From the NCBI GenBank assembly GCA_023144035.1, contig JAGLGM010000001.1, positions 1,091-65,090 of the forward strand: a DNA stretch of 64,000 bases, given 5' to 3'. Positions 1 to 64,000 of the stretch are shown here, piece after piece. Numbering within the stretch: the first letter of the stretch is position 1; each line of letters starts with the position of its first letter. Source of the stretch: Candidatus Pacearchaeota archaeon (GTDB lineage Archaea; Nanobdellota; Nanobdellia; Pacearchaeales; GW2011-AR1). The position numbers and the translations under genes are program-made. The notes under the pieces are model-generated. The model was not told the DNA's origin. It did no database searches and saw only the letters and a list, made by a program, of their open reading frames with translations.

Positions 1-696
1 TAAAGTATTATGTAATCGCTGAATCAATTTCCCATAGATTTTATTAAAAGGAGAATCTGGTTGTAACCCTAATAACTTAACCACCTCATCAAATTTATTT
101 TGGGTATTTGAATGATCTGCCCAGATTCTTAAATTATACAAATAAAAAAAAGGCGCAATAATATTTGAATCATCAAAAAGAATTTCTTTAAAAAATATTC
201 CTAATATTTTAATACCTCCAAGTTTTGAATCAAACTCTATCTGTTTAGAATCCAAATAAGAAATGAATTTATCCTTATTTATTGTCTCTATAAATTTCTC
301 ATGGAGGTCGCTGATTATTCTTTTAAAATCTTCCTTATTGTTAAATGTTATTCTTTTATATGCAGAACACATCTTTAATAAGTCATCAATCTGGACTAAA
401 TCAAAATTAAACATTTTAAAACCAAATTTTTCTTGAAATTCAATATTTATCTTGTTTAATAATAGAAATAACTTAACTTCTAAAATACTCTCTGTGAATA
501 TTGCATCCAACTGTCCTTTTTTAAAATCTGATTCTATATTTTTATCTGAAATTACATTATATGGTTTTAAAATTAATTTTAATTTGTCAGGTAATCTTTG
601 TAAGTCTCCCAACCAAAAAATTACATGGTCTTGGGAATTTATACCAAAAGGAATGGAATCATCTTCAAAAATTAAAGCCCCATATGTTTCACTCAT
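1..696 (-). CDS. hypothetical protein, N-terminal part (gene continues beyond window start)
   Basis: Manual translation of minus strand from ATG at 696 gives protein-like sequence MSETYGALIFEDDSIPFGINSQDHVIFWLGDLQRLPDKL... with no stop before position 1; the listed + ORF 452..712 lies antisense to it. Confidence 0.5.
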   Translation of the reverse strand, partial: MSETYGALIFEDDSIPFGINSQDHVIFWLGDLQRLPDKLKLILKPYNVISDKNIESDFKKGQLDAIFTESILEVKLFLLLNKINIEFQEKFGFKMFNFDLVQIDDLLKMCSAYKRITFNNKEDFKRIISDLHEKFIETINKDKFISYLDSKQIEFDSKLGGIKILGIFFKEILFDDSNIIAPFFYLYNLRIWADHSNTQNKFDEVVKLLGLQPDSPFNKIYGKLIQRLHNTL

Positions 697-845
697 AAAT
701 TCACAACTATAATTTTGGGAATAAATAAACGTAATTAGAGCTTCTTTTTCAAAATATACTGGCGTTAAAAAATTATCTCTTTGAGGGGAATAATCTTCTG
801 CGGAATCATAAATAAACTCAATTAACATTTTAATAAATATTATTT

Positions 846-1541
846 TTATTTCAATAAATCTGAAATTTTCTCTAATTCTTTTTTAATTGTGTAACATTCA
901 TGTTGGAATGATTGAATAAAATTCTTATTCAAAATTATTTCTTTTTCATCTTTTCCTTGTTTATATTTTATAAAATACACTCTTTTTTTGTTATCAAAAT
1001 CCCCTAAGATGTGTGCAACTTGATTTCTAATCTCTTGAATCCACTTAATTTTTTCATAAAAATTTTTACTAATATCTTTTAAATTCATTCTTACAAGCAC
1101 CTTCCTCTTTTGCTCAAAAGAAAAAAACTCTTTTCTTAAGACATCTTTCTCAAACTTTTCTTTTTTATCTTGATCTTCAAGATAATACTCTTTTATTATT
1201 TTATCCAAGAGATATTCTATTTCTATTGCTTCTCTTATGATTATTCCAAGAATAGTAGAATAGGTAGAAATTTCTTCAATAGCGATAGGAATTTGAGCCT
1301 TTTCAATCTCAAAAGAATCATAATCAATTTCATCATCTTCTCCATCATAAATAGAGGGAACCTCAAACAAACCATGAAATCCACATTCTCCACACTCATA
1401 GGGATGGTTAAATCCCGCGTCATAATCTGCCTGTTGCCCTTCAGTCATCTCTCCTTGATCTAATTCTTCCATCTGATTTTTACATTTTGGACAAATAATT
1501 ATATGTTCTCCTGGCAAAAATTCTTCTCCATCTCCCATCAA
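846..1541 (-). CDS. zinc-ribbon plus HEPN-like (Abi-type, IRNQVAH = Rx4H) domain protein
   Basis: N-terminal CPKC...CGEC ribbon, acidic linker, C-terminal helical domain with EIRNQVAH motif typical of AbiD/F-like HEPN domains. Confidence 0.55.
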   Translation of the reverse strand: MMGDGEEFLPGEHIIICPKCKNQMEELDQGEMTEGQQADYDAGFNHPYECGECGFHGLFEVPSIYDGEDDEIDYDSFEIEKAQIPIAIEEISTYSTILGIIIREAIEIEYLLDKIIKEYYLEDQDKKEKFEKDVLRKEFFSFEQKRKVLVRMNLKDISKNFYEKIKWIQEIRNQVAHILGDFDNKKRVYFIKYKQGKDEKEIILNKNFIQSFQHECYTIKKELEKISDLLK

Positions 1542-1609
1542 TCTCCCAAGAATTACTTGATTTTATAGTTTTCTCTTTAGAAACACCCACGCCAAAAGAG
1601 TAGGGAAAG

Positions 1610-2239
1610 TTATCCATACTTTTCATTGTAATATTTATCAAAATTTTCTCTTTCTTTTTCATTATCTTTATTTTTTAAAATAGGAATATATGATTCAAAG
1701 TCCTTTTTTATTTCTTTTAAAAATAAAGAAGGATCCACTGTAATCCATTCTTCCCCATCAATATTGAATGTAAAAAAAGGAACACTTAAACCATATCTTA
1801 GGAGAGCACCTTTCCTTGTCATTCCGTCATGGAAAAGTCCGTGTCTTATTTTATCAATGAAATATTTGAGAATACTTTCTTCAGTAGTGGGAAAAATTCT
1901 TTTTAATGCTCTTTCTAACATCTCTGTGCTTTCTCCTTGTGATACTCTCCCTTCCCTAAATTGTTGATTCCCTTCAAGATAATTCACACAAATCATTAAG
2001 ACAATAAACTCTGAATTTTTTTCTTTTGTTAATTTTTCTGCAAAATCAAGAAACCATCCTTTTACCCTGTCTTCATAGATTAAAATATTTGTTTCTATAT
2101 TTTCTTCCAAAATTTTATCAACTTCATAAGGTTCTTTTTCAGATTTTAAAGTAATAATTTTATTTGAGAATTCAGGACTTTTATAATAATTGGGACTAAG
2201 AGAACCAACGCCTTTCACAATCAGAATTTTATCTTCCAT
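1610..2239 (-). CDS. hypothetical protein, possible HEPN-like C-terminal half (KIRHGLFH)
   Basis: 209-aa ORF, start 2 nt after stop of upstream gene; R-x4-H motif in helical C-terminal half. Confidence 0.45.
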   Translation of the reverse strand: MEDKILIVKGVGSLSPNYYKSPEFSNKIITLKSEKEPYEVDKILEENIETNILIYEDRVKGWFLDFAEKLTKEKNSEFIVLMICVNYLEGNQQFREGRVSQGESTEMLERALKRIFPTTEESILKYFIDKIRHGLFHDGMTRKGALLRYGLSVPFFTFNIDGEEWITVDPSLFLKEIKKDFESYIPILKNKDNEKERENFDKYYNEKYG

Positions 2240-2241
2240 TT

Positions 2242-2706
2242 TTATTCCTCCTTCTCTAAATAACCACTAACTCTGTTTTGTTTAGATTCTAAAGCCTTTT
2301 TTAATAACTCAACCCCTTTATTATTCTTACACCAATTATGTTTTATTAGGGAAGAATTTGTTAACTCTCTTTGATTCTTTTCTTTATTAAAATTTGATTT
2401 TTGATAAAATTTTTCTGAGGGCATACAAAAGAAATCTCCAGTATTTATATTGTGACAAACTATAAAAAAATTAAAGTTTGGTTTGAAGTCTTTTATAAAA
2501 AAGACATCTTCATCACTTTGAATATCTCTACTTTTAACTTGAATTTCTACCAGTCCCCCTTCTCTATCTTTAATTATTAAATCTGTTCCAGTATCTACTA
2601 CTGGCACAAAGACATCAAAATCATTTTTTAACAACTCAGAAATAATGTGGTATTCTATTGCTTTACCTTTTTTTGTATTATTTTTTGTTATCATTTTTAA
2701 AACCAT
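2242..2706 (-). CDS. PD-(D/E)xK nuclease-fold protein (Hjc/restriction endonuclease-like)
   Basis: AIEYHIISE...VDTGTDLII...LVEIQVK matches E / D / ExK arrangement of PD-(D/E)xK nucleases. Confidence 0.5.
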   Translation of the reverse strand: MVLKMITKNNTKKGKAIEYHIISELLKNDFDVFVPVVDTGTDLIIKDREGGLVEIQVKSRDIQSDEDVFFIKDFKPNFNFFIVCHNINTGDFFCMPSEKFYQKSNFNKEKNQRELTNSSLIKHNWCKNNKGVELLKKALESKQNRVSGYLEKEE

Positions 2707-3382
2707 ATTTAATTAAGATAATTGTTCTTGAAAAAGCCCATAACAGAGCTCCTGTTGAAAAAAATATAAAAATAAATTTAATTATTTTGTGAAATAGATT
2801 GGATTCAAGATAAACTTCTCCTTGTGGAAATAAAACAATAGTTTGTTTTTTATCAATTCCTTCTTGAGTTATACAAGTATTCTCACTTATAATCCAAATA
2901 CAATCAGATTTATTCACTATTTTAGGTAAAAGTTCAATTTCAGGAATTTCAAGATCAAATTCATATCTTAAATTAAATGTTATCTTTGAACCTTCTTTTG
3001 AAATTTTAAAACACTTTTTTCCAACTATGTTATAATATTCCCCTTTATTATAACTTGCATAAAAGCTTTGATTTGTTAGAGATTTATCTTTCTCAAAACA
3101 AATTCTATCTCTAGCATTTCCCAAATAAATGATCTTCCAAAAAATACTATTAAAATCCCCTGAAACTACATCTTCTTGAGTTAAATCAAATGAACCAATA
3201 TTAAGATAAGTTGTATCATTTTCTTTAATTTTTTCAACATCGTTTGAATATATTTTCAAATCAGGGAGAATGAAAAAATTAATGTATAAAGCGCATAAAA
3301 AGATAATTAAAAATATTAATATTTTTGATTTTTTGTTCCAAAGTCTTTTGATTTTCTTCATACTCTTATAAGTTTTGGGCAA
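2678..3382 (-). CDS. membrane-anchored hypothetical protein (N- and C-terminal TM segments)
   Basis: 234-aa ORF, hydrophobic segments at both ends, overlaps start of downstream nuclease-like gene (operon). Confidence 0.45.
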   Translation of the reverse strand: MPKTYKSMKKIKRLWNKKSKILIFLIIFLCALYINFFILPDLKIYSNDVEKIKENDTTYLNIGSFDLTQEDVVSGDFNSIFWKIIYLGNARDRICFEKDKSLTNQSFYASYNKGEYYNIVGKKCFKISKEGSKITFNLRYEFDLEIPEIELLPKIVNKSDCIWIISENTCITQEGIDKKQTIVLFPQGEVYLESNLFHKIIKFIFIFFSTGALLWAFSRTIILIKYGFKNDNKK

Positions 3383-3460
3383 TTTTATAGTTTTCTATAT
3401 TAAATGAAATAATCTTTAGAATTGCATAAAATACTTAAGGGTTTTTATAAATAAAAAAAT

Positions 3461-4282
3461 ATGGAAGAGAAATATAAAATTTCAATGGAAGAATTAATTT
3501 TACTTTTACTTGCATTCTTTTTCTTTTTTGTAATGTTCATTTTTTTAATAAAAATGAATTTTTTAATTTATTTTTTCTTTTTTTTAGTCTCTGCCACACT
3601 TATTCTCCTTTTTCCTATATTTTTAAAAAATAAATTACATAGAAGGTTTTTACTAAAGTGTTCACTTTTTCCGATATTTTTTATTTTGATTTTGATCTTT
3701 GTCCTATTTTGTTTTAATAATTATGAAGAAAAGGGTCAAAATTTAATCCCTTACGAAATAGAATTTGATGCATACATTGTAAATAATTCTATTACTCCTG
3801 GAAAACTTAATATGGATTTATTAAAAGCAAACGAAATATGGAATGAGCAGAATATCTTTTTGAGAATTAAAGAAACATTTTATATTGAAGAAATAGATTT
3901 CCTTGAAGAATCTTTTTTATTAAATGTAGATGCTACTAATAAATCAGAATGTTTAAAATATAATGAGATCATTTCATTTTCTAATAAAAGTGAACTAAGA
4001 TTAATTTTGCTTGATTCGGAGTCTAATCACAGAGGAAGAGGATGTATTTGTGGATGTGATTCAATAGTTGTTGATATTAAAAAAGAATTATCTCTTGATT
4101 TGACTGGATGGAACATTGCACATGAATTTGGCCATCTTTTTGGGCAGTTTGATATAAAAAATAGGTATAATTTAATGTGTGATCAACTTAAAGTAATAAA
4201 ACCTTCTTTCTTAAATAAAAAACAAATTTACTCACTGACAAGAAATACTTTTATATCGTCTTCAGTTAAAATTTATAATTAA
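3461..4282 (+). CDS. membrane-anchored putative zinc metallopeptidase (HExxH)
   Basis: Multi-TM N-terminus; IAHEFGHLFG contains HExxH zinc-binding motif. Confidence 0.5.
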   Translation: MEEKYKISMEELILLLLAFFFFFVMFIFLIKMNFLIYFFFFLVSATLILLFPIFLKNKLHRRFLLKCSLFPIFFILILIFVLFCFNNYEEKGQNLIPYEIEFDAYIVNNSITPGKLNMDLLKANEIWNEQNIFLRIKETFYIEEIDFLEESFLLNVDATNKSECLKYNEIISFSNKSELRLILLDSESNHRGRGCICGCDSIVVDIKKELSLDLTGWNIAHEFGHLFGQFDIKNRYNLMCDQLKVIKPSFLNKKQIYSLTRNTFISSSVKIYN

Positions 4283-4298
4283 TAAATTTTATTAAGAT

Positions 4299-4511
4299 TT
4301 ATTTTAATTTAGTCCTTGCATTTACTTTAACAAATCTTAAGTCTTTTTCTAAATAAATTATCCTATCTCCAGTTGTAAGGTCGGGTTTTATACCTCTTTG
4401 AGAAGAAGAATGCTCACATTCCTTAAATTCTTGTAAGTTTTTAAGTTCAAATAAATTTTTAAGACATTTATTTATTTTTGATATAAGTTTTTTATGTTGT
4501 TGCTTATTCAT
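4299..4511 (-). CDS. small hypothetical protein
   Basis: 70-aa ORF 43 nt downstream of serine recombinase gene. Confidence 0.3.
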   Translation of the reverse strand: MNKQQHKKLISKINKCLKNLFELKNLQEFKECEHSSSQRGIKPDLTTGDRIIYLEKDLRFVKVNARTKLK

Positions 4512-4554
4512 TTTGTTTTTAATACCTCTATATTCTAAATAAAAACGTCCGTTT

Positions 4555-5112
4555 TTAATTAATTTGTGATTCTTGTTTTTTACCTTTAAAACCTACATTT
4601 TTTAGCATACCCCTTTTTAATCCAATGTCCGACCTTCTTTTACGTGATTTTTTATCTTTTCCTCTCTTTCCAATTTTATGTTTATTTTTACTTGCTTGAA
4701 GACCTGCTTTTGTTCTTTCAGATATTTTCTCACGTTCTATTTTTGCAATTGTTGAAATGATTGATAAAACAACATCTTTGAATTGCCCAACACTCTTAAA
4801 ATATTGTTCTTGATAACTTTCCCATTCAATTCCTAAATTTTCAAGTTCTTTTAATTTTTGTAATGTGAATAAAGTTCCTGCCCTTGAAAATCTTGAGAGA
4901 TCCCAGAATAAAACCAAATCAAACAATCTTTTATGAGCATCTTTAAACATCTTATCATAAGAAGGTCTGTTTGTCTCTTTTCCTGAGATCACATCTATAT
5001 ATTCCCTAAAAATCTCATAATTGCATTTTTTACAATATTCTCTAAGTTGAAGTAACTGGTTGTTTACTTCTTGCTTATCTGTGCTTACCCTAACATATAT
5101 TCCTATTTTCAT
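4555..5112 (-). CDS. serine recombinase (resolvase/invertase family), small form
   Basis: N-terminal IGIYVRVSTDKQ catalytic motif of serine recombinases; basic C-terminal tail without obvious HTH. Confidence 0.75.
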   Translation of the reverse strand: MKIGIYVRVSTDKQEVNNQLLQLREYCKKCNYEIFREYIDVISGKETNRPSYDKMFKDAHKRLFDLVLFWDLSRFSRAGTLFTLQKLKELENLGIEWESYQEQYFKSVGQFKDVVLSIISTIAKIEREKISERTKAGLQASKNKHKIGKRGKDKKSRKRRSDIGLKRGMLKNVGFKGKKQESQIN

Positions 5113-5188
5113 TTTTATGTGTTATTTTTAGTCTCCCACTTTATTAAACCTCTTTACATACTTATTGAAAGTGTCTTTGTATGTCCTA

Positions 5189-5527
5189 TTATAATAGCTT
5201 GATATAATCTCTAAATTGATTTTGATATTTATTCTTTATTATATGTTTCATGCTTACAATCTTTTTCATATACATTATATAAATAACACACTTTATTTTA
5301 TCACTTCCTAATTTGTTACAATTTAGAACACTTCTAACTTCTTTATAGATGTCTGTTATTATTGCTTCTCTCTTTGGCTCCCCAGTTAAAAACAAATAAA
5401 TAATATCAAAGATCAATCTATCAAGGGTTGTCAAAACCATGCTATTCCCTTTTCTTAATTTAATTCTTTTATAGGATTGTGGCCTGATTAATTTGTAGAA
5501 TTCATCTACTATGATATAATCCCTCAT
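5189..5527 (-). CDS. hypothetical protein
   Basis: 112-aa ORF, start/stop coupled with upstream ORF. Confidence 0.35.
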   Translation of the reverse strand: MRDYIIVDEFYKLIRPQSYKRIKLRKGNSMVLTTLDRLIFDIIYLFLTGEPKREAIITDIYKEVRSVLNCNKLGSDKIKCVIYIMYMKKIVSMKHIIKNKYQNQFRDYIKLL

Positions 5528-5976
5528 TATAAAAATTCAGAAGGAGTATACTCTTCTTCCTCCCCTTCATTATCTTTAACGTCTTCTTCATTGTCTTCGT
5601 TTCCAGAAACCAATTCAGAGTTATATTTTTCTTTATTTTCTTCATCTAAGTTTTCAATCTTCTTTGAAATGTGTGATTCTATTTCCTTTATTCCTTTTTT
5701 AATTGCTTCATCAATATCTTTTAAGAAATCTTTTTTTGTTTTATCTATTTGTTTTTTTAATTTTTCAATATCTTTTTTGAAAGCTTTTACTTCGGAATTT
5801 TTTTCATTAACTTTTTTATTTTCCAAACCTTTAAGATTTCTTGATATTTTTTGGATCTCTTTTAATTTATCTTGTGTGATAAATTCTCCATTAAGTGTTT
5901 TAAGAAATCCTAAGAGATCTCTTTCTTCAACCAGTTTCTTTTCCCCATGCCATATAAAGTTTTTTTCAAATACCAT
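5527..5976 (-). CDS. hypothetical coiled-coil/acidic protein
   Basis: 149-aa ORF, K/E-rich heptad-like sequence, acidic C-terminus. Confidence 0.4.
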   Translation of the reverse strand: MVFEKNFIWHGEKKLVEERDLLGFLKTLNGEFITQDKLKEIQKISRNLKGLENKKVNEKNSEVKAFKKDIEKLKKQIDKTKKDFLKDIDEAIKKGIKEIESHISKKIENLDEENKEKYNSELVSGNEDNEEDVKDNEGEEEEYTPSEFL

Positions 5977-6026
5977 TTTATTGATTATAAAAAGCCACAG
6001 AAAAATTAATTGTGGCCAATCTCAAA

Positions 6027-6212
6027 TTATGCAGATTTTTTTGAATGCGCATCATCAATAACAATTTCTGCAACTCTTTCAGCAAAGTTGAGGATGAATT
6101 CGTGATGTTTTAGAAAATCAAATAAACTAAACCCTCCTTCTGTTTCTTCTTTCAAAGTAAACCATAAAGCATTTTCTATTTGTTTTTCACTAATTATTTC
6201 TTTTGATGTCAT
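6027..6212 (-). CDS. small hypothetical protein
   Basis: 61-aa ORF. Confidence 0.25.
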   Translation of the reverse strand: MTSKEIISEKQIENALWFTLKEETEGGFSLFDFLKHHEFILNFAERVAEIVIDDAHSKKSA

Positions 6213-6338
6213 TATTTTTTAACCTCCTTTTTAACTTTGTTAAAAATTCTGTGAATCTATTTAACATGCAATTTTTTTGATAAATTTCTTTAACTTGTTC
6301 TAATTTATTCATTTCACAAAATAATTTTGATTTATTTT

Positions 6339-6557
6339 TCATGGTTTATTGAAAAATGATTTAGTTACGTTAAAAATATTTTTTGTAAATGCCTGAGTTT
6401 GATTAGAATAATCTTTCATAATTGTTGTGTTTGTTGCTTTTTCAATTAAGAAAACTGAGGTTGGTTTTCCTAAAACAAATATATCAAAAATCCACCATAG
6501 GATATATAGTATTATTAAAATAACTGCTACTTGAACGATTCCTTTTTTATTTTTCAT
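6339..6557 (-). CDS. small membrane protein
   Basis: 72-aa ORF with one TM helix. Confidence 0.3.
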   Translation of the reverse strand: MKNKKGIVQVAVILIILYILWWIFDIFVLGKPTSVFLIEKATNTTIMKDYSNQTQAFTKNIFNVTKSFFNKP

Positions 6558-8307
6558 CTTTTTTAGAACCCTCTAATTTAATTTCATCGTCACATTCGTC
6601 ACCTTTCGTCACATTCGTCACACTTTTGATTTTTTTCTTTATTAATTCGTCACCTTTCGTCACACTTTTAGATGGATTCGTCACAAGGATTTCTTTATTT
6701 AAGAGTAATTGTGATGATTGTGATGATTGTGATAAATTATTTACTAAATTTGGGCAGATAGGGTTAATAATTGATTCAAAAATTATAGAATTGATAATAT
6801 ATTTTGCTCCATCTCTATCTTTTGGTTCTTTATATTCTCTAAAACCAAGATTATCTATTTTAGTTGAAAATCCTTTTTCTCTAGAAACATTTTCAGAACC
6901 ATACAAATCAATATATTTCTTTCTAACTTCTTTAGGCCTAATAATATCCGTGTCTTGAATAATATCTTTTATAATTTTCAGAATTTTATAATCAAAACTA
7001 TCTTCTGGAATAAAATCTTCTCTCCTTTGTCCAGACATTTTTTCAGCAAAAGTAGAAATTTCTAAAAATAATTCATCATCAATTAATTTTGATATTGCTA
7101 AAAGGGGTTTCCAAATTTGTAAATCTCTTTTTTTTAATTTTAAATCAGAATAAAAGGATTCATTTCTATAATTTATTTCAATATTTTTCCAATACTTTAA
7201 AGAAAATAAATAAAGGTAATCTCTAATCATAGACCATTCTATATCTGAATCTACAATTTCCATTTCCCCTCTTGAATCTGTATTTGGACTTCTTGTACAT
7301 ATTTGAGTTATACATCTACTTTCAGTTGCTCCAAATAAACCCTTAATAGAAGAAATCATACAAGGAGAAAAAGTATTATAATAAATTGTCTTAAATCTGT
7401 TATTAATTTTTTCTACCCTCGGAACAGCTGAACCTTTCTTATAACTCCCATTAATTAATTCTACCCTGTTATCTGGCTCCATTTGTCCTTGATTCCATCT
7501 AAATAATTTCTCTGCTTCATCAAAATATTTAGTTGGTCTTTTCTCATGAGATTCTCTAAATAATGTTGCTTCACTTGGATTAATCATTATTCCAGTAGAA
7601 TTAAAAGAAAGATTTTTGCTAATTTCCATTCTTTTACTCTTTGCTGTTTCTTGCATACCTCTTTTCTCAGAAATAGGAAAAGCATCAAATAATTGATAAA
7701 AATAAGTTCCAATATCCCAAAGACTATTTATTTTATTCCAAATTGGGTTGTGTTCAAAAATATATTTGCCATATTGCTTTTCAACTTTATCAAAAAGTTC
7801 TTTAGGTTCTAAATCTGGAGTTTCACCTTCTCCTTTCAAAAATTCATTTATAGATTCTAAACTCCATCTCAAATTAATATTGTCTGGAACAACATCAAAT
7901 TTTATTTTATGTTCTTGCTCCATCTCTTTAGTAACTTCTAAAATATTTCTATCTGAAGAAATAATTACTGGTTTCCAAATTTGTTCTTTTGAAACAACTT
8001 CTCCAACTTTATTAGTCACAGGTTCATTTTTAGGCAAATAAATTCCATATCCAAAAAGATTCTCATTAAATTTTGTTTGAGTGAATGTTCTTGTTTTATG
8101 TACATCATCTTCATTAAAAATATAATTAATCATAATTTTCTTCTTTCTATCTAAATCTAAAGGAGAAACTTTTACATCCACTTGTCCAATTTTAACTTCG
8201 TCTTTAATTCCTTTAAGAACTATTGAACCATCATTCTTAATTTCAGAATGTTTCTCTAAGTCTTCTTTCAACATTTTAGAATATTTCCTTTTATCTTTTT
8301 TATTCAT
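6547..8307 (-). CDS. large hypothetical protein of integrated element (possible replication-associated)
   Basis: 586-aa ORF; no recognisable catalytic motif; 3' end carries phased GTGACGA repeats. Confidence 0.55.
   Translation of the reverse strand: MNKKDKRKYSKMLKEDLEKHSEIKNDGSIVLKGIKDEVKIGQVDVKVSPLDLDRKKKIMINYIFNEDDVHKTRTFTQTKFNENLFGYGIYLPKNEPVTNKVGEVVSKEQIWKPVIISSDRNILEVTKEMEQEHKIKFDVVPDNINLRWSLESINEFLKGEGETPDLEPKELFDKVEKQYGKYIFEHNPIWNKINSLWDIGTYFYQLFDAFPISEKRGMQETAKSKRMEISKNLSFNSTGIMINPSEATLFRESHEKRPTKYFDEAEKLFRWNQGQMEPDNRVELINGSYKKGSAVPRVEKINNRFKTIYYNTFSPCMISSIKGLFGATESRCITQICTRSPNTDSRGEMEIVDSDIEWSMIRDYLYLFSLKYWKNIEINYRNESFYSDLKLKKRDLQIWKPLLAISKLIDDELFLEISTFAEKMSGQRREDFIPEDSFDYKILKIIKDIIQDTDIIRPKEVRKKYIDLYGSENVSREKGFSTKIDNLGFREYKEPKDRDGAKYIINSIIFESIINPICPNLVNNLSQSSQSSQLLLNKEILVTNPSKSVTKGDELIKKKIKSVTNVTKGDECDDEIKLEGSKKDEK
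6584..6730. repeat. seven GTGACGA/TCGTCAC copies at ~10-bp phasing plus 3x GTGATGATT
   Basis: TCGTCAC at ~6587, 6597, 6607, 6617, 6657, 6667, 6678; tgtgatgattgtgatgattgtgata at ~6705-6730; inside the C-terminal coding region of 6547..8307. Confidence 0.6.
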
Positions 8308-8642
8308 CCTTTCTTTTCTCCAAATTTATGCTTTTTAGAAGCTAAAATAGATAGTTTACCCCCAATATCTAAAGATGTTAAGAGCTTGTGTAAGAGTTCT
8401 TGTTGCTTATTTATAGATTCAATTAGGTTATTTATGTCTTGAGCATTGAAATCCTTTATTTTTAAAGAAACATAATTTTTTAAAAGACATTCTAAGTTTT
8501 CAAAAAACCAAAAAGGCCGATCATCTTTTAAGAGAATCCATTGAAATTTATCTGCACTAAAAGAGTATCGTTGATCTAATTTAATAACCATTTGAAGAAA
8601 CCTCCTGAATAGAGGAAATTGCATCTTTAGACAATGAAACAC
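8304..8642 (-). CDS. hypothetical protein
   Basis: 112-aa ORF overlapping neighbour. Confidence 0.3.
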   Translation of the reverse strand: MFHCLKMQFPLFRRFLQMVIKLDQRYSFSADKFQWILLKDDRPFWFFENLECLLKNYVSLKIKDFNAQDINNLIESINKQQELLHKLLTSLDIGGKLSILASKKHKFGEKKG

Positions 8643-8766
8643 GATTGCCCCGAATATCTAAGAGATCCAAACTATTTTCATCTGCATCTAAAACCTCTCC
8701 AATGTAATAGTAATCGTTTTTAAGAATTATTTTAATTCTAAGTCCAATATAATTAATTAAGTTCAT
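8581..8766 (-). CDS. small protein with Sm-like sequence pattern
   Basis: IKIILKNDYYYIGEVLDADENSLDLLDIRGNRVSLSKDAISSI resembles Sm1/Sm2 motif spacing; weak. Confidence 0.25.
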   Translation of the reverse strand: MNLINYIGLRIKIILKNDYYYIGEVLDADENSLDLLDIRGNRVSLSKDAISSIQEVSSNGY

Positions 8767-8887
8767 TTTTATTAAATTTTAAGATTTATCCACCTCTTTA
8801 TGAATTTTAATTTTTTCTCTGGCTTCTTTTGAATCTTTTATGAATCTATTTGCTTTTTCCTTGAGATCTTCTATATTTAGAAAAGGA

Positions 8888-9031
8888 TTATTTTGATTTT
8901 CCATTTTTCTCTAAAAACTCCTTTATTGCTATTTTTATTACATTAGATCTAGAGCGGGATTCATTTTTGGCAATTTTATCTAATCTTTTTAAAAATTCCT
9001 TATCTATTTGGAAAGAGACTAAATTATTCAT
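8888..9031 (-). CDS. ribbon-helix-helix (CopG/Arc-like) DNA-binding protein, 47 aa
   Basis: Manually translated MNNLVSFQIDKEFLKRLDKIAKNESRSRSNVIKIAIKEFLEKNGKSK; beta-strand then two helices typical of RHH; below ORF-track length cutoff. Confidence 0.5.
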   Translation of the reverse strand: MNNLVSFQIDKEFLKRLDKIAKNESRSRSNVIKIAIKEFLEKNGKSK

Positions 9032-9102
9032 AGTTCATAATATTTAGTTAAGTTTATAAACTATTATTTATTTAATAAATAATAGAAATTAAATAACAGT
9101 TT

Positions 9103-9885
9103 TTGGTTAAAATGGACAAAAAAATCACAGGACAAAACCTCATAGTAGCAAACAAAAACAAAGAAATTGTTGAACATCTTTTTACCAATTATCATAGTAG
9201 ATCAGAGATATATGCAAAGATAGACCCCAAAGGGTATGACCAATATAAAAAAAGCTTAATAATTAGAGACATCCAAGGAGGAATTAAACCAAAGCCAAGA
9301 AAAGCAAAACATTATTCTAAAACACCCATCAACAATAAAATTGTTGAGGCTTTCAAAATATTTTATGCAGAAGGATTTCTAATACAACAAAAACCAATCC
9401 AATATAGGAAACAACCCAGTAAAACAGGAAAATTATACTCTTACCCTATTAAAAGATATAAATTAAATCCCAATTTTTTCTTTGATTATGTTAAAAAAGA
9501 GTTAAAAGGAAATTATTTTACTAAAAAAGAAATACTTGAAATAAGATTTTATCTTGATAATCCCAATATTAGAAAAATGATAGTTAAGAATTATAATAAA
9601 CAAAATAATTTAATAGAAAAAATAAAATATTTTTTACTTGATTTTTACGTGATTTCTGAAACCGATTTTTATTTTAGATTTTTTTCTGAAACAATCACTA
9701 ATTATAAAGAATTATTAAAATTAAATGAAAAAGGGAAAAATTCAAATATTTTATGGAGATTAAGTGATTATGAAATAGGAGGAGAAAAAGAACAAACCAA
9801 AATAAAAAAAGATATAGGGAAAAAAATTAAACTTTTATTTGGATTTGATGGAAAATTAACAAAAGAATTTTCTTCTTTATTCTAA
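9103..9885 (+). CDS. hypothetical protein
   Basis: 260-aa ORF converging on integrase gene. Confidence 0.45.
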   Translation: MVKMDKKITGQNLIVANKNKEIVEHLFTNYHSRSEIYAKIDPKGYDQYKKSLIIRDIQGGIKPKPRKAKHYSKTPINNKIVEAFKIFYAEGFLIQQKPIQYRKQPSKTGKLYSYPIKRYKLNPNFFFDYVKKELKGNYFTKKEILEIRFYLDNPNIRKMIVKNYNKQNNLIEKIKYFLLDFYVISETDFYFRFFSETITNYKELLKLNEKGKNSNILWRLSDYEIGGEKEQTKIKKDIGKKIKLLFGFDGKLTKEFSSLF

Positions 9886-11109
9886 TTTAATCTTAACTTC
9901 TTTATTCATTTTGAATCCTTCTTCAAGAACTTTTTTTAACAACTCTTTTACTTGATCTAAATCTTCTTTTTGTCTTTCCATTCTCTGTCCAACAAGTTTT
10001 TCTCTTTGTTTACTTTCTTCTAATTCATCTTTAACATCTTCAAGATTGTTATTATAATGAACTTTTTTAGCCCTTTTACGATTAATTGCAAGATAATTTA
10101 TATAAGATTCTAACCATTTGCTTTGAGGGGAATGTCCAAGTCTAAGATTTATGTCTTCAACATGCCATCCTTGAGAAAATAAATAACAGGCCATACCAGA
10201 TCTCAAATCTTTCCAAGAAGGTTTCTCTCCTTCGGGTTCACATTTAACTCCTGCTCTTTTAACAACACTATCAAATATTTGCAAAGCTTGTCTGTATTTA
10301 AAACTAAAAATAAAATCATCTTCTTTAAAGGGTACTGCTTTTCTTCTAATCATTCCTTTTTCATCCCTATATTCTGTTTCTTTTCCATATTTAAAAAGTG
10401 CATCTAAAAATCTTAATGTTTCAGGATAAATAGTTGGTTCGCTTCTTGTTTGTCTACTTCTTTTTAGATTTTCTTTAGGAAGATAAACTAAATATTCTTC
10501 TTGTTTTGTATCTCTATTTAATTGTCTCTTAAAATGTTTAACTCTCAATTCTAAAAGAGCAGTAATATTTTCACCAAGATCCCAAGCTAACCAAAATAAA
10601 GCATAATGTTGTGGCTTATGAAGAAAGTTTAACATTCTTTTGAATCCTTCTTCATTAATAAACCGAACTTGTTTTTTTCTTTTATCTGTGAAAAACTCTA
10701 AAGCATTTTCTACAACATCACTTAATCCTGCAAGTTTAAATGGTTTGGACTTGAAGACTTTATTATAATAACCTCTTCTATCTTCAAATCTCCTTCCAGA
10801 ACGATTTTTAATTTTACCATCTTCTAAATCATTATAGACTTGTTTAATTTCTTTTTCAGTTAATTTATTCCAGGCTTTATTTTTAAACCAATTATTCACA
10901 TTTCTAAATTTATTGATATAACCATAAAGAGTTTTATATGAAGACTCATCAATCTTAGGGAGACCATTTTGCCTTTTTAGTTTCTCTTCTTCCCATGCAA
11001 AAAATTTGTTAAACAAATCACGATTATATTTTATAATAGAATTATCTTCTAAAAGAGCTTTTTTTGTTTTCTTATATCTATCTTCAAAACTCATAAAATC
11101 ACTACACAA
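9877..11109 (-). CDS. tyrosine recombinase / phage-type integrase
   Basis: C-terminal boxes DLRSGMACYLFSQG and RLGHSPQSKWLESYINYL (LGH...Y) ; gene abuts 3' end of tRNA-Asp. Confidence 0.8.
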   Translation of the reverse strand: MCSDFMSFEDRYKKTKKALLEDNSIIKYNRDLFNKFFAWEEEKLKRQNGLPKIDESSYKTLYGYINKFRNVNNWFKNKAWNKLTEKEIKQVYNDLEDGKIKNRSGRRFEDRRGYYNKVFKSKPFKLAGLSDVVENALEFFTDKRKKQVRFINEEGFKRMLNFLHKPQHYALFWLAWDLGENITALLELRVKHFKRQLNRDTKQEEYLVYLPKENLKRSRQTRSEPTIYPETLRFLDALFKYGKETEYRDEKGMIRRKAVPFKEDDFIFSFKYRQALQIFDSVVKRAGVKCEPEGEKPSWKDLRSGMACYLFSQGWHVEDINLRLGHSPQSKWLESYINYLAINRKRAKKVHYNNNLEDVKDELEESKQREKLVGQRMERQKEDLDQVKELLKKVLEEGFKMNKEVKIKLE

Positions 11110-11151
11110 AAGGTATTTTTAAACTCTCCTATTGTGCAGTGTCTTACGCCA

Positions 11152-11223
11152 CGCCCACGCCGGGAATCGAACCCGGGTTGCATCCGCGACAGGGATGAGT
11201 CATAGCCGTTAGACCACGTAGGC
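11152..11223 (-). tRNA. tRNA-Asp (anticodon GUC)
   Basis: Hand-folded cloverleaf: acceptor GCCUACG/CGUGGGC, anticodon stem CAUCC/GGAUG with loop CUGUCGC, T-arm CCGGG-UUCGAUU-CCCGG, discriminator G, no encoded CCA. Confidence 0.8.
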
Positions 11224-11278
11224 TTGTTTTCTTTGCTTAAGTGGTGTCAGCCAAAATCTCATAAAGATGTTCTGAGCA

Positions 11279-11291
11279 AGACCACGTAGGC
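11279..11291 (-). repeat. 13-bp direct copy of tRNA-Asp 5' end (GCCTACGTGGTCT) 55 bp upstream of the tRNA
   Basis: agaccacgtaggc occurs at 11211..11223 (tRNA 5' end) and again at 11279..11291; TATA-like TTATATA lies ~25 bp upstream of the distal copy. Confidence 0.6.
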
Positions 11292-11345
11292 ACAATGATA
11301 ATTATCTATATAAGAATTAATTTTTAAACCTTACTATCAATTTAC

Positions 11346-11600
11346 TTAAATAAAAACTAAGTAAAAGTTTTCTCTTTTTCCAATTTTTGTCACTAAAAAT
11401 ACTTCTTTTACTTTTTGCAATTGAATTCTATAATTTCCTGTTCTTATTCTGAACTCCTGATTTTTATTTTTTAATTTTATTACATCTACTTTTCCACCTT
11501 CTTTAAATTTTCTTAATGTAAAAAGAATTTTCTGTTGTATTCTAGCATTTAATTTTTCCAATTGTTTTTTCGAATTCTTAGAAAATTCTATGTTAACCAT
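11346..11600 (-). CDS. relE: RelE/ParE-family toxin
   Basis: 84 aa; EFRIRTGNYRIQL...VTKIGKR pattern of RelE/ParE fold; ATGA-type overlap with upstream antitoxin. Confidence 0.65.
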   Translation of the reverse strand: MVNIEFSKNSKKQLEKLNARIQQKILFTLRKFKEGGKVDVIKLKNKNQEFRIRTGNYRIQLQKVKEVFLVTKIGKRENFYLVFI

Positions 11601-11836
11601 TAGAAACCAAGTTCTTTTTCAACTTCTTCAAGAGTAAAAGTCTCTCCCCTTTCAAATTCTTTTCTTGAAATTTCCATATCTTTTTTTGCCTCTTTTGATA
11701 ATTCTAAATGAGGTTCAATAAAATCCCAAAGAATATCTTCATAACTATCTCCTTCTTCTTTAAATTTCTTTAAAGCATTTAATAAATCAGAACTAATTCT
11801 AATTGATGTTTGATTTTGCATATTATATGTATGCAT
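11600..11836 (-). CDS. antitoxin (RHH / VapB-like PF02697-type, SYEDIL motif)
   Basis: 78 aa; SIRISSDLLNALKK...GDSYEDILWDF; immediately upstream of and overlapping RelE-like gene. Confidence 0.55.
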   Translation of the reverse strand: MHTYNMQNQTSIRISSDLLNALKKFKEEGDSYEDILWDFIEPHLELSKEAKKDMEISRKEFERGETFTLEEVEKELGF

Positions 11837-11932
11837 GAAGTATATTTAAACTTTACTGATTACCTTTAGAACTTCTTAATTTTTGTTTCATATAAAAAAT
11901 AAAATAAAAAAATATATTTTTTGTCTAAATTA

Positions 11933-12442
11933 TTACAATTTATTATAAATCCATGCAAATAACCATGTTGCTATAAATCCGTCAATAAATGAATAAATTG
12001 CTCCAAGAAATGCTCCAAATATACTGATTTTATATCCTAAGAAACCATAGATTTGAACTAAAAAACCAGAATAACTAGACGCATAATTTGGCCAAATTAT
12101 TGCACAAATAGTTAAAATAAATGCACATAAAGCTGTTAAAATTCCTCCAGCTAATCCGAATTTCAAAGTATTTAATTTTCCAAGTTTTGTCATTTTATTT
12201 ACCTCCTTTTCCACCATTTTGATTAAACTGTAAATAATACAAATCATAAGATAGATACGAATCACAAACAAAATAATAAGAAACAAAAGAAATTCATTTC
12301 CTATAAACACTCCTTCAAAATTTCTCATGAAACTATAAATAGAATTACGTAAAAGTATTGAGATTATCCACAAAATAATTATTTTTAAAATTCTTTTTTT
12401 ACCTACTAAAAACCAATTATCAAGTCTTTCTTTTTTAATCAT
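11933..12442 (-). CDS. membrane protein (paralog A)
   Basis: 169 aa, 4 TM segments, shares LDNWFL N-terminus with neighbour. Confidence 0.45.
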   Translation of the reverse strand: MIKKERLDNWFLVGKKRILKIIILWIISILLRNSIYSFMRNFEGVFIGNEFLLFLIILFVIRIYLMICIIYSLIKMVEKEVNKMTKLGKLNTLKFGLAGGILTALCAFILTICAIIWPNYASSYSGFLVQIYGFLGYKISIFGAFLGAIYSFIDGFIATWLFAWIYNKL

Positions 12443-12948
12443 TTTAATTTCTTTTTTATTAATTTGATTAAACTATAAAATACTAATGTGCATGCAATAA
12501 ATATCCCAGTTAACATAAATCCCATTTCAGAATTAATAATGTTAAATTTTATTATAAGTACAATTACAGCAACTCCTAAAATAAATGAAATAATCATTCT
12601 TGTAACAAACTTTGATTCAAACAAAGTCTTATTCTTTATCATTTTAATTAAAGTATAAATAAAACAAACTATAAAATAAATAGGAATTATAATAACAGCT
12701 ATGATAAAAAAGAAAGGTTCATCTCCCCCTGTTGAATCAAAATAATTTTTAAAAATTGCATAAAAAAGATTATGTAATACTATTGCTAAAAACCACCCTA
12801 CAATAATTATCCAAGCTTTTTTCCAAGTTAATAAAAACCAATTATCAAGCTTCTTCTTTTTTTGTTTATTTTTCATTTTTATTAATATAATCTCTAAAAT
12901 TAATAACCTATCCTTTAAATTTTGATTTTCTTGTTTTCCGTGTAGCAA
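12439..12948 (-). CDS. membrane protein (paralog B)
   Basis: 169 aa tandem paralog, overlapping start/stop with paralog A. Confidence 0.45.
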   Translation of the reverse strand: MLHGKQENQNLKDRLLILEIILIKMKNKQKKKKLDNWFLLTWKKAWIIIVGWFLAIVLHNLFYAIFKNYFDSTGGDEPFFFIIAVIIIPIYFIVCFIYTLIKMIKNKTLFESKFVTRMIISFILGVAVIVLIIKFNIINSEMGFMLTGIFIACTLVFYSLIKLIKKKLK

Positions 12949-13077
12949 TTCTAACTAATCTTTTCCAATTTTTGTAAGCACCTTTATTAAATTCTTTTAA
13001 AAGATCAATATGAGCCACATAATTTTTTAAAGGAAAATTTTTTGAATTAGGTAATGCAGATAATGATTTTTCTAAAT

Positions 13078-13395
13078 TCATTTTTTTTTAGAACTTATTT
13101 TATAATTATCTTTTATATATTGTACTCTATATTTTTCTGCTAAGGGAAATTTTTTAATCTCATTATCTGCCTCTATATTTTCTGGAACAGATTCTAAATT
13201 TATTGTTTTTCCATTAACATTAATTTCAGTAATTCCTCCCTCACTTTTCTTTTTAAAATATTTTCTAAAAGGACTATATAAATTCTCAAAAAATTCTTTA
13301 ACTCCAACTTTCCGAGCTATTTTTTCTAACCCTCTATCAATTTTGCTCATAGGTATTAACCTTCTAAGATAAATATACTCATTTCCATCAGACAT
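13078..13395 (-). CDS. hypothetical protein
   Basis: 105-aa ORF 2 nt downstream of serS. Confidence 0.35.
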   Translation of the reverse strand: MSDGNEYIYLRRLIPMSKIDRGLEKIARKVGVKEFFENLYSPFRKYFKKKSEGGITEINVNGKTINLESVPENIEADNEIKKFPLAEKYRVQYIKDNYKISSKKK

Positions 13396-13396
13396 T

Positions 13397-14686
13397 TTAT
13401 TTTTTATTTACCTCTTTTTTAATAACTTTTTTTCCACCCATATATTTCCATAACACCTTAGGTATCTTTATACTTCCGTCTTTTTGTTGATTATTTTCCA
13501 TTATAGCAACTATTGCTCTAGAAGTTGCAATAACAGTATTATTCAAAGTATGAGCATAATATCTCTTTCCTTTATCTTCAATTTTAATATTTAATCTTCT
13601 TGCTTGAGCTTCTTCCATATTTGTTAATGAAGTTATTTCAAAATATTTTTTCTGTCTTGGACTCCAAGCCTCTAAATCACATGATTTTGTTTTTAAATCT
13701 GCTAAATCACCTGAACAACATTCTAAAACTCTAACAGGAATCTCTAATACTTTAAATAAATCCAATGAAAACTTTAACATTTTATCATACCATTTATAAG
13801 AATCTTCTGGCTCACAAACCACAACCATTTCTTGTTTATTGAATTGATGTGTTCTATAAATTCCTTTTTCATCAATTCCATGAGAACCAATTTCTTTCCT
13901 AAAACACATACTATATGCAGTTTGTTTAATTGGAAGTTCTTTTTTCTTAACTACTTTATTTATGAATTGACCTATTAAAGGATGTTCAGATGTTGCAATT
14001 AAATACAAATCTTCTCCGTCAACTTTGTAAGCCATTTGTTTAATTTCTGCATGAGAATAAACTCCGCTTAAAATTTCTTTTCGAATCATTAATGGAGGTT
14101 CCACATATTCAAAATCTTGTTTAACCATAAAATCTCTTGCAAAGTTTATCAAAGCCATATTCAATAAAGCTAAATCTCCTTTAAGAAAATAAAATCCTTT
14201 TCCAGAAGTTTTTGTAGAAGTGTCAAAATCAAGCATTCCTAAAGATTCACCAAGTTCAACATGACTTTTTACAGAAAAACTAAATTTCTTTGATTTACCA
14301 ATTTTTTTAATTTCTTTATTTTCTTTATCAGATTTTCCAATAGGAACACTTTTATGAATTATATTTGGAATCTTAAACATAATTTCTTTAATTTCTTTTT
14401 CAAGTTTTTTCCTTTTTTCTTGAGATTTTTCAATTTTTTTTGGAATTTCTTTAGCTTTTTTAATTAAAGTAGAAGCATCTTTCTTATTTTTCTTAGCTTG
14501 ATTAATTTCTTTAGAAATCTTATTCCTTTCACTTCGCAATCCATCTTCATTATATTTTAATTTCCTCCATTCTTCATCTAATTTCTTAATCTTATCTACA
14601 AGAGGAAGTTTTTCATTTTGATGTTTCTTTTTTATATTTTCCTTAACTAATTCTGGATTTTCCCTGATAAGTTTCATATCAATCAT
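13397..14686 (-). CDS. serS: seryl-tRNA synthetase
   Basis: N-terminal coiled-coil arm; class II motifs FRKEIGSHGIDEKGIYRTHQFNKQE and C-terminal motif 3 region. Confidence 0.9.
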   Translation of the reverse strand: MIDMKLIRENPELVKENIKKKHQNEKLPLVDKIKKLDEEWRKLKYNEDGLRSERNKISKEINQAKKNKKDASTLIKKAKEIPKKIEKSQEKRKKLEKEIKEIMFKIPNIIHKSVPIGKSDKENKEIKKIGKSKKFSFSVKSHVELGESLGMLDFDTSTKTSGKGFYFLKGDLALLNMALINFARDFMVKQDFEYVEPPLMIRKEILSGVYSHAEIKQMAYKVDGEDLYLIATSEHPLIGQFINKVVKKKELPIKQTAYSMCFRKEIGSHGIDEKGIYRTHQFNKQEMVVVCEPEDSYKWYDKMLKFSLDLFKVLEIPVRVLECCSGDLADLKTKSCDLEAWSPRQKKYFEITSLTNMEEAQARRLNIKIEDKGKRYYAHTLNNTVIATSRAIVAIMENNQQKDGSIKIPKVLWKYMGGKKVIKKEVNKK

Positions 14687-14770
14687 ATTTCAATTAAAGA
14701 AATATTATATTTAAATCTTCTCCAAACCTTTAAAAATATCAATTACCCTATAATTCTATTGAGGTGAACA

Positions 14771-15424
14771 ATGACTCTTACAACAGAAATTACAGAAGCT
14801 TATAATTTATTCATAGCATCTTTACCACAGTGGGCACAAAGTTTTATTTCATTCTTTTTATTAGCTATTTTAATTTTAATTTATGCTATTTTTATTTGGA
14901 AATTTTATAGGTGGATTTCAACTAAAAATCTTTTAGAATTAAATCTTAATAAATACAACAAATCGCAACACCCTGCAACCTCAAAAATGCTCGCAGGTAT
15001 CTTTTACCTATTAGAATATATTATAATTTTACCATTTTTAATTTTCTTTTGGTTTTTAATATTTACAATATTTTTATTAGTATTAACTGAAGGTTTACCT
15101 GTAGGAACTTTATTAATTATCTCTGCAACAATTATCGCTGCAATTAGAATGACTGCTTATTATAATGAAGATTTGTCAAAAGATCTTGCAAAACTAGTTC
15201 CCTTTACATTATTAGGAGTTTCAATAATTAATCCTGATTTCTTTAATATAGGTAGAATAATTTCTCAAGTAAGTGAAATACCTCAATTTATTACACATAT
15301 AGCTTTCTACCTTATTTTTATAGTTGGTTTAGAAATTGTATTAAGAATTTTTGAATTTGCATTTTCAATATTTAATTTATCAGATGAAGAAATAAAACCT
15401 CAAGTAGAACAAACAACACAATAA
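14771..15424 (+). CDS. membrane protein
   Basis: 217 aa, multiple TM helices. Confidence 0.45.
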   Translation: MTLTTEITEAYNLFIASLPQWAQSFISFFLLAILILIYAIFIWKFYRWISTKNLLELNLNKYNKSQHPATSKMLAGIFYLLEYIIILPFLIFFWFLIFTIFLLVLTEGLPVGTLLIISATIIAAIRMTAYYNEDLSKDLAKLVPFTLLGVSIINPDFFNIGRIISQVSEIPQFITHIAFYLIFIVGLEIVLRIFEFAFSIFNLSDEEIKPQVEQTTQ

Positions 15425-15516
15425 TTAATTTTTAAAGTCTTAACCCTATCTGGGAGTTGACTAGTTTAGGCATTTACTAAGAGGAGTAGAGATTTATGCA
15501 TCGATTATGCCATAAA

Positions 15517-16023
15517 TTACTTTTTAGAGTATTTATCTGGTCTCTGGAAAGAGTGATGAAAATTCAATTTAATAGATGAATGATACGGCTTATTATTTAG
15601 AATAATCTTGCCTTCTCTGTTCATATTGTAAGATTGTACAATTCCACCAAGAGTTTCTGATTGCCCAGAGCCAGACCAATTCAATTGTATAATCCCTTTC
15701 TCATAAATAGACTTGATTTGGAGATCCACTTCATTTCGGGACAGAAGTTGACCCATATCAATTTTATTGTCTATTATCTTCCAAAAAAGCCTATCTTCGG
15801 GAGCATATTTTCCAGTAATCTTTCTACTTCTTACAGAAAAACTTAGTTCTGAACCCAAATCATGGCTCGCTTGCCTGTACCAATGATTAAAGTTATTCAT
15901 TATGTCATTGTATACCCCTACAACTTCCTGAGTATATCCTATTTCTTCTGGATTTTTGAATAGTTTTGCCTCAGGAAATAACTCCTCAAGTGTAAACTTT
16001 CTTTGTTTATTTTTAATTGTCAT
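15517..16023 (-). CDS. hypothetical protein
   Basis: 168-aa ORF, no recognised motif. Confidence 0.4.
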   Translation of the reverse strand: MTIKNKQRKFTLEELFPEAKLFKNPEEIGYTQEVVGVYNDIMNNFNHWYRQASHDLGSELSFSVRSRKITGKYAPEDRLFWKIIDNKIDMGQLLSRNEVDLQIKSIYEKGIIQLNWSGSGQSETLGGIVQSYNMNREGKIILNNKPYHSSIKLNFHHSFQRPDKYSKK

Positions 16024-16108
16024 AATTTAGTTATAGGTTTGTACTATTTAAATACTACTCTCCCCCTTCAGGAGAACATTTATATACTTTCAAATATATA
16101 AAGAATTA

Positions 16109-16846
16109 ATGATTCGTGAAAAATTACAAAAAGTAGGATTTACTATTGGAGAAAGTGAAATTTATGAGTTACTTGTAGAATCTGGAGAAACAAAAGCAGG
16201 AACATTAATTAAACAAGCAAACATCACTAGTTCAAAGGTTTACAATGTTCTACAAAGATTAATTTATAAAGGATTAGTAAGCTTCGTTGAAAAAGAAGGA
16301 ATTAAATATTATCAAGCAACACCTCCTGAACGCCTTAATGATTTTCTTGAAGAAAAAAAGATTGAAATTACAGAAACACAAGATGAGATGAATAAAATAA
16401 TTAATTTAATTGAACAAAAAAACAAAGATACGAAAGAAAAAAATACAGTTAGAATGTATTTAGGTAAACAAGGACCAAAAATTGTCCTTAAAGAATTAGC
16501 AGAAGCAAGCGTAGAAGAAAAATACAATTATGGTTATGGAACTCAAGATAACCCTTTTCTTGAAATGTTTCCTCATGATATGAAGGAATTTTTTGAAGCA
16601 GAAAAGAAATACAAATTAAAAACACAAATATTATTTGCCAAAGGAAAAAAACAAAAACAACCAAACGCAGATATTAGATATATCTCTTCTGAATTTATAA
16701 CTCCTGTAAGAACAATGATTGCAGGAAATAAGTTATTCATGATTGATTTCACAGATAAAATAACTTCAATTATTATTGAAAATAAATCTATTGCACAAAG
16801 TTATAAAGAACACTTTAGATTGTTATGGAAAATAGCTAAGAAATAA
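16109..16846 (+). CDS. TrmB-family transcriptional regulator
   Basis: N-terminal wHTH VGFTIGESEIYELLVESGETKAGTLIKQANITSSKVYNVLQRLIYKGLVS like TrmB. Confidence 0.6.
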   Translation: MIREKLQKVGFTIGESEIYELLVESGETKAGTLIKQANITSSKVYNVLQRLIYKGLVSFVEKEGIKYYQATPPERLNDFLEEKKIEITETQDEMNKIINLIEQKNKDTKEKNTVRMYLGKQGPKIVLKELAEASVEEKYNYGYGTQDNPFLEMFPHDMKEFFEAEKKYKLKTQILFAKGKKQKQPNADIRYISSEFITPVRTMIAGNKLFMIDFTDKITSIIIENKSIAQSYKEHFRLLWKIAKK

Positions 16847-16873
16847 CTCCCGCTCCGAGCGTTAAAAAAATAA

Positions 16874-18580
16874 TTAATTTCTCTCAACTTCAGGATGTTC
16901 ATGTCCTTTTTTTGCAATTTCTTTTAATGTTTTAATATGCTTTTCTTTTTCTAATTTATATTCACTTCTATTTATTTTCAAATCTTTAAGCATCTTTGCA
17001 ACATATTCTCCTCCTAAAAAATGAGGAGTTAAAACATAATTTGCCCCCTCCTTATATAAATCCAATGCATCCTTAATTGTATGTGCTCTCACAATAATAA
17101 CTGCTTTATTATTAACTGCTCTTACGTTTTCTATTAAAAGTGCATTTGTTTCAAAATCAGGAATTGTTGAAACAGCCATTTTTATTTTGCTTAATTCTAA
17201 TGTTTTTAAAAATTCTGTATCATCTACATCTCCATATATACAAGGAATATTAAACTTCTGTAAATCAGAAACAGTACTAGGATTAAAATCAACAACAAGA
17301 TATTTTTCTTTTATTTTCTTAAATGATTTTAAAATACTAAATCCAATTCTATTATACCCAAATAAAACAGAATCATATTTTAGCTTAATTTCCTTTTCTT
17401 TCCTAACTTTTTTTCTCTCAAATATAGAAAGATATTTAGAAAAATAAGGATAAATTTTATCAGAATATAACATAAGATATGTAGAACCTGAGATAGTTAT
17501 CAAACCTACAATTGTAACAAGAGATAATATTTCCTGAGTCAAGTGACCTACACTAACTCCTAAAGCTATAAGGATTAAAGAAAATTCACTTATTTGAGCT
17601 ACTGTAAACCCTGCCTGAAACCCTGTCCTTTTTTTGTAACCAAGTAAGCCCATTAAAGTCATAACAATAAGAGGATTTCCAATAAGAATAAACAATGAAA
17701 GAAAAATTGCAGGAACTATTAATTGACCCATATTTCCAAAAACCATTTGTGATCCAAGAAGTATAAAAAATAAAATAATAAAAAAGTCTCTTAAAGGTCT
17801 CATCTTTGAACTAACTTCATAATGATATGGTGAAATTGAAAGTGTAATACCTGCTATTAAAGCACCAATTTCCATTGAAAATCCAATGTAATGAAATAAT
17901 GCAGCTAAACCTAATCCCCATCCAATTGAAAATAAAAATAAAAGTTCTTGAGATTTCGCAAAGAATTTAGATAAACGAGGTAAAAGATAAATTACTATTA
18001 ATACAAAAATTCCAATTGCTACAACTCCAAAAATAGCAGTTTCTAATGTTAAACTAATCTTATTTAATTTACCTGAAAAAGAAGAAATTACCATTAAAAG
18101 AATTATGACAAAAACATCTTGAACTAATAAAAAACCAATTGAAATCTTTCCATACAATTTCTCTAAATCATTTTTATCAGATAATAATTTCATAATTATA
18201 ATTGTACTACTAAATGCAAGAGCCAAAGAAATATATAGAGAAACAATTGTTGAAAAACCTAATAAAAATTTACTTATAAAAAAACCAATCAAAGATGTAA
18301 AAGTAATCTGACCAATTCCAGTTATTAAAGAAACTTTACCAACCTCTTTTATAACTTTAGGACTTAAACTTAAACCAACAATAAAAAGAAGAAACGCTAC
18401 ACCTATTTGTGCAAACACTGAAATTGTTTCTGTTGACTTAACAATATTAAGAAAATAAGGACTCACAATTATACCAGTTAAAATATATCCTATAATTAAA
18501 GGTTGTTTTAATAATCTCATTAAACCTGCGATTAAAACAGCTATTACAATAATTAAACTCAATTCTATAAATACTTCCAT
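16874..18580 (-). CDS. CPA2 cation/H+ antiporter (Kef-type) with C-terminal RCK/TrkA-N domain
   Basis: ~12 TM N-terminal Na+/H+ exchanger-like domain; C-terminal Rossmann VLFGYNRIGFSILKS... Confidence 0.8.
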   Translation of the reverse strand: MEVFIELSLIIVIAVLIAGLMRLLKQPLIIGYILTGIIVSPYFLNIVKSTETISVFAQIGVAFLLFIVGLSLSPKVIKEVGKVSLITGIGQITFTSLIGFFISKFLLGFSTIVSLYISLALAFSSTIIIMKLLSDKNDLEKLYGKISIGFLLVQDVFVIILLMVISSFSGKLNKISLTLETAIFGVVAIGIFVLIVIYLLPRLSKFFAKSQELLFLFSIGWGLGLAALFHYIGFSMEIGALIAGITLSISPYHYEVSSKMRPLRDFFIILFFILLGSQMVFGNMGQLIVPAIFLSLFILIGNPLIVMTLMGLLGYKKRTGFQAGFTVAQISEFSLILIALGVSVGHLTQEILSLVTIVGLITISGSTYLMLYSDKIYPYFSKYLSIFERKKVRKEKEIKLKYDSVLFGYNRIGFSILKSFKKIKEKYLVVDFNPSTVSDLQKFNIPCIYGDVDDTEFLKTLELSKIKMAVSTIPDFETNALLIENVRAVNNKAVIIVRAHTIKDALDLYKEGANYVLTPHFLGGEYVAKMLKDLKINRSEYKLEKEKHIKTLKEIAKKGHEHPEVERN

Positions 18581-18637
18581 AAATTACATCCTCTTATGTT
18601 GTAAAAAAGAGAAATATAGTATAAAAATGTTTTGAGG

Positions 18638-18829
18638 TTAAGGAGCCTTCTTTTTATAATCAAGATAAATCTGGCATTCAGGATAATCTGTACAAACACA
18701 ACTTAAATATTTTTTTTCTTTATTAGAAGAATCTTCATTTTTTGATCTTAAAAGACACACACGTTTATCAAAAAAAAAGGCTATAAAAGGACAATTCTCA
18801 TTTACTTTATCATCTAATTTAAGATTCAT
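18638..18829 (-). CDS. small zinc-ribbon protein (topoisomerase-type C4 finger-like)
   Basis: CPF...C...SCVCTDYPEC resembles GCSxYPxC zinc ribbon. Confidence 0.3.
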   Translation of the reverse strand: MNLKLDDKVNENCPFIAFFFDKRVCLLRSKNEDSSNKEKKYLSCVCTDYPECQIYLDYKKKAP

Positions 18830-18911
18830 ATCTTATTTATCTTCTTTATATTTATAATTATTTGGATACAATAAACAATAAGTTTTTAAACTATTTTTCA
18901 AACTTTATCAT

Positions 18912-19220
18912 ATGCCAAAAGTAAGAATCAAATTAAATAGTACAGATATAAATATGCTTAATGATGTTTGTAATTCTATTAAAGATATTTCAAAAAAAGT
19001 AGGAATAACTATGAGTGGGCCTGTTCCTCTCCCTACAAAAAAACTTAAAATAACTACAAGAAAATCACCTTGTGGAGACGGTACTGCAACTTTTGATAGA
19101 TTTGAAATGAGAATTCATAAAAGATTAATCGACCTTCCAGCAAATGAAAAAGTACTTCACCACATTATGAGAATGCAAATTCCAAAACCTGTTAATATAA
19201 AAATAGAAATGAAAGATTAA
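18912..19220 (+). CDS. rps10: 30S ribosomal protein S10 (uS10)
   Basis: KIRIKL...LPTKK...TVLRSPHVDKKSRE-like pattern: VRIKLNSTDINMLNDVCNSI...GPVPLPTKKLKITTRKSPCGDGTATFDRFEMRIHKRLIDL. Confidence 0.85.
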   Translation: MPKVRIKLNSTDINMLNDVCNSIKDISKKVGITMSGPVPLPTKKLKITTRKSPCGDGTATFDRFEMRIHKRLIDLPANEKVLHHIMRMQIPKPVNIKIEMKD

Positions 19221-19265
19221 TTTTAATCACAATAATATTTTTTAATTCTAAAAACAATTAATTTT

Positions 19266-19634
19266 ATGCCATATACTAATCGTGCACTTGAATTTATTTT
19301 AAAAGAAGCTAAAAAGCATGGACAAGAAGGATGGTATGTTGATATTTTTGATGATGTTACAGATTTAGGTGAATTTGATATTTATGAAGCATTAGACACT
19401 TTCGATGAAGCTCATATAGATTTTCCATGTGTAAAATGTGAAAAACTTTTTGATGTTGAATATCTTAACCCACATGAACCTTATTTAAACCATTGTAGTA
19501 AATGTATTGAAGAAGAGGAACAAGAAAAAGGATTACAGAAATATTTTAACTCACTAAGAGAAAAAGGATTATTAGAAGAACACAGTGAATGGATAATAAA
19601 ATTATATCCTGAATTTCAAAAATATCTTAATTAA
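19266..19634 (+). CDS. hypothetical zinc-ribbon protein
   Basis: CVKC...CSKC pair. Confidence 0.4.
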   Translation: MPYTNRALEFILKEAKKHGQEGWYVDIFDDVTDLGEFDIYEALDTFDEAHIDFPCVKCEKLFDVEYLNPHEPYLNHCSKCIEEEEQEKGLQKYFNSLREKGLLEEHSEWIIKLYPEFQKYLN

Positions 19635-19676
19635 TTATAATAAACATTTAAAAAACTCTTTTAATTTATAACACAC

Positions 19677-20252
19677 ATGAAAAAGAGGAATTCAAAAAAG
19701 AATAAAACAATAACATTTATAATTGTATTAATTTTAATCTTAATTGCAGTATTTGGAGTTGTTAAATTAACTGGAAATTCTGTAGAAAATAAAATGACAA
19801 AAGTAACACTTGAAACAAATCACGGAAACATTGTAATTAATTTATATTCTGATATGCCAATAACAACAGGAAACTTTGAAAAACTTGTTAAAGATGGTTT
19901 TTATGACAATGTTATATTTCACAGAATAATTGATGGTTTTATGCTTCAAGGTGGAGACCCAACTGGAACAGGAGCAGGAGGACCAGGATATAATATTGAA
20001 GATGAATTTACTCATGCAGGTGGAAACAAAAATGACCATGGAACAATATCAATGGCAAATGCAGGACCAAACACTGGAGGCAGTCAATTTTTTATTAATT
20101 TAGTAGACAATAATTTCTTGGATACAAAACACCCAGTATTTGGAAAAGTTGTAGAAGGAATGGATGTTGTTGATGCAATTGCAAAAGTTCCAAAAAATGC
20201 TCAAGACAAACCTTTAGAAGATGTTATAATTATCAAAGCTATTGTTAACTAA
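19677..20252 (+). CDS. cyclophilin-type peptidyl-prolyl cis-trans isomerase with N-terminal TM anchor
   Basis: FHRIIDGFMLQGGDP...GGSQFFINL signature of cyclophilins. Confidence 0.85.
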   Translation: MKKRNSKKNKTITFIIVLILILIAVFGVVKLTGNSVENKMTKVTLETNHGNIVINLYSDMPITTGNFEKLVKDGFYDNVIFHRIIDGFMLQGGDPTGTGAGGPGYNIEDEFTHAGGNKNDHGTISMANAGPNTGGSQFFINLVDNNFLDTKHPVFGKVVEGMDVVDAIAKVPKNAQDKPLEDVIIIKAIVN

Positions 20253-20253
20253 T
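20205..20253. repeat. 49-bp direct repeat copy 1 (3' end of cyclophilin gene)
   Basis: gacaaacctttagaagatgttataattatcaaagctattgttaactaat identical to 21333..21381; 20-bp subcopy at 20654..20673. Confidence 0.85.
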
Positions 20254-20279
20254 AATAATTCTTAAAAAGAATAAACAGC

Positions 20280-20672
20280 TTGAATTTTTATATGGATGTT
20301 ATCTACATGAAATCACCTAGTGAAATAGATTACTATATTGTAAATAAAAATTTTATGGAAATAATTTCTATTTCTAAAGATTATCTTTTTGTAATGGCCG
20401 AAGATGAAGCCATAACAGAGGGAGCTTATAAAACAATCAATATAAATAAAAAGATTTTTGAAAAAATGAAAAATCTTGCAATAGATAATAAAAGAAAGGA
20501 ACTAACAGATATTTTAAAAGAGGTTCACAATAAAAACAAAGAAATCTTAGAAAATCCACACTTACAACTAAGGATAGAAGAATCAAGATATGATCATAAT
20601 TCTGAACAGCTCGAACAAAAAAAACAAAGTTTCATAGACCACTATAAAAAAAGCAAAGCTATTGTTAACTAA
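20280..20672 (+). CDS. hypothetical protein (ends in 20-bp repeat, C-terminus KAIVN shared with cyclophilin)
   Basis: 130-aa ORF inside repeat-bounded cassette. Confidence 0.4.
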   Translation: MNFYMDVIYMKSPSEIDYYIVNKNFMEIISISKDYLFVMAEDEAITEGAYKTININKKIFEKMKNLAIDNKRKELTDILKEVHNKNKEILENPHLQLRIEESRYDHNSEQLEQKKQSFIDHYKKSKAIVN

Positions 20673-21014
20673 TTATAATAATTTAATTGTCTTTAATTCT
20701 TCTTTTAAATAAGTAATTCTTTTCACCACAATCCCCCAAATCCTATCCAAACCAACTTCAAAATAAGAATGAATAAGAATGTTTTTGAAATTTGAAAGTT
20801 CTTCCCAAGGAAATGATTTATTAATATCTCTAACTGATTTTGGAATATTTTTAACAGCTTCTCCAATAATTTCTAATCTTCTAATTACTGCATCTTGTAA
20901 TTTTGTATCTTCTTTAAATTGTTCTTTGGAGACACCTTTTGTATATTCTTCAAGTTTATCTAAACATTCTTTTATATCTCCAAGAAATAATTTATAATTT
21001 CTACTCTTTCTCAT
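20673..21014 (-). CDS. hepT: HepT (DUF86, HEPN) toxin
   Basis: RRLEIIGEAVKNIP and KNILIHSY (Rx4HxY-type) motifs; overlaps upstream MntA gene. Confidence 0.7.
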   Translation of the reverse strand: MRKSRNYKLFLGDIKECLDKLEEYTKGVSKEQFKEDTKLQDAVIRRLEIIGEAVKNIPKSVRDINKSFPWEELSNFKNILIHSYFEVGLDRIWGIVVKRITYLKEELKTIKLL

Positions 21015-21315
21015 AAATTAATACCTCTTCTTTTAGAATAGGGTTTTTTAATTCAGATCTAATTGTTTCATATTCAACTAAATCCACTTTTTTTTTAAGA
21101 ACTTTTTCTAATTCAATTTTAATTCTAATAACATCCAATAAATCGATATCTTTTTCTAGCTCAACTAAAAGATCCACATCACTATTCTTTTTTTGTTCCC
21201 CACGAACATAACTCCCAAAAATCCCTGCTTTGATTACATTATTTTTTATAAGAATAGGAAGTATTATTTTTCTAATTTCTTGAACTGAATTAACCATATA
21301 AACAATAAATAACAC
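21001..21315 (-). CDS. mntA: MntA minimal nucleotidyltransferase antitoxin
   Basis: GSYVRGEQKKNSDVDLLVEL = GSx(9-13)DxD NTase motif. Confidence 0.75.
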   Translation of the reverse strand: MLFIVYMVNSVQEIRKIILPILIKNNVIKAGIFGSYVRGEQKKNSDVDLLVELEKDIDLLDVIRIKIELEKVLKKKVDLVEYETIRSELKNPILKEEVLIYEKE

Positions 21316-21332
21316 AAGTTTTTAAGTTTATT

Positions 21333-21381
21333 GACAAACCTTTAGAAGATGTTATAATTATCAAAGCTATTGTTAACTAAT
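21333..21381. repeat. 49-bp direct repeat copy 2
   Basis: identical to 20205..20253. Confidence 0.85.
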
Positions 21382-21605
21382 TCTTTTCTCATCTCATAAC
21401 CATATGATTCAACATTATCTTTTTGTTGTTTTTTTAAACATGAATTAGCACAACAATAAAGAAGAATAAATGCCATTCCAATCCCAAATGAAGATACCAA
21501 ACGCTTTTTTCTAACTTTTTTCTCAAGTGGATTTACACGTTTCTCTTTACTAACTTTAAATCTATCATCAATTTTATGTGAAAAGTTTTTACCTACGTAT
21601 ATCAT
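21342..21605 (-). CDS. small hypothetical membrane protein (C-terminus read through repeat)
   Basis: 87-aa ORF; last 12 codons lie inside repeat copy 2. Confidence 0.25.
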   Translation of the reverse strand: MIYVGKNFSHKIDDRFKVSKEKRVNPLEKKVRKKRLVSSFGIGMAFILLYCCANSCLKKQQKDNVESYGYEMRKELVNNSFDNYNIF

Positions 21606-21749
21606 TTTTCATAAAAGAATCCATCTCCTTGAACATTTTGTCCATAATTAAAAAAATAAGAAATAATTCTTTTTAATTATTTGTATTCTATTAAGACAAT
21701 TCTATTATTATACAAAAACATTTAAATATCTCTTACATTTAAATAAATC

Positions 21750-22109
21750 ATGGAAAAAGATATTGGAAAAATAAACAAAGGAGAATTTCAAGGTTCTGTA
21801 ACTGAAATAGTTGTTGGAATCAGAGAATACAAAGGCAGAGTTGGTATTGACATAAGAGAATTTGTTACAGGTGAAAAATATACTGGTCCTACAAAAAAAG
21901 GATTAAGAATCCCTGCAGATAATTTTCAGGAATTTAAAGAAATGGTTAATTCTATAGATGAAGCAGATTTACAACCTTCTGAACCTAGCTCTGAAGAAAA
22001 TCTAGAACAACCTGCAGACCAAGAAACTTTAGATAAAAAACCAGCAGAAGATACACCTAAAGAAGACTCTAAAGAAAAAGAGCCTGATGCAGAAATGCCT
22101 GATTATTAG
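21750..22109 (+). CDS. PC4/Sub1-like ssDNA-binding domain protein with acidic tail
   Basis: GRVGIDIREFV...GPTKKGLRIPADNFQEF resembles PC4 C-terminal domain (IDIREYW...KGISL). Confidence 0.5.
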   Translation: MEKDIGKINKGEFQGSVTEIVVGIREYKGRVGIDIREFVTGEKYTGPTKKGLRIPADNFQEFKEMVNSIDEADLQPSEPSSEENLEQPADQETLDKKPAEDTPKEDSKEKEPDAEMPDY

Positions 22110-22236
22110 TTATTCTAAAAGATTTTTTAGAATAGAATTTAACTAATAAATAAAATGTATTTCCAATAGTTTTGTAACTACTTTTAAATGAAAAATATAT
22201 AGGAAGATTTATAAACAACATAATTCTCAAAAAATC

Positions 22237-23286
22237 ATGATAAGCTTAAAAAAATATGTAAACAAAAGCACATTTCCAGTATCACTATTAAACATAAATA
22301 AAATAGTTGGGAAAAACCAAAATAGCTACATCTTCTCAATTGCAAACATTGCAAATAAAATTAAAGGTAATCAAAAGATATGGGGAATCAATGCTTTTAA
22401 TTATGCTAAAGAAGTTGGAGAAACTCAAGTAGCAGGAGCTAATGCTTTTAATTATGCTAAAGAAGTTGGAGAAATTCAATGGGCACTATTTAATGGAGCA
22501 AATATTGCTAAAGAAGTTAAAGAAAATCAAATAGCAGGAGCTAATGTTTTTAATTATGCTGAAGAAGTTGGAGAAATTCAATGGGCACTATTTAATGGAG
22601 CAAATATTGCAAATAAAATTAAAGACAATCAAAAGACATGGGGAATCAATGCTTTTAATTATGCTAAAGAAGTTGGAAGGGATCAAGGAGCAGGAGCTAA
22701 TGTTTTTAATTATGCTGAAGAAGTTGGAAGGGATCAAGGAGCAGTAATCTTTACATTACTTAATTATGCTAAAGAAGTTGGAGAAAATCAAGGGTCAGTC
22801 TTTAATGCTTTTAATTATGCTGAAGAAGTTGGAAGGGATCAAGGAGCAGTAATTAATGGAGCAAATATTGCTAAAGAAGTTGGAAGAGATCAAGGAGCAG
22901 TAATTAATGGAGCAAATATTGCTAAAGAAGTTGGAAGAGATCAAGGGCCAGTAATCTTTACATTACTTAATTATGCTAATAAAGCAAAAAAGCAAAAAAA
23001 TGCTTTAGTTAATATTACTAAGTCTACAGGAACAAAACAAAAAGGAGTAATTAATTATTCTCCTTTAACGGGAATTAACTTATGGCAAGATCTTCCATCT
23101 AAAATAAATTCTGCAAAAAAGAAATTTGAAAAAAAATATTTAACTCTTGAAGATAATATCAAAGAAGAAGTAATAAATGATTTAGCAAATTCTAAACAAG
23201 GTTTAATAAAATCTCTTTTTAATTACAATACAAAAAGAAATTTAGTAAAAAGAGAAGCAAGAAAATATTTGATGAACAATAAATAA
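22237..23286 (+). CDS. tandem-repeat protein (~18-20-aa units GANxxNYAKEVG...)
   Basis: About 12 units of 54-60 bp, some adjacent units identical over 54 bp (22852..22959). Confidence 0.5.
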   Translation: MISLKKYVNKSTFPVSLLNINKIVGKNQNSYIFSIANIANKIKGNQKIWGINAFNYAKEVGETQVAGANAFNYAKEVGEIQWALFNGANIAKEVKENQIAGANVFNYAEEVGEIQWALFNGANIANKIKDNQKTWGINAFNYAKEVGRDQGAGANVFNYAEEVGRDQGAVIFTLLNYAKEVGENQGSVFNAFNYAEEVGRDQGAVINGANIAKEVGRDQGAVINGANIAKEVGRDQGPVIFTLLNYANKAKKQKNALVNITKSTGTKQKGVINYSPLTGINLWQDLPSKINSAKKKFEKKYLTLEDNIKEEVINDLANSKQGLIKSLFNYNTKRNLVKREARKYLMNNK

Positions 23287-23467
23287 TTATATTTTAAAAC
23301 TTAATTCTAAGTATTTTGAATAAGTATTCAAAAGGAAATGTAAAACTTCCATTTGTCCTCGAACTATTTAAAATTTTCAAAAATAAAACAAAACATTTAA
23401 ATAGTATTATGAATATGTATTCATAACGTATAACGTTACAAAATAAATAAATTAGGAGAAATAAAAA

Positions 23468-23638
23468 ATGCCAAATAAAGACAAAACAGGACCAGAAAGA
23501 AAAGGACCTAAAACAGGAAAACAGCTTGGAAATTGTGAAGGAGCAGAACCTAATGAAACTGCACCAAGAAACGAAGCTGGAAGAAGACCTAGAAGAAACT
23601 TAGGAAGAGGATTAGGTAGAGGAAGACAAGATGCCTAG
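23468..23638 (+). CDS. small Gly/Arg-rich protein, DUF5320-like
   Basis: MPNKDKTGPERKGPKTGKQLGNCEG... matches MPxxDxTGP...GPxTG...C pattern; overlaps start of DUF134 gene. Confidence 0.4.
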   Translation: MPNKDKTGPERKGPKTGKQLGNCEGAEPNETAPRNEAGRRPRRNLGRGLGRGRQDA

Positions 23639-23909
23639 ACCCTGTAAAAGAAGGAGAGTAAGGGGCCGGCCAAACTCTTCTTATTTCAAACCAGCAGGAA
23701 TTCCTATAAATTCTTTAAAAGAATCTATCTTAACTTTAGATGAATTTGAAGCTATAAGATTAATTGATCTTGAAGAAGTCTCACAAGAAAAAGCTGCAGA
23801 CAAAATGCAAATCTCTCAACCTACTTTATCAAGAATATTAAAATCTGCAAGAAAAAAAATATCTGACTCATTAATTAATGGAAAAGCAATTAAGATAGAA
23901 AAGAATTGA
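23631..23909 (+). CDS. DUF134/UPF0251 predicted DNA-binding protein
   Basis: MPRPCKRRRVRGRP...FKPAGIP...LTLDEFEAIRLIDLEEVSQEKAADKMQISQPTLSRIL. Confidence 0.6.
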   Translation: MPRPCKRRRVRGRPNSSYFKPAGIPINSLKESILTLDEFEAIRLIDLEEVSQEKAADKMQISQPTLSRILKSARKKISDSLINGKAIKIEKN

Positions 23910-23957
23910 AACTAATTTCTTCCAAACATTTAAAAAAAGAATTCAATAATTATATTA

Positions 23958-24293
23958 ATGAAAAAAAGAAGTTGGGTGACAGCAATAGTTATTTTTATAG
24001 TTATAATTTTAGCAATTATGATTATGACTAAACCTCATCCTGAAACAAATATGGAAGTAGCAAAATGTATTGGAGAAAATTCAAAATTATATATTCAATT
24101 AGGATGTCATGCTTGTGAGCTTCAAGAAGATATGTTTGGAGACAATTATCAATATTTAACTGTAATTGATTGTTGGTTTGAAAGTGATAAATGTGTTGGA
24201 ATTGAAGTTACTCCAACTTGGATAATTAAAGGAAGTAAATATACTGGGATTCAAGAAATCTCAACCTTACAAGAACTAACAGGATGTACATAA
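23958..24293 (+). CDS. membrane-anchored thioredoxin-like protein (CHAC = CxxC)
   Basis: N-terminal TM then LGCHACE. Confidence 0.4.
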   Translation: MKKRSWVTAIVIFIVIILAIMIMTKPHPETNMEVAKCIGENSKLYIQLGCHACELQEDMFGDNYQYLTVIDCWFESDKCVGIEVTPTWIIKGSKYTGIQEISTLQELTGCT

Positions 24294-24294
24294 G

Positions 24295-24990
24295 ATGTCA
24301 GAAATTTTAAGAATAACAGGACTTGCACTTGCCGATGCTATAAACCCTTGTGCAATTGCAGTTTTAACAATGGTATTAGTTTCAATTTTAATTGAAAATC
24401 CAAAAGGAAAAAAAAGAGTATTATATTCTGGTTTAGCTTTTGTTTTAGCAGTTTATATTGGTTATTTTGTTTATGGAGGAATAATTGTTCAATTCTTTAG
24501 AGTTTTTGGAACTTTCCTAAGAGTAAATTCAATATATGTTTACAAAGGGCTTGCTTTCTTAGCAATGATATTAGGTGCACTAAACATAAAAGATTTCTTT
24601 TATTATAAAAAAGGAAGTTTTGCAACTGAAATGCCTTTATTTATGAGGCCAAAAGTGAAAAAAATTATTGGAAAAATAACTTCACCAAAAGGAGCATTTA
24701 TAATCGGATTTATTGTAACACTTTTCTTACTTCCATGTACAATGGGACCTTTAGTAATAGCAGGAGGATCTATTGCTGAATTAAGTTTCATTGCATCATC
24801 AGCTTGGCTACTTTACTATAATTTATTATTTGTTCTACCAATGTTAGCAATAACTTTAATTGTTTATTTTGGATTTTCAAAAGTTGAAGATGTTTCTGGT
24901 TGGAAAGAAAGAAACATAAAGAAACTACATCTTATCGCAGGATTATTATTATTCCTTATGGGAGTAGCTTTATTAATCGGTTGGATATAA
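24295..24990 (+). CDS. CcdA/DsbD-like disulfide-transfer membrane protein
   Basis: 6 TM, conserved Cys in TM1 (AINPCAI) and TM4 (LLPCTMGP) as in CcdA family; start 2 nt after thioredoxin-like gene. Confidence 0.45.
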   Translation: MSEILRITGLALADAINPCAIAVLTMVLVSILIENPKGKKRVLYSGLAFVLAVYIGYFVYGGIIVQFFRVFGTFLRVNSIYVYKGLAFLAMILGALNIKDFFYYKKGSFATEMPLFMRPKVKKIIGKITSPKGAFIIGFIVTLFLLPCTMGPLVIAGGSIAELSFIASSAWLLYYNLLFVLPMLAITLIVYFGFSKVEDVSGWKERNIKKLHLIAGLLLFLMGVALLIGWI

Positions 24991-25011
24991 AAATATTTAA
25001 AAATTATTACA

Positions 25012-25308
25012 TCAATAACTAGGCATTAATTTATTGTGTCCAAATTGAATAACTAAATCTATGTTGGGTTTTATCTTTTCTATTCCAACAGGAGTATCAC
25101 AAGCTCCAAAACAACTTCCAAGCCAAATTAGAAATTCTGCTTTTGTCTGTTCTTCAAGATAATCTACAATAGCAGTTGCATATTGTTTAAGTCCATCTGG
25201 AAATTGAAGCAAGACTAATTTTGCTTTTGCTTTTCTTATTTTACCGACGACAACTTCTAATTCTAAATTATATTTTTCTTCTAGTTCTACTAATGTTTTT
25301 TTCCTCAT
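25012..25308 (-). pseudogene. Dph2 (diphthamide synthesis) N-terminal fragment only, 98 aa
   Basis: LVLLQFPDGL...IWLGSCFGACD...LVIQFGHNKL matches Dph2 N-terminus; full-length Dph2 is ~330 aa, ORF stops after 98. Confidence 0.4.
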
Positions 25309-25431
25309 AGAAAATCAAGTTTTACTTTATTTTTATAATTTTTGGCCACATTAAAAACCTTAATTTTGTTGCCATTTTATAATAAAGATATTAAATAGAA
25401 AGCTTTAAATATCCAATAAAACTCTATATTC

Positions 25432-25620
25432 TGTCTCACTTCGGTGGGGCATGGAGAGTTTTGGACTTCGGTTCTTTGCTCTCCACTTATATTCATTTGG
25501 CTTCGGTCAAGTGATCGGGAGGGATTAGACTTCGGTTTTTTCTTTCCCACTTATATTCATTTGGCTTCGGTCAAGTGATCGGGGGTTAGACTTCGGTTTT
25601 TCTCCCACCTATATTCTTTC
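25432..25620. repeat. tandem 61-64-bp repeat (about 2.5 units) with multiple C-UUCG-G hairpins
   Basis: units start at 25464, 25528, 25589; shared core gacttcggtt...ccacttatattcatttggcttcggtcaagtgatcggg; GC-rich relative to surroundings. Confidence 0.7.
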
Positions 25621-25662
25621 AATTTTCAAAAGATTTTTAACTGATTTATCTCTATCTTTTCT

Positions 25663-27465
25663 ATGACAACCCAAACAAAAACCAGACAACCCATAGTAAC
25701 TGTATGTGGACATGTTGATCATGGAAAAACATCTATCCTAGACTGTCTTAGAAATAGCTGTGTCCAAGAAGGAGAAAAAGGAGGAATAACTCAAAGAATA
25801 TCCTTTACTTCATATCCTATGAGCCAGATGAAAACTGCTTGCCCTTTAATAGATAGTTCAGGTATAAAAATAAACATTCCTGGATTCTTATTAATTGATA
25901 CTCCTGGACATGCTGCTTTTACAAATTTAAGAAAAAGAGGAGGAAGTTTAGCTGATTTAGCAATATTAGTAATTGATATAAATGAAGGTATAAAACCTCA
26001 AACAGCAGAAGTAATTCAAATTCTAAAACTTCATAAAACTCCTTTTATAATTGCTTTAAATAAAATAGACAATATTTCTGGTTGGAGGCCTCCATCTTCA
26101 GAGGTCATCCCAGGGGGAAGAAAACAAGATAAAGATTTAAAGAAAAATATTGAATCTCAATCTCAAAATATTAAACAAACTTTTGATGAAAGATACATGT
26201 CTTTAATAGGTGCTTTACACAGCCATGGATTTGATTCAGATTTATTTTATAATATCAAAGATTTTTCAAAAAAAATAGCATTAGTACCTTGTTCTGCAAG
26301 AACTCATGAAGGAATTCCAGAATTAATAATGATGTTGTGTGGTTTAAGTCAAAAATATTTAGCAGACAAACTAATATTAGGAAAAGATGCAAAAGGAGTT
26401 ATGTTAGAGATTAAAAAAGAAAAATCAACTAATTATATTGAATCAATATTATATGATGGAGTATTATCAAAAACAGATGAAATAGCTATTGCAAATCTTG
26501 AAGGAGAGCCTATTATTACTAAAATCAGAATTCTTGAAGAAATAGAACCTTTATGTTTTAAATTTAAACCAAAAGAGAAGGTTCAAGCTTCAACAGGATT
26601 AAGGCTACAACTTATTAATCCAAAAGGAATTTCCTCTGGAGAAAAAACAGAGATTCTTCCTGGCATGCCTTTTGTACTCTATAAAGGAAATAAAGAAAAA
26701 ATAAAAGAAACTTTCAAAAAAGAAGTTTCTGAAAGCATTAAAACAGATAAACAAGGAATCATAGCAAAAGCAGATTCATTAGGAAGTTTAGAAGCTCTTT
26801 TAGCTTTATTAAAACAAGAAAAAATACCTGTTGTAAAAGCAGGAATTGGAAACATAAATAAAACAGATATAATCTCAGCAAAAGCAAATTTAGAAATTAA
26901 TGAATTAGATGCTGTAATTGTAGGATTTAATATTTCAATTGACGAAGAAGTAAAGGAAATGAAAGGAAATATTAAAATTCTAACAGAAGATGTTGTATAT
27001 AAATTAATTGAAAACATAACTGAATTTAGAGAAGAAAAAAGAAAAGAAATTGAGAAAAAAAGAATGATGGGATTAACAACGATTTGTAAACTTAAAATTT
27101 TACATCAACATATTTTTAGAAATACAAAACCAGCAATATTTGGAGTAAAAATAGAGGCAGGTAAATTAATTTCAGGATTAAATTTAATTAATGAAAAAAA
27201 TGAAAAAGTTGCAAGAGTTAAAAATATTCAATCTGAAAATAAATCTGTTCAAGAATCAAAAGAAGGTACAGAAGTAGCTATTTCACTTCCAGGAGTAAAT
27301 TATGAAAGGCAATTAAAAGATAATAATGTACTTTATTCAGAACTTGGAGAATCCCAATTTAGAAACTTCAAGAAAAACAAGGATTTACTTTCACAAAATG
27401 AAATAAAAATTTTGCAGGAAATAGCAGAACTTAAGCGAGAAACAAATGCTGATTGGGGACAATAA
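25663..27465 (+). CDS. infB: translation initiation factor aIF5B (IF2 homolog)
   Basis: G1 VCGHVDHGKTS, G3 DTPGHAAF, G4 NKID; 600 aa. Confidence 0.9.
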   Translation: MTTQTKTRQPIVTVCGHVDHGKTSILDCLRNSCVQEGEKGGITQRISFTSYPMSQMKTACPLIDSSGIKINIPGFLLIDTPGHAAFTNLRKRGGSLADLAILVIDINEGIKPQTAEVIQILKLHKTPFIIALNKIDNISGWRPPSSEVIPGGRKQDKDLKKNIESQSQNIKQTFDERYMSLIGALHSHGFDSDLFYNIKDFSKKIALVPCSARTHEGIPELIMMLCGLSQKYLADKLILGKDAKGVMLEIKKEKSTNYIESILYDGVLSKTDEIAIANLEGEPIITKIRILEEIEPLCFKFKPKEKVQASTGLRLQLINPKGISSGEKTEILPGMPFVLYKGNKEKIKETFKKEVSESIKTDKQGIIAKADSLGSLEALLALLKQEKIPVVKAGIGNINKTDIISAKANLEINELDAVIVGFNISIDEEVKEMKGNIKILTEDVVYKLIENITEFREEKRKEIEKKRMMGLTTICKLKILHQHIFRNTKPAIFGVKIEAGKLISGLNLINEKNEKVARVKNIQSENKSVQESKEGTEVAISLPGVNYERQLKDNNVLYSELGESQFRNFKKNKDLLSQNEIKILQEIAELKRETNADWGQ

Positions 27466-27495
27466 CTTTAAAAGTATTAATCACGATATAGAAAC

Positions 27496-28239
27496 ATGCC
27501 AAAAAAAGGTTTAAAAAAAACACTAATTATTTCTGTTACACTTATTATTATTGCAATAATAATTTTAATTGCTGTTAAAAATCCACTTGCAACAAATACA
27601 ATAAATGTTGAAGGTTCTGCGACAATTAATGTAATACCTAATTTAGTAACTATTTATTTTAATATAGAAACTTCAGGAGATACAACTGCAGAAGCAAGTG
27701 AAGCAAATACAGAAATTGTTGAAGAATTAAAAAATTCTTTAATTTCTTTAGGAATAGAAAAAGAAAACCTAATTACCCAAAATTATAATGTTTATCAAGA
27801 TTATGATTGGATTAATAATATAAGAATAGAAAAAGGATACAAAACAACACATTCTATAAAAATTGAGATTTGTACAGGAGAAACAGAAAAAATAGGAGAA
27901 ATTATAGATGCTGGAACTCAAGTGGGGGCTACAATTAATTATATAAATTTTGAACTAACTTCAGACTTACAAAACCAATATAAAGCAGAAGCAATGCATT
28001 TAGCAGCAGAAGATGCAAGAATGAAAGCAGAAGCAATAGCAGAAGGTTTAGATAAAAAAGTTGGAAGGCTTGTTTCAGTTTCTACAAGTAATTTTGATTA
28101 TTCTCCTTGGGGACTTTATGAATCAACAGGATTAGCTATGACAGAAAATGCAATAGAAGCAAAAGTTGCAACAACAAATATTCAACCAGGAGAACAAGAA
28201 ATCTACGGACAAATTACTGCTGTGTTTAAGTTAAGATAA
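27496..28239 (+). CDS. SIMPL/DUF541 domain protein with N-terminal TM anchor
   Basis: 247 aa; INVEGSATINVIPNLVTIYFNIETSGDTTAEASEAN... pattern of SIMPL domain. Confidence 0.55.
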   Translation: MPKKGLKKTLIISVTLIIIAIIILIAVKNPLATNTINVEGSATINVIPNLVTIYFNIETSGDTTAEASEANTEIVEELKNSLISLGIEKENLITQNYNVYQDYDWINNIRIEKGYKTTHSIKIEICTGETEKIGEIIDAGTQVGATINYINFELTSDLQNQYKAEAMHLAAEDARMKAEAIAEGLDKKVGRLVSVSTSNFDYSPWGLYESTGLAMTENAIEAKVATTNIQPGEQEIYGQITAVFKLR

Positions 28240-28281
28240 TTCTTTAACAAACTTTAAAAACCTCTTAAAATACAACTTAAT

Positions 28282-28728
28282 ATGTTTAAAATAAATATTG
28301 CAGAAAAATCAGGGAAAACCTATAAATTAGAAACAGAAGCTGAAGCTTTAATTGAAAAAACAATTCATGATAAAGTGGATGGTAAAGATATTTCTGAAGA
28401 TTTAGCAGGATATGAATTTGAAATTACTGGAGCTAGTGATAAATCTGGATTTACTGTAATGAAAGATGTTGAAGGCTTTGGAAAAAAGAAAGTATTATTA
28501 GAATATGGAAAAGGTATGAGAAAAAGACCTAGAAGAGAAGGTAAAAAGAAACAAACAACTCCTACTCCAAAAGGATTAAGATTAAGAAAAACAGTTAGAG
28601 GAAAAATTATTTCTCAAGATATAATTCAAATTAATTTAAAATTATTAAAAGAAGGAAATAAAAAACTTTCAGAAATATTTCCAGATCAAAATAAGGCAAA
28701 AGAAGTTCAAAAAAAAGGAAAAAAATAA
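28282..28728 (+). CDS. rps6e: 30S ribosomal protein S6e
   Basis: MFKINIAEKSGKTYKLE...GYEFEITGASDKSGF...RKRPRREGKKK typical S6e. Confidence 0.8.
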   Translation: MFKINIAEKSGKTYKLETEAEALIEKTIHDKVDGKDISEDLAGYEFEITGASDKSGFTVMKDVEGFGKKKVLLEYGKGMRKRPRREGKKKQTTPTPKGLRLRKTVRGKIISQDIIQINLKLLKEGNKKLSEIFPDQNKAKEVQKKGKK

Positions 28729-28783
28729 TCCGTAATTCTTAAATACTCCTTTAACGTAACAAAATTAAAAGAAAAGATATATA

Positions 28784-28850
28784 AATTGAAAAATAAAGGG
28801 GTATTTAAATTGAAAAATAAAGGGGTATTTAAATTGAAAAACAAGGGATT
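28784..28850. repeat. 24-bp tandem repeat x2.7 (attgaaaaataaaggggtatttaa), each unit with AAGGGG + TTG start
   Basis: seen directly; generates KNKGVFKL repeats at N-terminus of ORF 28786..29601. Confidence 0.7.
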
Positions 28851-29601
28851 AATTATTTTCTTGATAATTATTATGTTAAATTTTTCTGGTTTTGTAACAT
28901 CTATGGATTCAAATGAAAAACCAATTATCACTATTAGTATACTTGATTTTGAATCTCCAGCAAAATTAGGAGATTTTATGGATTTTCAATATTCTTTAGG
29001 AGGTGTCTCAGGTATAAATGACGGGCTTAACATTAACTTTGAGATAGAAAAAAATGAAAAAATAATTTCTTCTGGCTCTGACGCAATTTATCTTAATAAT
29101 ACTCAAGAAGAAATAATAAATACAAAAGTATTTCTTCCTTCAAACTTGGAATCTGGAGTTTATAAATTAAAAATAAATGTAAATTATGAAAATTATAGTG
29201 CAGAATCATACAGAACAATTGAAATAAAAGTTACAAGAGGTATTGCATCAATATCATCTAATAATGAAAATTTAAAAATTTATATTATTATTTTTTTATT
29301 AATCCTTCTAGTATTTTTAACCCTGACTTTTATATATAAATTTGAAAAAAGAAAAATAAATAAGGTTTTTATTAAAGAAAAAAAATTTATTAAAAAACAC
29401 AGATTATCTGTTTTAACATTAGGTTTATTCTTAATTTTAGGAATAATAATATATTATTTAAAATTAATTAATGCTTTACTCGGAGTCCCAATCGCTGTTT
29501 ATTATTCATTTTTAGGGATTTTTTTATTAATCTTCTTAATTAATATTGGTTGTAAAAACAAATATATTAAAAAATTGATTTTTAGAAGAAAAAAAAGATA
29601 A
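28786..29601 (+). CDS. membrane protein, mini-paralog of giant-protein C-terminal module (TTG start; true start may be TTG at ~28834)
   Basis: ILDFESPAKLGDFMDFQYSLGGV...YRTIEIKV aligns with ITNFESPVKLGEFFEFTYLLKGM...HRTIEIEV of 29911..42819; then TM, KFEKRKINKVFIKEKKFIKKH, two TM and RRKKR end. Confidence 0.55.
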   Translation: MKNKGVFKLKNKGVFKLKNKGLIIFLIIIMLNFSGFVTSMDSNEKPIITISILDFESPAKLGDFMDFQYSLGGVSGINDGLNINFEIEKNEKIISSGSDAIYLNNTQEEIINTKVFLPSNLESGVYKLKINVNYENYSAESYRTIEIKVTRGIASISSNNENLKIYIIIFLLILLVFLTLTFIYKFEKRKINKVFIKEKKFIKKHRLSVLTLGLFLILGIIIYYLKLINALLGVPIAVYYSFLGIFLLIFLINIGCKNKYIKKLIFRRKKR

Positions 29602-29726
29602 AATAATTCTAAAATTATTAAAAAAAAATAGGTTTTAAAAAGTTATCTTGCCTTATTTTTAATATAAAAAGGGGAATGGGATATAAAAACAAACTATTTA
29701 TTCATAAATTTTATGATACAAAAACC

Positions 29727-29760
29727 TTTATAATCCCTAGTTACTTAGTTACTTAGTAAC
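29727..29760 (+). promoter_or_regulatory. TATA-like TTTATAAT plus 3x TAGTTACT/TAGTAACC repeats forming inverted repeat GTTACT-t-AGTAAC, ending 2 nt before ATG
   Basis: TATA at 29727..29734 about 29 bp upstream of ATG 29763 (leaderless geometry); IR at 29748..29760. Confidence 0.5.
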
Positions 29761-29762
29761 CT

Positions 29763-29909
29763 ATGAAATCCAAAACAATTAAGATAAAAGAGGAAAATTA
29801 TAAATGGCTTCTTAAGATAGCTTCAGATATTCAAAAAAAAGTCGGGAGACCTGTTTCATTTGATGAGGCACTGACAAAAATAAAAAAGGAAAATAAGGAA
29901 AAAAAATAA
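29763..29909 (+). CDS. 48-aa RHH/VapB-like (PF02697-type) DNA-binding protein directly upstream of giant gene
   Basis: MKSKTIKIKEENYKWLLKIASDIQKKVGRPVSFDEALTKI; same pattern as 11600..11836 and 47302..47511 proteins; stop 2 nt before giant-gene ATG. Confidence 0.5.
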   Translation: MKSKTIKIKEENYKWLLKIASDIQKKVGRPVSFDEALTKIKKENKEKK

Positions 29910-29910
29910 A

Positions 29911-32900
29911 ATGAGCTATAAAGGGGTTATAAAATTTAGGAGAGTGAAAATCAAAAAAGATCCTCTTCCAAAAGAAAAAATCATATTCTCTATTTTTTTA
30001 GGACTTTTTTTCTTTATTCTTATGGTATCTTTTTTTAATAATGCAAATCTTTGGAATACAGGAAGTGTAATTTCTGAAAATACAGGAGAATCAAAAAATA
30101 CAGCTATTATAAATTTTGTAATTGAATTAACAGATGCTAAGCATTTAGATTTTAATAAAAATTTTATATCAAATATTTATGAAGAAGTGAGAGAATTAGA
30201 CAATATTTGGAGCAAACAAATTTCTTCTGAAGAATATATTAGAGTAACTTTTGAAGAAAACTTAACTTCAAAAAAAGATATTACAATTTATCCAAGAATA
30301 ATTTCAGGAGATCCAAGAATTGAAGTTTATGAAACAAATGAAACACAATTAATTGCTGAATTTACAAATCTTATTTCAAACGAATATAACAAGGTTTTCT
30401 TGACAAAACTTATAGGAAAGCAAGATACATTTGATTTATTGATTTTAGGAGGAAGTTTAATCATTGATCACATTATTGATCCTGAAGAAATATTAACTCC
30501 TCTTTTACATGCAAACAGCCAATTAAATTCAGTGGCTCTAGATTCTGCCCAAATAACTGCAATTACATCTGATGATGCAAGTGATATTACAATTGGCAAA
30601 GCAATAATCTTAACAGTAGAAATGAGTGAATTGTCAGGAACAATAGATACTCTAACTGACGCAAACTGTAGCTTAGTTTATTCAACAGCAACAAGCTATC
30701 CTGCTGACTCTATAACTTTTGAAGTTTATGATAGTTTTGGAGGAAACCAAGTAGCTATTTCAACTCTTCCAGCTTCTGATGGAGTTGATTCATTAGTTCA
30801 TCTTTTAGATTTAGAAACAACAGGTTTGGCAGCCTCAGAAGTTACTACAATGGTAGTTTATGTAACAAATACTATTGCAGCAAAAGGTTATAATCTTTTA
30901 GTAGATCAAATATATTGTACTATTGATTACACAGAAGCAGTACCAAACACTCCTCCAACACTTTCAGGACTTCCAGAGGTCAATGATGATGAGGATTTTG
31001 GAACAAATAATTCAGTAATGGATTTATGGGATTATGCTTCTGATGCTGAAGATGCTGATAGTGTATTAACATATGGGATTAATAGTGAAAGCGAAACCTC
31101 AATTGTAGATTGTGATATCTATGATTCTCATTATATTACCTGTACTTCTCAAGCAAATGCTTCAGGTTACAGTGATGTGAATGTTTCTGTAACAGATACA
31201 GGAGGATTAAAAGATAGTGATGTATTTAGATTTACAGTTAATACTATCAATGATGATCCTTGGTCAGATTCAATTGCAAATCCTGCATCAATAAATGAAG
31301 ATTCAGGACTTAATGACAATATTGTAAGTATAACTACAATAAACACTGCATTTAGAGATGTTGAAGAGGACCAATCTCCAACAAGTTGTACTATTGCTTC
31401 TGAAACAGACACGACTGCAGTTGATTGTGAAGTAGATGGAAGCTATAATGTAGATTGTACTACTCAGGCAAATCAGTCAGGAAGCAATATAGTAACATTA
31501 AACTGTTGTGATTCTGGAAGTTCATGCACTGATATGGATACTTTTACAGTAACAGTAGATGCTGTAAATGACAATCCTTGGAATGATGGGTTGTCTAATC
31601 CAGGCAATGTTAATGAAGATTCAGGACTTGCTGATAATATAATTACAAAAGCAACACTAGACAACACATTCAGAGATGTTGAAGAGGACCAATCTCCAAC
31701 AAGTTATGCTATTCAAAGCCAGACAGGAAGTTCAATAATAAATTGTGCATTAGATGGAAGCAATAATATAGACTGCACTACTCAAGCAAATCAGTCAGGA
31801 AGTAATATAGTAACAGTAAGATTATCTGACAGCGGAACATTATATACAGAAATGACATTCACAATCACAGTAGATTCTATAAATGACCAACCATGGGTTG
31901 ACGGCTTATCAGACCCAACAAATTTAAGTTATAATTCTGGATTAAATCAAGATGTTATTTCCTCAACAGAAATTGATGATAATTTTAGAGATGTAGAAAA
32001 TGACCAAAACCCATCAAGCGTGGTTATATTATCTCAAACCCATACTGAAATAGTTAATTGTGAATTAGATGGACATGCTTTAGATTGTACAACTCAAACA
32101 AACCAGCATGGAATCTCTACTGTTACACTAAATTACACCGACGCTGAAGGATTAAGCATAACAGATTCCATGGATATAAGCATAACACCAGACACAACAA
32201 CACCAACAATCCAAGTTCAATCTCCGACAAATAATTCTTATACAGTATCTACAATTTATTTCAATGCTACTGCGAGTGAAACTATAGATACATGGATTGT
32301 AAATTATAATGGAACAAATATAACCCACACTATCAATACTTCACTAGAAGTTGAAGATGGAAACCATAACCTATTGTTGTATGCTAATGATTCTGCTAAT
32401 AATTTTGGATTAAATGATACAATTTACTTTACTGTAGATACTCAAGAACCAAGTTTAAGCAATGAATTTTCTAATGAAACAGAAATATCACAAAATGAAT
32501 TGTTCTGCCTAAATATAACTGTAACAGATTCTCTAAATTCAATTGATACTGTCTATGCAGAAGTTTGGGATACTAGTTCTTGGGCAAATTATTCAATGTC
32601 CGAAGATGGAACATCTTGTAGTGGAACTTCTATTGATGGAATTTATGGTGTAGAAATAATTGGAAGCAATGTAGGATTATGGAATTATAGTAAGGTTTAT
32701 GCAAATGATAGCTTAAATAATTTAAACAGTTATGATTTTTCAGATTTAACAATAAATGTAACTGCTCCTGCAGATTCTACTTATCCTCAATTTGCAAATT
32801 TCCAAACATATCCTTCAAATAATTCAGAATATTCTCTAAATTATAATTATCAATTTAATTCAACAATAACTTTTACTAATTCAACAGTTTATCTAAGTTT

Positions 32901-35900
32901 TAATGGGGAAAATTATAGTGCAACAAATGATACAGTAGATAATTTTTATGTTAATACTGGATCTATATCAGCAGGAACTTATGATTATTTTTGGTGGAGT
33001 TATGGAAATGGTTCTTTAAAAAATTATAATCAAAGTAACACAAAAGATTATACTATTGCAACAAATAATTCTGATTGTCAAGTATTATTTAATGAAACAT
33101 CTTCACTTGAATATGGAAATAGTTTTAGAGTATACACAGATTGTGACTCAACTTTTACACTTTATAAAAATGGAACAACAATAGATAATAATTCAGAACA
33201 AAATTTAGGAGCAGATGCTTATAATTTCACAGTTCAAAGAGCAGATGCTACAAACTATACAAATTATTATGATGAAGCACAGTTTATAATAAGTCAAGCT
33301 ACTCCTGTTATGACATATTATCTAAATAGTGTACAAAATAATATTTCACTTAATTATCCAGGAACAATTAATGCATCAGCGTATACAACAGTTGGAACAA
33401 TAAACATTTACAGAAATGGAACAAGTGTAACAAGTGAAAATAATTTAGATATTAATCTTGTTGCAGGATATTATGAATATTTATTTAATGTTACAGGTAA
33501 TGCAAATTACTCAGATGTTTCAAATGAATATTTATACTTTGAACTTAACCAAAGCACATCTGATTGTCAAGTATTATTTAATGAAACATCTTCACTTGAA
33601 TATGGAAATAGTTTTAGAGTATACACAGATTGTGACTCAACTTTTACACTTTATAAAAATGGAACAACAATAGAGAATAATTCAGAACAAAATTTAGGAG
33701 CAGATGCTTATAATTTCACAGTTCAAAGAGCAGATGCTACAAACTATACAAATTATTATGATGAAGTACAATTTATAATAAATCAAGCAATTGGAGAAGT
33801 AGCTACATATATTGATAACTTAAGAAATAATAATTCTGTGCTTTTAAATACTGAAAGATGGCTTAATGCAACTATTATAAATCCTAATTCTGGTAATATA
33901 AAATTATATTATGATGATAATCTAATAAATCAAGGAAATTCCCCTTTATCTAATCTAACTAATTTTACTAGCGAAGGAGTATTTAATATAAGTGCTATTT
34001 ATGATGGAAATGAAAATTATACTTCAGATATTGAAACTTGGTGGGTTACAGTAAGTTCAGATTCTGCACCTACAATAAATATAATTTATCCAGAAAATAC
34101 ATTTTACAACACAGACATAATTGTTTTAAATTATACAGTTGTGGACGATATAGACTTAAGCCATTGTTGGTATAGTTTGAATAATGGAACTACTAATTCT
34201 TCTTTTGATTCTAATTGTGCTAATGTAACAGGATTAACTGCAAATCAAGGAAGCAATACTTGGTTTGTATATGCAAATGATTCAATAGGACAAGAAAGTT
34301 TAGACTTTGTAACCTTTACAAAAGACACTATTTATCCAAACTTTACAAGTTATGAAAAAAACCCAGCAACACCAAATGAAGACCAAGATATTCAAGTTAA
34401 TGTTACAATAACAGAATCAAATATAGATAAAGTTATTTTAGAATGGGACTCTACAAACTATACTATCACAACTTCAAATAATAATGAATATTATTTTACA
34501 ATTAACAACGGAAACTATACAGCACATGATTCTGTAACATATTATTGGTATGCAAATGACACTGCAGGAAATATAAATAAATCAACACAACAATCTTTTA
34601 CAGTTGCAAATCAAATACCCTCGGTCTCAGCGCCAGAAGTAAATAACACAACTCCTTATACTAATGATTTAATTTCATGTAACTCAGGAACTTTCTCTGA
34701 TGATGATGCAGAAGATACTGAACAAGCAAGATATTTTAAGTGGTATGACACAGATGTTGAAATTTCAGGGCAAACTTCTCAAACTTTAGATTTAACAACA
34801 GCTGGATTGGACAAAGGAGATGTAATCTTATGTTCAATAAGAGTTTATGACGGGTATGATAATTCTTCATATCAAAACTCAAGTAATTCGGCAACAATAC
34901 AAAATTCTAATCCAATTATTTCAAATTTACAAACAACTGTAAGTTGGAATGCTAATGGTTCAACTTATACATATGATTATGAAGTCACAGATTTAGATTC
35001 TGATTCTTTTATATGGTATGATAACACAACTTTATTTAATATAAATTCTGGAACAGGTGTAATTTCAGATATACCTACAGAAAATGAAGCAGGAACTTAT
35101 TTAATTGAAATAAATGTTTCAGATGGAACAGTTAATACAACAGATATTTTTAGTTATACAATAAATGATGTGGGTTCTCCAAACATAGATTTCCAACCGC
35201 CAACAGAAACAAACGAATCCCAATTAACAAGAGATTACATACAAGTAAATATAACTGCTTCTGACAGCATTGGAATAGATACAATAACAATTTATTTATA
35301 CAATCAAACATCTCTTGTAAATGAGACAACAAATCCAACTTCACCTTACTTTGTTAACTTTACAAATTTACCAGATGAATTTTATTATTTCAACGCCACT
35401 GTTAATGATACTTCTGGAAATACAAATCAAACAGAAACAATAACTGTTTCAACAGATACAGGAGCTCCAACAATAAATTCTGTGGCTCCTACAGAAACTT
35501 CAGGAATTCACAAGAACCAAAACTATGTTGAAGTAAATGTTACTGCTTCTGACCCTAATCTTGATAAAATTATTATAAGATTATATAATTCAGCACATAC
35601 ACAAATAGACTCAACTACAACATCATCTTCTCCGAATTTTGCAAATTTCACAGGATTAAATAATGGATTATATTATTATAATGTCACAGCTAATGATACT
35701 TTTGGAAATACTGATTCATTAGAAACAAAGAATATTACTTTAGATACAACAAAGCCATCTGTGTTATATAACCCAAGTACAGATGCAGATAATTCTTTTG
35801 TAAACAGAAACTGGATTTTAATAAACATATCAGCAAATGATACTAATTTAGATTCTGCGAGAATGGAATTTGATTCAACAAATGAAACTTTTGCTAACAA

Positions 35901-38900
35901 TGACGAAAATAATTACTGGGAAAACAAAACTTCACTTTCTAATGGAGATTATAGTTTTTATAGTTGGGCAAATGATAGTGCTGAAAATTACAATTTTACA
36001 ACAACAAGAACTGTAACAGTTGATACAATAAATCCTCTAATTGATTTTGCTATAGAAACTTCCATAAATAACTCAAATTTATCACAAAATTATATTTTTG
36101 TAAATGCAACTCTCACAGAAACAAATTTCCAAAATATTACTTATAAATTATATAATTCAACCTCATTAGTAAATGAAACAATTTACACAACCCAAACATT
36201 AAACATCAACTGGACATTACTACCAAATGAAATTTATACATATAATATAACAACTTCTGATAAAGCTTCAAATTTAAATTCAACTGCGACAAGAACAATA
36301 ACATTAGATACTGTACTTCCTCAACTAAATATAATTTATCCTCAAAGTAACACTTATACTGTAGATATCACTCAGTTAAATTATACTTATACAGAAACAA
36401 TTCCAGACAAATGCTGGTGGTCAAATAATTCTGGAATATGGAATTCCTCACTGCAAACCTGCGGAACAAATTGGACAGGATTAACATCAAATGAAGGAAG
36501 CAATACATGGACAATTTATATGAATGACTCAGCAGGAAATGAAAATTCAACAAGTGTTATCTTTACAAAAGACACTGCTTATCCTGCTGTAACAATAAAC
36601 TCTCCCCTTAATCAAACTTATGATACAACCACTATATTATTTAATGTAACAGCAACAGATGGGGGAGGAATAAGTGCTTGTGAGTATAGTTTAAGTGATG
36701 GTTTAGACAATAATTCAATGAGTCAATCAGGAAATTTCTGGACAGCCACAAACTCGTCTATGATTCAGGGTTCTCATACTGTTAATTTTTATTGTAATGA
36801 TAGTTCTGGAAATTTAAATGACACAAAACAAGAGACTTTCTTTATAGATTCAATTTATCCATTAATATCTTTTACAACAGGAACAGAAAATAATGATACT
36901 AGTCTTGTTAGAAATTGGATTTTTGCAAATGTAACAGTAACAGAAAATAACTTTGAAAATATAACTTATATACTTTACAATTCTACTGAAGAAGTTAATA
37001 CAACAACTTATACTACAGAAATAAAAGAAATAAACTGGACTGGCTTATCAGATGAGGTCTATACTTATAATGTAACAATCTGTGATCTTGTAAATAAATG
37101 TAACACAACTGAAACAAGAACAATAAGATTAGATACTTCAAATCCAGAAATTTACTATAATCCAAACACAGATTCAAATAATTCTTTTGTAAATAAAAAC
37201 TGGGTTTTCATAAATATAACAGCTTCTGATTTAACTAAAGATTCAGTTAGATTAGAATGGGGTGGAACAAATGAAACTTTTAGTAATTCAGATGGAGATT
37301 TATACTGGGAAAATAAAACAGGATTATCAGAAACAGTATACAATTTCTATGCATGGATAAATGATTCTTCAGGAAATTTAAATTCAACTGCGACAAGAAC
37401 AGTTACAATTGATCTCACAAAACCTTCAATAACAAATCTTGTGGAATCTCCTACTGACCCTACAAGCTGGACATCATCATCAACTTATCAATTTAATGCA
37501 ACAATCACAGACACAAACTTAGATACTGTTTTAATTGAATTTGACAATGTAAATTATACTCCAACAAAAACAGGAGATGTTTATAATTTAACATTAAATA
37601 ATCTAGTTGCTGGAAACTACAATTATTATTGGTATGCTAATGATTCTGCAGGAAATGTTAATCAAACTTCAGATAGTTACACTATAAATAAAAATACAGA
37701 AAATTGCCAAATTCTTTTCAATGAATCTTCTCCTCAAACTTATCCTGCAACTTTTTTAGTTTATACAGATTGTAATTCTGATTTTACTTTAACAAAAAAT
37801 GGAACCACAATCTCAAATAATACTGAACAAATCCTATCTGCAAGTGCTTATAATTTTAGTGTTCAAAGAACTGACACAGTAAATTACTCAAATACAATTG
37901 ATGAATCACAATTTATTGTAAATCAAGCAACAGGAAATATCACTTTATTAATTAATGATTCTGCATTAAATCAATCAGGACCTTATGGCACACAAACAAA
38001 TGTAAGTGCAACAACTTCTTACGGAAGTGTTACTTTATATAGAAATGAAACAGAAATTACAAGCGAGAATAATGTTTATGTAACCCTTGCAGCAAATTAT
38101 TATAATTATACAGCATATTCTTCAGGAGACCAAAATCACAGTTCTGCCTCAATAACAAAATTTGTTACAATCACAAAAACAAACAGTGAAATAAATTTAA
38201 CATTAAATGAAACAAGAGGAAATATTACAATAGTTCAAGATTCTGAAATTTATCTTAATACAACAACAATTTCAGGAGATTCTAGCGCTACATTAAAAAT
38301 GTATGACTCTGGCACACTAATTAATCAAGGAAATTCCCCAATTATTAATTTAACCACTTTTAGTTCGGTTGGAGAATTTAATATTACTGGGATTTATGTT
38401 GAAAGTGAAAATTTCACAGGATATTCTGAAACATGGTGGGTAAATGTAACAGAAACCCCTGACACAGAAAATCCAAGTGTTGCTTCCCTAACTAAAACCC
38501 CTTCTAGTCCTACAACTTATTCCCTAAGTCAAATTTATGAATTTAATGCTACTATAACTGATAATAGAAATATCCATACAGTTTTGATTGAATTTGACGG
38601 AACAAACTATACTCCAACAAACCTCGTAGGAAATATTTATAATTTTACCATAAATAACTTATCAGTTGGAAATTATAATTATAGATGGTATGCAAATGAT
38701 ACTTCTGGAAACATGAATAGTACTGAAAATAGTTCTTATATAATAAATCAAGCCACACCTTCTTTAAGTTTAAATGCAAACCCAAGCTGGTCAGAAACTT
38801 ACCTAACACAAACAACTGTAACTGGCTCTGAATGTCCTGCACAATTAACAAGCGAATGTAAATTATATAGAAATGATACAGGAATTGTAGATAATCCTAA

Positions 38901-41900
38901 TATTGTAACACTTGGTGTTGGAATTTACAATTATACTTATAATACAACAGGAAATACAAATTATACTTCTTACTCAAATTCCAGCAATCTAATAATATCT
39001 CAAAATACAGGTTCGTGTAGTATTGTATTTAATGAATCTTCTAGTATAACTTATCCTTCAACATTTAAAGTTTGGACAAATTGCACTTCTGACTTTATTT
39101 TATACAGAAACCAAACAACAATAGATAATAATTCAGAACAAAATTTAGGAGCAGGAGCTTACAACTTTACAGTTATGAGAACAGATGCTACAAACTATAC
39201 AAATTATTATGATGAACAAATATTCCAAATTAACAAAGCAACAGGAGAAGTAGCTACTTATATTGATAATCAACAAAGCAATAAATCTCTTGAACAATAT
39301 ACAGAAATTTATCTCAATGCTACTTTAGAAACTGGAACAGGAAATATTAAACTTTATAACAATGAAACCTTAATTAATCAAGGCTCTTCCCCTTTAAACA
39401 ATTTAACAAACTTTACAATTATAGGACTATATAATATTACTACAATTTATGATGGAAATGAAAATTATACTTCAGATATTGAAACTTGGTGGGTTAATGT
39501 TACAGAAGCAGATGTAACTCCACCACAAATATCAATAATTTATCCACAAAATATTTCTTATTCTGAAATTCAAACGCAATTAAATTACACAGCATCAGAT
39601 AATTTTGGATTAAATTTATGTTGGTATTCGGTAGATAATGGACAAACAAATACAACAAAAAATTGTAATGAAAATATTACTGGCTTAAATTCTGGACAAG
39701 GAAGTTCAACATGGAATGTTTATGCAAATGATTCAAAAAATAATTTAAATTTCTCATCAGTCACATTTTTTGTTGACAGTATTCTTCCTACAATTCAATT
39801 TGAATCTCCAACAGAAACTTCTGGAAATTCTCTGGGAAAAAATTATCTACAAGTTAATGTAACTGCAAGCGATGATAATCTTAACACTATAACATTTTAC
39901 CTTTACAATTCAACATCTTTGGTAAATGAAACATCCTATCTTAGTTTTCCTTATTTTATTAATTACACAGGACTTTCAGCAGAAACTTATTACTTTAATG
40001 CAACAGCAAATGATACTCTTGGAAATAATATCTCAACAGAAACACGAAATATTTCTTTAGTTTTACCAGAATTAACAATCTATAAACCAAATAATGAAAC
40101 TTATATATCTAGTAAAGATATTCCATTAAGATACTCTGCTGAATATGAAGATTATGTATGGTATAATATTAACCAAACAGAAAATATAACAATAACAGGT
40201 AATACAACATTTAACACAACTCAAGGACAACATACACTTTATTTATATGCTAACAATACACTTGGCGAAACAGTAAAAAATGTGAGCTTCAGTGTTGATA
40301 TAGCTAAATTTGTAGTCTTTTATAATGAATTTAAAGATGAAGGAAGCTCAACAGATTTTAATCAATCTTCTTATGAAGATATACAAAATTTAAGTGATAT
40401 AGTTCTTGAAAATGCAGATTATGGAAAAATAGAATTTAATGAAATAATAAATTTAACAGATGATACAAATATAAGTGATAATGAAGCTGATCTTGATACT
40501 TATATAAATATTTCTTCTAATTTGATTGAAATAGATTCAACAGTATTACCTAATTTTAATAAATCTGCTACTCTTTATTTATACAATCTAACATTTATAA
40601 CTCCAAGAATTTTGAAAGATGGAGTAATATGCCCTTCAACAATTTGCACTCAGCAAAGCTATTCTGGAGGAACATTAATATTCAATGTTACAGGATTTAC
40701 AACTTATTCTGCAGAAGAAATTCCTGGAACTCCTACTACTCCTATTACTCCTACTTCTACTTCAACAGGAGGTGGCTGGAGTATTGAATGTATTAAAGAT
40801 TCTGATTGTGAAGAAGAAGACCAAGTTTGTCTAAATAGTAAATGTGTAAAACTTTTCGACATAAAAATAACTAATTTTGAATCTCCTGTAAAATTAGGTG
40901 AATTTTTTGAATTTACTTATTTATTAAAAGGGATGGCAAATATAAGTGGAGATGTTCAAGTTTTATTCTGGATTGAAAAAGAAGGGGAAAGTGTAACTTC
41001 TGGTTCAGATGTAATTTACGTAGGAAATTTTGAAGAAAAAATAGAAACTACAAAAATATTTTTACCAAGCACAGTAGCTTCAGGAACATATCAATTTTTT
41101 GTTAAACTAAACTATGAAGGTTATACAGTTCAATCACACAGAACAATAGAAATAGAAGTTGAAGGAGAAATAGCAAAAATAACCTCGATTGAAGAAATTA
41201 ATTTCCTTAAAAAATATGTAATTTCTTTTTTAATTGGTTTAGCAATACTTATCTTAGGACTCATATTTTACATAGAAAGAAAGAAAATAAAAGAAAAATT
41301 CCTACAAGAAGAAAAATGTATTAAAAAACATAAAACTTCAATCTTAGTATTTTGTTTGTTCCTTGTAATAGGTATTTTAGCTTATTATTTAAAATTATTT
41401 GATTTAGCTGCCAAAACCATTCTCAAATTAATAAAAAGCCCCTATCTTTTTTATATTTTAGGAGCAATTATTCTCTTAATTATTTTAAAGAGATTAATAA
41501 CAATTGCGAAAAAAAGAGAGTTTGTTAATAAATTTAAAAAATGGAAAAACAAAAGAAGAATAAAGAAAAGACTAAAAAAGAAATACAAATCAGAAGTTAA
41601 AAAAATTAAAAAACATCTAAAAACAGTTACAAAAATTCGTGCTGAAAGAAAACAAGAAGCAAGACGCAAACATCGAAAAGAGTATATAAAAGCATTAATT
41701 AGATTCAGAATAAGGAAAAAGAAAAAAGCTACTTCTAAAAAGAGAAAAAAGAAAATTAAAAAATCCCATAAGTTAAAAAGAGAAAAATTTAAAGCAAAAC
41801 TAAAAAAGAAGATTCAGAAATTCTTCTTCAAATTATCTAAATTAAAAATTCTCAAAAAACACAAAGAAAAAATCAAAGAAAAAAGAAAAATAAATAAACC

Positions 41901-42819
41901 TAGGAAAAAGGAAAAAGGAAAGTTCATCAAACGAATAAAAAAACCAATCAAATATTTGAATAACAAATTTAACCAAGTAGGTTTGTTTTTATTAAGAAAA
42001 GAGAAAACTCTTACTAAAGAAGAAAAATTATTATTTAAGAAAATAAAAAAACAAATAAAACAAAATCATAATCATGTTTTTAGATTATTAAAAAAGGAAT
42101 TTAAAAAAAATAATCCTAAAGAAATTCTACAAGAATTCGAAGAAAAGTTTATTAAAACAGGTAAGTTATCGAAAAAACATCTTAAAACTTTGATAGAAAT
42201 TATAAAAGCAGAAATAATTCTTAAAACAAAAAAATTACAAACAGAAATTAAAAAAGACAGTTTAAAAATTAATCACCAAATTAACAAAGTAACTAAAAAT
42301 TCAGCAGAATTGATTAATGATTTTCTTGAACAAGTTCACAAACCTAAATTAATTTCTGTTCAAAAAGAGAAAAAAAGATTAAAGAAATATAAAAAATATA
42401 TTACAAAATTATTTTTTATTAAAAAAACAAGAAAAAGAACAAAAGAAAAAAGAAGATTCTATTCTAAAAAAATTAAATTAATAAAACAATTCAGAAAAAA
42501 AGTTTTGAGAGATATTAAAAAAATTGGGAAAAATACCAATAAATTTCCTAGAAAAAGTAAAAAAAGATTAAAGAAATATAAAAAGTATCTTACAAAATTA
42601 TTTTTTATTAAAAAAGTAAGAAAAAAACAAAAGAGAAAACAAAAAAAACTAAAAAAATTCTTTGAGAAATTCGTTAAAAAAGAAAAGAAAGGACATAAAT
42701 TAATAATGAATTTTTTCAAAAAAGATTTAAATATTAAAAAAATGAAAAAGAAGAAATTAAATCTGCTTACATGGTTAAAGACATGGTTAAAAAAACAAGA
42801 AAAGAAAAAATTTGATTAA
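29911..42819 (+). CDS. giant surface protein (4302 aa): N-terminal signal anchor, cadherin-like VNDNPW repeats, many Ig/fibronectin-like repeats with dense N-x-S/T sequons, Thr/Pro linker, C-terminal TM anchor and ~440-aa poly-Lys/Arg cytoplasmic tail
   Basis: uninterrupted 12.9 kb ORF; VNDNPW/VNDQPW motifs at 31.2-32.0 kb; PGTPTTPITPTSTST linker ~40.7 kb; TM ~41.2 kb; K/R-rich 41.5-42.8 kb. Confidence 0.85.
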   Translation: MSYKGVIKFRRVKIKKDPLPKEKIIFSIFLGLFFFILMVSFFNNANLWNTGSVISENTGESKNTAIINFVIELTDAKHLDFNKNFISNIYEEVRELDNIWSKQISSEEYIRVTFEENLTSKKDITIYPRIISGDPRIEVYETNETQLIAEFTNLISNEYNKVFLTKLIGKQDTFDLLILGGSLIIDHIIDPEEILTPLLHANSQLNSVALDSAQITAITSDDASDITIGKAIILTVEMSELSGTIDTLTDANCSLVYSTATSYPADSITFEVYDSFGGNQVAISTLPASDGVDSLVHLLDLETTGLAASEVTTMVVYVTNTIAAKGYNLLVDQIYCTIDYTEAVPNTPPTLSGLPEVNDDEDFGTNNSVMDLWDYASDAEDADSVLTYGINSESETSIVDCDIYDSHYITCTSQANASGYSDVNVSVTDTGGLKDSDVFRFTVNTINDDPWSDSIANPASINEDSGLNDNIVSITTINTAFRDVEEDQSPTSCTIASETDTTAVDCEVDGSYNVDCTTQANQSGSNIVTLNCCDSGSSCTDMDTFTVTVDAVNDNPWNDGLSNPGNVNEDSGLADNIITKATLDNTFRDVEEDQSPTSYAIQSQTGSSIINCALDGSNNIDCTTQANQSGSNIVTVRLSDSGTLYTEMTFTITVDSINDQPWVDGLSDPTNLSYNSGLNQDVISSTEIDDNFRDVENDQNPSSVVILSQTHTEIVNCELDGHALDCTTQTNQHGISTVTLNYTDAEGLSITDSMDISITPDTTTPTIQVQSPTNNSYTVSTIYFNATASETIDTWIVNYNGTNITHTINTSLEVEDGNHNLLLYANDSANNFGLNDTIYFTVDTQEPSLSNEFSNETEISQNELFCLNITVTDSLNSIDTVYAEVWDTSSWANYSMSEDGTSCSGTSIDGIYGVEIIGSNVGLWNYSKVYANDSLNNLNSYDFSDLTINVTAPADSTYPQFANFQTYPSNNSEYSLNYNYQFNSTITFTNSTVYLSFNGENYSATNDTVDNFYVNTGSISAGTYDYFWWSYGNGSLKNYNQSNTKDYTIATNNSDCQVLFNETSSLEYGNSFRVYTDCDSTFTLYKNGTTIDNNSEQNLGADAYNFTVQRADATNYTNYYDEAQFIISQATPVMTYYLNSVQNNISLNYPGTINASAYTTVGTINIYRNGTSVTSENNLDINLVAGYYEYLFNVTGNANYSDVSNEYLYFELNQSTSDCQVLFNETSSLEYGNSFRVYTDCDSTFTLYKNGTTIENNSEQNLGADAYNFTVQRADATNYTNYYDEVQFIINQAIGEVATYIDNLRNNNSVLLNTERWLNATIINPNSGNIKLYYDDNLINQGNSPLSNLTNFTSEGVFNISAIYDGNENYTSDIETWWVTVSSDSAPTINIIYPENTFYNTDIIVLNYTVVDDIDLSHCWYSLNNGTTNSSFDSNCANVTGLTANQGSNTWFVYANDSIGQESLDFVTFTKDTIYPNFTSYEKNPATPNEDQDIQVNVTITESNIDKVILEWDSTNYTITTSNNNEYYFTINNGNYTAHDSVTYYWYANDTAGNINKSTQQSFTVANQIPSVSAPEVNNTTPYTNDLISCNSGTFSDDDAEDTEQARYFKWYDTDVEISGQTSQTLDLTTAGLDKGDVILCSIRVYDGYDNSSYQNSSNSATIQNSNPIISNLQTTVSWNANGSTYTYDYEVTDLDSDSFIWYDNTTLFNINSGTGVISDIPTENEAGTYLIEINVSDGTVNTTDIFSYTINDVGSPNIDFQPPTETNESQLTRDYIQVNITASDSIGIDTITIYLYNQTSLVNETTNPTSPYFVNFTNLPDEFYYFNATVNDTSGNTNQTETITVSTDTGAPTINSVAPTETSGIHKNQNYVEVNVTASDPNLDKIIIRLYNSAHTQIDSTTTSSSPNFANFTGLNNGLYYYNVTANDTFGNTDSLETKNITLDTTKPSVLYNPSTDADNSFVNRNWILINISANDTNLDSARMEFDSTNETFANNDENNYWENKTSLSNGDYSFYSWANDSAENYNFTTTRTVTVDTINPLIDFAIETSINNSNLSQNYIFVNATLTETNFQNITYKLYNSTSLVNETIYTTQTLNINWTLLPNEIYTYNITTSDKASNLNSTATRTITLDTVLPQLNIIYPQSNTYTVDITQLNYTYTETIPDKCWWSNNSGIWNSSLQTCGTNWTGLTSNEGSNTWTIYMNDSAGNENSTSVIFTKDTAYPAVTINSPLNQTYDTTTILFNVTATDGGGISACEYSLSDGLDNNSMSQSGNFWTATNSSMIQGSHTVNFYCNDSSGNLNDTKQETFFIDSIYPLISFTTGTENNDTSLVRNWIFANVTVTENNFENITYILYNSTEEVNTTTYTTEIKEINWTGLSDEVYTYNVTICDLVNKCNTTETRTIRLDTSNPEIYYNPNTDSNNSFVNKNWVFINITASDLTKDSVRLEWGGTNETFSNSDGDLYWENKTGLSETVYNFYAWINDSSGNLNSTATRTVTIDLTKPSITNLVESPTDPTSWTSSSTYQFNATITDTNLDTVLIEFDNVNYTPTKTGDVYNLTLNNLVAGNYNYYWYANDSAGNVNQTSDSYTINKNTENCQILFNESSPQTYPATFLVYTDCNSDFTLTKNGTTISNNTEQILSASAYNFSVQRTDTVNYSNTIDESQFIVNQATGNITLLINDSALNQSGPYGTQTNVSATTSYGSVTLYRNETEITSENNVYVTLAANYYNYTAYSSGDQNHSSASITKFVTITKTNSEINLTLNETRGNITIVQDSEIYLNTTTISGDSSATLKMYDSGTLINQGNSPIINLTTFSSVGEFNITGIYVESENFTGYSETWWVNVTETPDTENPSVASLTKTPSSPTTYSLSQIYEFNATITDNRNIHTVLIEFDGTNYTPTNLVGNIYNFTINNLSVGNYNYRWYANDTSGNMNSTENSSYIINQATPSLSLNANPSWSETYLTQTTVTGSECPAQLTSECKLYRNDTGIVDNPNIVTLGVGIYNYTYNTTGNTNYTSYSNSSNLIISQNTGSCSIVFNESSSITYPSTFKVWTNCTSDFILYRNQTTIDNNSEQNLGAGAYNFTVMRTDATNYTNYYDEQIFQINKATGEVATYIDNQQSNKSLEQYTEIYLNATLETGTGNIKLYNNETLINQGSSPLNNLTNFTIIGLYNITTIYDGNENYTSDIETWWVNVTEADVTPPQISIIYPQNISYSEIQTQLNYTASDNFGLNLCWYSVDNGQTNTTKNCNENITGLNSGQGSSTWNVYANDSKNNLNFSSVTFFVDSILPTIQFESPTETSGNSLGKNYLQVNVTASDDNLNTITFYLYNSTSLVNETSYLSFPYFINYTGLSAETYYFNATANDTLGNNISTETRNISLVLPELTIYKPNNETYISSKDIPLRYSAEYEDYVWYNINQTENITITGNTTFNTTQGQHTLYLYANNTLGETVKNVSFSVDIAKFVVFYNEFKDEGSSTDFNQSSYEDIQNLSDIVLENADYGKIEFNEIINLTDDTNISDNEADLDTYINISSNLIEIDSTVLPNFNKSATLYLYNLTFITPRILKDGVICPSTICTQQSYSGGTLIFNVTGFTTYSAEEIPGTPTTPITPTSTSTGGGWSIECIKDSDCEEEDQVCLNSKCVKLFDIKITNFESPVKLGEFFEFTYLLKGMANISGDVQVLFWIEKEGESVTSGSDVIYVGNFEEKIETTKIFLPSTVASGTYQFFVKLNYEGYTVQSHRTIEIEVEGEIAKITSIEEINFLKKYVISFLIGLAILILGLIFYIERKKIKEKFLQEEKCIKKHKTSILVFCLFLVIGILAYYLKLFDLAAKTILKLIKSPYLFYILGAIILLIILKRLITIAKKREFVNKFKKWKNKRRIKKRLKKKYKSEVKKIKKHLKTVTKIRAERKQEARRKHRKEYIKALIRFRIRKKKKATSKKRKKKIKKSHKLKREKFKAKLKKKIQKFFFKLSKLKILKKHKEKIKEKRKINKPRKKEKGKFIKRIKKPIKYLNNKFNQVGLFLLRKEKTLTKEEKLLFKKIKKQIKQNHNHVFRLLKKEFKKNNPKEILQEFEEKFIKTGKLSKKHLKTLIEIIKAEIILKTKKLQTEIKKDSLKINHQINKVTKNSAELINDFLEQVHKPKLISVQKEKKRLKKYKKYITKLFFIKKTRKRTKEKRRFYSKKIKLIKQFRKKVLRDIKKIGKNTNKFPRKSKKRLKKYKKYLTKLFFIKKVRKKQKRKQKKLKKFFEKFVKKEKKGHKLIMNFFKKDLNIKKMKKKKLNLLTWLKTWLKKQEKKKFD
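33070..33766. repeat. recent internal duplication in giant gene (208 bp x2, ~5 mismatches, period 489 bp)
   Basis: 33070..33277 vs 33559..33766 near-identical; more divergent copies near 37.7 and 39.0 kb. Confidence 0.85.
41500..42819. repeat. low-complexity Lys/Arg-rich coding region with internal repeats (KKRLKKYKKYxTKLFFIKK x2)
   Basis: 42370..42430 vs 42565..42625 similar; AAA/AAG-dominated. Confidence 0.7.
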
Positions 42820-42834
42820 TAAATATCTTTAAAA

Positions 42835-43215
42835 TTATCTCTCTATAAATTGTGCCCCTTTAGCAGATAATGAATATTGTGTATGTCCTTCAAGTGTATT
42901 TAAAAATCCTTTGTGGACACAAACACCCACTCCAATTGCAATACTGTCTAGTTCGCTATACACCTTTGAATCATATGGATTTAAAATCTTTGATTCATCA
43001 CTTTCTATAGCTTCAATATAAGGTTCAATCTCTAATTTTCTCATTCCTTTCCAAATTTCAGAAATTCTTCTATTAAGAAAACCACCTTCTGTTTCTTTCC
43101 AATATAATAAAACACGGGCAGCTTTTTTTGCAGAAATCTCTTTAACAAAAATATTGTCTTGAAGACCTGATTGAAAATGTTTTGTTAAATCATTTCTTTT
43201 CTCTGCTAAATCCAT
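42835..43215 (-). CDS. hypothetical protein
   Basis: 126-aa ORF. Confidence 0.4.
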   Translation of the reverse strand: MDLAEKRNDLTKHFQSGLQDNIFVKEISAKKAARVLLYWKETEGGFLNRRISEIWKGMRKLEIEPYIEAIESDESKILNPYDSKVYSELDSIAIGVGVCVHKGFLNTLEGHTQYSLSAKGAQFIER

Positions 43216-43292
43216 AAAGAAGAATAAAAAAGACTATTAATAAAGATTATTGCAATCAAAAACATTATAAAGCGCATCAAGTATTTATTCTC

Positions 43293-44480
43293 ATGACAAA
43301 CAAATTACCAGAACTTAATGTAGGTGTTGTTGGACATATTGACCATGGAAAAACAACTTTACTTAGCCAACTTACTGGAAAGTTTACAGACACTCATTCT
43401 GAAGAATTAAAGAGAGGAATTACAATAAAATTAGGTTATGCAGATATGACTATTTACAAAGATGGAAATAATTATAATATAAATAAAAAAGGAACTGCTC
43501 AAAGATATGTTAGTTTTATAGATGCACCAGGTCATGAAATGCTTATGGCAACTATGCTTTCTGGAGCTGCAACAATGGATGCAGCAATTTTAGTAATAGC
43601 TGCAAATGAAGGAATTAAACCTCAAACACAAGAACATTTTATGGCTTTACAAGCAAAAAAAATAAAAAATATAATAGTAGTTCAAAACAAAATTGATTTA
43701 GTAACTAAAGAACAAGCTTTAGAAAACTATAAATTAATTAAAGAATTTCTTAAAGGAAGTTTATCTGAAGATGCTCCAATAATTCCTATTTCAGCTCAAC
43801 AAGGAATAAACATTGATAAAATATTAGAAGAACTTTGCAAATTAGAGATTCCAAAAAGAGATGACACAACTGAACCAATTTTTTTAGTAGCCAGAAGTTT
43901 TGATATTAATAAGCCAGGATCTTTAATTTTAAATTTAAAGGGAGGAGTTTTAGGTGGAATTCTTAAAAAAGGTAAATTAAAAGTAGGAGATGAAATTGAA
44001 ATAAAACCTGGATTAAATATTAAAAAAGCAAATCAACAAACTTATGAAACTTTAACAACAAAAATATTATCTTTACACAAAGGAAAAGATTCTGTAAAAG
44101 AAGTTTCACCTGGAGTAAGTATTTCAATTGAAACAGAACTTGATCCTTTTTTAACAAAAACAGATTCATTAACAGGCTGTCTTGTATCTATAAAAGGAAA
44201 ACTTCCAGAAATAAGTCATAGTATAAAATTAAAAACAAATTTATTTGATAAAGTTTTAGGAACAGCAGAACATCAAGAAGTTGAACCATTAAAAACAAAA
44301 GAAATGTTAATGTTAAGTGTAAATACAACAATTACTGTTGGAACAATTGAAAAAGTGAGTGAAAAAGAATTAGAATTGTCTTTGAATATTCCAATTGTTG
44401 CATTAAAAGGAGACAATGTTGGTATTGCAAGAAACATTGATGGGCACTGGAGATTAATCGGCTTTGGAGAAATAATTTAA
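43293..44480 (+). CDS. eif2g: translation initiation factor aIF2 gamma subunit
   Basis: VGVVGHIDHGKTTL, HSEELKRGITIKLGYA, DAPGHE, NKID; three-domain EF-Tu-like 395 aa; no zinc knuckle. Confidence 0.85.
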   Translation: MTNKLPELNVGVVGHIDHGKTTLLSQLTGKFTDTHSEELKRGITIKLGYADMTIYKDGNNYNINKKGTAQRYVSFIDAPGHEMLMATMLSGAATMDAAILVIAANEGIKPQTQEHFMALQAKKIKNIIVVQNKIDLVTKEQALENYKLIKEFLKGSLSEDAPIIPISAQQGINIDKILEELCKLEIPKRDDTTEPIFLVARSFDINKPGSLILNLKGGVLGGILKKGKLKVGDEIEIKPGLNIKKANQQTYETLTTKILSLHKGKDSVKEVSPGVSISIETELDPFLTKTDSLTGCLVSIKGKLPEISHSIKLKTNLFDKVLGTAEHQEVEPLKTKEMLMLSVNTTITVGTIEKVSEKELELSLNIPIVALKGDNVGIARNIDGHWRLIGFGEII

Positions 44481-44591
44481 CAGTGACAATTTTGTAAATT
44501 AATAACAGCTTTTAAGTTATCGAATTGAGATAATTTAATAACAACAAATATCTAAAGTAATCTTTATAAACATCTTATCCTTAAATAAAAT

Positions 44592-46040
44592 ATGAAAAAT
44601 ATTTGGATGTTTTTATTCTTAGCACTATTTTTAGTTAGCATGGCTGGATTAACTTTAGCAGAAGAAAATTGTACAGATACTGATGGAGGAATTGATTATT
44701 ATACAAAAGGAGTAATTAATACTAATATAGGACAATATGCTGGAATGAATTTAGAGGATTCTTGTAATGCAAATGAGGTTTGGGTTCATGAAAAGTATTG
44801 CAATGAAGATGGAACTGTTGGTTTTGAAGATTATGCCTGTGCTAATGAAGATAAAGTTTGTAAAGATGGCGCTTGCGTTGAAGTGGAAAGCAATCTTGGT
44901 TGCCGGGGACTTCGGTGCGATCTTTTTCTTTATCAGGAAGTAAATTTAGATATTTGTGAGGAAGAATTCATTTTTAAGTTGAGGGGCGTGAGTGAATCAG
45001 ACGATGGAGAAATTTATGAGGTCTTTTTTGATTTTGGAGGGGTCGAAGAAATTAAATCTCAAGAACTTAGAGAAGGAGATGAATTTGAATATAATGATTT
45101 AGAAAATGGAGAAGTTGTTTTTAAAGTAAAAGCCTTGAGAGAAGGATTTATTCCTTATGAAGATTATTTTGCATTTGAATATATTGAAAAATGTTTCCAA
45201 GAGCCCTATTGTATAGATAATGATGGAGGCATAAATTATTATGAGATGGGACAAATTGATACTAATATGGAACAATATGCTGGAATGAATTTAAAGGATT
45301 CTTGTAATGCAGATGGTGTTTGGTTGCATGAAAAGTATTGTAATGAAGATGGAACTGTTGGGTTCAAAGATCATGCTTGTGCCAATGAAGGTAAAATTTG
45401 TATAGATGGTGCTTGTGTAAATGAAACAGAAGAAAATGATTCTGACGATAATGATGTAAATGAAAATGGAACAAGAAAAGTTAAATTAAATATAAAAAAT
45501 AGATTAAGAATTAATCAATCAGAAATTCCTGAAGGATGCACTGCATCTGGTTCTACATTAAAATGTAATGTTGATGGAGGAAGAGTAATGGCTGTTTTTG
45601 CTGGAAACTCTGGAAACACAATATTTCAAGTAAAAGGAATTAATGCTTCAACAAAAGTTGAATTATACAAAGAAAATGATTCTTTTTACGGGGTTTTAGA
45701 AAATAATGAAACATTTTTAATTAATTATTTTCCAGATGAAATTAAAGAAATAGTAAGAAACAGAATTAATGTAAGTGATAATGAGGATGAAACAATTGAA
45801 TTAGATGAAAAAGGAATATACCAAGTTCAAACTAAGAAAAGAGCAAGATTATTTTATTTAGTTCCTGTAAAAGAAAAAATAAAAACTCAAGTCGACCCTG
45901 AAACAGGAGAAATAATCAAAACAAGAAATCCTTGGTGGGGATTCTTAGCTAAAGATATCATAGATGTAGATGATAACACAGATGATGATTCTGACAATGA
46001 AGAAGATAATGAGACAGAAGAAGGTAACGAATCAATTTAA
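44592..46040 (+). CDS. secreted Cys-rich protein with duplicated 6-Cys module and acidic C-terminal tail
   Basis: signal peptide; module CTDTDGGIDYY...CNEDGTVGFEDYACANEDKVCKDGACV repeated at ~45.2 kb (~85% nt identity). Confidence 0.55.
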   Translation: MKNIWMFLFLALFLVSMAGLTLAEENCTDTDGGIDYYTKGVINTNIGQYAGMNLEDSCNANEVWVHEKYCNEDGTVGFEDYACANEDKVCKDGACVEVESNLGCRGLRCDLFLYQEVNLDICEEEFIFKLRGVSESDDGEIYEVFFDFGGVEEIKSQELREGDEFEYNDLENGEVVFKVKALREGFIPYEDYFAFEYIEKCFQEPYCIDNDGGINYYEMGQIDTNMEQYAGMNLKDSCNADGVWLHEKYCNEDGTVGFKDHACANEGKICIDGACVNETEENDSDDNDVNENGTRKVKLNIKNRLRINQSEIPEGCTASGSTLKCNVDGGRVMAVFAGNSGNTIFQVKGINASTKVELYKENDSFYGVLENNETFLINYFPDEIKEIVRNRINVSDNEDETIELDEKGIYQVQTKKRARLFYLVPVKEKIKTQVDPETGEIIKTRNPWWGFLAKDIIDVDDNTDDDSDNEEDNETEEGNESI

Positions 46041-46088
46041 TATTTCTAAAACAATAAACCTTATATATTATTAAATTACGTAGTATTA

Positions 46089-46394
46089 ATGGTATTAAGA
46101 GCATATATTAATTTAAAATATCATCATGATAAGATACAAATTGATTATTGGATGTCAATAGACCATAGAAATAATTTCAAGACAGCTGGAATTTTTTCTT
46201 CATGTAAAGGTCTTAGAGAAGCAAAAAATAGACTTTTAAGTATTCTTGAAAAAAGCCATGAAAAAGAAATTAAAATAAGTAGAAATATAAAAATATATTC
46301 AAAATTAAAAGCATATTCTCAAATAAAATTAGAGGATTTTAAAAAACTTAAAGAGTTTTTAATTAAAAGTAGACCAGATATAAAATTTAAATAA
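46089..46394 (+). CDS. hypothetical protein
   Basis: 101-aa ORF. Confidence 0.35.
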   Translation: MVLRAYINLKYHHDKIQIDYWMSIDHRNNFKTAGIFSSCKGLREAKNRLLSILEKSHEKEIKISRNIKIYSKLKAYSQIKLEDFKKLKEFLIKSRPDIKFK

Positions 46395-46455
46395 TTAATT
46401 TAATACTTTTAAGAACATAATATTTATAACCTCTATTTCTTTTTTTAATCTTACA

Positions 46456-47253
46456 ATGGCTGTATATTCACATTCTAGACTAAATATGTTTGAACAATGC
46501 CCTCTTAGATATAAATACAGATATATTGATAAAAAGAAACCAGATATTGAAAAAACAATTGAAGCTCATTTAGGAAGTATAGTTCATGATGTTCTAGAAT
46601 TAATTTATATTGAAGCAAAAAATAATAAAGTTTTAACAATAGATGAAATAATAAATTATTACTCAGAAAATTGGCAAAAAGATTATTCTGAAGATATTTT
46701 AGTTGTAAAAGACAACAAAACAGTTAAAGATTATTTTAACTTAGGTGTTGAATTTTTAGTGAGTTATTACAACACCCACCAACCGTTTAAAGACGGAACA
46801 ATGGAATGTGAAAAAAGGATTTGGATAAATCTTGATGAAGCAGGAAAATATAAATTAATGGGATTTATTGATAGATTAGTTTATAATTTTGAAACAAAAG
46901 AATATGAAGTTCATGATTATAAAACAGCAAACAGTCTTCCTACTCAAGAAAAAATAGATAATGATAAACAATTAGCTCTTTATTCAATTGCAATCAAAAA
47001 TTTATTTGGACATGATAAAGAAGTTGTTTTAATTTGGCATTATTTGGCTCATAATAAAAAAATAGAATCTCGAAGAACAAACGAACAACTTCAACAACTT
47101 AAAGAAGAAACTTTAAAATTAATAGATGAAATAGAAGCAACAAAAACTTTCCCACATAATAAATCTCCTCTTTGTGGTTGGTGCCAATTTAAACCTAGTT
47201 GTGAAGCTTGGAAATCAGAAATCCAAAGACCTTTAGATATTTATGGTGATTAA
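46456..47253 (+). CDS. Cas4-like PD-(D/E)xK nuclease with 4-Cys cluster (solo, no CRISPR context)
   Basis: N-terminal SRLNMFEQCPLRYKYRY, GFIDRL, EVHDYKT (D/ExK), QLALYSIA (QxxxY), C-terminal CGWCQFKPSC. Confidence 0.65.
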   Translation: MAVYSHSRLNMFEQCPLRYKYRYIDKKKPDIEKTIEAHLGSIVHDVLELIYIEAKNNKVLTIDEIINYYSENWQKDYSEDILVVKDNKTVKDYFNLGVEFLVSYYNTHQPFKDGTMECEKRIWINLDEAGKYKLMGFIDRLVYNFETKEYEVHDYKTANSLPTQEKIDNDKQLALYSIAIKNLFGHDKEVVLIWHYLAHNKKIESRRTNEQLQQLKEETLKLIDEIEATKTFPHNKSPLCGWCQFKPSCEAWKSEIQRPLDIYGD

Positions 47254-47301
47254 TAAAAGAAATATTTAAATACTATAGCCACTATAGTTGTTATAGGTAA
47301 A

Positions 47302-47511
47302 ATGGAAACATCAACAATTCAGTTAAGCAAAGAAACAAAAAAGAAAATCTCATCTTTTGGAGCAAAAGGAGAAAGTTATGAAGATATACTTTTGAGATTA
47401 TATAAAAGTGCTGTTGAAAGACAACTCCATGATTTTTTATATAAAGAAGATGATAATTTTATTTCTATAGAAAAAGCACTTAATAAGGCCAAGAAAAAAT
47501 GGCAAAAGTAG
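47302..47511 (+). CDS. VapB-like (PF02697-type) antitoxin, ESYEDIL motif
   Basis: TIQLSKETKKKISSFGAKGESYEDILLRLYK; overlaps downstream gene. Confidence 0.45.
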   Translation: METSTIQLSKETKKKISSFGAKGESYEDILLRLYKSAVERQLHDFLYKEDDNFISIEKALNKAKKKWQK

Positions 47512-47846
47512 AAATTACAAAAAGTCTCGAGAAAAAAATAAACAAAAAATTTAAAGCTGAATCTATAAAAGTATTTGAGTTGCTTTATTCTTTAAAAGAA
47601 AATCCAAAAAAAGGAAAATTATTAGGAAATATCGGAGAAATTGTTCTGAAAGAAATTAAGTATAAATCATTTAGATTTTATTTTATAACAAATGGATATA
47701 AATTAAGGATTTTTAAAATAGAAGAACTAACAGACTTATTAATAAGATTTGTGAGAATGTCTAATAAAAAAGAACAACAAAAAGTTATAAATGAAATAAA
47801 AAATGTTTTGAGGAAAATTGAAAAAGAAAAACCTTTAGACCTTTGA
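47499..47846 (+). CDS. putative toxin partner (RelE-like beta-strand pattern, uncertain)
   Basis: 115 aa; KYKSFRFYFITNGYKLRIFKI; no PIN acidic residues. Confidence 0.35.
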   Translation: MAKVEITKSLEKKINKKFKAESIKVFELLYSLKENPKKGKLLGNIGEIVLKEIKYKSFRFYFITNGYKLRIFKIEELTDLLIRFVRMSNKKEQQKVINEIKNVLRKIEKEKPLDL

Positions 47847-47880
47847 GATAATTAATTTTTATTTTCTAAAGCACGTTTTT

Positions 47881-48318
47881 TCAACATTGCAAATTCTGTA
47901 TCCTTTTTTCACTAATTGGAGATCCATTGTAATTCGGCTTTTCTTCACATGTTGGACAATAAGGAACTTGTTCATATTCACACTTACCTGAACCAGACAT
48001 AGGAAAAGGCCCATCATGTATTGGGTGAGCAACTTCTATAGCTAAAATTTCTGAATCACAATCTAAACAAACAAAATCTTCTCCATTATTCATATAAATT
48101 ATATTTGAACCAATTTTTTTATTATATTCAATTCCGTCTTTAATTGCAACTTCAGGTTTAAAAGTACTCCAAGAAGGAACTTCAAAAATCTTAAATTCTA
48201 AATTAAGTTTCTTAACTTTATCTGATAATTCTTTCTCTGACATATAAATTTCATTCAAAATCAGTTTATAAAAATTATGAAACAATAAAAGATATATTAA
48301 TATAATATTATACAACAA
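47881..48318 (-). CDS. Cys-rich zinc-ribbon hypothetical protein
   Basis: CLDCD...CEYEQVPYCPTCE. Confidence 0.4.
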   Translation of the reverse strand: MLYNIILIYLLLFHNFYKLILNEIYMSEKELSDKVKKLNLEFKIFEVPSWSTFKPEVAIKDGIEYNKKIGSNIIYMNNGEDFVCLDCDSEILAIEVAHPIHDGPFPMSGSGKCEYEQVPYCPTCEEKPNYNGSPISEKRIQNLQC

Positions 48319-48374
48319 TAATCCTTAAAAAGTTAAATTTATATAACAAATATTATTAATGTAAATATAAAAAA

Positions 48375-49064
48375 ATGTGTTTCACTCCAATAGTTTCTAT
48401 TTCAATAGCAATAGTTGAATTTACATTAGCAAGCATTCTTTTACTCTTTTTCCCAAAATCTGAATTTAGGAATTTTTTTGCTATCTTTATTTATTTGCTT
48501 GGTCTTTATCAGTTTACTGAATTTATGCTTTGTTCTGGAAATGCTATTTTTTGGGCCATGGCTGGTTTTGTGACATATAGTTTTTTACCTGCAATTTCTT
48601 TACACGCTGTTTTAAGAATTTTTAAAAAAAAGTTTAATATTATTTGGGTTTATCTTATTCCTTCTTTTGCAAGCTTCTTTGCAATTATAACCCCTGGATT
48701 TATTATTAAAGCAAGTTGTGAAAAATATTTCATTAGTGTTGAAACAATTATGACTTCTTCACCATCTTTATTGTTATTAATATCATTTATGATTTATATT
48801 GCATATTATTTTGGTTTCTTATTTTTTGTTTATTTTATTATTCTTAAAGATTATTCAAAACAAAAAAATAAAATTAAAAGAGAAATTGAATTAATAGAAA
48901 TGATAAGTATTTTACTTATGGTAATTCCAACATTAGTTTTACTTATTATTTTCCCTGTATTTGGAATAATGTTTCCCTCTGTTTTATGTGCATTTGGAAT
49001 CTTTGTTGCTATTTCTGCATTTATAGGGGTTTATTTAAAAAATAAACTAAAAAAGAAAAAATAA
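48375..49064 (+). CDS. polytopic membrane protein
   Basis: 229 aa, ~7 TM. Confidence 0.5.
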   Translation: MCFTPIVSISIAIVEFTLASILLLFFPKSEFRNFFAIFIYLLGLYQFTEFMLCSGNAIFWAMAGFVTYSFLPAISLHAVLRIFKKKFNIIWVYLIPSFASFFAIITPGFIIKASCEKYFISVETIMTSSPSLLLLISFMIYIAYYFGFLFFVYFIILKDYSKQKNKIKREIELIEMISILLMVIPTLVLLIIFPVFGIMFPSVLCAFGIFVAISAFIGVYLKNKLKKKK

Positions 49065-49320
49065 AGAATTACTCTTTTTTTGCTTTCATTTTACCACAAG
49101 CTTCTTTTAACTCACATCTATTACAAATACCTGAATTTTCAGACCATTCTTTTGTGCCAAAACAACTTTTTTCTGTTTGTTTGCTCTGTAATTGACTTTT
49201 ATTCATTAAAAAGCGTCTCATTCACGCTTTATATAACCTTACATTTGGATTAAATTAGAAATTTTAATAAGGAAGATACATCACAACAATACTTAAAAAT
49301 TCTTATTTTATTAAGATTTT

Positions 49321-49668
49321 ATGGGAGATTTAGAAAACTTATCTCAAACAGAAATACAAACTACTGAAAAAATACAAGAATTATTAAAAATACTTTCTGA
49401 CAAAAAATGTAGAAATCCAAAAGGAAAGAATTTATCAATTTTTTCTAAAAAAGATCATTATCATTTACCTTCATCTCAAAAAAATGTAAGAATTATAGAT
49501 ACTTGTAAAATGACTAAAAAACATCCTTTTTATATAAGATATTTTGCAAGGCAAGAATTAAAAGAAATTTACAAAGAATTATCTGATGGACAAGAAAAAA
49601 ATCAAGTAAAAGATATGCTTTCAAAAACTGGAGTTTATAATTGTCTTATGAAAAAAATTGGTTTATGA
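49321..49668 (+). CDS. hypothetical protein
   Basis: 115-aa ORF. Confidence 0.35.
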   Translation: MGDLENLSQTEIQTTEKIQELLKILSDKKCRNPKGKNLSIFSKKDHYHLPSSQKNVRIIDTCKMTKKHPFYIRYFARQELKEIYKELSDGQEKNQVKDMLSKTGVYNCLMKKIGL

Positions 49669-49712
49669 TTATTGGTTTTTGAGGGTTAAATAAAAAATTA
49701 AAAAGAAAAAAG

Positions 49713-50015
49713 CTAATCTTGAGAATTTAAGATTCTCTCTTCTGTTTCATCTGAGAAATCTAAAAATAAAGGATATTTAAGATATGTCTTAAATTTTGTC
49801 CTAAAAATTTCATCTTGTTCTCTAACATAATTAACTACCATTTTTAATCCTTTATTACATTTTTGATTATCAGCCATATAAATTGCTAATTCTTTTGGAT
49901 TCATTGTTCTTAATCTTTTTAAAACAGAAGATTCCAAATTTTCTGTATTAGGATTTTCAAATAAAGAAACCAACTCTTCCACAGATTTAGGATAATTCAT
50001 CATTCTGTCAACCAT
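49713..50015 (-). CDS. small hypothetical protein with conserved upstream motif
   Basis: 100 aa; motif TTCTAGTATAATAATACTTAAA ~30 bp upstream. Confidence 0.4.
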   Translation of the reverse strand: MVDRMMNYPKSVEELVSLFENPNTENLESSVLKRLRTMNPKELAIYMADNQKCNKGLKMVVNYVREQDEIFRTKFKTYLKYPLFLDFSDETEERILNSQD

Positions 50016-50041
50016 ACCTTTTATTCTATCTTATTATTTAA

Positions 50042-50060
50042 GTATTATTATACTAGAATT
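50042..50060 (-). promoter_or_regulatory. promoter-like motif copy 1 (GTATTATTATACTAGAATT on + strand)
   Basis: shared with 50293..50320 and 50627..50650. Confidence 0.45.
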
Positions 50061-50262
50061 ATTCATCCTTCTTCTTAAAATTATAATTAAGTAAATTTTG
50101 AACTATTTGTTCTTCCATAACTACTCTGGCTTCTAACATTTTTGAGGGAGGCATAGCAAGACAATTAGATATAAATTTCTTATAAACTTCCTTATTTTTT
50201 TCTATATATTTAACTGCCTTTTCATAAGACATATAACCTATATTTTTTAAATTGTTAAGCAT
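50059..50262 (-). CDS. small hypothetical protein with conserved upstream motif
   Basis: 67 aa. Confidence 0.4.
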   Translation of the reverse strand: MLNNLKNIGYMSYEKAVKYIEKNKEVYKKFISNCLAMPPSKMLEARVVMEEQIVQNLLNYNFKKKDE

Positions 50263-50292
50263 ATATTTTTAAGTTAAAGGACTTTTTTAAAT

Positions 50293-50320
50293 ATTATTAT
50301 ACTAGAATCAATCATTCATC
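50293..50320 (-). promoter_or_regulatory. promoter-like motif copy 2, also carries 19-bp copy of gyrA 3' end (50302..50320)
   Basis: tattattatactagaatcaatcattcatc; ctagaatcaatcattcatc identical to 53751..53769. Confidence 0.5.
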
Positions 50321-50348
50321 ACAATTATTGTTAGAAATCTTACAAAAT

Positions 50349-50600
50349 TTATTTTACTAGCCCTTTTAATTCATTTGCAACTTCTTCTGAAAGATTCTTA
50401 CACATTATTAAAAATTTTCCATCAATTGACTTTGTAATAACCTGACCATCATTTTTTAGATAAAAACATGCTGATTTTTCTTTTTGGTCTATTTGTATAT
50501 TTTCTTTTATTTTATCTAAATAATCTGTTATTCCACCTATTTGCATAACACTGCATACTAAAGATCCTTGATATATCCAATTGACTTTTTCTAAACTCAT
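50349..50600 (-). CDS. small hypothetical protein with conserved upstream motif
   Basis: 83 aa. Confidence 0.4.
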   Translation of the reverse strand: MSLEKVNWIYQGSLVCSVMQIGGITDYLDKIKENIQIDQKEKSACFYLKNDGQVITKSIDGKFLIMCKNLSEEVANELKGLVK

Positions 50601-50626
50601 ACAAAATCCATCAATCCTTTATTTTT

Positions 50627-50650
50627 AAAGATTATTATACTAGAACTAAT
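50627..50650 (-). promoter_or_regulatory. promoter-like motif copy 3
   Basis: agattattatactagaactaat ~45 bp upstream of ATG 50600. Confidence 0.45.
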
Positions 50651-50697
50651 AGAGGTTAAGAAGGAAATTATTTAAGTGCAAGGTTCTTAAAAAAGAT

Positions 50698-50883
50698 ATG
50701 AAATATAAAGTACACAAATTGAATCTTAAGTTATCAAAAGAATCTAAGATGTTAGAAAACTTCCTTAATAATTTAAAGGGAGAAGTAGTATCAATAATAC
50801 CTGATGTTAGAAATTTTTTCTTATTTTATGGTGCAAGAGTAAGTTCTGTTATTATTGTTGAAAAGATAAAAGGTAAGAAATAG
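50698..50883 (+). CDS. small hypothetical protein
   Basis: 61-aa ORF. Confidence 0.25.
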   Translation: MKYKVHKLNLKLSKESKMLENFLNNLKGEVVSIIPDVRNFFLFYGARVSSVIIVEKIKGKK

Positions 50884-50927
50884 TTAATTCTAAATATGAT
50901 TGGTTATTAGAGGATTCATGGAAAAAA

Positions 50928-51605
50928 TTATTTAATTTTTGATTCCAAATTGTGGTAAGATTTAGGAATATTTTCTACTTGTTCTATTTGATATTTTTGA
51001 GATTCTTTAGCTTTATTAGGAGTTGCAGAATATATTAAACCCATTGCCCCCATAGACGCAGCAATTAAACCAACTGCAATTGTTTTTTTAATTTTTGAAC
51101 CTTGCCTTTTTACTAAATTAGGATATGATTTTCTATTACATTCTTTTATTCCTGTTAAATCTCTAAAAACATCTATAGAATATCCCATAGGACTTCCATT
51201 AATTCCTCCGAGTATTGAAGCACTTATAGTTCCTATTGCTATTTTCTTGAAATCTAAATCTTCTCCAGCCATTAATTGAGACAAAGTATACATTGGAGGT
51301 GTAATAGCTAAATTCAATGCAAAAGCATACCCTATATCATGAGCATGTTGAACTACTTCTTTTGTTTTATTTGTGATTTTAAACAATTTTTTAGATAAAT
51401 CTCTCCCTTTTCCAAAAACATAACCAAGACCTCCACAAGCAACAATAGTTCCTACTACTCTGGCATTTATTGACATTTCGTCAGACATTCCAGCAACACC
51501 TACTTCAATAGCAGCAAAAAGAGGATGAGATTCTACTAACATTGCAAGAGTATCTACTGCATAAAACTTTGAGTCTTTCTTTATCCAATCTTTAACTTTT
51601 CCCAT
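50928..51605 (-). CDS. hypothetical protein (Gly-rich, amphipathic)
   Basis: 225-aa ORF. Confidence 0.45.
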   Translation of the reverse strand: MGKVKDWIKKDSKFYAVDTLAMLVESHPLFAAIEVGVAGMSDEMSINARVVGTIVACGGLGYVFGKGRDLSKKLFKITNKTKEVVQHAHDIGYAFALNLAITPPMYTLSQLMAGEDLDFKKIAIGTISASILGGINGSPMGYSIDVFRDLTGIKECNRKSYPNLVKRQGSKIKKTIAVGLIAASMGAMGLIYSATPNKAKESQKYQIEQVENIPKSYHNLESKIK

Positions 51606-51686
51606 ATTTCTCTCTTATTCTTTTTACTTATAAATCTTACTAATTATAATCAACAAATATAAAGATCTTAGATTCTTAACTAATTC

Positions 51687-51818
51687 ATGGAAAGAAAAAC
51701 ACTTCTAATAATATTAATAATACTAATTTTAGGAGTAATAGGATTATCTGTTTTCCTTATTTTCCTTAGACAGAGAGCAACTCTTAAAAAACACCTTATT
51801 TTCCCTATAAAAATATAG
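51687..51818 (+). CDS. possible 43-aa single-TM micro-protein
   Basis: MERKTLLIILIILILGVIGLSVFLIFLRQRATLKKHLIFPIKI; below ORF-track cutoff. Confidence 0.25.
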   Translation: MERKTLLIILIILILGVIGLSVFLIFLRQRATLKKHLIFPIKI

Positions 51819-51937
51819 GATAGTGTGTGTGAGCAACACCTTTATAAAGAATAAATCATTTTAATTATTACATCAAAAGCCATGAGGTTCAACCAATGCT
51901 ATTTGGGGGGGCTAATTGGGTGTTACATTCTAACGAA

Positions 51938-52534
51938 TCATTGATGTAACTTTTTCCTTTTATTAAGAAATTTTTCTATATCCTCTAATGTAATATTAAC
52001 ATAAGTATCTAAACGATTCTCAATATCATTTGACATCAATTTGGCATACCTATGTGCTAAAGACCAAGGAGGCAATTTTTGATGTAATGGAACCCCTATT
52101 TTCATTCTTCCTTTCTCTTGCAATAAAAATTTTAAATTTTGGTCTATTATTCGTTCTTTATTAGAAAAATCTCTACAAATTGTTAAAGAAATTTTTTCCT
52201 TTATGTTTAATGATTTAAACAAGTAATAAATAATTATACAATATATTCTAACTTTAAAAGTGCCTCTCTTAGTTTCAAATGAGTTATAAGGATAACGATA
52301 TTTATTTTCTTCCCATTTTTTTACTATTATTTTTATAAGTTCTTCATCGAATCTAAATCCTTTTATTTGACTTTTTCCATTCACACTTTGTTTATTTGCT
52401 ATACAAATAGTATATCTTGGAATAAATAAATCGCTTCCACTAACATCAATTTCAAATTTCATATAAAAGAATATCCCTCCCAGTTTATAAGACTTTGGCG
52501 TTACTTTATTTTTTTCAGAATAAAACCTAATCAC
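51938..52534 (-). CDS. hypothetical protein
   Basis: 198-aa ORF. Confidence 0.4.
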   Translation of the reverse strand: MIRFYSEKNKVTPKSYKLGGIFFYMKFEIDVSGSDLFIPRYTICIANKQSVNGKSQIKGFRFDEELIKIIVKKWEENKYRYPYNSFETKRGTFKVRIYCIIIYYLFKSLNIKEKISLTICRDFSNKERIIDQNLKFLLQEKGRMKIGVPLHQKLPPWSLAHRYAKLMSNDIENRLDTYVNITLEDIEKFLNKRKKLHQ

Positions 52535-52949
52535 AACCCAAATATTTCCTCATATTCCTATTACTCAAATCTTTCTTAGGTTTAGAAAAATGCACATCAT
52601 ATTCCAAACCCATTGAGTGATACACATTTGTCCATTCATTATGGTCAGTTAGATTATCATTATTTATATCAGCTACTAATTTCAATTCATTATATAATTT
52701 ATTTCTTTCATTGAAATATTTAATATTACTATGTACATTGTAAATAAGAAACAAACTCATCGCTCCAATAATTAATAGGCCTTTTAATCTTTCTTTTCTT
52801 GTAAATGTTTTATCTTCTAAATCTGTTTCATGTAAGCTCATCTTTCCCTCATTTATTAAAGAACCTCCTACTTTAATTTTTGTTTTTCCCATTTTAACCT
52901 CCGTACCTTCTGTATTTTTTACACCATCTGAAGAAATTATGAAAGTCAT
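52527..52949 (-). CDS. hypothetical protein with one TM segment
   Basis: 140-aa ORF overlapping neighbours. Confidence 0.4.
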   Translation of the reverse strand: MTFIISSDGVKNTEGTEVKMGKTKIKVGGSLINEGKMSLHETDLEDKTFTRKERLKGLLIIGAMSLFLIYNVHSNIKYFNERNKLYNELKLVADINNDNLTDHNEWTNVYHSMGLEYDVHFSKPKKDLSNRNMRKYLGCD

Positions 52950-53617
52950 TTTTTAATTTCCTTATAGCTTTTTATACATTCTTTAGATAACTCTCCTCTT
53001 CCTAATACTAAATATCTAAAATTACCACTTCTTAATTCACTAGAAAAACCCATGGGAACACTAGAAATTATTACCTCTTTTCCAGCTCTTTTAATTAATT
53101 CCATAGAAGGAATAAAATCGGCATCTCCAGAAAGAAGGATACAACAATCACATTCTTCTTCAATTAAACATTTAGCAATCATATCTACAGCTATTTTCAC
53201 ATCAATTCCTTTTTCTTTTTTTAAAACAGTCCCTAAGGAATCTATAAAGGCAGTTTCTACTGCTGGTTTGCACACTTTACATAAATCTAAAAGCCCTATT
53301 ATCTCTTTTCTCTCAGCAATAATTTCTTTAGTTGAATTTCTTTGCAATTTTCTTACTGTGACTTTAAGCCCTTCTTTTTTTAAATCAGATAAATATTCCA
53401 TATGCCTATAATACATTGTTTGCCCATCTGCAAGACTTGGAACAGAATTATAATATCTTATTTCTACGACATCTAAATCAAACTTTTTAGCAATAAATTT
53501 AGAAAGTTTCCAAAAATCAATATCTGATGGCTTTGAAACCCATTTTTTTACATTATGATACCAATTATTTCCATCTATAAATACAATTACTCTTTTGTTA
53601 GACATATAAAAAAACAA
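52946..53617 (-). CDS. NYN/LabA-like PIN-fold nuclease domain protein
   Basis: VFIDGNNW...GIDVKIAVDMI...ILLSGDADF conserved acidic residues of NYN domain. Confidence 0.65.
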   Translation of the reverse strand: MFFYMSNKRVIVFIDGNNWYHNVKKWVSKPSDIDFWKLSKFIAKKFDLDVVEIRYYNSVPSLADGQTMYYRHMEYLSDLKKEGLKVTVRKLQRNSTKEIIAERKEIIGLLDLCKVCKPAVETAFIDSLGTVLKKEKGIDVKIAVDMIAKCLIEEECDCCILLSGDADFIPSMELIKRAGKEVIISSVPMGFSSELRSGNFRYLVLGRGELSKECIKSYKEIKK

Positions 53618-53750
53618 GGAAAGGATATAAATAAATCTTTCTAGATTATAAGCCCCGCATTCCTCCTATAAAAGAAGTCATACGGGGGATATTATAATAT
53701 ATTATAATCAAATATATTTATAAACCTTACTAAATCCCTTATAAATTTTC

Positions 53751-53769
53751 CTAGAATCAATCATTCATC
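53751..53769. repeat. 19-bp direct repeat (gyrA 3' end, ctagaatcaatcattcatc), partner at 50302..50320
   Basis: exact 19/19 match 3.45 kb apart. Confidence 0.7.
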
Positions 53770-56700
53770 CCCATTGCCATTGTGAACCTTAATCAAATCA
53801 GTCACTTTATCACCTTGTGCAAGCTTAACAATTCTAACACCTTGAGCTGCCCTACCCATTACTCTGATATTCTTTAAAGAAGTCCTTATTACTATTCCTT
53901 TAGCAGTTGTCATTATGATTCCATCTTCTGCATTTACTGACACAGCATTAACAACATCTCCTGTTTTTGTTGATATTTTTAAATTAATAACACCCTTACC
54001 ACCTCTTGCTGTTTTTCTATAATCTTTAACAGCAGTTCTTTTACCATAACCATTTTCAGTAATTGTAAGAATTGCTTCTGTATCTAATATTTCTAAACTT
54101 ACTACTTTATCTTCCTTATCCATTCTAATTCCTGTAACACCATAACTTGCTCTTCCCATATTTCTTATAGAATCAGAATCAAATCTAATTGCTTTTCCTT
54201 TTTGAGTAGCTAGTGAAACTTCTTGACCTTTTTTAACAACTTCTACTCCAATTAAAAAGTCAGAATTATCAACAGGTAAATTAATAGCTTTAATACCTGA
54301 AGCTCTTGGTTTTGCAAAATTACTCAAAGCTATTTTCTTAACCATTCCTTTTTGAGTAGCCATAAATAAATTATCTTCAAAAGTATTTACAGAAATAACA
54401 TTTGTAATTTTCTCATCTTTTAAACTTAAAAGATTAATCAAAGCTTTTCCTTTACTATATTTTTCTGCACTAGGTATATCATATGCTTTAAGCCATAAAA
54501 CCCTTCCTCTTGTAGTAAAGAACATTAAATAATCATGAGTAGAACAAGTAATCAACTGCTTTACAAAATCACCAGTTGCTAAATTACTTCCAATACTTCC
54601 TTTCCCGCCTCTTTTTTGTTCTCTATATTCTTTAACATCCATTCTTTTACAATATCCTTTATCTGTAATAGTCACAACAACTTCTTTTTCTTGAACCAAA
54701 TCTTTCTCAGAAATCTCAGATAATCTTTTCATAACTTGCGTTCTTCTATTGTCTCCATATTTATTCTTTAACTCATTAATTTCTTTTACAATTATTTTTA
54801 AAACTTCCTTAATATCTCCTAAAATCTTTTCATATTCTGCTATTTTTTCTTTCAACTCTTTAGCTTCTTTTTTAAGTTTATCAACTTCTAATGAAGTTAA
54901 TTGCTGTAACTTAGTTTCTAAAACAGCTTGAGCTTGTTTTCTAGTTAATTTAAATTTATTAATCAAACCTTCCAAAGCTTCTGCAGTATTCTTAGATTTT
55001 TTAATTAAAGTTATAACAGCATCTATATTTTTTAAAGCAATTAACATACCTTCAACGATTTCTTGTCTTTCTTTTGCTTTTTTAAGTTCATATTTAACTC
55101 TATTAGTAATCATAATTTTTCTATACTTAACATATTCTTCAACAACTTGTTTTAAATTCATAATCTTTGGTTGTCCGCCTACTAAAGCTAAAAAATTAAC
55201 ATTAAATGAATCTTGAAGTCTAGTATATTTATACAAAGAATTAATAACAAATTTAGAATCTACTCCTTTTCTTAATTCAATAACAATTCTAATCTTTCCT
55301 TTAGAAGATTCATCTCTTAAATCAGAAACATCTTTAATCTTTTTATTTTGAACAAGGTTTGCAATTTGTTCAACTAATGTAGATTTATTTAACATATAAG
55401 GAATCTCTGTAATTACAATTGCTTCTTTTTTCTTGATTGTCTCAGTAGTTAATCTTCCTCTCATTATCATTCTTCCTTTTCCTGTTTTGTATAATTCTTC
55501 CATATCTCCAAAAACAGTTCCACCAGTAGGAAAATCAGGTCCAGTAACAATTTGAGAAAGTTCAGGAATTGTTATATTTGGTTTTTTAATATAAGCAATA
55601 AGAGCATCACATACTTCTGTTAAATTATGTGGAGGAATATTAGTAGCCATACCAACTGCAATACCTGTTGCACCATTTAACATTAATAATGGAATTTTAC
55701 CAGGAAGTAATTCAGGTTCTTTCATTGAATTATCATAATTAGGATTAAACTTTACTGTCTCTTTATCAATATCTTGTAATACTTCCATAGAGATTGGCAT
55801 TAATCTTGTTTCTGTATTATGACTAATAAATCCATTTGAAATAAAAGAATGACAATTGCTATCTACTTTAACAGAATAAACTTTTTGAGAACCTACATCT
55901 TCTATTGAAACAACTCTATCAAATAGATATTGATATGTCAAAAAGAACTCAAATATAGAAGAGTAATCTTCTCCTGTTCTTTGTTTTAAAATTTGGCAGA
56001 TTCTTTCATAATTCTGCCCCATACTAGAATACCTATCAAAATTGTGCTTCATAACAAATTCATCACCAGAATATTTTGCCAATCCCCTAATAAAATCAGA
56101 AATAAAAGGAACAAAATCTGTAGTGGAATAATCTTTTTTATAATTTACAACAACAAATTCTAATTTGGCACTCTTTCTCTGAGAAATAAAACCTATCTCT
56201 TTGTAAAATCTTGAAATATTTCTTTTACTCCTCAAATATAATTTAAAAACATTCTTATATTTATCAAATCTCTTAAAACTTTCTATACCAAATCTTAAGA
56301 AAACTAATTGTAATTGGGTTATAAGTTTTTCACTCATAGAACAACAACTTAGTTCAATCATCTTCTTAGAATAACTTATACTTCCATCTCCTTCAAAATA
56401 AGCTCTTAAAAATGAAGACAAAACTTTCTTTGGGGAAATAAACAATAAATTAGGTATTGTTTTCTTACCAGATTTTACAGCTTCTAATCCAATATTTCTC
56501 AAAAATTCAAGAGTATATCTACAATGACATTCTAATCTAAAATAATCTTTTTTCCCGTATGAACTTGGCTTTCTTTTAAAATTATGTAAAGTGCTATCTG
56601 GAAATAATTTTCTCCATTTTTCTTCAAATATTTTTATTAATTGCTCATCAGAATTACAAAACTCTAACTTGTTTTTAGAAATTGAGCCTTCTGAAATCAG

Positions 56701-58713
56701 TAAACCTAAAATCATTGCTAAATCATTATTTAATTTTTCAGGTAAAATCCTTTTATGTTGATGTTTACTTTTAATTACAGGACAATATTTTTTTAATTCA
56801 ATCTCATTTTCAGGCCAAAAATTATCATTTAACCTATCTAAAACAGTAATATCTCCTTCTTTAATTTGTTCTAACAATTTCCAACAAAAAGCAGGCTTTC
56901 CAAATTCATCCTTTATTAAAGTTAAAACAGGGTGGTTTTTGGTTCCAGTTAAATTATACCCTTTATTTGTAGTTATTTTTATTGTTTCATGCTCTCCTGA
57001 ATCAAACCATTTTGAAGCATTGTTAATTTTTTTGTCTTTACTCATTATCTTTAAATCTATATCTTCTTTAGTTGAAATTTCATCAGCTCTCTGTAAACCT
57101 TTTTCAGTAACAATTAAAGAATCTCCTGCAACACAATATCTCATAGCAGCAGGAGGATCACCGTCAATTGAGTTATGTACAAAAACTCCAGAAGATAAAG
57201 CAAAATTATGTGTCTTATCTACAGTAATATCATAAACAGCAACAAATTCATTTAATAATTCTGTCCTAACAACTTTATGATTTCCATTTAATTCTAAAAG
57301 AACTAAATTTTTACTATCTTGAAAGTATTTTTTAATTCCTAAATCCCAGCTAGTGAAGCTTTTTGTTCCAAAAACTTCTTTTCTCACTCTTTCATAATTT
57401 TCATTATTTATACTTAAATTATTTTCAATAAGATGGCTACATATATTAAGAAACTTTTTCTTTCCAGTAAGATTAGTCTCTCTTTTTTTATTAGAAGCAA
57501 TTATTTTTTCATTAAACAATTTTTTATATTTTGGAATTTGCCACAATCCTTTCATAGTTATAGAAGCTGTTTTTCTTATTTCTTCAATTCTTTCAGGATG
57601 TTCTTTTAAATATTTTTTATTGATTTCACTCAAAGTTATAGTCATTTGTTTCCTATAATCATCTTTTTTCCAATTTTTCAGATTTCTTTCAGACATTCTT
57701 TTAGAATAAGCTTCTCTATTTTTTTTATTACTCCAAAATCTCTTTCTACCTTCATCTAATTTCTTTCTATATTCAGGGTCTGTTTTATGTTTTTGAGAAG
57801 TAAAATTATGGTGAACATTCCAATGTTCTTTCCAAAACATCCTTCTAATATTATCTGGATCATTATTTAATTTATCAAAGTCTACATGATGACGAATCCT
57901 ACCTGTGTTTTTTTGATAAATATTATTGTGTATATTCCAATCATCAGCAAGCATATGTACAAAATCCCAAGAATCTTTTTTTGGTTGAAAAACCATATTA
58001 TAGCCAATAAGTTTTGGATTAGAATCATCTTTTTTTGTAGACAATTTCATATAAACAGGCATTAATGAATCTCCAGAATCTAGATCTTTAGCTTCTTTAT
58101 AACTTCCATCTCTTAACATAAATTTGTGATTTAAAGTACATTTTATTTCTTCACCATTATCTAAAACTACTTTCATAACTTCTGTATTTATTTTGGTCTT
58201 TCTTGGATTTTTAATTTCAGCCATTTTAACATTTAAATCCTCATCAATTGTAAAAGTAAAATTTCTTTTCCCTTGCTTATTTTCTTTTATCAACTCTAAA
58301 AAAGATAAATCTCTTCCATCAGTTAATTTAACTTCAGTATCTGCAGTAAAACAACCAAAATTACCTTGTCCAAATACTAAAGGATATCTTAAAGAAAAAT
58401 TCTGTGCCATTCTAACCATTGCATCATAAACAGCAACATCTCCGTGAGGATGATATTTACCAATAACATCTCCAACTAATCTTGCGGACTTTTTAGTTTG
58501 AGTATTTGGTTTTAAACCCATTTGATTCATTGCATATAAAATTCTTCTTTGAACAGGTTTTAATCCATCTTCAATTGCAGGTATAGCTCGACTAACAATA
58601 ACACTCATAGCATAATCTAAATATGCTTTTTTCATTTCTCCAGTTACTTCTGTATTAACTATTCCTTTTTCCATATCTTTTAACTCTGATTCATCTGCTT
58701 TCTTTGGTGTCAT
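53761..58713 (-). CDS. gyrA: DNA gyrase subunit A with two in-frame inteins (extein ~816 aa)
   Basis: [18 protein letters not shown]|intein|[12 protein letters not shown]|intein|TETRL...[15 protein letters not shown]; C-terminal beta-pinwheel repeats. Confidence 0.9.
55816..57135 (-). mobile_element. gyrA intein 2 (440 aa) with LAGLIDADG homing endonuclease, at classical MRY|TE site after catalytic Tyr
   Basis: starts [13 protein letters not shown] block B, LAGLIDADG-like [12 protein letters not shown] and [12 protein letters not shown], ends FISHN|T. Confidence 0.8.
57172..58353 (-). mobile_element. gyrA intein 1 (394 aa) with HNH-type endonuclease insert, between GNFG and SIDGD
   Basis: starts CFTADTEV, block B TLNH, ends VFVHN|S; internal [33 protein letters not shown]-like; no LAGLIDADG. 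Confidence 0.7.
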
Positions 58714-58834
58714 TTTTTCATTTCCACAAGATTTAAATATATCATTCGCTTAAATATTTTATTAATAGATGAAAGAACTCTGACGAATCCCGTCCCTAGA
58801 GGCGGTTAGTAGGATTGACGAATTCCCGATTCTA

Positions 58835-59293
58835 TTATCTTTTCCTCCTTTCAATATTTAATGTTGTATCAATAATTAAACTCATTTTATATTCCTTTGA
58901 ACCTTTTCTTAATTCACTTTCTTTTACAATTTGAGTTTTTCCACCATCAATAAGATCAATCATTTTTCTAAATTTTCTATATTGATAATCATCAATTGAA
59001 ATAAAGATTATGCAATTATTATTTCTCTTAATAAACTCGAAAACTTCAATAAAAATATCCATATTATCCCTACAACTCTTAATTTTTTTCTTAAACAATA
59101 AAGAATCTATTTTTTCTCTTACAAATAATTTTTTCATAGAATTCAAATATGCTCTCTTGTGTTTTAAATTTTTATAATGTTTTAATTTGGAAATTTTCGG
59201 AAGTAATTCTCTTATTTTACTTTTTTCAATAATATTATAACCAATTAAATTTTCAGAATAATCTATATAAATATAATAATCAAATTCTTTCAT
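58835..59293 (-). CDS. hypothetical protein
   Basis: 152-aa ORF, stop overlaps next gene start. Confidence 0.4.
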   Translation of the reverse strand: MKEFDYYIYIDYSENLIGYNIIEKSKIRELLPKISKLKHYKNLKHKRAYLNSMKKLFVREKIDSLLFKKKIKSCRDNMDIFIEVFEFIKRNNNCIIFISIDDYQYRKFRKMIDLIDGGKTQIVKESELRKGSKEYKMSLIIDTTLNIERRKR

Positions 59294-59730
59294 GCTACTT
59301 CCCCCTTATCTTCAAAGTTTTTAACTAATTTAAAAGATGATTGAATTTTATCACCTAAGCCATCTACAATTTTAATATTAAGTTCATTACAAATTTTTGA
59401 TTCAGGAATATCAGTATTTGTTTCAGTAGAACCTTGTTTTTTTCTATCTCCACCATTTGCAAAAATATTAGGTTTTACTAATTCAAGGGATTTACAAACA
59501 GTTCTATCTGTATCAATACTTACAATTGCTTCACTAACACAACTTAATTCTTGAATAATCTTTTTTCTTTCTTCTGCAAGCATAAACACTTTGCCTTTTT
59601 TCATTTTAGTTTGTTTATCATTATTAACAATTACAACTAAACTATCTCCAAGTGCTCTTGCTAACTTAAATAATTCTATATGTCCAATATGTAATGGGTC
59701 AAAATATCCACTTACTGCTACTTTTGTCAT
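59290..59730 (-). CDS. cytidylyltransferase-like nucleotidyltransferase (TagD/RibL family)
   Basis: VAVSGYFDPLHIGHIELF (HxGH motif) and later FANGGD. Confidence 0.6.
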   Translation of the reverse strand: MTKVAVSGYFDPLHIGHIELFKLARALGDSLVVIVNNDKQTKMKKGKVFMLAEERKKIIQELSCVSEAIVSIDTDRTVCKSLELVKPNIFANGGDRKKQGSTETNTDIPESKICNELNIKIVDGLGDKIQSSFKLVKNFEDKGEVA

Positions 59731-60047
59731 TTTAATTTACTCTCCAACAATGTTTTTTCATAGTTTCTTTCTTCAATTTCATCTTTAATTAAATTAATTC
59801 CTTTCAAACTTAAAGCACCTTTTCCTTCACTAACACGTTCAGCAATATTCTTCATTATGTCTTGAACTCGTTTAGGATAAAATTTTCCTGTATCTATTTG
59901 TTTCTCCATTTCATCAAAACTTTGATTAAGTTCTTCCTTAGTTATTCCATACTTTTTAAGTTCTTCATCAGTTGTACTTGTTACAATATTTTTTAAAGCA
60001 AAATGATAAAGATTTCTTCTCCTTCTTCTCATTCTCATTTCTTTCAT
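59727..60047 (-). CDS. hypothetical protein
   Basis: 106-aa ORF. Confidence 0.35.
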   Translation of the reverse strand: MKEMRMRRRRRNLYHFALKNIVTSTTDEELKKYGITKEELNQSFDEMEKQIDTGKFYPKRVQDIMKNIAERVSEGKGALSLKGINLIKDEIEERNYEKTLLESKLK

Positions 60048-60057
60048 GCAACTTCCT

Positions 60058-60144
60058 CCCCTTTATGCGAAGTTACTACGTCTACGAGCATCATGCTACT
60101 TCTTCTCCCTTTATGCGAAGTTACTACGTCTACGAGCATCATGC
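60058..60144. repeat. tandem duplication: two identical 38-bp units (ccctttatgcgaagttactacgtctacgagcatcatgc) 49 bp apart between two genes
   Basis: 60058..60096 and 60107..60144; each unit on minus strand reads ...GCATGATGCTCGTAGACG...AAAGGG i.e. copies of the stop/RBS/ATG junction. Confidence 0.8.
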
Positions 60145-60453
60145 AACCTCCTCTCCTTTTTCATCTAAGTATTTCATAAATTCATCTTCTGTTAATTCTT
60201 TTTCATTAATATCTGAGCCTATCCATTTACACTTTCTACATTCCCACTCCTTTCCTCCACCTTGTTCTGCATCACTATTACTTAAAACAAGTCCAACATC
60301 ATCACTTCCACATTTAGGACATTCTCTAATCTTGAATGTCTTTCCTGTTTTCTTCTCAGACTTAACTCCTTTTGCTTTTTCATAATCAGCTTTTGAATCA
60401 TATCCTTCTATTATCCAGTCTGGTGTTTTCATTTTTTCTTTTTTCTTTGCCAT
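60139..60453 (-). CDS. zinc-ribbon hypothetical protein
   Basis: CPKCGSDD...CRKCKW. Confidence 0.4.
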   Translation of the reverse strand: MAKKKEKMKTPDWIIEGYDSKADYEKAKGVKSEKKTGKTFKIRECPKCGSDDVGLVLSNSDAEQGGGKEWECRKCKWIGSDINEKELTEDEFMKYLDEKGEEVA

Positions 60454-60454
60454 T

Positions 60455-61036
60455 TTATTTGTTTAATTCTTCTTTTAATTGATTTAAATTTTTAAATAAA
60501 ATCATTTTCATTCCTAATTCTTTTGCAGGAGAAACATTTTCTTCTAAATCATCTATATAAATACATTCTTTTGGTTCAACATCTAACTGTTGTACAACTT
60601 CTTTAAATATTTCAATATTAGGTTTAGCGACTTTAAAATCATAGGAGGTAACAATAACATCAAAAATTTCACCTAAATTATGTTTCTCATTAATCTCTTT
60701 AAACCAATCTTCAAGATGATTAGAAACTAAAGCTAACTTATAATTATCTTTTAGTTTTTTAGCAAATTCTAATACTTCTAATTTAAAATTAAATGAATCT
60801 ATTAACTTAGAACGAAAGGTTTCAGAATCAACTGCTAAAAACTCTGCACATTTTTCCCAAAATACTTTTGAATCAATTTCATTTACTTGTGCTTTAGATC
60901 TATTTTCCTCAGCTAATTTCATAAATTCTTCTGGATCTTTATTTAATTCAAGAGCATAACTTTTACAAAAAGAATCTATTTTTCCGGGAGTACATAAAAC
61001 CCCTCCATAATCAAAAATTATTGCTTTATATTCCAT
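60455..61036 (-). CDS. HAD-superfamily hydrolase
   Basis: motif I IIFDYGGVL, motif III K, motif IV IYIDDLEENV. Confidence 0.65.
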   Translation of the reverse strand: MEYKAIIFDYGGVLCTPGKIDSFCKSYALELNKDPEEFMKLAEENRSKAQVNEIDSKVFWEKCAEFLAVDSETFRSKLIDSFNFKLEVLEFAKKLKDNYKLALVSNHLEDWFKEINEKHNLGEIFDVIVTSYDFKVAKPNIEIFKEVVQQLDVEPKECIYIDDLEENVSPAKELGMKMILFKNLNQLKEELNK

Positions 61037-61053
61037 CTTAAACGTCTAACTCA

Positions 61054-61144
61054 GCCTCCTTTGCATTTTCTTTATGCGAAACATTTCTTTGTGAGCGTCT
61101 ATGAAAATGCTTATACATCAAGCTCTGCCTCCTTTGCATTTTCT
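61054..61144. repeat. 18-20-bp direct repeat of gyrB 3' end (gcctcctttgcattttct) 73 bp apart
   Basis: 61054..61071 downstream of gyrB stop and 61127..61144 inside gyrB C-terminal codons (ENAKEA). Confidence 0.7.
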
Positions 61145-62988
61145 TGAATAAATTCTTTCCTACCTTGAACATCGTCACCCATTAACATTGCAAACACCCT
61201 ATCTGCTTCAACAGCATCCTCAATATATATTTTCTTAATCTTTCTAGTATTAGGATTCATAGTCGTGTCCCAAAGTTGTTGAGAACCCATTTCACCAAGA
61301 CCTTTAAATCTTGTAATATTAGTTGTATTTAATCTTTCCATTGTTCTCTTAAGTTCAGCATCAGAATAAACATAATAATCTTTTTTCTTTCTAATCCTAT
61401 ATAATGGAGGTAAAGCAACATATACATTACCATTTTTAATTAACTCTGGCATAAATCTAAAAAAGAAAGTTAACAACAATGTCTTAATATGTTCACCGTC
61501 AACATCTGCATCACACATAATCACAATTTTATTATATCTTAATCTTTCTAAATTAAATTGATCACCTACTCCTGTTCCAACAGCTGTAATCATATTTGTT
61601 ATTTCTTCACTTGATAATACTTTTATAGGATTTGCTTTTTCAACATTTAATATTTTTCCTTTTAGTGGAAGTATTGCTTGAATTTCTTTATTTCTAGCAT
61701 CTTTGGCAGTTCCTGCAGCTGATAAACCTTCAACAATATAAATTTCAGTATTATCTGCTTTTTTATTTGAACAATCTGCTAATTTACCAGGTAAACCTCC
61801 TAATGAAAAAACATTTTTCCTTCTAACTAATTCTCTTGCTTTTTTAGCAGCTAATCTTGCTTTTGCAGCTTCTGAAACTTTTGACACAATTTTATTTGCA
61901 ATAGTTGGGTTTTCTTCAAAAAACTCTGACAAAGCAGAAGTTACAGCAGAATCTACAAAACCTTTTACTTCAGAATTACCTAACTTTGTTTTAGTCTGTC
62001 CTTCAAATTGAGGATCAGGTATTTTTACACTTACTATAGCTGTTAAACCTTCTCTAACATCATCACCAGATAAATTCCCATTTTTCAAAGTTCCTTTACT
62101 TTTACCATAATCATTAATAACTCTTGTCAAAGCTGTTTTAAAACCAGAAACATGAGTTCCTCCTTCAATAGTATTAATTGTATTTACAAATCCAAAAATA
62201 TTATCTTGATAACCATTATTATATTGAATTGCAATTTCTAAAACAGTTCCACTTATTTCTTTTTTAAAATAAATTGGTTTATGATAAACTTCTTTAGATT
62301 TATTTATCCATTTTACAAATTCCATTAATCCTCCAGAAGCAAAAAATTCAAATTTCTTATCTTTAATTTTATCTTCTAAAGATATTTTTAATCCTGCATT
62401 TAAAAAAGTAATTTCTCTAAACCTAGTTTCTAAAACTTTATAATCAAAATCAACAGTAGAAAATATTTCATCATCAGGCCAAAAAGTAACATCAGTTCCA
62501 GTCTCACTTGTTTTCCCAATTACTTTTAATTTTGTTTTTGTATTTCCTTTAGAATATTCTTGAGAATAAATTTTTCCATCCTTTTTTATATTAGCAATTA
62601 GTTTTTTAGATAAAGCATTTACAACAGAAATCCCTACACCATGTAAACCACCTGAAATTTTATAAGAATCTTTATCAAACTTTCCACCAGCATGTAATTT
62701 AGTTAATGCTACTTCAACAGCAGGAATTTTATAAACAGGATGTTTTTCTATTGGAATTCCTCGCCCATCATCTTCAACTGTTACAGAACCATCTTTATTT
62801 AAAATAACTTTAATTTTTTTACAATGTCCTGCTAAAGCTTCATCAACAGAATTATCAACTACTTCATAAATTAAATGATGTAATCCAGTCTTACCAGTAG
62901 ACCCAATGTACATTGCGGGACGTTTTCTTACCCCCTCAAGACCTTCTAAAACTTTTATTTTTGATGCATCATATGTATTTGCTGCCAT
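61111..62988 (-). CDS. gyrB: DNA gyrase subunit B
   Basis: GHKL ATPase motifs YEVVDNSVDEALAG, DDGRGIP, GLHGVG; Toprim EGDSA-like region; 625 aa, no intein. Confidence 0.9.
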   Translation of the reverse strand: MAANTYDASKIKVLEGLEGVRKRPAMYIGSTGKTGLHHLIYEVVDNSVDEALAGHCKKIKVILNKDGSVTVEDDGRGIPIEKHPVYKIPAVEVALTKLHAGGKFDKDSYKISGGLHGVGISVVNALSKKLIANIKKDGKIYSQEYSKGNTKTKLKVIGKTSETGTDVTFWPDDEIFSTVDFDYKVLETRFREITFLNAGLKISLEDKIKDKKFEFFASGGLMEFVKWINKSKEVYHKPIYFKKEISGTVLEIAIQYNNGYQDNIFGFVNTINTIEGGTHVSGFKTALTRVINDYGKSKGTLKNGNLSGDDVREGLTAIVSVKIPDPQFEGQTKTKLGNSEVKGFVDSAVTSALSEFFEENPTIANKIVSKVSEAAKARLAAKKARELVRRKNVFSLGGLPGKLADCSNKKADNTEIYIVEGLSAAGTAKDARNKEIQAILPLKGKILNVEKANPIKVLSSEEITNMITAVGTGVGDQFNLERLRYNKIVIMCDADVDGEHIKTLLLTFFFRFMPELIKNGNVYVALPPLYRIRKKKDYYVYSDAELKRTMERLNTTNITRFKGLGEMGSQQLWDTTMNPNTRKIKKIYIEDAVEADRVFAMLMGDDVQGRKEFIQENAKEAELDV

Positions 62989-63215
62989 TTTTTCTTATTT
63001 TTCGTTTTGGATAGCTTTTGCTAAATGTTTAGTTTTTGGTATTAATTTCGAGTAAAAATCTACTCTAGATTATTCTTAATTCCACCTAAAAAAAGGTGAA
63101 ATCCTTTATAAATCTTTCTACCTCTAAATTGCATTCACCGTCGATAAAATAGACTAATTTTGCTAATTGACTTAATTACAACAATCTTTAAAAATAATGT
63201 AAATAATCAAAAATT

Positions 63216-63482
63216 ATGAAAAAAATAAGTATTTTTACGATAGTTTTAATATTAATATTAACTACAACCTTGTTTTTTTTATTAACAAATTCTAATAATT
63301 CCTTAAGTTATTATATGCATACAAAAGCTATTTGTAATGATACTAATTTTTGCCAAGATTATATGATTTCATGTGACAAAAATAAATTACTTATGACAAC
63401 TCCAATAACAGGTGCTGCAATACAACTTCCTTTAGATTGGCAAGACCCAAGAAATGAAGTAGATCAAAAATTATGTAATTAA
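63216..63482 (+). CDS. small secreted Cys-containing protein
   Basis: 88 aa, signal-peptide-like N-terminus. Confidence 0.35.
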   Translation: MKKISIFTIVLILILTTTLFFLLTNSNNSLSYYMHTKAICNDTNFCQDYMISCDKNKLLMTTPITGAAIQLPLDWQDPRNEVDQKLCN

Positions 63483-63483
63483 T

Positions 63484-63810
63484 TTATTTTTTAGAAACAG
63501 TTTTATTTTCTTTAGCTTCTGGCTTTAAATTCTCTTTCTTAACTTTTTCTTTCACAACTTCTTTTACTTCTTCTTTTACAACTTCTTTTACTTCTTCTTT
63601 TGGAATTTCAGAAACAACTTCTTCTTTAACTACTTTTGAAACTTTTTTATCTTTCTTATCTTTTAAAATCCATCTAACTTTTCTTCGTTTCATCTTTTTA
63701 TTTTTTCTACACTTTGAAGAACATAAATAATTTATACTTCCATCTTTTCCAACTAAAGTTAATCCTTTTGGAAATTCATAATCTTTACCACAATAAACAC
63801 ATTTAGGCAT
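63484..63810 (-). CDS. rpl24e: 50S ribosomal protein L24e (start at internal MPKC, GGAGGT SD upstream)
   Basis: MPKCVYCGKDYEFPKGLTLVGKDGSINYLCSSKCRKN zinc-ribbon of L24e; K/E-rich tail; listed ORF 63484..63864 has 18 extra N-terminal residues. Confidence 0.7.
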   Translation of the reverse strand: MPKCVYCGKDYEFPKGLTLVGKDGSINYLCSSKCRKNKKMKRRKVRWILKDKKDKKVSKVVKEEVVSEIPKEEVKEVVKEEVKEVVKEKVKKENLKPEAKENKTVSKK

Positions 63811-63991
63811 TTTTACCTCCATAGGTAACAGCCAAGACATATGAGCTACAATCCATAGCACCAATATTAAGAGGTATTAATCCCAGAACATGATAATTAC
63901 TTAAATTTTCTTCTAATTTTTCTGCTTGAAATTTACTTAAAGAAGGAGATTCAATAACTTTATCTGGATTTTTATCAATTTTATTTTTCAT
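63803..63991 (-). CDS. hypothetical protein, possibly C-terminal part of gene continuing beyond window
   Basis: 62-aa ORF at window edge. Confidence 0.2.
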   Translation of the reverse strand: MKNKIDKNPDKVIESPSLSKFQAEKLEENLSNYHVLGLIPLNIGAMDCSSYVLAVTYGGKNA

Positions 63992-64000
63992 GTCTTCAGT

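Follow-up and report, generated by a model that had tools for sequence, protein, structure and literature searches.

COG1753 (DUF217) has been described as an archaeal family of ribbon-helix-helix (RHH) antitoxins (PMC2701414). Its members (PF02697) belong to archaeal VapBC modules, where the antitoxin gene is first in the operon and is followed by a PIN toxin gene. VapB14 of Sulfolobus acidocaldarius is bifunctional: besides acting as an antitoxin, it controls genes for biofilm and motility (PMC10127717). It keeps its cognate VapC and acts in trans. Other RHH repressors, including MetJ and omega of the Streptococcus plasmid pSM19035, have tandem operator units of 8 bp or 7 bp. Among giant surface proteins of DPANN archaea are the SPEARE proteins of Nanohaloarchaeum antarcticus (PMC6642349), and giant genes are also described in Omnitrophota (bioRxiv 10.1101/2023.11.21.568195), the organisms concerned being ultra-small symbionts or predators. 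These proteins are very large, repeat-rich, membrane-anchored and extracellular, are encoded in tiny genomes and have a presumed role in cell–cell contact. SiiE, LapA and MpIBP are bacterial giant adhesins with Ig-like extender domains; adhesins of this type depend on type I secretion and are retained in the outer membrane.

The window, that is, the whole 64-kb stretch of DNA analysed here (26% GC), derives from the genome of a tiny symbiotic-type archaeon of the Pacearchaeota (DPANN; labelled Candidatus Pacearchaeota) and contains genes for aIF5B, S6e, aIF2-gamma and gyrase. A cassette of a 48-aa gene and the gene of a giant surface protein is located between rps6e and the aIF2-gamma gene:

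29727..29734, + strand: archaeal TATA box TTTATAAT, with TTTATAA invariant in eight aligned upstream regions
29738..29761, + strand: operator-like array of three 8-bp units, TAGTTACT TAGTTACT TAGTAACC
29763..29909, + strand: gene of a 48-aa solo VapB-type (COG1753/PF02697-related) putative RHH DNA-binding protein
29911..42819, + strand: giant surface glycoprotein gene, 4302 aa, a single open frame

Both reading frames are real, and the core observation of a preliminary description of this DNA (small gene, giant protein, repeats and basic tail) is confirmed, while its main interpretive claims are supported overall by comparative data. The small gene, the giant gene and the operator probably form a conserved, vertically inherited Pacearchaeota cassette, which, with the mechanism proposed below, is the best explanation of the locus.

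Judged by its sequence, the 48-aa gene appears to be a truncated branch, without a toxin, of the archaeal VapB antitoxins of COG1753/PF02697. Its product is homologous to the N-terminal domain of COG1753 antitoxins, with the pattern K-x-I-K-I-s-e-e-n-Y ... G-x-x-v-S-F-D-e-A-l in common. Unlike these antitoxins, it is only 48 aa long and lacks the C-terminal 'LAGSWK...W..W' toxin-binding extension. The window protein itself reached no RHH model in Pfam or NCBIfam. A profile built on the 48-aa family recovered relatives of 75–100 aa, of which 44 of 83 matched PF02697 VAPB_antitox (Pfam) and 52 of 83 matched PRK13696 (NCBIfam). The connection of the 48-aa protein to PF02697 is transitive, running through these relatives. 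Two of them precede PIN-like genes: an 85-aa VapB overlaps a PIN gene in L022, and an 82-aa VapB is followed by a PIN-like N-terminus in L080. These matches, and the RHH character of COG1753, bear out the earlier label 'RHH/VapB-like'. The AF2 model (mean pLDDT 82) has a strand-helix-turn-helix topology, comprising an extended N-terminus, helix 10–27, a GRPVS turn and helix 33–47. The small protein may thus be described as a VapB-type antitoxin in which only the putative RHH DNA-binding domain is kept.

The 48-aa protein falls into 71 clusters with identities of 74–100%. Between genomes its identity is 72–83%, above that of aIF5B (68–74%) and S6e (66–69%) in the same comparison, in which the N-terminal domain of the giant reaches 38–52%. 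Such conservation at housekeeping level again distinguishes it from COG1753 antitoxins. It also bears on an alternative explanation, in which the small gene is a vapBC relic that lost its toxin and represses only its own promoter, and the giant gene merely adjoins it, functionally unrelated and with a promoter of its own. Descent from an antitoxin lineage agrees with this alternative, yet a relic would be expected to decay.

In all lineages of the 48-aa type, the spacing between TATA box and first half-site is constant. From its position, transcription would start ~5–7 nt before the ATG, making the first cistron near-leaderless. The operator units are phased at exactly 8 bp, with half-sites GTTAC at 29740-44 and 29748-52 and GTAAC at 29756-60. 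The second and third half-sites form the palindrome GTTACTtAGTAAC (GTTACT-t-AGTAAC, 29748-29760); taken alone, a 6+6 palindrome is estimated to be near chance in such AT-rich DNA. Within the 64 kb, GTTACYTAGTWAC was found at the small-gene promoter only (0.15 expected; three matches were reached in none of 100 shuffles), and in 14 related loci it occurs once each, always upstream of the small gene. The promoter layout of TATA, 6 nt, then GTTAC N3 GTTAC/GTAAC is kept in all 11 lineages examined. In these lineages, the last 45 nt upstream contain two or three half-sites against 0.03–0.11 expected, and the remaining intergenic DNA, unlike the TATA box and half-sites, is not conserved. This conservation supports the inverted-repeat operator proposed in the preliminary description and is consistent with autoregulation.

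As in COG1753 antitoxins, the inverted/direct repeat operator is placed between the TATA box and the ATG of a gene that heads its presumed operon. The array resembles those of MetJ and omega in its short, fixed-phase units, direct or inverted, which are suited to several cooperating RHH dimers. Unlike theirs, the promoter is archaeal, and the likeness is one of operator layout. The same half-site layout precedes true vapB-PIN pairs, as the relic explanation would have it: the same half-site makes a palindrome in front of the L022 pair. In a blind metagenome scan, a VapB-like ORF followed eight of nine sites with a YTA spacer.

Where a COG1753 antitoxin gene is followed by its PIN toxin gene, the next gene here encodes the 4302-aa surface protein. 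The small gene nearly always precedes a giant surface-protein gene on the same strand. The next gene downstream encodes a giant or large surface protein in the window and in the L002-L009, L012-L015, L016, L018, L020, L021, L110, L118, L121, L124 and L133 groups, and giant orthologues at the equivalent position measure 2215–4851 aa (whole length on record). In the window, 1 nt separates the small-gene stop from the giant ATG, correcting the 2 nt given previously. Across lineages the junction ranges from an overlap of 4–11 nt to a gap of 48 nt. No T5+ run was found in 2267 nt of 14 junction regions, and GAGG/GGGG (SD-like) lies 5–9 nt upstream of most giant ATGs. Adjacency, overlaps, the lack of T5+ runs and the SD-like site before the second cistron argue for the co-transcription suggested earlier.

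Gaps of 20–48 nt in some lineages suit the relic explanation, and there the giant gene could have its own promoter. So does the persistence of the small gene beside a mere giant stub (L019, L114); it is likewise retained beside an ectodomain-less giant (L050), and the regulator is therefore not strictly dependent on a full giant gene. Against mere adjacency, >10 lineages have a giant or large surface gene as the same-strand neighbour, with the site fixed in the chromosome, and the stop/start overlaps of several lineages, the lack of oligo-T and the SD-like site fit an operon. The relic explanation is therefore unlikely, and a conserved two-gene cassette is preferred.

The N-terminal and extracellular parts of the giant protein comprise the following:

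29911..30039, + strand: N-terminal basic, predicted cytoplasmic segment and first TM/signal-anchor, from hydropathy
30088..30945, + strand: conserved N-terminal ectodomain (residues ~60-345), marker of orthologous giant genes
30931..32211, + strand: four ~105-aa repeats, from self-similarity and unit alignment
32212..40290, + strand: ~28 Ig-like ~90-aa repeats, from an iterated profile
40291..40902, + strand: stalk domain, Thr/Pro-rich linker and small Cys-rich knot

Residues 1–24 are basic and include IKFRRVKIKK, followed by the first TM/signal-anchor (residues 25–43); the motif [IV]-x-F-[KR]-[KR]-V-K is common to most giant orthologues. The N-terminal ectodomain is matched by 56 protein clusters and, on its own, makes up the 204–213-aa genes that follow the small gene in L019 and L114. 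Of the 'cadherin-like VNDNPW repeats' described earlier, the motif stands, as [IV]ND[DNQ]PW occurs three times, each copy closing one of the four ~105-aa repeats. Cadherin membership is unproven, since these repeats matched nothing when compared with Cadherin, Pfam and PDB. 'VNDxP' also closes bacterial cadherin-like/VCBS-type repeats.

The iterated profile returned 27 strong and two marginal ~90-aa repeats, one subtype gave 17 hits, and Big_13 and Big_7 scored just under their Pfam thresholds. This region is acidic, with few Lys/Arg and many N-x-S/T sequons; the giant has 207 sequons, almost all within residues 800–3600, in agreement with the dozens of Ig-like repeats rich in glycosylation sequons described earlier. 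The stalk also occurs in the common ~570-aa surface proteins of Pacearchaeota, with 60–70% identity over this part in proteins of ~550–600 aa. Judged solely by ectodomain architecture, the giant is most likely an adhesin or surface-contact protein. Like SiiE, LapA and MpIBP, it consists of many Ig-like domains in tandem, forming a long rod whose terminal modules are distinct; unlike them, it is predicted to be integral to the membrane, with TMs near both ends, N-glycosylation sequons and a cytoplasmic tail. It resembles the SPEARE and Omnitrophota giants in general architecture and tiny genome, but no protease, nuclease, glycosyl hydrolase or laminin-G domain was detected in it, and in the literature searched on those giants, neither a dedicated small regulator nor a long cationic tail in the cytoplasm is reported.

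The membrane anchor of the giant has a separate counterpart just upstream of the cassette:

40903..41190, + strand: membrane-proximal seven-stranded Ig-like beta-sandwich, motif FDIKIxxFESPxKLGEFFEF
41212..41505, + strand: three TM helices, from hydropathy and AF2 helices
28786..29601, + strand: stand-alone, almost tail-less paralogue of the anchor module

AF2 modelled the strands of the membrane-proximal domain with pLDDT >90, and Foldseek matches were confined to generic Ig-like domains, from GH2 enzymes and transglutaminases. Instead of the single TM anchor described previously, three hydrophobic segments lie within residues 3768-3865, in addition to the N-terminal one. The first loop between them, ERKKIKEKFLQEEKCIKKHK, is strongly basic and on the same membrane side as the tail, which is therefore predicted to be cytoplasmic, as had been proposed. 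The three-TM arrangement recurs in P0001, P0009, P0015, P0018, P0025 and the L016 giant. The paralogue has a signal/TM segment, an Ig-like beta-sandwich and three TMs, and matches no Pfam family. It is 45% identical over 193 aa to giant residues ~3640-3830, 47% identical to an equivalently placed 237-aa L019 protein and 45% identical over 222 aa to a 257-aa L002 protein. Its true start is uncertain because the listed TTG ORF begins with three KNKGVFKL copies.

The window sequence is metagenome-derived, repeat-rich and AT-rich, the gene index has no entry for the exact 4302-aa product and the relative L050 looks rearranged, all of which could suggest that the giant ORF or its tail arose by a homopolymer error or chimeric join fusing separate genes. 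Such an artefact is very improbable, as the N- and C-terminal modules match those of orthologues and the Ig-like domain, three TMs and long basic tail recur in independent assemblies (L016, P0001, P0009, P0015, P0025). Homologous three-TM anchors in independent assemblies bear tails 102–517 aa long. In addition, A-runs in the tail do not exceed 8 nt and the other frames are stop-rich.

The tail and its internal features are as follows:

41512..42816, + strand: cationic amphipathic-helical tail (predicted cytoplasmic), residues 3868-4302, 435 aa
41923..42357, + strand: conserved tail core, residues ~4005-4149, less basic than its flanks
42363..42639, + strand: internal duplication, 88-nt copies at 42363-42450 and 42552-42639

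With 35% K, 7% R and a net charge of +152, the tail is 42% K+R; the remaining window ORFs have 15.6%, and the ectodomain 1–5%. It is not plain poly-Lys/Arg, as had been described, being 30% hydrophobic and amphipathic. Its frame is free of stops, whereas the two alternative forward frames contain 40 and 50 (P ~7e-22). A-runs reach at most 8, compared with 12.3 in synonymous shuffles (as low in 0 of 2000), and every KKK run is interrupted by an AAG codon; the tail is thus real and no frameshift product of AAA-rich DNA. The helical hydrophobic moment gave z = 5.6, and z = 4.7–5.5 in the tails of three relatives. With SEG and composition correction, the core aligned with two other tails, that of L050 at E 2e-10 (31% over 157 aa) and that of P0025 at E 2e-9, scoring above 300 of 300 block shuffles. 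The duplicated copies are 85% identical, lie 189 nt apart (in frame) and encode KKRLKKYKKY[IL]TKLFFIKK.

A tail without specific function, tolerated at the unconstrained cytoplasmic end of a membrane protein as a low-complexity extension, in which mutation bias yields A-rich DNA that encodes Lys and duplication alters the length, would account for the internal duplication and for tail DNA that is 58% A. Homologue tails range from 12 to 517 aa and are mostly unalignable (one is a Pro/Lys repeat, another Arg/Glu-rich), and the upstream paralogue functions without one; one precise tail function is doubtful given this variability. Stops, however, should accrue quickly in such an extension, with about 46 expected over the 435 codons. 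Together with A-run avoidance at codon level, amphipathic periodicity well over shuffles in four independent tails and a core shared with two relatives, their absence indicates selection on the translated tail, and a functionless tail is quite improbable. The long basic tail and dedicated RHH regulator, previously regarded as unusual, are both family features across Pacearchaeota.

It is proposed that putative RHH dimers bind cooperatively to the 8-bp-phased GTTAC/GTAAC half-sites between the TATA box and the near-leaderless small-gene start. The bound small protein would block RNA polymerase recruitment at its own promoter, with TFB or RNA polymerase the likely target of occlusion downstream of the TATA box. 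The giant gene comes straight after, as the second cistron led by an SD-like site, and one negative feedback would therefore govern it too, and may keep transcription of the 13-kb, very costly surface-protein mRNA within a narrow range. Alternatively, it could be released in pulses, should the regulator share the lability of antitoxins. Like VapB14, the small protein would be an archaeal VapB that regulates transcription of surface or attachment traits beyond toxin neutralisation; unlike VapB14, it is toxin-less and in cis with its presumed target. The giant itself would be a glycosylated, acidic, lysine-poor fibre of ~28 Ig-like repeats, anchored by the Ig-like domain, three TM helices and the long, cationic, predicted cytoplasmic tail. 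As a broad footing, the amphipathic helices of the tail would most likely rest against the anionic inner face of the membrane or bind to nucleic acid, and the conserved core may dock a partner. The recurrence of the gene pair and its control site across Pacearchaeota suggests that production of a very costly attachment protein is under a dedicated switch.

The window encodes archaeal aIF5B, ribosomal protein S6e, aIF2-gamma and SerRS together with a bacterial-type gyrase, at a GC content of 24–32% along its length (26% for the genome), and its 48-aa protein is identical to KAI04_00260, labelled Candidatus Pacearchaeota archaeon. The cassette described here therefore lies in a DPANN archaeon. 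It comprises the gene for the 48-aa protein (the small gene) and that for a 4302-aa surface protein (the giant gene), both present as the preliminary description had them.

27496-28239, + strand: SIMPL/DUF541 protein, a cassette neighbour, unrelated as far as seen
28282..28728: rps6e, cassette flank on one side
28786..29601, + strand: upstream paralogue of the giant protein's anchor module
29763..29909, + strand: small gene, 48 aa
29911..42819, + strand: giant gene, 4302 aa
43293..44480: aIF2-gamma gene, cassette flank on the other side
46456-47253, + strand: Cas4-like PD-(D/E)XK nuclease, a neighbour unrelated to the cassette as far as seen
53761-58713, - strand: GyrA gene, 1650 aa, with intein splicing and LAGLIDADG homing-endonuclease domains
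61111-62988: GyrB, near GyrA

The length of GyrA is due to its intein and homing-endonuclease domains; the GyrA of a related contig, L001, is intein-free and 812 aa long. No CRISPR context for the Cas4-like nuclease was found in the window. ORFs 6547..8307 and 9877..11109 were compared as candidate paralogues of the surface-protein family and are not paralogues. Exact look-up of the 48-aa protein returned only two Logan contigs of 1.3–1.6 kb, from SRR13892603 and SRR13892604, and the exact 4302-aa product is not on record in the gene index.

The stop codon of the small gene and the ATG of the giant gene are separated by 1 nt, not the 2 nt first reported. In related loci with a 48-aa-type gene, the neighbourhood that begins with aIF5B and S6e is kept wherever that flank is on the contig, and a large same-strand surface gene lies downstream in the contexts recovered, apart from exceptions in L019, L114 and L050, with a divergent gene in L021 and L120. 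The downstream product measures 4851, 3520, 3127 and 2280 aa in the L002–L007 group, 2497, 3274 and 2215 aa in L012–L015, 2677 aa (complete) in L016 and 2627 aa (complete, then aIF2-gamma) in L118. In L018 it reaches at least 2036 aa, with its C-terminus on L001 beside aIF2-gamma and gyrA, and other genes cut by contig ends encode at least 1780, 1076, 929, 774 and 527 aa. L001 and L018 belong to one MAG, GCA_035530435.1 (contigs DATKUW010000055 and DATKUW010000067), which is labelled 'Bacillota bacterium' yet has archaeal aIF2-gamma and the small-regulator/giant-gene cassette; it is evidently a mislabelled Pacearchaeota-like genome with the giant gene split over two contigs.

In L019 (5861-6475) and L114 (874-1515), the downstream gene encodes only the 204–213-aa N-terminal domain of the giant protein (TM and first ectodomain), and the remainder of the giant gene appears to have been lost while regulator and operator were kept. 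The stub gene of L019 is followed directly by an unrelated 501-aa membrane protein. L050 carries, on the reverse strand at 1293-2864, a 523-aa version in which the giant N-terminal motif and TM are joined directly to three TMs and a 353-aa tail, without ectodomain or sequons. The segment FAQELEKDVSDLTKGIK occurs twice in this protein, after TM1 and in the tail, which suggests a recombination event or a chimeric assembly. In L021 and L120 the small gene precedes a large secreted protein with a different N-terminus.

Across lineages, the junction between the two genes is an overlap (-11 or -4 nt) or a gap of +1, +20, +40 or +48 nt. Runs of five or more T are absent from 14 junction regions (2267 nt), compared with 1.8/kb in the giant ORF and 7.1/kb in the window, and GAGG or GGGG stands 5–9 nt ahead of the giant ATG in most lineages. 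Archaeal operons usually start with a near-leaderless cistron and continue with one led by an SD. Taken together, the adjacency, the junctions, the absence of T-runs and the SD-like sites make co-transcription of the small and giant genes a well-supported prediction.

The promoter of the small gene carries a compact array of repeats.

29727-29734: TATA box TTTATAAT
29738-29761: three 8-bp units, TAGTTACT/TAGTTACT/TAGTAACC, of which units 2 and 3 form the palindrome GTTACT-t-AGTAAC that had been noticed at the outset

When the upstream regions of three lineages were aligned, conservation was almost confined to TTTATAA and, 3′ of it, GGTTAC-YTA-GTTAC. The same arrangement recurs in 11 lineages: a TATA box, 6 nt (5–7 in vapBC relatives), after which GTTAC/GTAAC half-sites, direct or inverted, follow at a strict 8-bp spacing. 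The last 45 nt hold 2–3 half-sites per lineage, against 0.03–0.11 expected, and some lineages have a second cluster directly before the ATG. The operator motif occurs in one place only in the 64-kb window (0.15 expected) and once per locus in 14 loci, at the small-gene promoter every time. The palindrome might have arisen by chance, and a 6+6 palindrome alone is by estimate near chance level, but its conservation and uniqueness are not, and this explanation was rejected. In a blind metagenome scan, 109 of 120 matches to a loose operator pattern were chance matches, and eight of nine sites with the YTA spacer preceded a VapB-like ORF; only the YTA-spacer version of the pattern is specific.

The array spans about -17 to +4 relative to the start site that we infer. 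This is the region where known archaeal repressors block polymerase recruitment. The vapB-PIN locus L022 has a perfect palindrome, AGTTACT-A-AGTAACT, at the same promoter position, and the longer vapB of L023 has GTTAC-CTA-GTAAC there. The presence of the same half-site before both vapB genes indicates that it was inherited from an antitoxin ancestry.

Homologues of the 48-aa protein fall into 71 clusters of 45–71 aa with 74–100% identity. Between the same pairs of genomes, the protein is 72–83% identical, aIF5B 68–74%, S6e 66–69% and the N-terminal domain of the giant protein 38–52%. For so short an ORF, conservation of this order argues for an expressed, strongly constrained protein. An AlphaFold (AF2) model of the monomer, built from a 37-sequence alignment (mean pLDDT 82), has extended residues 1–9, a helix at 10–27, the turn G28-R-P-V-S32 and a second helix at 33–47; the RHH strand forms only in the dimer. 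This order of elements is the RHH layout as for a monomer and, combined with the family link, points to a putative RHH fold.

A Foldseek search of the PDB with the AF2 model was uninformative, no relatives were found among PDB sequences with the small-family profiles A2 and A3, and hhalign of A2 with a CopG sequence gave no meaningful alignment and was set aside as a test. The window protein has no match in Pfam or NCBIfam at E<=0.05, and one of 37 close homologues reaches PF02697, at E=0.15. A small-family profile searched against 1.84 billion representatives retrieved 88 at E<=1e-3. Its distant relatives are mostly 75–100 aa long, with a C-terminal 'LAGSWK-MSDEEAE...W..W' extension, and 44 of 83 match Pfam PF02697 VAPB_antitox (best E 2.5e-9) and 52 of 83 NCBIfam PRK13696. 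The VapB-like character initially proposed is thus borne out as COG1753/PF02697 kinship reached through intermediate sequences, not as a direct match. COG1753 (DUF217) is described as an archaea-specific RHH antitoxin family tied to PIN toxins (Makarova et al., PMC2701414). The gene of the 85-aa relative in L022 overlaps one for a 132-aa PIN-domain protein; this relative matches PF02697 at E 9e-5 and 23.6 bits, under the gathering cut-off of 27.9 bits. The 82-aa relative in L080 is followed by a PIN-like N-terminus. One JGI record names a 47-aa homologue 'predicted CopG family antitoxin'.

Of the features expected of a VapB-family gene, the 48-aa gene has a repeat or palindromic operator over its own promoter. 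It has no C-terminal toxin-binding extension, and no PIN (or RelE) toxin gene lies beside it: the protein stops one residue past helix 2, without the extension of its 75–100-aa relatives, and the next gene encodes the giant surface protein. From the profile kinship, the missing extension and the absence of a toxin neighbour, it is best read as a toxin-less, truncated VapB that would keep only the putative DNA-binding domain.

The giant protein begins with a short, predicted cytoplasmic segment (window 29911-29982) followed by a hydrophobic segment at residues 25–43. The N-terminal segment carries an [IV]-x-F-[KR]-[KR]-V-K-x-K motif, kept in most orthologues (L002, L016, L018, L019, L114, L124 and L133). 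Conservation of such a motif, odd for a signal-peptide n-region, suggests that the N-terminus may stay in the cytoplasm and be recognised by something there.

The ectodomain has dozens of putative Ig-like repeats and dense sequons, as anticipated: iterated profiles resolved 27 strong and two marginal repeats of ~90 aa between residues 724 and 3465, and N-x-S/T sequons number 207. Pfam Big_13 and Big_7 score 24.2 and 21.6 bits on the giant protein, against cut-offs of 27 and 24.1. Lys and Arg make up 1–5% of residues 50–3700 (window 30058-41010), against 15.6% in the window's other ORFs, themselves from a 26% GC genome; so extreme a depletion points to strong selection against basic residues in the extracellular part. 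The ectodomain is also acidic. Four further repeats of ~105 aa lie at residues 341–767. These had been called cadherin-like because of a VNDNPW signature, and three of the four do end in [IV]ND[DNQ]PW (INDDPW, VNDNPW and INDQPW). An acidic motif of the D-x-N-D-N-x-P type is present at the repeat ends, a resemblance by motif only. No cadherin family matched residues 351–770 in Pfam at E<=1 (only He_PIG at 0.88 and TIG at 0.61), and neither phmmer nor a 4-repeat profile found anything relevant in the PDB. Membership of the cadherins thus has no support from Pfam or the PDB.

The giant protein was thought to have a single TM anchor; it has three C-terminal hydrophobic segments (residues 3768–3865). 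Relatives sought with residues 3460–3880 form two layers. The stalk is common to a large family of ~570-aa Pacearchaeota surface proteins (60–70% identity) with one TM and short tails, the median tail being 28 aa among 111 matches that have a C-terminal TM. A narrower set has an Ig-like domain in common (FDIKIxxFESPxKLGEFFEF), along with three TMs and their basic ERKKIK loop. It includes a syntenic orthologue with a tail of about 100 aa (P0001) and three short proteins with little beyond the anchor module and long tails (P0025, P0015 and P0009; 379, 290 and 270 aa). In P0027 the same Ig-like domain is followed by only one TM and by a tail of 355 aa built of Pro/Lys repeats. The L016 giant ends in three TMs and a 517-aa tail, and the L118 giant in one TM and a 261-aa tail. 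In the AF2 model of the module, seven strands form a sandwich (pLDDT above 90) and TM helices come after it; Foldseek matched it only to generic Ig-like domains.

The upstream paralogue at 28786..29601 is a stand-alone, almost tail-less anchor module that aligns over 193 aa at 45% identity, and is present at the same position in the L002 group and L019. With the start codon as provisionally assigned, its ORF opens with three tandem KNKGVFKL copies (a 24-nt repeat, 28786-28860) before the hydrophobic segment.

The giant protein's own tail (residues 3868–4302) had been described as polybasic. Its 435 residues are indeed 35% Lys and 7% Arg, with a net charge of +152, but 30% are hydrophobic, so it is not plain poly-Lys/Arg. 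An artefact of A-rich DNA, by frameshift or homopolymer error, had to be considered, the tail DNA being 58% A. About 46 stops would be expected per 435 codons; none occurs in frame, against 40 and 50 in the other two forward frames. The probability of such an open frame is about 7e-22, and none of 20000 shuffles was open. The longest A-run is 8 nt, which removes a homopolymer-error origin; in synonymous shuffles the longest run averaged 12.3 and was always 9 or more (0/2000 as short as in the tail), and each stretch of at least three lysines includes an AAG. Slippage and ribosome sliding are known effects of long poly-A tracks. Avoidance of A-runs in the codons of the tail therefore indicates selection on translation, and the expectation that the tail is no artefact held.

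The helical hydrophobic moment of the tail exceeds that of shuffled sequences at z = 5.6. Similarly, tails of three of five relatives tested are amphipathic (L016, P0025 and P0015; z = 4.7–5.5), those of P0009 and P0027 not. The P0027 tail is a Pro/Lys repeat (KLPKFKLKLPK..., 17% Pro, one TM), and that of P0009 is Arg/Glu-rich and single alpha-helix-like (ERERELARKKEERARKRQ..., three TMs). With SEG and composition correction applied, a tail core at residues ~4005–4149 can be aligned to the L050 tail at E 2e-10 and to the P0025 tail at E 2e-9, and the score is above that of 300 block shuffles. A tail-core HMM found no members outside its three seeds among all fetched proteins and loci, and the L016 tail could not be aligned with that of the window. 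If the glycosylated repeats are outside, three TMs would bring the basic first loop and the tail to the cytoplasmic side, which fits the positive-inside rule. We read the tail as a domain under selection that is cationic, amphipathic, mostly helical and predicted to be cytoplasmic. Most economically, though with modest confidence, it would serve as a footing on the membrane surface, or dock a polyanion such as lipid head groups or nucleic acid or, through the core, a protein partner.

This arrangement differs from that of two known types of surface protein. The PGF-CTERM/archaeosortase anchor has a C-terminal PGF, a single TM and a short basic end; the giant protein has no PGF motif, and 435 residues come after its three TMs. 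SPEARE-type DPANN giants combine serine protease, adhesion and restriction-endonuclease domains, and no such Pfam domains were found in the whole protein or its sub-regions. Full-text literature searches turned up work on giant proteins, whether of DPANN, of Omnitrophota or of proteomes at large, and on VapB antitoxins that have additional regulatory roles, but no description of the small-regulator/giant-gene pair, the operator or the module of anchor and tail. Each component belongs to a familiar kind (RHH autoregulator, solo antitoxin, repeat adhesin); the variation that appears new lies in their conserved combination and in the tail module. The anchor module, in which an Ig-like domain and three TM helices precede a tail that is cationic and amphipathic and has a conserved core, appears not to have been described before.

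Sequence comparison supports an autoregulated operon dedicated to a giant surface fibre that is glycosylated and most likely serves in attachment; its promoter would be under the control of a domesticated antitoxin DNA-binding domain. One could go further and imagine a toxin-antitoxin circuit rewired into a surface-protein feedback loop, with the giant replacing the toxin in operon and function, a scenario that we consider very improbable. Here the solo RHH regulator, or operator DNA, would be bound or sequestered at the membrane by the conserved tail core or by the conserved N-terminal [IV]xF[KR][KR]VK motif. Transcription of the operon would then respond to how much adhesin the envelope contains, or to its mechanical state, much as in the conditional cooperativity of toxin-antitoxin systems, and the tail-less anchor paralogue might be a partner or competitor in the membrane complex.

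The proposed operon matters for several reasons. Like other DPANN archaea, Pacearchaeota are abundant and uncultivated, and they are believed to live in attachment to other cells; to our knowledge, almost nothing is known of how that attachment is controlled. The rps6e/aIF2-gamma cassette, with its 48-aa gene and near-diagnostic operator, is a chromosomal landmark that leads to the giant surface-protein gene of the clade even where metagenomes are fragmented. Across whole Pacearchaeales genomes, the occurrences of GTTACYTAGTWAC would define the regulon. The regulatory hypothesis is testable, as the regulator is small enough for chemical synthesis and its putative target is a 24-bp DNA. The cassette would also exemplify antitoxin domestication, in which the DNA-binding half of a VapB is now more conserved than ribosomal proteins (S6e being the one compared). 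Finally, the anchor module's cytoplasmic partner, if any, could link the cell surface with the interior in these minimal-genome organisms.

Follow-up and report, generated by a model that had tools for sequence, protein, structure and literature searches.

How accessory genes are gained and replaced in the DPANN archaea, whose genomes are tiny and which rely on hosts, is poorly understood. A locus in one of them, a Candidatus Pacearchaeota archaeon (contig JAGLGM010000001.1 of assembly GCA_023144035.1), raises the question of why the 3' end of gyrA should occur a second time, exactly, on the far side of a group of accessory genes. The window referred to below is the whole stretch of 64,000 nt that was analysed. 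It carries two exact plus-strand copies of the 19-mer CTAGAATCAATCATTCATC, at 50302-50320 and 53751-53769, and no third copy was found in the window when up to two mismatches were allowed. On the minus strand, which is the gene strand, the 19-mer reads GATGAATGATTGATTCTAG, that is GAT GAA TGA followed by ttgattctag, and it comprises the last two gyrA codons (D-E), the stop codon and 10 further nt. An earlier note on this DNA had reported both copies and the overlap with the gyrA stop codon, and had considered chance improbable, and on all three points it was correct. None of 100 shuffles of the window reached two matches, the expected number of copies of the pattern is 0.01, and Markov surrogates of the window yield 0.03-0.18 exact pairs of at least 19 nt and comparable complexity per 64 kb. 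A chance origin of the pair is thus unlikely.

In the window gyrA extends over 53761..58713 on the minus strand and encodes 1650 amino acids including two inteins (Pfam DNA_topoisoIV, Intein_splicing, LAGLIDADG_3 and DNA_gyraseA_C); the gyrA products of relatives are 811-845 aa long and lack inteins. In a set of 80 relatives the usual downstream neighbour of gyrA is a convergent PD-(D/E)XK nuclease gene; 44 of them carry this gene, 42 in a position downstream of gyrA and 41 of these on the convergent strand. The distance from the gyrA stop codon to this gene is only 34-600 nt in many relatives, as against 6.5 kb in the window, where the gene occupies 46456..47253 on the plus strand (Pfam PDDEXK_1, 1.7e-32). 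Because this is the normal arrangement, the whole of 47254-53760 can be considered accessory, and there are relatives which lack the entire 47.25-53.76 kb region. PepSY and eIF2-gamma genes lie beyond the nuclease gene in relatives as in the window, and gene order indicates that the nuclease gene, ending at 47253, is the true far edge of the variable region, where conserved synteny resumes. The proposal of the earlier note that accessory DNA follows gyrA was therefore well founded, with gyrA 3'-end copies marking boundaries within it, but the 50.3-kb flank is not core sequence and consists of further cassettes (h67 and h100). No relative or population contig was found in which gyrA is joined directly to the 50.3-kb flank, and in both GC content and tetranucleotide usage the block has a native composition.

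Close relatives carry far more extended versions of the same arrangement. These are represented by the metagenome contigs L094, L102 and L090, all of the data deriving from metagenome assemblies. The gyrA gene of L094 is 88.6% identical in nucleotide sequence to that of the window, and L102 matches L094 at 100% across their overlap. In L094/L102 gyrA is followed by at least 15 copies of a unit of about 70 nt, spaced at 345-552 nt. Between them lie about 16 cassettes, mostly of a single gene, among which are a toxin-antitoxin pair, a bacterial-type ABC-F gene and 13 small ORFs. The array begins at the gyrA stop codon, and all of the cassettes point away from gyrA. The unit recurs 8-15 times in the arrays of close relatives, with matches at E values down to 1e-23, and most units carry the 19-mer or a 1-nt variant of it. 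L090, originating from another sample, has units and some cassettes in common with L094/L102, in a different order, such that single-gene cassettes of one orientation vary in order and content between strains. Some of the strain-to-strain breakpoints fall past the promoter or within genes, off the junction, and some cassettes are paralogous (those encoding 100-, 117- and 109-aa proteins). Judged from these sequence comparisons, the two 19-mers of the window are the best-preserved core of a repeat unit, gyrA end plus promoter, that separates accessory-gene cassettes, and probably not the target duplication of one six-gene element that the earlier note had envisaged. That note had also considered whether the 19-mer might belong to a promoter motif present at many loci; it does lie within a repeated, promoter-bearing unit, but a profile search with nhmmer found the unit confined to the gyrA locus.

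In the unit a pseudo-copy of the gyrA tail, covering the final ~14 codons with their stop, is followed by a short spacer, by a junction of 7 nt (ATTCTAG) and by a promoter of archaeal consensus type. The tail has the last ~45 nt of gyrA as its template. Unit tails read SDKGVKVHNGDE before the stop as against GDKVTDLVKVHNGDE in gyrA, and most share a derived deletion of ~10 nt, reading GGTCCACAAT where the resident gyrA has GGTTCATAAT. Since this deletion is common to most tails, they were not copied afresh from gyrA with every insertion. Between tail and junction the spacer is variable (TTG, TTA, TTGATTA or GAGTTA), an uncommon feature in a conservative crossover site. The promoter is a BRE/TATA-like box (TATAATAATnTTTAAA) positioned ~30 nt upstream of the cassette ATG, and it matches the consensus AATAATnTTTAAAAA that precedes the ATG of many window genes by ~30 nt; promoter activity of the box is predicted on this basis. 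Three independent junctions, in window unit D, at L090:494 and at L102:4692, lack the tail and begin with (A)ATTCTAG, and three kinds of right-hand sequence begin directly after the junction, namely a type-1 promoter, a type-2 promoter and the ABC-F block. The type-2 junctions may share a common ancestry, and hence not represent independent events.

The window array is small and decayed, with four units of which two are complete, one has a shortened tail and one retains the promoter only; all of its features lie on the minus strand. Unit A (53736..53792; nhmmer with the unit profile, E 3.8e-6) is complete and includes the gyrA tail, the right-hand 19-mer with its junction ATTCTAG at 53751-53757, and a type-2 promoter-like box, GAAAATTTATAAGGG, at 53736-53750; the GAAAgTTTATAAG box also follows the junction in the L102 units at 2570 and 2949. 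Next is a spacer (53618..53735) carrying a GC-rich hairpin (CCCCCGUAUGAC...GGAAUGCGGGG; RNA fold z = -2.0) and, by eye, possibly a further degenerate junction and promoter (AATCTAG AAAGATTTATTTAT, ~53620-53646), located 30 nt upstream of the NYN start codon, a weak match. The first gene past gyrA encodes a NYN/LabA-like predicted nuclease (52946..53605; Pfam NYN 2.9e-16, PADLOC HEC-09 2e-15 and NYN 4e-11). It is followed by genes for a 140-aa protein (52527..52949) with no match in Pfam, PADLOC or NCBIfam, a 174-aa protein (51938..52462) of a conserved DPANN family with a predicted RNase H-like fold, and a 225-aa AlaE-like membrane protein (50928..51605; Pfam AlaE 5e-7). The 140-aa ORF overlaps both of its neighbours and, for this reason, the NYN, 140-aa and 174-aa genes probably constitute one operon.

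Unit D (50621..50646) is a half unit with an exact copy of the promoter box, matching the profile at positions 50-79 only (nhmmer E 0.022). It carries the junction GTTCTAG and the type-1 promoter TATAATAATCTTTAAAAAT, with TTTAA at -29 from the ATG and no gyrA tail; its leader and the leader of L094 unit 3 share 87% identity, and its predicted promoter would drive h83, a gene for an 83-aa protein (50349..50600) with no family match in Pfam or PADLOC. Unit B (50284..50347; nhmmer E 3e-6) is complete, comprising a decayed tail at 50321-50347, the left-hand 19-mer, which ends in ATTCTAG at 50302-50308, and, immediately downstream of the 19-mer, a type-1 promoter, TATAATAATATTTAAAAA, at 50284-50301. 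Beyond the 19-mer the similarity of its tail is not significant by local alignment, and an anchored test gives p ~0.002-0.02. Cassette gene h67 (50059..50262, 67 aa) ends D-E-stop within the tail-like GATGAATAA, which is also the tail remnant of unit C (50036..50067; nhmmer E 0.027), where it is joined to the junction ATTCTAG and the type-1 promoter TATAATAATACTTAAAT without the 4-nt spacer. Cassette gene h100 (49713..50015, 100 aa) follows. Exact repeats of the promoter box occur at 50044-58, 50293-307 and 50631-45, one of them inside the block bracketed by the 19-mers. The remaining lineage-specific accessory DNA (47254..49712) carries small genes on both strands, including one for a VapB/DUF7557-like protein (47302-47511, Pfam); no repeat units were detected there by nhmmer, and none of its genes has homologues adjoining gyrA in the 80 relatives. 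The gene content given in the earlier note was reproduced, the genes being those for NYN, three proteins without a Pfam match and an AlaE-like membrane protein, together with micro-ORFs, but the single block that it described contains at least two cassettes, divided by the half unit at 50621-50646.

These features are best accommodated by a cassette array, separated by units of gyrA tail and promoter and built by recombination at the units, an explanation that we consider probable. Such an array would start at the gyrA stop codon and fill the otherwise short gap to the convergent PD-(D/E)XK gene, and cassettes would be gained, lost and reordered via recombination at the units, most likely by site-specific exchange at or beside ATTCTAG with a recombinase encoded elsewhere, and with a contribution from homologous recombination between the long, similar units. 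Counting against this are the failure to find a recombinase gene near the array, the lack of dyad symmetry and of hairpin potential in the unit, the variable spacer, and the breakpoints that fall off the junction. The 3.1-kb segment from NYN to AlaE would be the cassette nearest gyrA, and the 19-mer pair would bracket this segment together with the h83 cassette. The window array itself would be an old remnant that is no longer polymorphic; the locus shows no variation within the population of the window, where h83 has an identical position on 10 contigs, and the evidence for mobility therefore comes only from the relative. A bolder version of the cassette array, which we put forward tentatively and consider possible but not probable, is an integron-like, independently built gene-capture platform in some Pacearchaeota, with linear ~70-nt units, a recombinase acting in trans at ATTCTAG, expression of each cassette separately, anchorage at gyrA, uptake of bacterial genes such as ABC-F, and a sister array at a cyclophilin gene using the same machinery.

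The strongest alternative dispenses with a dedicated recombinase. A module of gyrA tail and promoter would have been tandem-duplicated together with a downstream gene, after which homologous recombination and gene conversion between repeats of ~70-95 nt would excise, reinsert (by Campbell-type circle insertion), reorder and homogenise the cassettes, new genes entering by illegitimate recombination. The repeats are long and over 90% identical, with common derived indels, which suggests concerted evolution, and the paralogous cassettes and heterogeneous breakpoints point in the same direction, as do the species-specific 95-nt repeat in another relative (L060, below), the lack of a nearby recombinase gene and the lack of recombinase-type dyad symmetry in the units. 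However, homologous recombination alone does not create novel joints at one fixed position, as are seen in the three tail-less junctions and the three right-hand kinds of sequence at ATTCTAG; moreover, the cassettes are for the most part single genes that are not related to one another and share one orientation, and the same gene end has been hit independently in distant species. As a sufficient explanation it is rather unlikely.

Less favoured again, and in our view improbable, is a single event in which a site-specific integrase would have inserted one 3.45-kb element, NYN to h83, at the gyrA 3' end and left the 19-mer as the att core (attL/attR) or as a target duplication. Both copies are exact and sharp-edged, the copy in unit A leaves gyrA intact, and 19 bp is typical of archaeal att sites (PMC6563490). 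Furthermore, in the relative L031 the gyrA stop codon is followed immediately by TTCTAGTATAATAAA (TTCTAG and promoter), and because the promoter box which follows the copy in unit B abuts the gyrA stop there, gyrA stop, 19-mer and promoter look formerly contiguous. It is equally plausible that the 3.1-kb NYN-AlaE segment entered an existing unit between ATTCTAG and the promoter. Against a single integration, the 19-mer or its 1-nt variant lies at most of the relatives' units, between cassettes unrelated to the block, and the internal half unit has a leader homologous to that of an L094 unit. The block has native composition and contains neither an integrase gene nor inverted ends (734 and 1869 of 2000 shuffles equalled the best candidates), and no case of an empty site, or of the block at another location, came to light. 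Finally, coincidence, by which two unrelated AT-rich sequences, one by a promoter and one at a gene end, would have 19 nt in common, draws some plausibility from the 73% A+T content of the window and its three other dispersed, chance-like exact pairs of 19-20 nt, all of lower complexity, but the expected numbers given above are against it and the arrays of the relatives settle the matter, leaving it a negligible probability.

Sedentary chromosomal integrons and integrase-less attC clusters (CALINs) have been reported also in Archaea, including Nanoarchaeota (PMC9668308). The gyrA array resembles them in being one-directional, with mostly single-gene cassettes without assigned function plus toxin-antitoxin cassettes, in its strain-dependent cassette order, and in the presence of a bacterial-type gene (ABC-F) within an archaeal array. 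It differs in that its repeat originates in the 3' end of a housekeeping gene, at whose stop codon the array begins, in that each cassette has its own predicted promoter, integron cassettes being mostly promoterless and served by a common Pc, and in that no IntI or attI was found within ~20 kb. Nor do the repeats form attC-type hairpins: single-stranded DNA folds of both strands of the unit consensus, L094 unit 3 and window unit B gave -1.7 to -3.0 kcal/mol, no better than shuffles (z +0.24 to +1.47). R''/R' boxes (RYYYAAC/GTTRRRY) were not seen in the units by eye; the closest, GTTAAGG, fails at the last position and no RYYYAAC was seen. Standard integron finders would miss this array, since they seek attC hairpins and IntI.

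Xer-dependent modules, such as IMEX elements and the pdif modules of Acinetobacter plasmids, are small gene modules, often toxin-antitoxin pairs, which lack a recombinase of their own, are bounded by short conserved sites and are presumably moved by a host enzyme in trans. The gyrA array likewise contains small recombinase-free modules bounded by short conserved sites. However, its unit lacks a dif-like architecture, in which a spacer of 6-8 nt is flanked by inverted arms (the best-matching pairs of 11-nt arms around the junction agree at 7-8 of 11 positions, equalled or beaten by 77-94% of shuffles), and it is located at the end of a gene instead of on a plasmid or at a replication terminus. 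In archaea, integrated elements frequently have the 3'-distal part of protein genes as their target, with att sites of median 17 bp, and can form tandem arrays (PMC6563490). The direct repeats copying the end and stop codon of an intact target gene, the 19-bp core, the tandem arrangement, as if from repeated use of one site, and the targeting of gyrA in several species all conform to this pattern. In contrast to such elements, the cassettes are only 0.35-0.55 kb, encode no integrase and stand at least 15 in a row, the units include a promoter, and the common derived deletions of the tails indicate that these propagate with the cassettes and are not target copies. Tandem casposon insertions are known in ef-2 (PMC6563490), and transposons and casposons at gene 3' ends share the direct repeats, but the block ends show no terminal inverted repeats, Pfam, PADLOC and NCBIfam scans of the block proteins revealed no Cas1 or transposase domain, and repeats of 19-95 nt with tails common to cassettes do not fit staggered-cut duplications.

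Duplicated gene ends are not restricted to this array. In L060 a homologous toxin-antitoxin pair is enclosed by a species-specific, exact 95-nt repeat of the L060 gyrA end, and in L068 a distant NYN gene (24% identity) directly past gyrA is followed by a 37-nt, 95%-identical copy of the gyrA tail; each of the two has duplicated its own gyrA end independently. As in the window, the duplicated gene is left intact in both. The cyclophilin parallel drawn in the earlier note was also upheld, with a similar gene-end duplication in the same window, and these cases together make a recurrent mechanism targeting gene 3' ends plausible.

The gyrA locus therefore points to a locus-specific cassette array which uses the stop codon of an essential gene as its start, provides each cassette with its own predicted promoter, varies in order between strains, and accommodates toxin-antitoxin pairs, defence-like genes and an ABC-F gene of bacterial type. 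Should a dedicated recombinase exist, the array would be a second answer, evolved independently, to the problem solved by integrons, and might offer a route by which bacterial genes reach archaea; if homologous recombination alone operates, a module of gene end and promoter can seed an evolvable array. Either way, the window supplies concrete sequences for the unit, the ATTCTAG junction and two promoter types.

No recombinase gene was found near the array among the window ORFs scanned or in ~20 kb of a relative's locus (Pfam), and the Phage_integrase family had no match among the scanned ORFs or in the precomputed Pfam annotation of the same ~20 kb; scanned proteins between 49321 and 53617, and those of the array cassettes, lack recombinase domains. 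The sole recombinase of the window is a small serine recombinase, encoded 45 kb from the array. The 174-aa protein is not a recognised integrase. More than 100 homologues share 43-85% identity with it; none of them carries a Pfam domain, and their genomic contexts vary. Its AlphaFold2 model (pLDDT 92) matches RNase HII/HI best in the PDB (E 2e-3, TM 0.5), and residues D6, D98 and E163 are invariant in the family.

On the gyrA strand, the sequence GAT GAA TGA TTGATTCTAG comprises the final two codons of gyrA (a minus-strand ORF, 53761..58713), its stop codon and 10 nt beyond it. This 19-mer, CTAGAATCAATCATTCATC, occurs exactly twice in the window, at 50302-50320 (copy B) and 53751-53769 (copy A), with no further copy in the window at up to two mismatches, and two matches were reached by no shuffle. 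Markov surrogates of the window gave 0.03-0.18 expected exact pairs of such length and complexity per 64 kb, and the repeat reported in the earlier note is therefore real. Its interpretation, that the two copies bracket one inserted block of six genes, has been borne out only in part. A longer repeat around the 19-mer was rejected, given that the 60-nt flanks align locally no better than shuffles, and an anchored test of similarity beyond the 19-mer was marginal (p 0.002-0.02). A 19-nt match between 8450 and 50613, inside a coding region, was attributed to chance.

From copy B onward the gene strand reads GATGAATGATTGATTCTAG-TATAATAATATTTAAAAA. The 15-mer TTCTAGTATAATAAT has exactly three copies in the window, and no others at up to one mismatch, and these precede by 37-39 nt the ATG codons of h83, h67 and h100, consecutive small genes named for products of 83, 67 and 100 aa. 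Because the consensus AATAATnTTTAAAAA occurs about 30 nt ahead of the ATG in many window genes, we infer from position and consensus that, for this genome, the repeated box makes a textbook promoter. The supposed six-gene block itself contains one of the three boxes (50621-50646).

The window, which belongs to a 241-kb metagenome scaffold (ENA ERZ23498471), is archaeal, since it encodes eIF2-gamma, S6e and L24e and has a G+C content of 27%; NCBI lists its proteins under 'Candidatus Pacearchaeota archaeon'. It was compared with 80 gyrA loci of species-level relatives among Pace-, Woese- and Nanoarchaeota MAGs, in which the order gyrB ... gyrA, PD-(D/E)XK gene, PepSY-like gene, eIF2-gamma is kept. 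Of the 44 relatives with a PD-(D/E)XK gene, 42 have it downstream of gyrA (41 of the 42 on the convergent strand), in many cases only 34-600 nt from the gyrA stop. Since this conserved gene ends at 47253 in the window, the whole 6.5 kb of 47254-53760 is lineage-specific, extending beyond the 3.45-kb block, and its genes have no homologue beside gyrA in the 80 relatives. The gap between gyrA and the PD-(D/E)XK gene is a hot spot, ranging in size from 34 nt to several kb. Multi-copy arrays beside gyrA were absent from the 80 genome-database relatives, which showed just single tail duplications (L060 and L068, below), and TTCT follows the gyrA stop immediately in 6 of 77 relatives against 0.96 expected, a count made post hoc.

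Scanning metagenome contigs for the 19-mer located a close relative, L094, with a gyrA that is 88.6% identical in nucleotides to the window gene and lacks inteins. The window gyrA extends to 1650 aa by virtue of two inteins (precomputed Pfam matches Intein_splicing and LAGLIDADG_3), and the gyrA products of the closest relatives are intein-free and measure 811-845 aa. Immediately after the gyrA stop, L094 carries an array with a unit of about 70 nt between all cassettes, TTCTCCTCAGATAAAGGTGTTAAGGTCCACAATGGGGATGAATGATTrATTCTAGTATAATAATGTTTAAA, of which the left half, or tail, is a pseudo-copy of the gyrA end (SDKGVKVHNGDE-stop versus GDKVTDLVKVHNGDE-stop in gyrA) and the right half is a promoter box. 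Contig L102, from the same organism (100% match in the overlap), brings the array to 15 units or more, spread across about 8 kb. The units are spaced 345-552 nt apart and the cassettes encode an AbrB/RelE-like toxin-antitoxin pair, a 543-aa ABC-F ATPase and 13 small ORFs without Pfam matches. The same units and some of the cassettes recur, in a different order, in L090, a contig from a different sample.

The ABC-F cassette (L094 3608-5287) scores 412 bits against an NCBIfam curated cut-off of 380 for ribosomal-protection-like ABC-F proteins, and it may have been acquired across domains because this family is typical of bacteria. Past the array are a D12 methyltransferase, a DpnI-like gene and other defence-like genes, with a 44-aa remnant of PD-(D/E)XK about 19 kb from gyrA, and no integrase or transposase domains were found within those 20 kb. 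A 192-aa gene at the far end of this island proved not to be homologous to the 192-aa gene that follows gyrA in another relative, L031.

A profile search with the unit retrieved four window copies, at 53746-53792 (unit A), 50621-50650 (D), 50284-50325 (B) and 50036-50068 (C), and no fifth copy elsewhere in the 64-kb window. When all copies were lined up, ATTCTAG, or a one-base variant, was the sole element common to every kind of junction. The 19-mer consists of the tail end (GATGAATGA), a spacer TTG and this junction, and it is followed by a type-2 box at copy A and a type-1 box at copy B. Tail-less junctions that start at ATTCTAG, with unrelated DNA upstream, occur at window unit D, L090:494 and L102:4692, and three distinct right-hand sequences start just past it: the type-1 promoter TATAATAATGTTTAAA, the type-2 box GAAAgTTTATAAGG (window unit A, L102 2570 and 2949) and the ABC-F block (L094:3465). 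Matches to the 19-mer in TARA and JGI metagenomes (L091, L093, L095) are unrelated and due to chance. No match to the 19-mer or to the tail consensus was found in IMG/VR, and the search for a virus or plasmid carrying the site found none, its sole promoter-box match (L096) being embedded in unrelated sequence.

The earlier note had taken the second 19-mer for a target duplication left by the insertion. Most tails share a derived deletion of about 10 nt (GGTCCACAAT, versus GGTTCATAAT in the resident gyrA) and one tail, at L090:2169, is the full-length gyrA end of a different allele, so the tails do not arise afresh at each insertion but move together with units or cassettes, or undergo homogenisation among them.

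Nor is the block between the 19-mers foreign DNA by composition; its GC content (0.271 against 0.268 for the window) is native and its tetranucleotide distance lies at the 47th percentile. Inverted repeats are absent from its ends, and no presence/absence variation was seen in the window's own population, where all 10-11 contigs have the same order. Short Logan contigs break at 51917-51946, adjoining a G7 run, probably as an effect of sequencing or assembly rather than at a variant junction. Besides h83, the block encodes an NYN nuclease (PADLOC HEC-09/NYN), a 140-aa protein with no assigned function, a 174-aa protein (51938-52462) and an AlaE-like membrane protein. The 174-aa protein belongs to a conserved DPANN family without a Pfam domain, with over 100 members in Pace-, Woese- and Nanoarchaeota at 43-85% identity, and an RNase H-like fold is confidently predicted for it (pLDDT 92), with D6, D98 and E163 invariant. 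It was considered as a hidden integrase and rejected: it matches RNase HII/HI weakly, it is found as a single gene, in genomic contexts that are unrelated to one another, and the relatives' arrays lack it. A GC-rich hairpin (CCCCCGUAUGAC...GGAAUGCGGGG) at 53655-53690, between the type-2 box of unit A and the NYN promoter, lies in a region with a fold z-score of -2.0 and is a candidate small RNA or cassette remnant.

Two readings of the block fit the data. NYN...h83 could have entered whole through an exchange that involved two units, with a 19-mer remaining on either side. Alternatively, the array may originally have been gyrA-unit-h83-unit-h67-unit-h100, and the 3.1-kb NYN...AlaE segment may have entered the first unit just after ATTCTAG; this insertion would have split the unit into A (tail and junction) and D (junction and promoter). 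We favour the splitting of the first unit, although neither reading is proven, because the leader of D is homologous to that of L094 unit 3 and because D, B and C are spaced 250-340 nt apart, near to, if somewhat below, the 345-552 nt of the relative.

Independent cases come from other relatives and from a second gene of the window. In the relative L060, 95 nt of its own gyrA end are duplicated exactly, the repeats lying 1201 nt apart and enclosing a 132-aa ORF, a PD-(D/E)XK 3'-end fragment and a toxin-antitoxin pair homologous to that of L094. The 88-nt fragment (11861-11948 versus 13165-13252) is 76% identical to the resident PD-(D/E)XK 3' end, which points to the homologous locus of a different strain or species as a source of part of the insert. 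In L068, gyrA is followed directly by an NYN gene and then by a 37-nt copy of the gyrA tail at 95% identity that ends in a different, more typical C-terminus, and in L031 the gyrA stop is followed immediately by TTCTAGTATAATAAA and a single gene. Within the window, the cyclophilin gene (19677-20252) has its final 49 nt, stop included (20205-20253 for the whole repeat), repeated exactly at 21333-21381, 1128 nt downstream, with a 20-nt copy in between (20654-20673). Enclosed by these repeats are a HepT/MNT toxin-antitoxin pair and a 130-aa ORF whose own end is the copied tail (KAIVN-stop). Behind the first tail stands a consensus promoter (AATAATTCTTAAAAAG), and two of the three copies are followed by ATTCTT. 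In architecture the locus matches the one at gyrA.

The account with the best support is that recombination at the units built a cassette array. If an enzyme supplied in trans carried out site-specific exchange at ATTCTAG, this would account for the fixed junction, the unrelated single-gene cassettes in one orientation and the reuse of one gene end across species. Such exchange also fits the known habits of archaeal integrated elements, whose targets are the 3'-distal parts of protein genes, whose att sites are short and which form tandem arrays (PMC6563490). Against it stand the lack of a nearby recombinase and of symmetric binding arms, the variable spacer and some breakpoints outside the junction. 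Homologous recombination between the 70-95-nt repeats must be at work as well, and the homogenised tails may be its product.

A close parallel is the accretion in tandem of integrase-borne elements at the 3' end of a gene, but the gyrA-array cassettes are tiny and carry no integrase. Chromosomal integrons and CALINs, reported in Nanoarchaeota on attC structure (PMC9668308), are alike in layout and behaviour, but the features that define integrons were looked for and are lacking here. In single-stranded form the unit folds no better than its shuffles and so is unlike attC. Nor is it dif-like, since dyad-symmetric arms around the junction are absent. We class the gyrA locus as a gene-end-anchored, promoter-bearing cassette array, of which no description was found in the literature.

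Only one recombinase was seen in the window, a serine recombinase of 185 aa (4555-5112; Pfam Resolvase, 2.4e-31), 45 kb from the array, with nothing to tie it to the array and no repeat unit near it. It lies within a run of unannotated genes, among them a PD-(D/E)XK_5 endonuclease (2242-2706), and this may be a further mobile element. A ParE-like toxin gene (11346-11600) adjoins the only tRNA gene of the window (tRNA-Asp, 11152-11223) and may be another accessory insertion beside a conserved gene.

Other repeats were noted in the window. Two small genes located after the gyrB-HAD genes and before gyrA flank a 48-nt tandem duplication (38 nt exact) at 60059-60144, both copies of which carry a Shine-Dalgarno-like GGAGG, then an ATG and a short ORF. 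A single 4302-aa ORF (29911-42819) contains many internal repeat families, with copies of 230, 157 and 110 nt, and probably encodes a giant surface protein. The intergenic stretch 25430-25610, upstream of an aIF5B/IF-2-like gene, may be a structured RNA not yet described. It is preceded by a promoter-like box, yielded no Rfam match at the gathering threshold and contains tandem modules of about 64 nt, each rich in hairpins of the C-UUCG-G tetraloop type, with 37 nt repeated exactly at 25483 and 25547.

Follow-up and report, generated by a model that had tools for sequence, protein, structure and literature searches.

The 64,000-nucleotide stretch of archaeal DNA analysed here, referred to below as the window, contains a gyrA reading frame interrupted by two large insertions that leave only a short piece of gyrase between them. 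This raises the question of what the two insertions are and how both came to lodge so close together in one gene. The answer we consider very probable is that the gyrA gene of a DPANN archaeon (Nanoarchaeota/Woesearchaeota/Pacearchaeota-like) was invaded independently by two selfish inteins, each of which would be removed by class-1 splicing and would be capable of homing.

Two inteins in one gyrA reading frame

The original prediction divided the 1650-aa product into about 816 aa of GyrA and inserts of 394 and 440 aa lying 12 residues apart. The exact coordinates agree with this division, the extein amounting to 816 aa after splicing. E. coli numbering of the extein corresponds to the query position with an offset of +15, from the ungapped alignment to E. 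coli GyrA (6rks). In the following list, as in the text, a slash within a sequence or between two numbered residues marks a splice junction.

53761..58713, minus strand: gyrA precursor reading frame, 1650 aa, frame unbroken (TIGR01063 gyrA equivalog, 1023 bits)
58354..58713, minus strand: N-extein, aa 1-120, ending at G110 in E. coli numbering (ungapped alignment to 6rks)
57172..58353, minus strand: intein 1, aa 121-514, 394 aa, assigned to class 1 and the Ssp GyrB-type family by PF14890, TIGR01445, TIGR01443 and same-site homologs
57769..58002, minus strand: candidate HNH_3-type nuclease core, intein 1 aa 118-195 (invariant residues, PHROG, predicted model, BFVD)
57298..57798, minus strand: predicted basic all-helical region, intein 1 aa 186-352, 26% K+R (model m6e6b1a94298f, composition)
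57136..57171, minus strand: middle extein, 12 codons, S111-Y122 in E. coli numbering, catalytic tyrosine last (6rks alignment)
55816..57135, minus strand: intein 2, aa 527-966, 440 aa, assigned to class 1 and the classical GyrA-a site by NF038098 and 1am2
56683..56712, minus strand: LAGLIDADG motif 1 of intein 2, 10 residues (PF14528, E=2.9e-20)
56380..56409, minus strand: LAGLIDADG motif 2 of intein 2, 10 residues (PF14528)
53761..55815, minus strand: C-extein, aa 967-1650 plus stop codon, from TETRLMP... to the GyrA C-terminal beta-pinwheel (PF00521, six PF03989 repeats)
61111..62988, minus strand: gyrB, 625 aa, without intein, upstream of gyrA on the same strand

A frameshifted or pseudogenised gyrA was ruled out by the uninterrupted reading frame.

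Both inserts were expected to start with Cys, to contain a TxxH block B and to end in HN followed by Ser or Thr, and all of these residues are present: C1, T73-L-N-H76 (TLNH) and H393-N394 (VHN/S) with a +1 Ser in intein 1, and C1, TKNH and SHN/T in intein 2. Among 36 relatives of intein 1, T73, H76 and N394 never vary, and H393 hardly does. The Pfam Intein_splicing profile (PF14890) matched both inserts (E=1.8e-22 vs. 3.3e-12, respectively, for intein 1, where aa 17-394 were covered, and intein 2), as did the TIGR models of intein N- and C-termini (E=2.2e-9 for TIGR01445 and 1.9e-7 for TIGR01443 in intein 1). Such matches are far above chance and, by these profiles and residues, both inserts are genuine class-1 inteins. 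A Hint domain of the bacterial intein-like (BIL) or the toxin type was ruled out by the HN/S terminus, the existence of precise empty alleles and the essential nature of the host gene.

Intein 2 lies at MRY/C...SHN/TE, corresponding to Y122/T123 in E. coli numbering, with the catalytic Tyr aligned via 6rks. The NCBI model NF038098 placed it at the position of the model's own intein (positions 117-537), and the Mxe GyrA intein (PDB 1am2) could be aligned with both its N and C halves (E=8.6e-22). It was also matched by LAGLIDADG_3 (PF14528; E=2.9e-20, 72.7 bits vs. a cut-off of 22.5), and both of its LAGLIDADG motifs end in an acidic residue. These matches agree with the initial assignment of a LAGLIDADG intein directly after the catalytic tyrosine, at the site known from mycobacteria.

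Insertion site and relatives of intein 1

The alignment to 6rks placed the junction of intein 1 at G110/S111, within the GQGNFG/SIDGD loop of GyrA, as predicted. The further suggestion that this site had not been recognised among GyrA inteins was borne out, with two qualifications. It is missing from NF038098, the NCBI curated model of intein-containing GyrA, which covers the classical site only, and no account of a second GyrA insertion site was found in the searchable literature, beyond whose reach lie InBase and the supplementary tables of Novikova 2016. The site is, however, frequently occupied in public data, and the intein family has long been known. Intein 1-type elements were present at the same site in at least 60 of the best 120 protein clusters listed, and the same intein was found at G110/S111 in 10 GTDB species genomes, Staskawiczbacteria and Omnitrophota included. 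Overall, its hosts comprise DPANN archaea, Patescibacteria and Omnitrophota (dozens of protein clusters). Single-intein alleles at this position are labelled 'DNA gyrase subunit A, partial' or 'hypothetical protein' in the databases, and a survey of archaeal gyrases dropped the intein-containing GyrA proteins that it detected, retaining only those of 450-1100 aa (PMC9348778). This combination of filtering and labels accounts for a site that has gone unrecorded although it is frequent.

Relatives of intein 1 were also found in GyrB, RadA and a dCTP-deaminase-like protein. Inteins at the GyrB site are 33-38% identical to intein 1 over their full length, with E values down to 4e-61; three of them (P0053, P0058 and P0073) show 35-38% identity across 100% of the intein 1 query (E=1e-52 to 4e-61). 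The junctions of these relatives read EGDSAGG/C...VHN/SAKQGR, and the corresponding position of the window gyrB reads EGLSAAG/TAKDAR. The Ssp GyrB S11 C-intein has been published as GVFVHN/S (PMC2794532). As judged from these alignments, intein 1 is a new example of the long-known Ssp GyrB family of HNH inteins; it is a family relative of Ssp GyrB and not an allele of it, the gene and the site both being different. The Ssp GyrB intein was reportedly the first of all inteins to be described with an HNH endonuclease (Dalgaard et al. 1997, NAR 25:4626). In a crude neighbour-joining tree, the GyrA-site copies formed a broad group of their own, with the RadA mini-inteins nested inside it. We also observed that Cys72, which adjoins block B, is nearly invariant in the intein 1 family.

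We consider the arguments about evenly balanced for a broader proposal, in which G110/S111 would be a genuine and so far undescribed site ('GyrA-b'), and in which an HNH lineage would have hopped between gyrB, gyrA, radA and the dCTP-deaminase-like gene, crossing the boundary between DPANN archaea and Patescibacteria/Omnitrophota.

A candidate HNH nuclease within intein 1

Intein 1 was originally proposed to carry an HNH-like block instead of LAGLIDADG motifs. Within the nuclease core, a block of 29 residues contains the motif RHH-x6-NN-x-P-x-N-x2-R-x5-H-x3-H, whose residues are invariant or nearly so in the intein 1 family. The family shows no variation at H156, N164, N168, H177 and H181, and the window copy keeps H155, H156, N163, N164, P166, N168, R171, H177 and H181. 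The Pfam HNH_3 profile scored below its cut-off on the window block alone (E=0.42, 10.7 vs. 24.8 bits); it matched 17 of 36 relatives of intein 1, and distant relatives of the nuclease module (library-wide E=1e-13 to 1e-17) exceeded the Pfam cut-off for HNH_3 over the overlapping residues. Three PHROG HNH families matched the window copy directly (E=0.0017-0.0066), and one family, phrog_7545, matched 30 out of 30 relatives, the best E value for a PHROG HNH family being 2.9e-10.

Structure prediction of the endonuclease region, suggested at the outset as a check, gave a confident model in which the HNH core adopts a predicted beta-beta-alpha topology (pLDDT 93.8). Its structural matches in BFVD were nearly all HNH or homing endonucleases, the top match being a phage Hint-domain protein, at modest E values (2e-3 to 0.2). 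A Foldseek search of the PDB returned nothing significant for either the 246-aa endonuclease model or the 78-aa HNH core, and a profile of the HNH block gave only chance matches to PDB sequences, with no solved HNH protein. We judged the fold search of the PDB to be uninformative for so small a motif, rather than counter-evidence. The conserved motif, the PHROG and HNH_3 matches through relatives, the predicted topology and the viral fold matches support an HNH_3-type nuclease in intein 1.

The helical region of intein 1 was predicted to form six long helices (pLDDT 93.8). This basic arm probably serves the endonuclease in binding DNA; Pfam revealed neither a NUMOD nor an HTH family in it. Internal repeats of about 21 aa with a K/R..W/Y periodicity were considered in this arm and rejected, the scores of unit pairs not exceeding those of shuffled sequences (z<=1.5).

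Allele states and the origin of the double allele

We propose that gyrA would be translated as a 1650-aa precursor, from which each intein would excise itself by class-1 protein splicing, with a thioester formed at Cys1, its transfer by transesterification onto Ser or Thr at +1, and cyclisation of the terminal Asn as the last step. This would yield an 816-aa GyrA with its 20-residue active-site segment intact. At the DNA level, each endonuclease would cut an intein-free gyrA at its own site, the two sites being 36 bp apart, and recombinational repair would copy the intein into the cut allele. The double allele would then be the result of two separate invasions. We infer from sequence that splicing and both nucleases are likely to be active in the window copy.

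All four allele states expected from two sites were found: empty, intein 1 only, intein 2 only and, rarely, double. Intein-free alleles, a search for which accompanied the original prediction, were indeed recovered among relatives: P0121, P0122 and P0123 read GQGNFGS[IV]DGD without a break. P0121, whose extein is 87% identical to that of the window, is contiguous and empty at both sites. Its DNA (empty allele L012) agrees with that of the window at 93 of 126 nt around the two sites. Twenty-seven related clusters hold an intein at MRY/C with site 1 empty, and mini versions of intein 1 without the nuclease occur at the same site (e.g. P0118, 147 aa). Both the nuclease-less mini-inteins and the empty/single/double pattern are predicted by a homing cycle. 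The closest relatives of each intein sit in alleles that lack the other, which argues that the two invasions were independent. Moreover, intein identity exceeded extein identity at a Patescibacteria locus (62% vs. 48%) and in two Woesearchaeota (74% vs. 61% and 71% vs. 59%, respectively), consistent with horizontal spread.

Could the double allele be an assembly chimera, joined through the 36-bp extein from strains that had only intein 1 or only intein 2? Both single-intein types are common in similar environments, and two proteins in public data that combine a GyrA N-terminus, an intein and a GyrB C-terminus (P0070 and P0095) may be misassemblies at intein repeats. The identical 1650-aa protein, however, occurs on 7 public contigs, which range from 20 kb to 1 Mb in length, and two other, divergent double alleles (P0009 and P0025) come from independent data sets. 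The double allele is therefore not an assembly artefact on this evidence. In addition, the usual assemblers finish with k-mers longer than a 36-bp overlap, and we regard a chimera as highly improbable. We give somewhat more credit, but still very little, to the idea that the inteins have been co-opted as switches, with redox- or stress-dependent splicing controlling gyrase post-translationally. Both inteins begin with Cys and lie no more than 12 residues from the catalytic tyrosine, the family of intein 1 has its nearly invariant Cys72 beside block B, and a functional view of the clustering of inteins at active sites has been discussed (PMC4760082). Against this, close relatives function without either intein, and the mixture of empty, single, double and mini states is that predicted for a selfish homing cycle.

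A less remote, though still unlikely, explanation is that the HNH module is a decaying, inactive relic, persisting through the need to splice an essential gene and spreading via the neighbouring LAGLIDADG enzyme or by vertical descent. The weak score of the window copy against Pfam HNH_3 and the many same-site relatives that are mini-inteins without nuclease would fit such decay, as would the hindrance of homing by neighbouring active endonucleases in the haloarchaeal MCM gene. The window copy nonetheless keeps every invariant or nearly invariant residue of the motif, its 242-aa module shows no deletions compared to relatives that are 60-76% identical, and the model is confidently folded. In haloarchaeal MCM, two active neighbouring endonucleases have been suggested to home poorly into empty alleles (PMC10643990). 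Since such neighbours are suggested to interfere, one of the two window nucleases could, by analogy, be under relaxed selection, even with two independent invasions by homing inteins as the preferred reading.

The double-intein gyrA does not overturn current understanding and represents a known kind of element. It does add a second insertion point in GyrA and, with D72/V73, a third, all of them clustered near the site of DNA cleavage and the quinolone-resistance region. The gene also points to an HNH intein lineage that moves among several genes of replication and repair and passes between habitat-sharing archaea and bacteria, and it provides a natural pair of different endonuclease families 36 bp apart. 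If the GyrA-b reading is true, this would be a natural system for studying interference vs. cooperation of two unrelated homing endonucleases at adjacent sites, given its spacing of 36 bp to the classical LAGLIDADG site and the natural occurrence of all four allele states. Relatives of Ssp GyrB are established protein-engineering tools, making the intein 1 clade a pool of related splicing domains.

Intein 2 shares its position, a +1 Thr and a homologous Hint domain with the mycobacterial GyrA inteins (Mxe GyrA, GyrA-a), but Mxe GyrA is a mini-intein without nuclease whereas intein 2 retains a full LAGLIDADG domain, and the hosts are an actinobacterial and an archaeal (DPANN) gyrase, respectively. 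The GyrB intein of Synechocystis sp. PCC6803 (Ssp GyrB) is identical to intein 1 in its last six residues and +1 Ser (GVFVHN/S), and the two share the CF(S/T)xDT N-terminal start and the HNH module, a comparison made via the GyrB-site relatives rather than by direct alignment. Its host is likewise a gyrase subunit, but the insertion is at EGDSAGG/SAKQGR of GyrB rather than GQGNFG/SIDGD of GyrA. Phage and intron HNH_3 homing endonucleases (I-HmuI-like; PF13392, often with NUMOD4) have the HH...NN...N...H...H motif and the predicted beta-beta-alpha core in common with intein 1. Such proteins gave the best structural matches in BFVD. These enzymes are free-standing, whereas the intein 1 nuclease lies within a Hint domain and, unlike them, has a long, basic, helical stretch behind it in which Pfam found no NUMOD or HTH match. 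The MCM-a/MCM-d double inteins of haloarchaea resemble the gyrA pair in arrangement, with two endonuclease inteins near each other in an essential replication gene, and their populations likewise contain empty, single and double alleles, with no sign of co-homing in either system. MCM-a and MCM-d, however, are both LAGLIDADG inteins, while the gyrA pair consists of one HNH and one LAGLIDADG intein, and the double allele is over-represented in Haloferacales MCM but confined to a small minority of clusters in gyrA.

Anatomy of the gyrA gene

The 1650-aa ORF had been read as GyrA with two inserts, and cutting it at the junctions named in that reading gives exactly the predicted parts: 816 aa of joined extein and inserts of 394 and 440 aa, 12 residues apart (a slash marks a junction throughout).

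Parts of the gyrA precursor
Window 53761-58713, minus strand: gyrA precursor ORF, 1650 aa
Minus strand, cut at the predicted junction: N-extein, 120 aa, ending GQGNFG
Window 57172-58353, minus strand: intein 1, protein residues 121-514, 394 aa
Window 57136-57171, minus strand: bridge between the inteins, 12 residues
Window 55816-57135, minus strand: intein 2, residues 527-966, 440 aa
Minus strand, after intein 2: C-extein, beginning TETRLMP

Pfam recognised the topoisomerase-IV/GyrA domain and six GyrA C-terminal repeats in the ORF, an intein splicing domain on intein 1 (E=1.8e-22) and on intein 2 (E=3.3e-12), and LAGLIDADG_3 on intein 2 (E=2.9e-20). NCBIfam gave 1023 bits for the gyrA equivalog, and its models for the two ends of inteins, N- and C-terminal, matched both inserts. 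The splicing residues fit the proposed scheme of Cys1, TxxH and HN followed by Ser or Thr, being Cys1, TLNH, VHN and +1 Ser in intein 1 and Cys1, TKNH, SHN and +1 Thr in intein 2. The two-insert gyrA is confirmed beyond chance.

Seven contigs, between 20 kb and 1 Mb long, encode the identical 1650-aa protein; on one, a 241-kb ENA scaffold, an 11-kb stretch around gyrA shows the same gene neighbours as the window. No other ORF of at least 100 aa was found inside gyrA on either strand, and base composition is uniform through exteins and inteins. These observations make it very unlikely that the double-intein gyrA is a chimeric assembly.

The N-terminal 208 residues of the spliced protein align without net gaps to residues 16-223 of full-length E. 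coli GyrA (6rks). In E. coli numbering, intein 1 lies between G110 and S111, in the GQGNFG-SIDGD loop where it had been placed, and intein 2 between Y122 and T123. Y122 is well known as the DNA-cleaving tyrosine; the catalytic-tyrosine segment, just past the quinolone-resistance region, is therefore interrupted by both inteins.

Intein 2 was expected to be a LAGLIDADG intein at the site known from mycobacterial GyrA. Its nearest solved structure is indeed the Mycobacterium xenopi GyrA mini-intein 1am2 (E=8.6e-22, both halves aligned), the intein within NF038098 (NCBIfam's 'exception' model of a GyrA with an intein) aligns with it over positions 117-537, and its two LAGLIDADG motifs keep their acidic residues. 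Intein 2 corresponds to the classical intein named 'GyrA-a' (PMC5050341), in a form that bears an endonuclease.

Around the gene, G+C is ~23-33% over the 12 kb profiled (window 50000-62000), and the precomputed annotation of the source contig has an NYN-domain (PF01936) gene directly downstream (52946-53617, minus strand). A 48-nt unit in 2.5 tandem copies (60044-60160; 90% matches, score 199) lies in and around the gap between two small minus-strand genes (59727-60047 and 60139-60453). Further away, a giant plus-strand ORF (29911-42819; 4302 aa, 33% Thr+Asn+Ser, hydrophobic N-terminal segment) resembles the very large surface proteins that many DPANN and Patescibacteria genomes encode. The single tRNA in the 64 kb is tRNA-Asp GTC (11152-11223, minus strand), and no further Rfam family reached its gathering score in the window.

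The predicted nuclease and the family of intein 1

Among 30-36 relatives, H156, N164, N168, H177 and H181 (intein 1 numbering) are invariant and H155, N163, P166 and R171 nearly so; all nine are kept in the window copy. Pfam HNH_3 matched 17 of 36 relatives (best E=1.5e-4), the window copy by itself lying under the threshold (E=0.42), while PHROG 'HNH endonuclease' families matched the window block (E=0.0017-0.0066) and 30 of 30 relatives (best 2.9e-10). The module turned up in 401 proteins when 1.84 billion representatives were searched exhaustively, and 94 of these matched at E<=1e-10. Several module relatives, such as intein-containing phage portal proteins, exceed the HNH_3 cut-off of 24.8 bits (54.4 and 50.7 bits), and the residues that pass it overlap the stretch matched by the window module. 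Neither Foldseek nor a profile search of sequences found a match to this nuclease in the PDB.

Modelled confidently by AlphaFold (pLDDT 93.8 each), the 246-aa insert and its 78-aa core run from a strand ending in RHH through an Asn-rich loop and a second strand to a helix carrying H..H. Against predicted viral structures, the best match is a phage Hint-domain protein, and the named matches in the top 50 are nearly all endonucleases of the HNH, homing or NUMOD4 kind. Homology gives the predicted HNH assignment good support, and the modelled fold is compatible with it; nuclease activity is predicted. The ~165 residues past the core are all-helical with 26% Lys+Arg and form a putative DNA-binding arm. 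Internal repeats suspected in this arm failed a shuffle test.

Among 5.8 billion proteins searched, 200 relatives of intein 1 came up; the 120 listed include ~60 GyrA fragments with an intein at G110/S111, bounded by GQGN[FWMYL]G/CFTxDT and [IV]FVHN/S[IVLMN]DGD. Ten GTDB species genomes carry such an intein there: Nanoarchaeota, Woesearchaeota and Pacearchaeota MAGs, one Staskawiczbacteria (Patescibacteria) and one Omnitrophota. Other hosts of relatives (33-38% identity, full length) are GyrB (EGDSAGG/C...VHN/SAKQGR), RadA and a dCTP-deaminase-like protein. The last six residues of intein 1 and its +1 Ser (GVFVHN/S) are identical to the published Ssp GyrB S11 C-intein (PMC2794532). Judged by sequence, intein 1 belongs to the family of the Synechocystis (Ssp) GyrB intein, reportedly the one in which Dalgaard et al. 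in 1997 first recognised an HNH nuclease. In a crude neighbour-joining tree with no support values, the GyrA-site copies cluster together with RadA mini-inteins nested within, and the GyrB and dCTP-deaminase copies fall apart from them, which suggests several jumps between host genes.

A contig of the Woesearchaeota genome co202 (locus L004; ORFs from 3 and from 2656) has gyrB directly followed by gyrA; its gyrB has a mini-intein of this family (GESAGG/CFSGNT...VHN/SAKMAR) and its gyrA a full HNH intein. Two public metagenome proteins from unrelated clusters, P0070 (529 aa) and P0095 (457 aa), are GyrA/GyrB hybrids: the N-extein is GyrA as far as GQGNFG or GHGNFG, a mini-intein of the intein 1 family follows, and the C-extein is GyrB, running from SSKMARDKEFQAIL... 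to its C-terminus. Misassembly through the nearly identical inteins of gyrA and gyrB could have produced them, as could true recombination between the two genes. The window's gyrB (61111-62988, minus strand) has no intein and reads IVEGLSAAG/TAKDARNKEIQAILP at the related inteins' position, where EGDSAGG/SAKQGR is usual. With Leu for the Toprim Asp, AAG for AGG and Thr at +1, it could be an allele resisting intein invasion.

Occupancy of the insertion sites

Intein-free alleles, proposed as a check, exist in related genomes, and the DNA around both sites in an empty allele matches the window at 93 of 126 nt.

Allele states (site 1, G110/S111; intein 2 site, Y122/T123)
Both sites empty: closest GyrA exteins, 81-87% identical (public clusters P0121-P0123)
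Intein 1 only: most of the site-1 family (~30 clusters reading ...RYTE past the bridge, plus genome loci L002-L011)
Intein 2 only: 27 clusters
Both inteins: the window and public clusters P0009 and P0025 only
Mini-inteins at site 1: 147-263 aa, nuclease lost

This pattern is the standard homing cycle. Among 33 clusters of intein 2 relatives, all 27 with a visible N-extein read MRY/C with site 1 empty. Since the closest relatives of each window intein sit in alleles without the other, and double alleles are spread across different regions of the crude neighbour-joining tree (no support values), double occupancy is, on these sequences, the product of independent invasions, probably more than once. 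In the Patescibacteria locus the inteins are more alike than the exteins (62% vs 48% identity), as they are in two Woesearchaeota (74/61 and 71/59), which indicates horizontal spread of intein 1, across domains too.

A third GyrA site, D72/V73 in E. coli numbering and within the quinolone-resistance region, is filled in L003 (Woesearchaeota, ORF from 428), L010 (Omnitrophota, ORF from 1075) and P0279, with junctions ...SARIVGD/C...[IL][SA]HN/C[ML]GK[FY]HPHGD and +1 changed to Cys. Its intein appears to be of LAGLIDADG type (DGDGS motif; PF14528 in P0279), and co-occurs with the G110/S111 HNH intein in L003 and L010.

Comparison with known inteins

The original prediction was correct in all structural respects, and its sole correction concerns how widespread intein 1 is. 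We found no description of G110/S111 in the literature searched, which did not include InBase or relevant supplementary tables, and the curated NCBI model for intein-containing GyrA has the Tyr site only; yet the site is commonly occupied in public data, and intein 1 is no oddity of this genome: it comes from a lineage, related to the Ssp GyrB intein, that is widespread in DPANN and Patescibacteria. The element is therefore of an ordinary, well-understood kind, two homing inteins of which one is from a long-known HNH family, at a site that seems undescribed.

Novikova et al. 2016 count 50 inteins in bacterial GyrA and 33 in GyrB, and their table of intein-containing archaeal proteins has no archaeal GyrA (PMC4760082). 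A 2022 survey of archaeal gyrases noticed 23 intein-containing GyrA sequences and removed them, keeping lengths of 450-1100 aa (PMC9348778). Close spacing of insertion sites is itself not new, DnaB sites a and c being two residues apart (PMC4760082). The gyrA allele pattern resembles the case of haloarchaeal MCM, in which double inteins invade alleles that already hold one intein, not empty alleles (PMC10643990).
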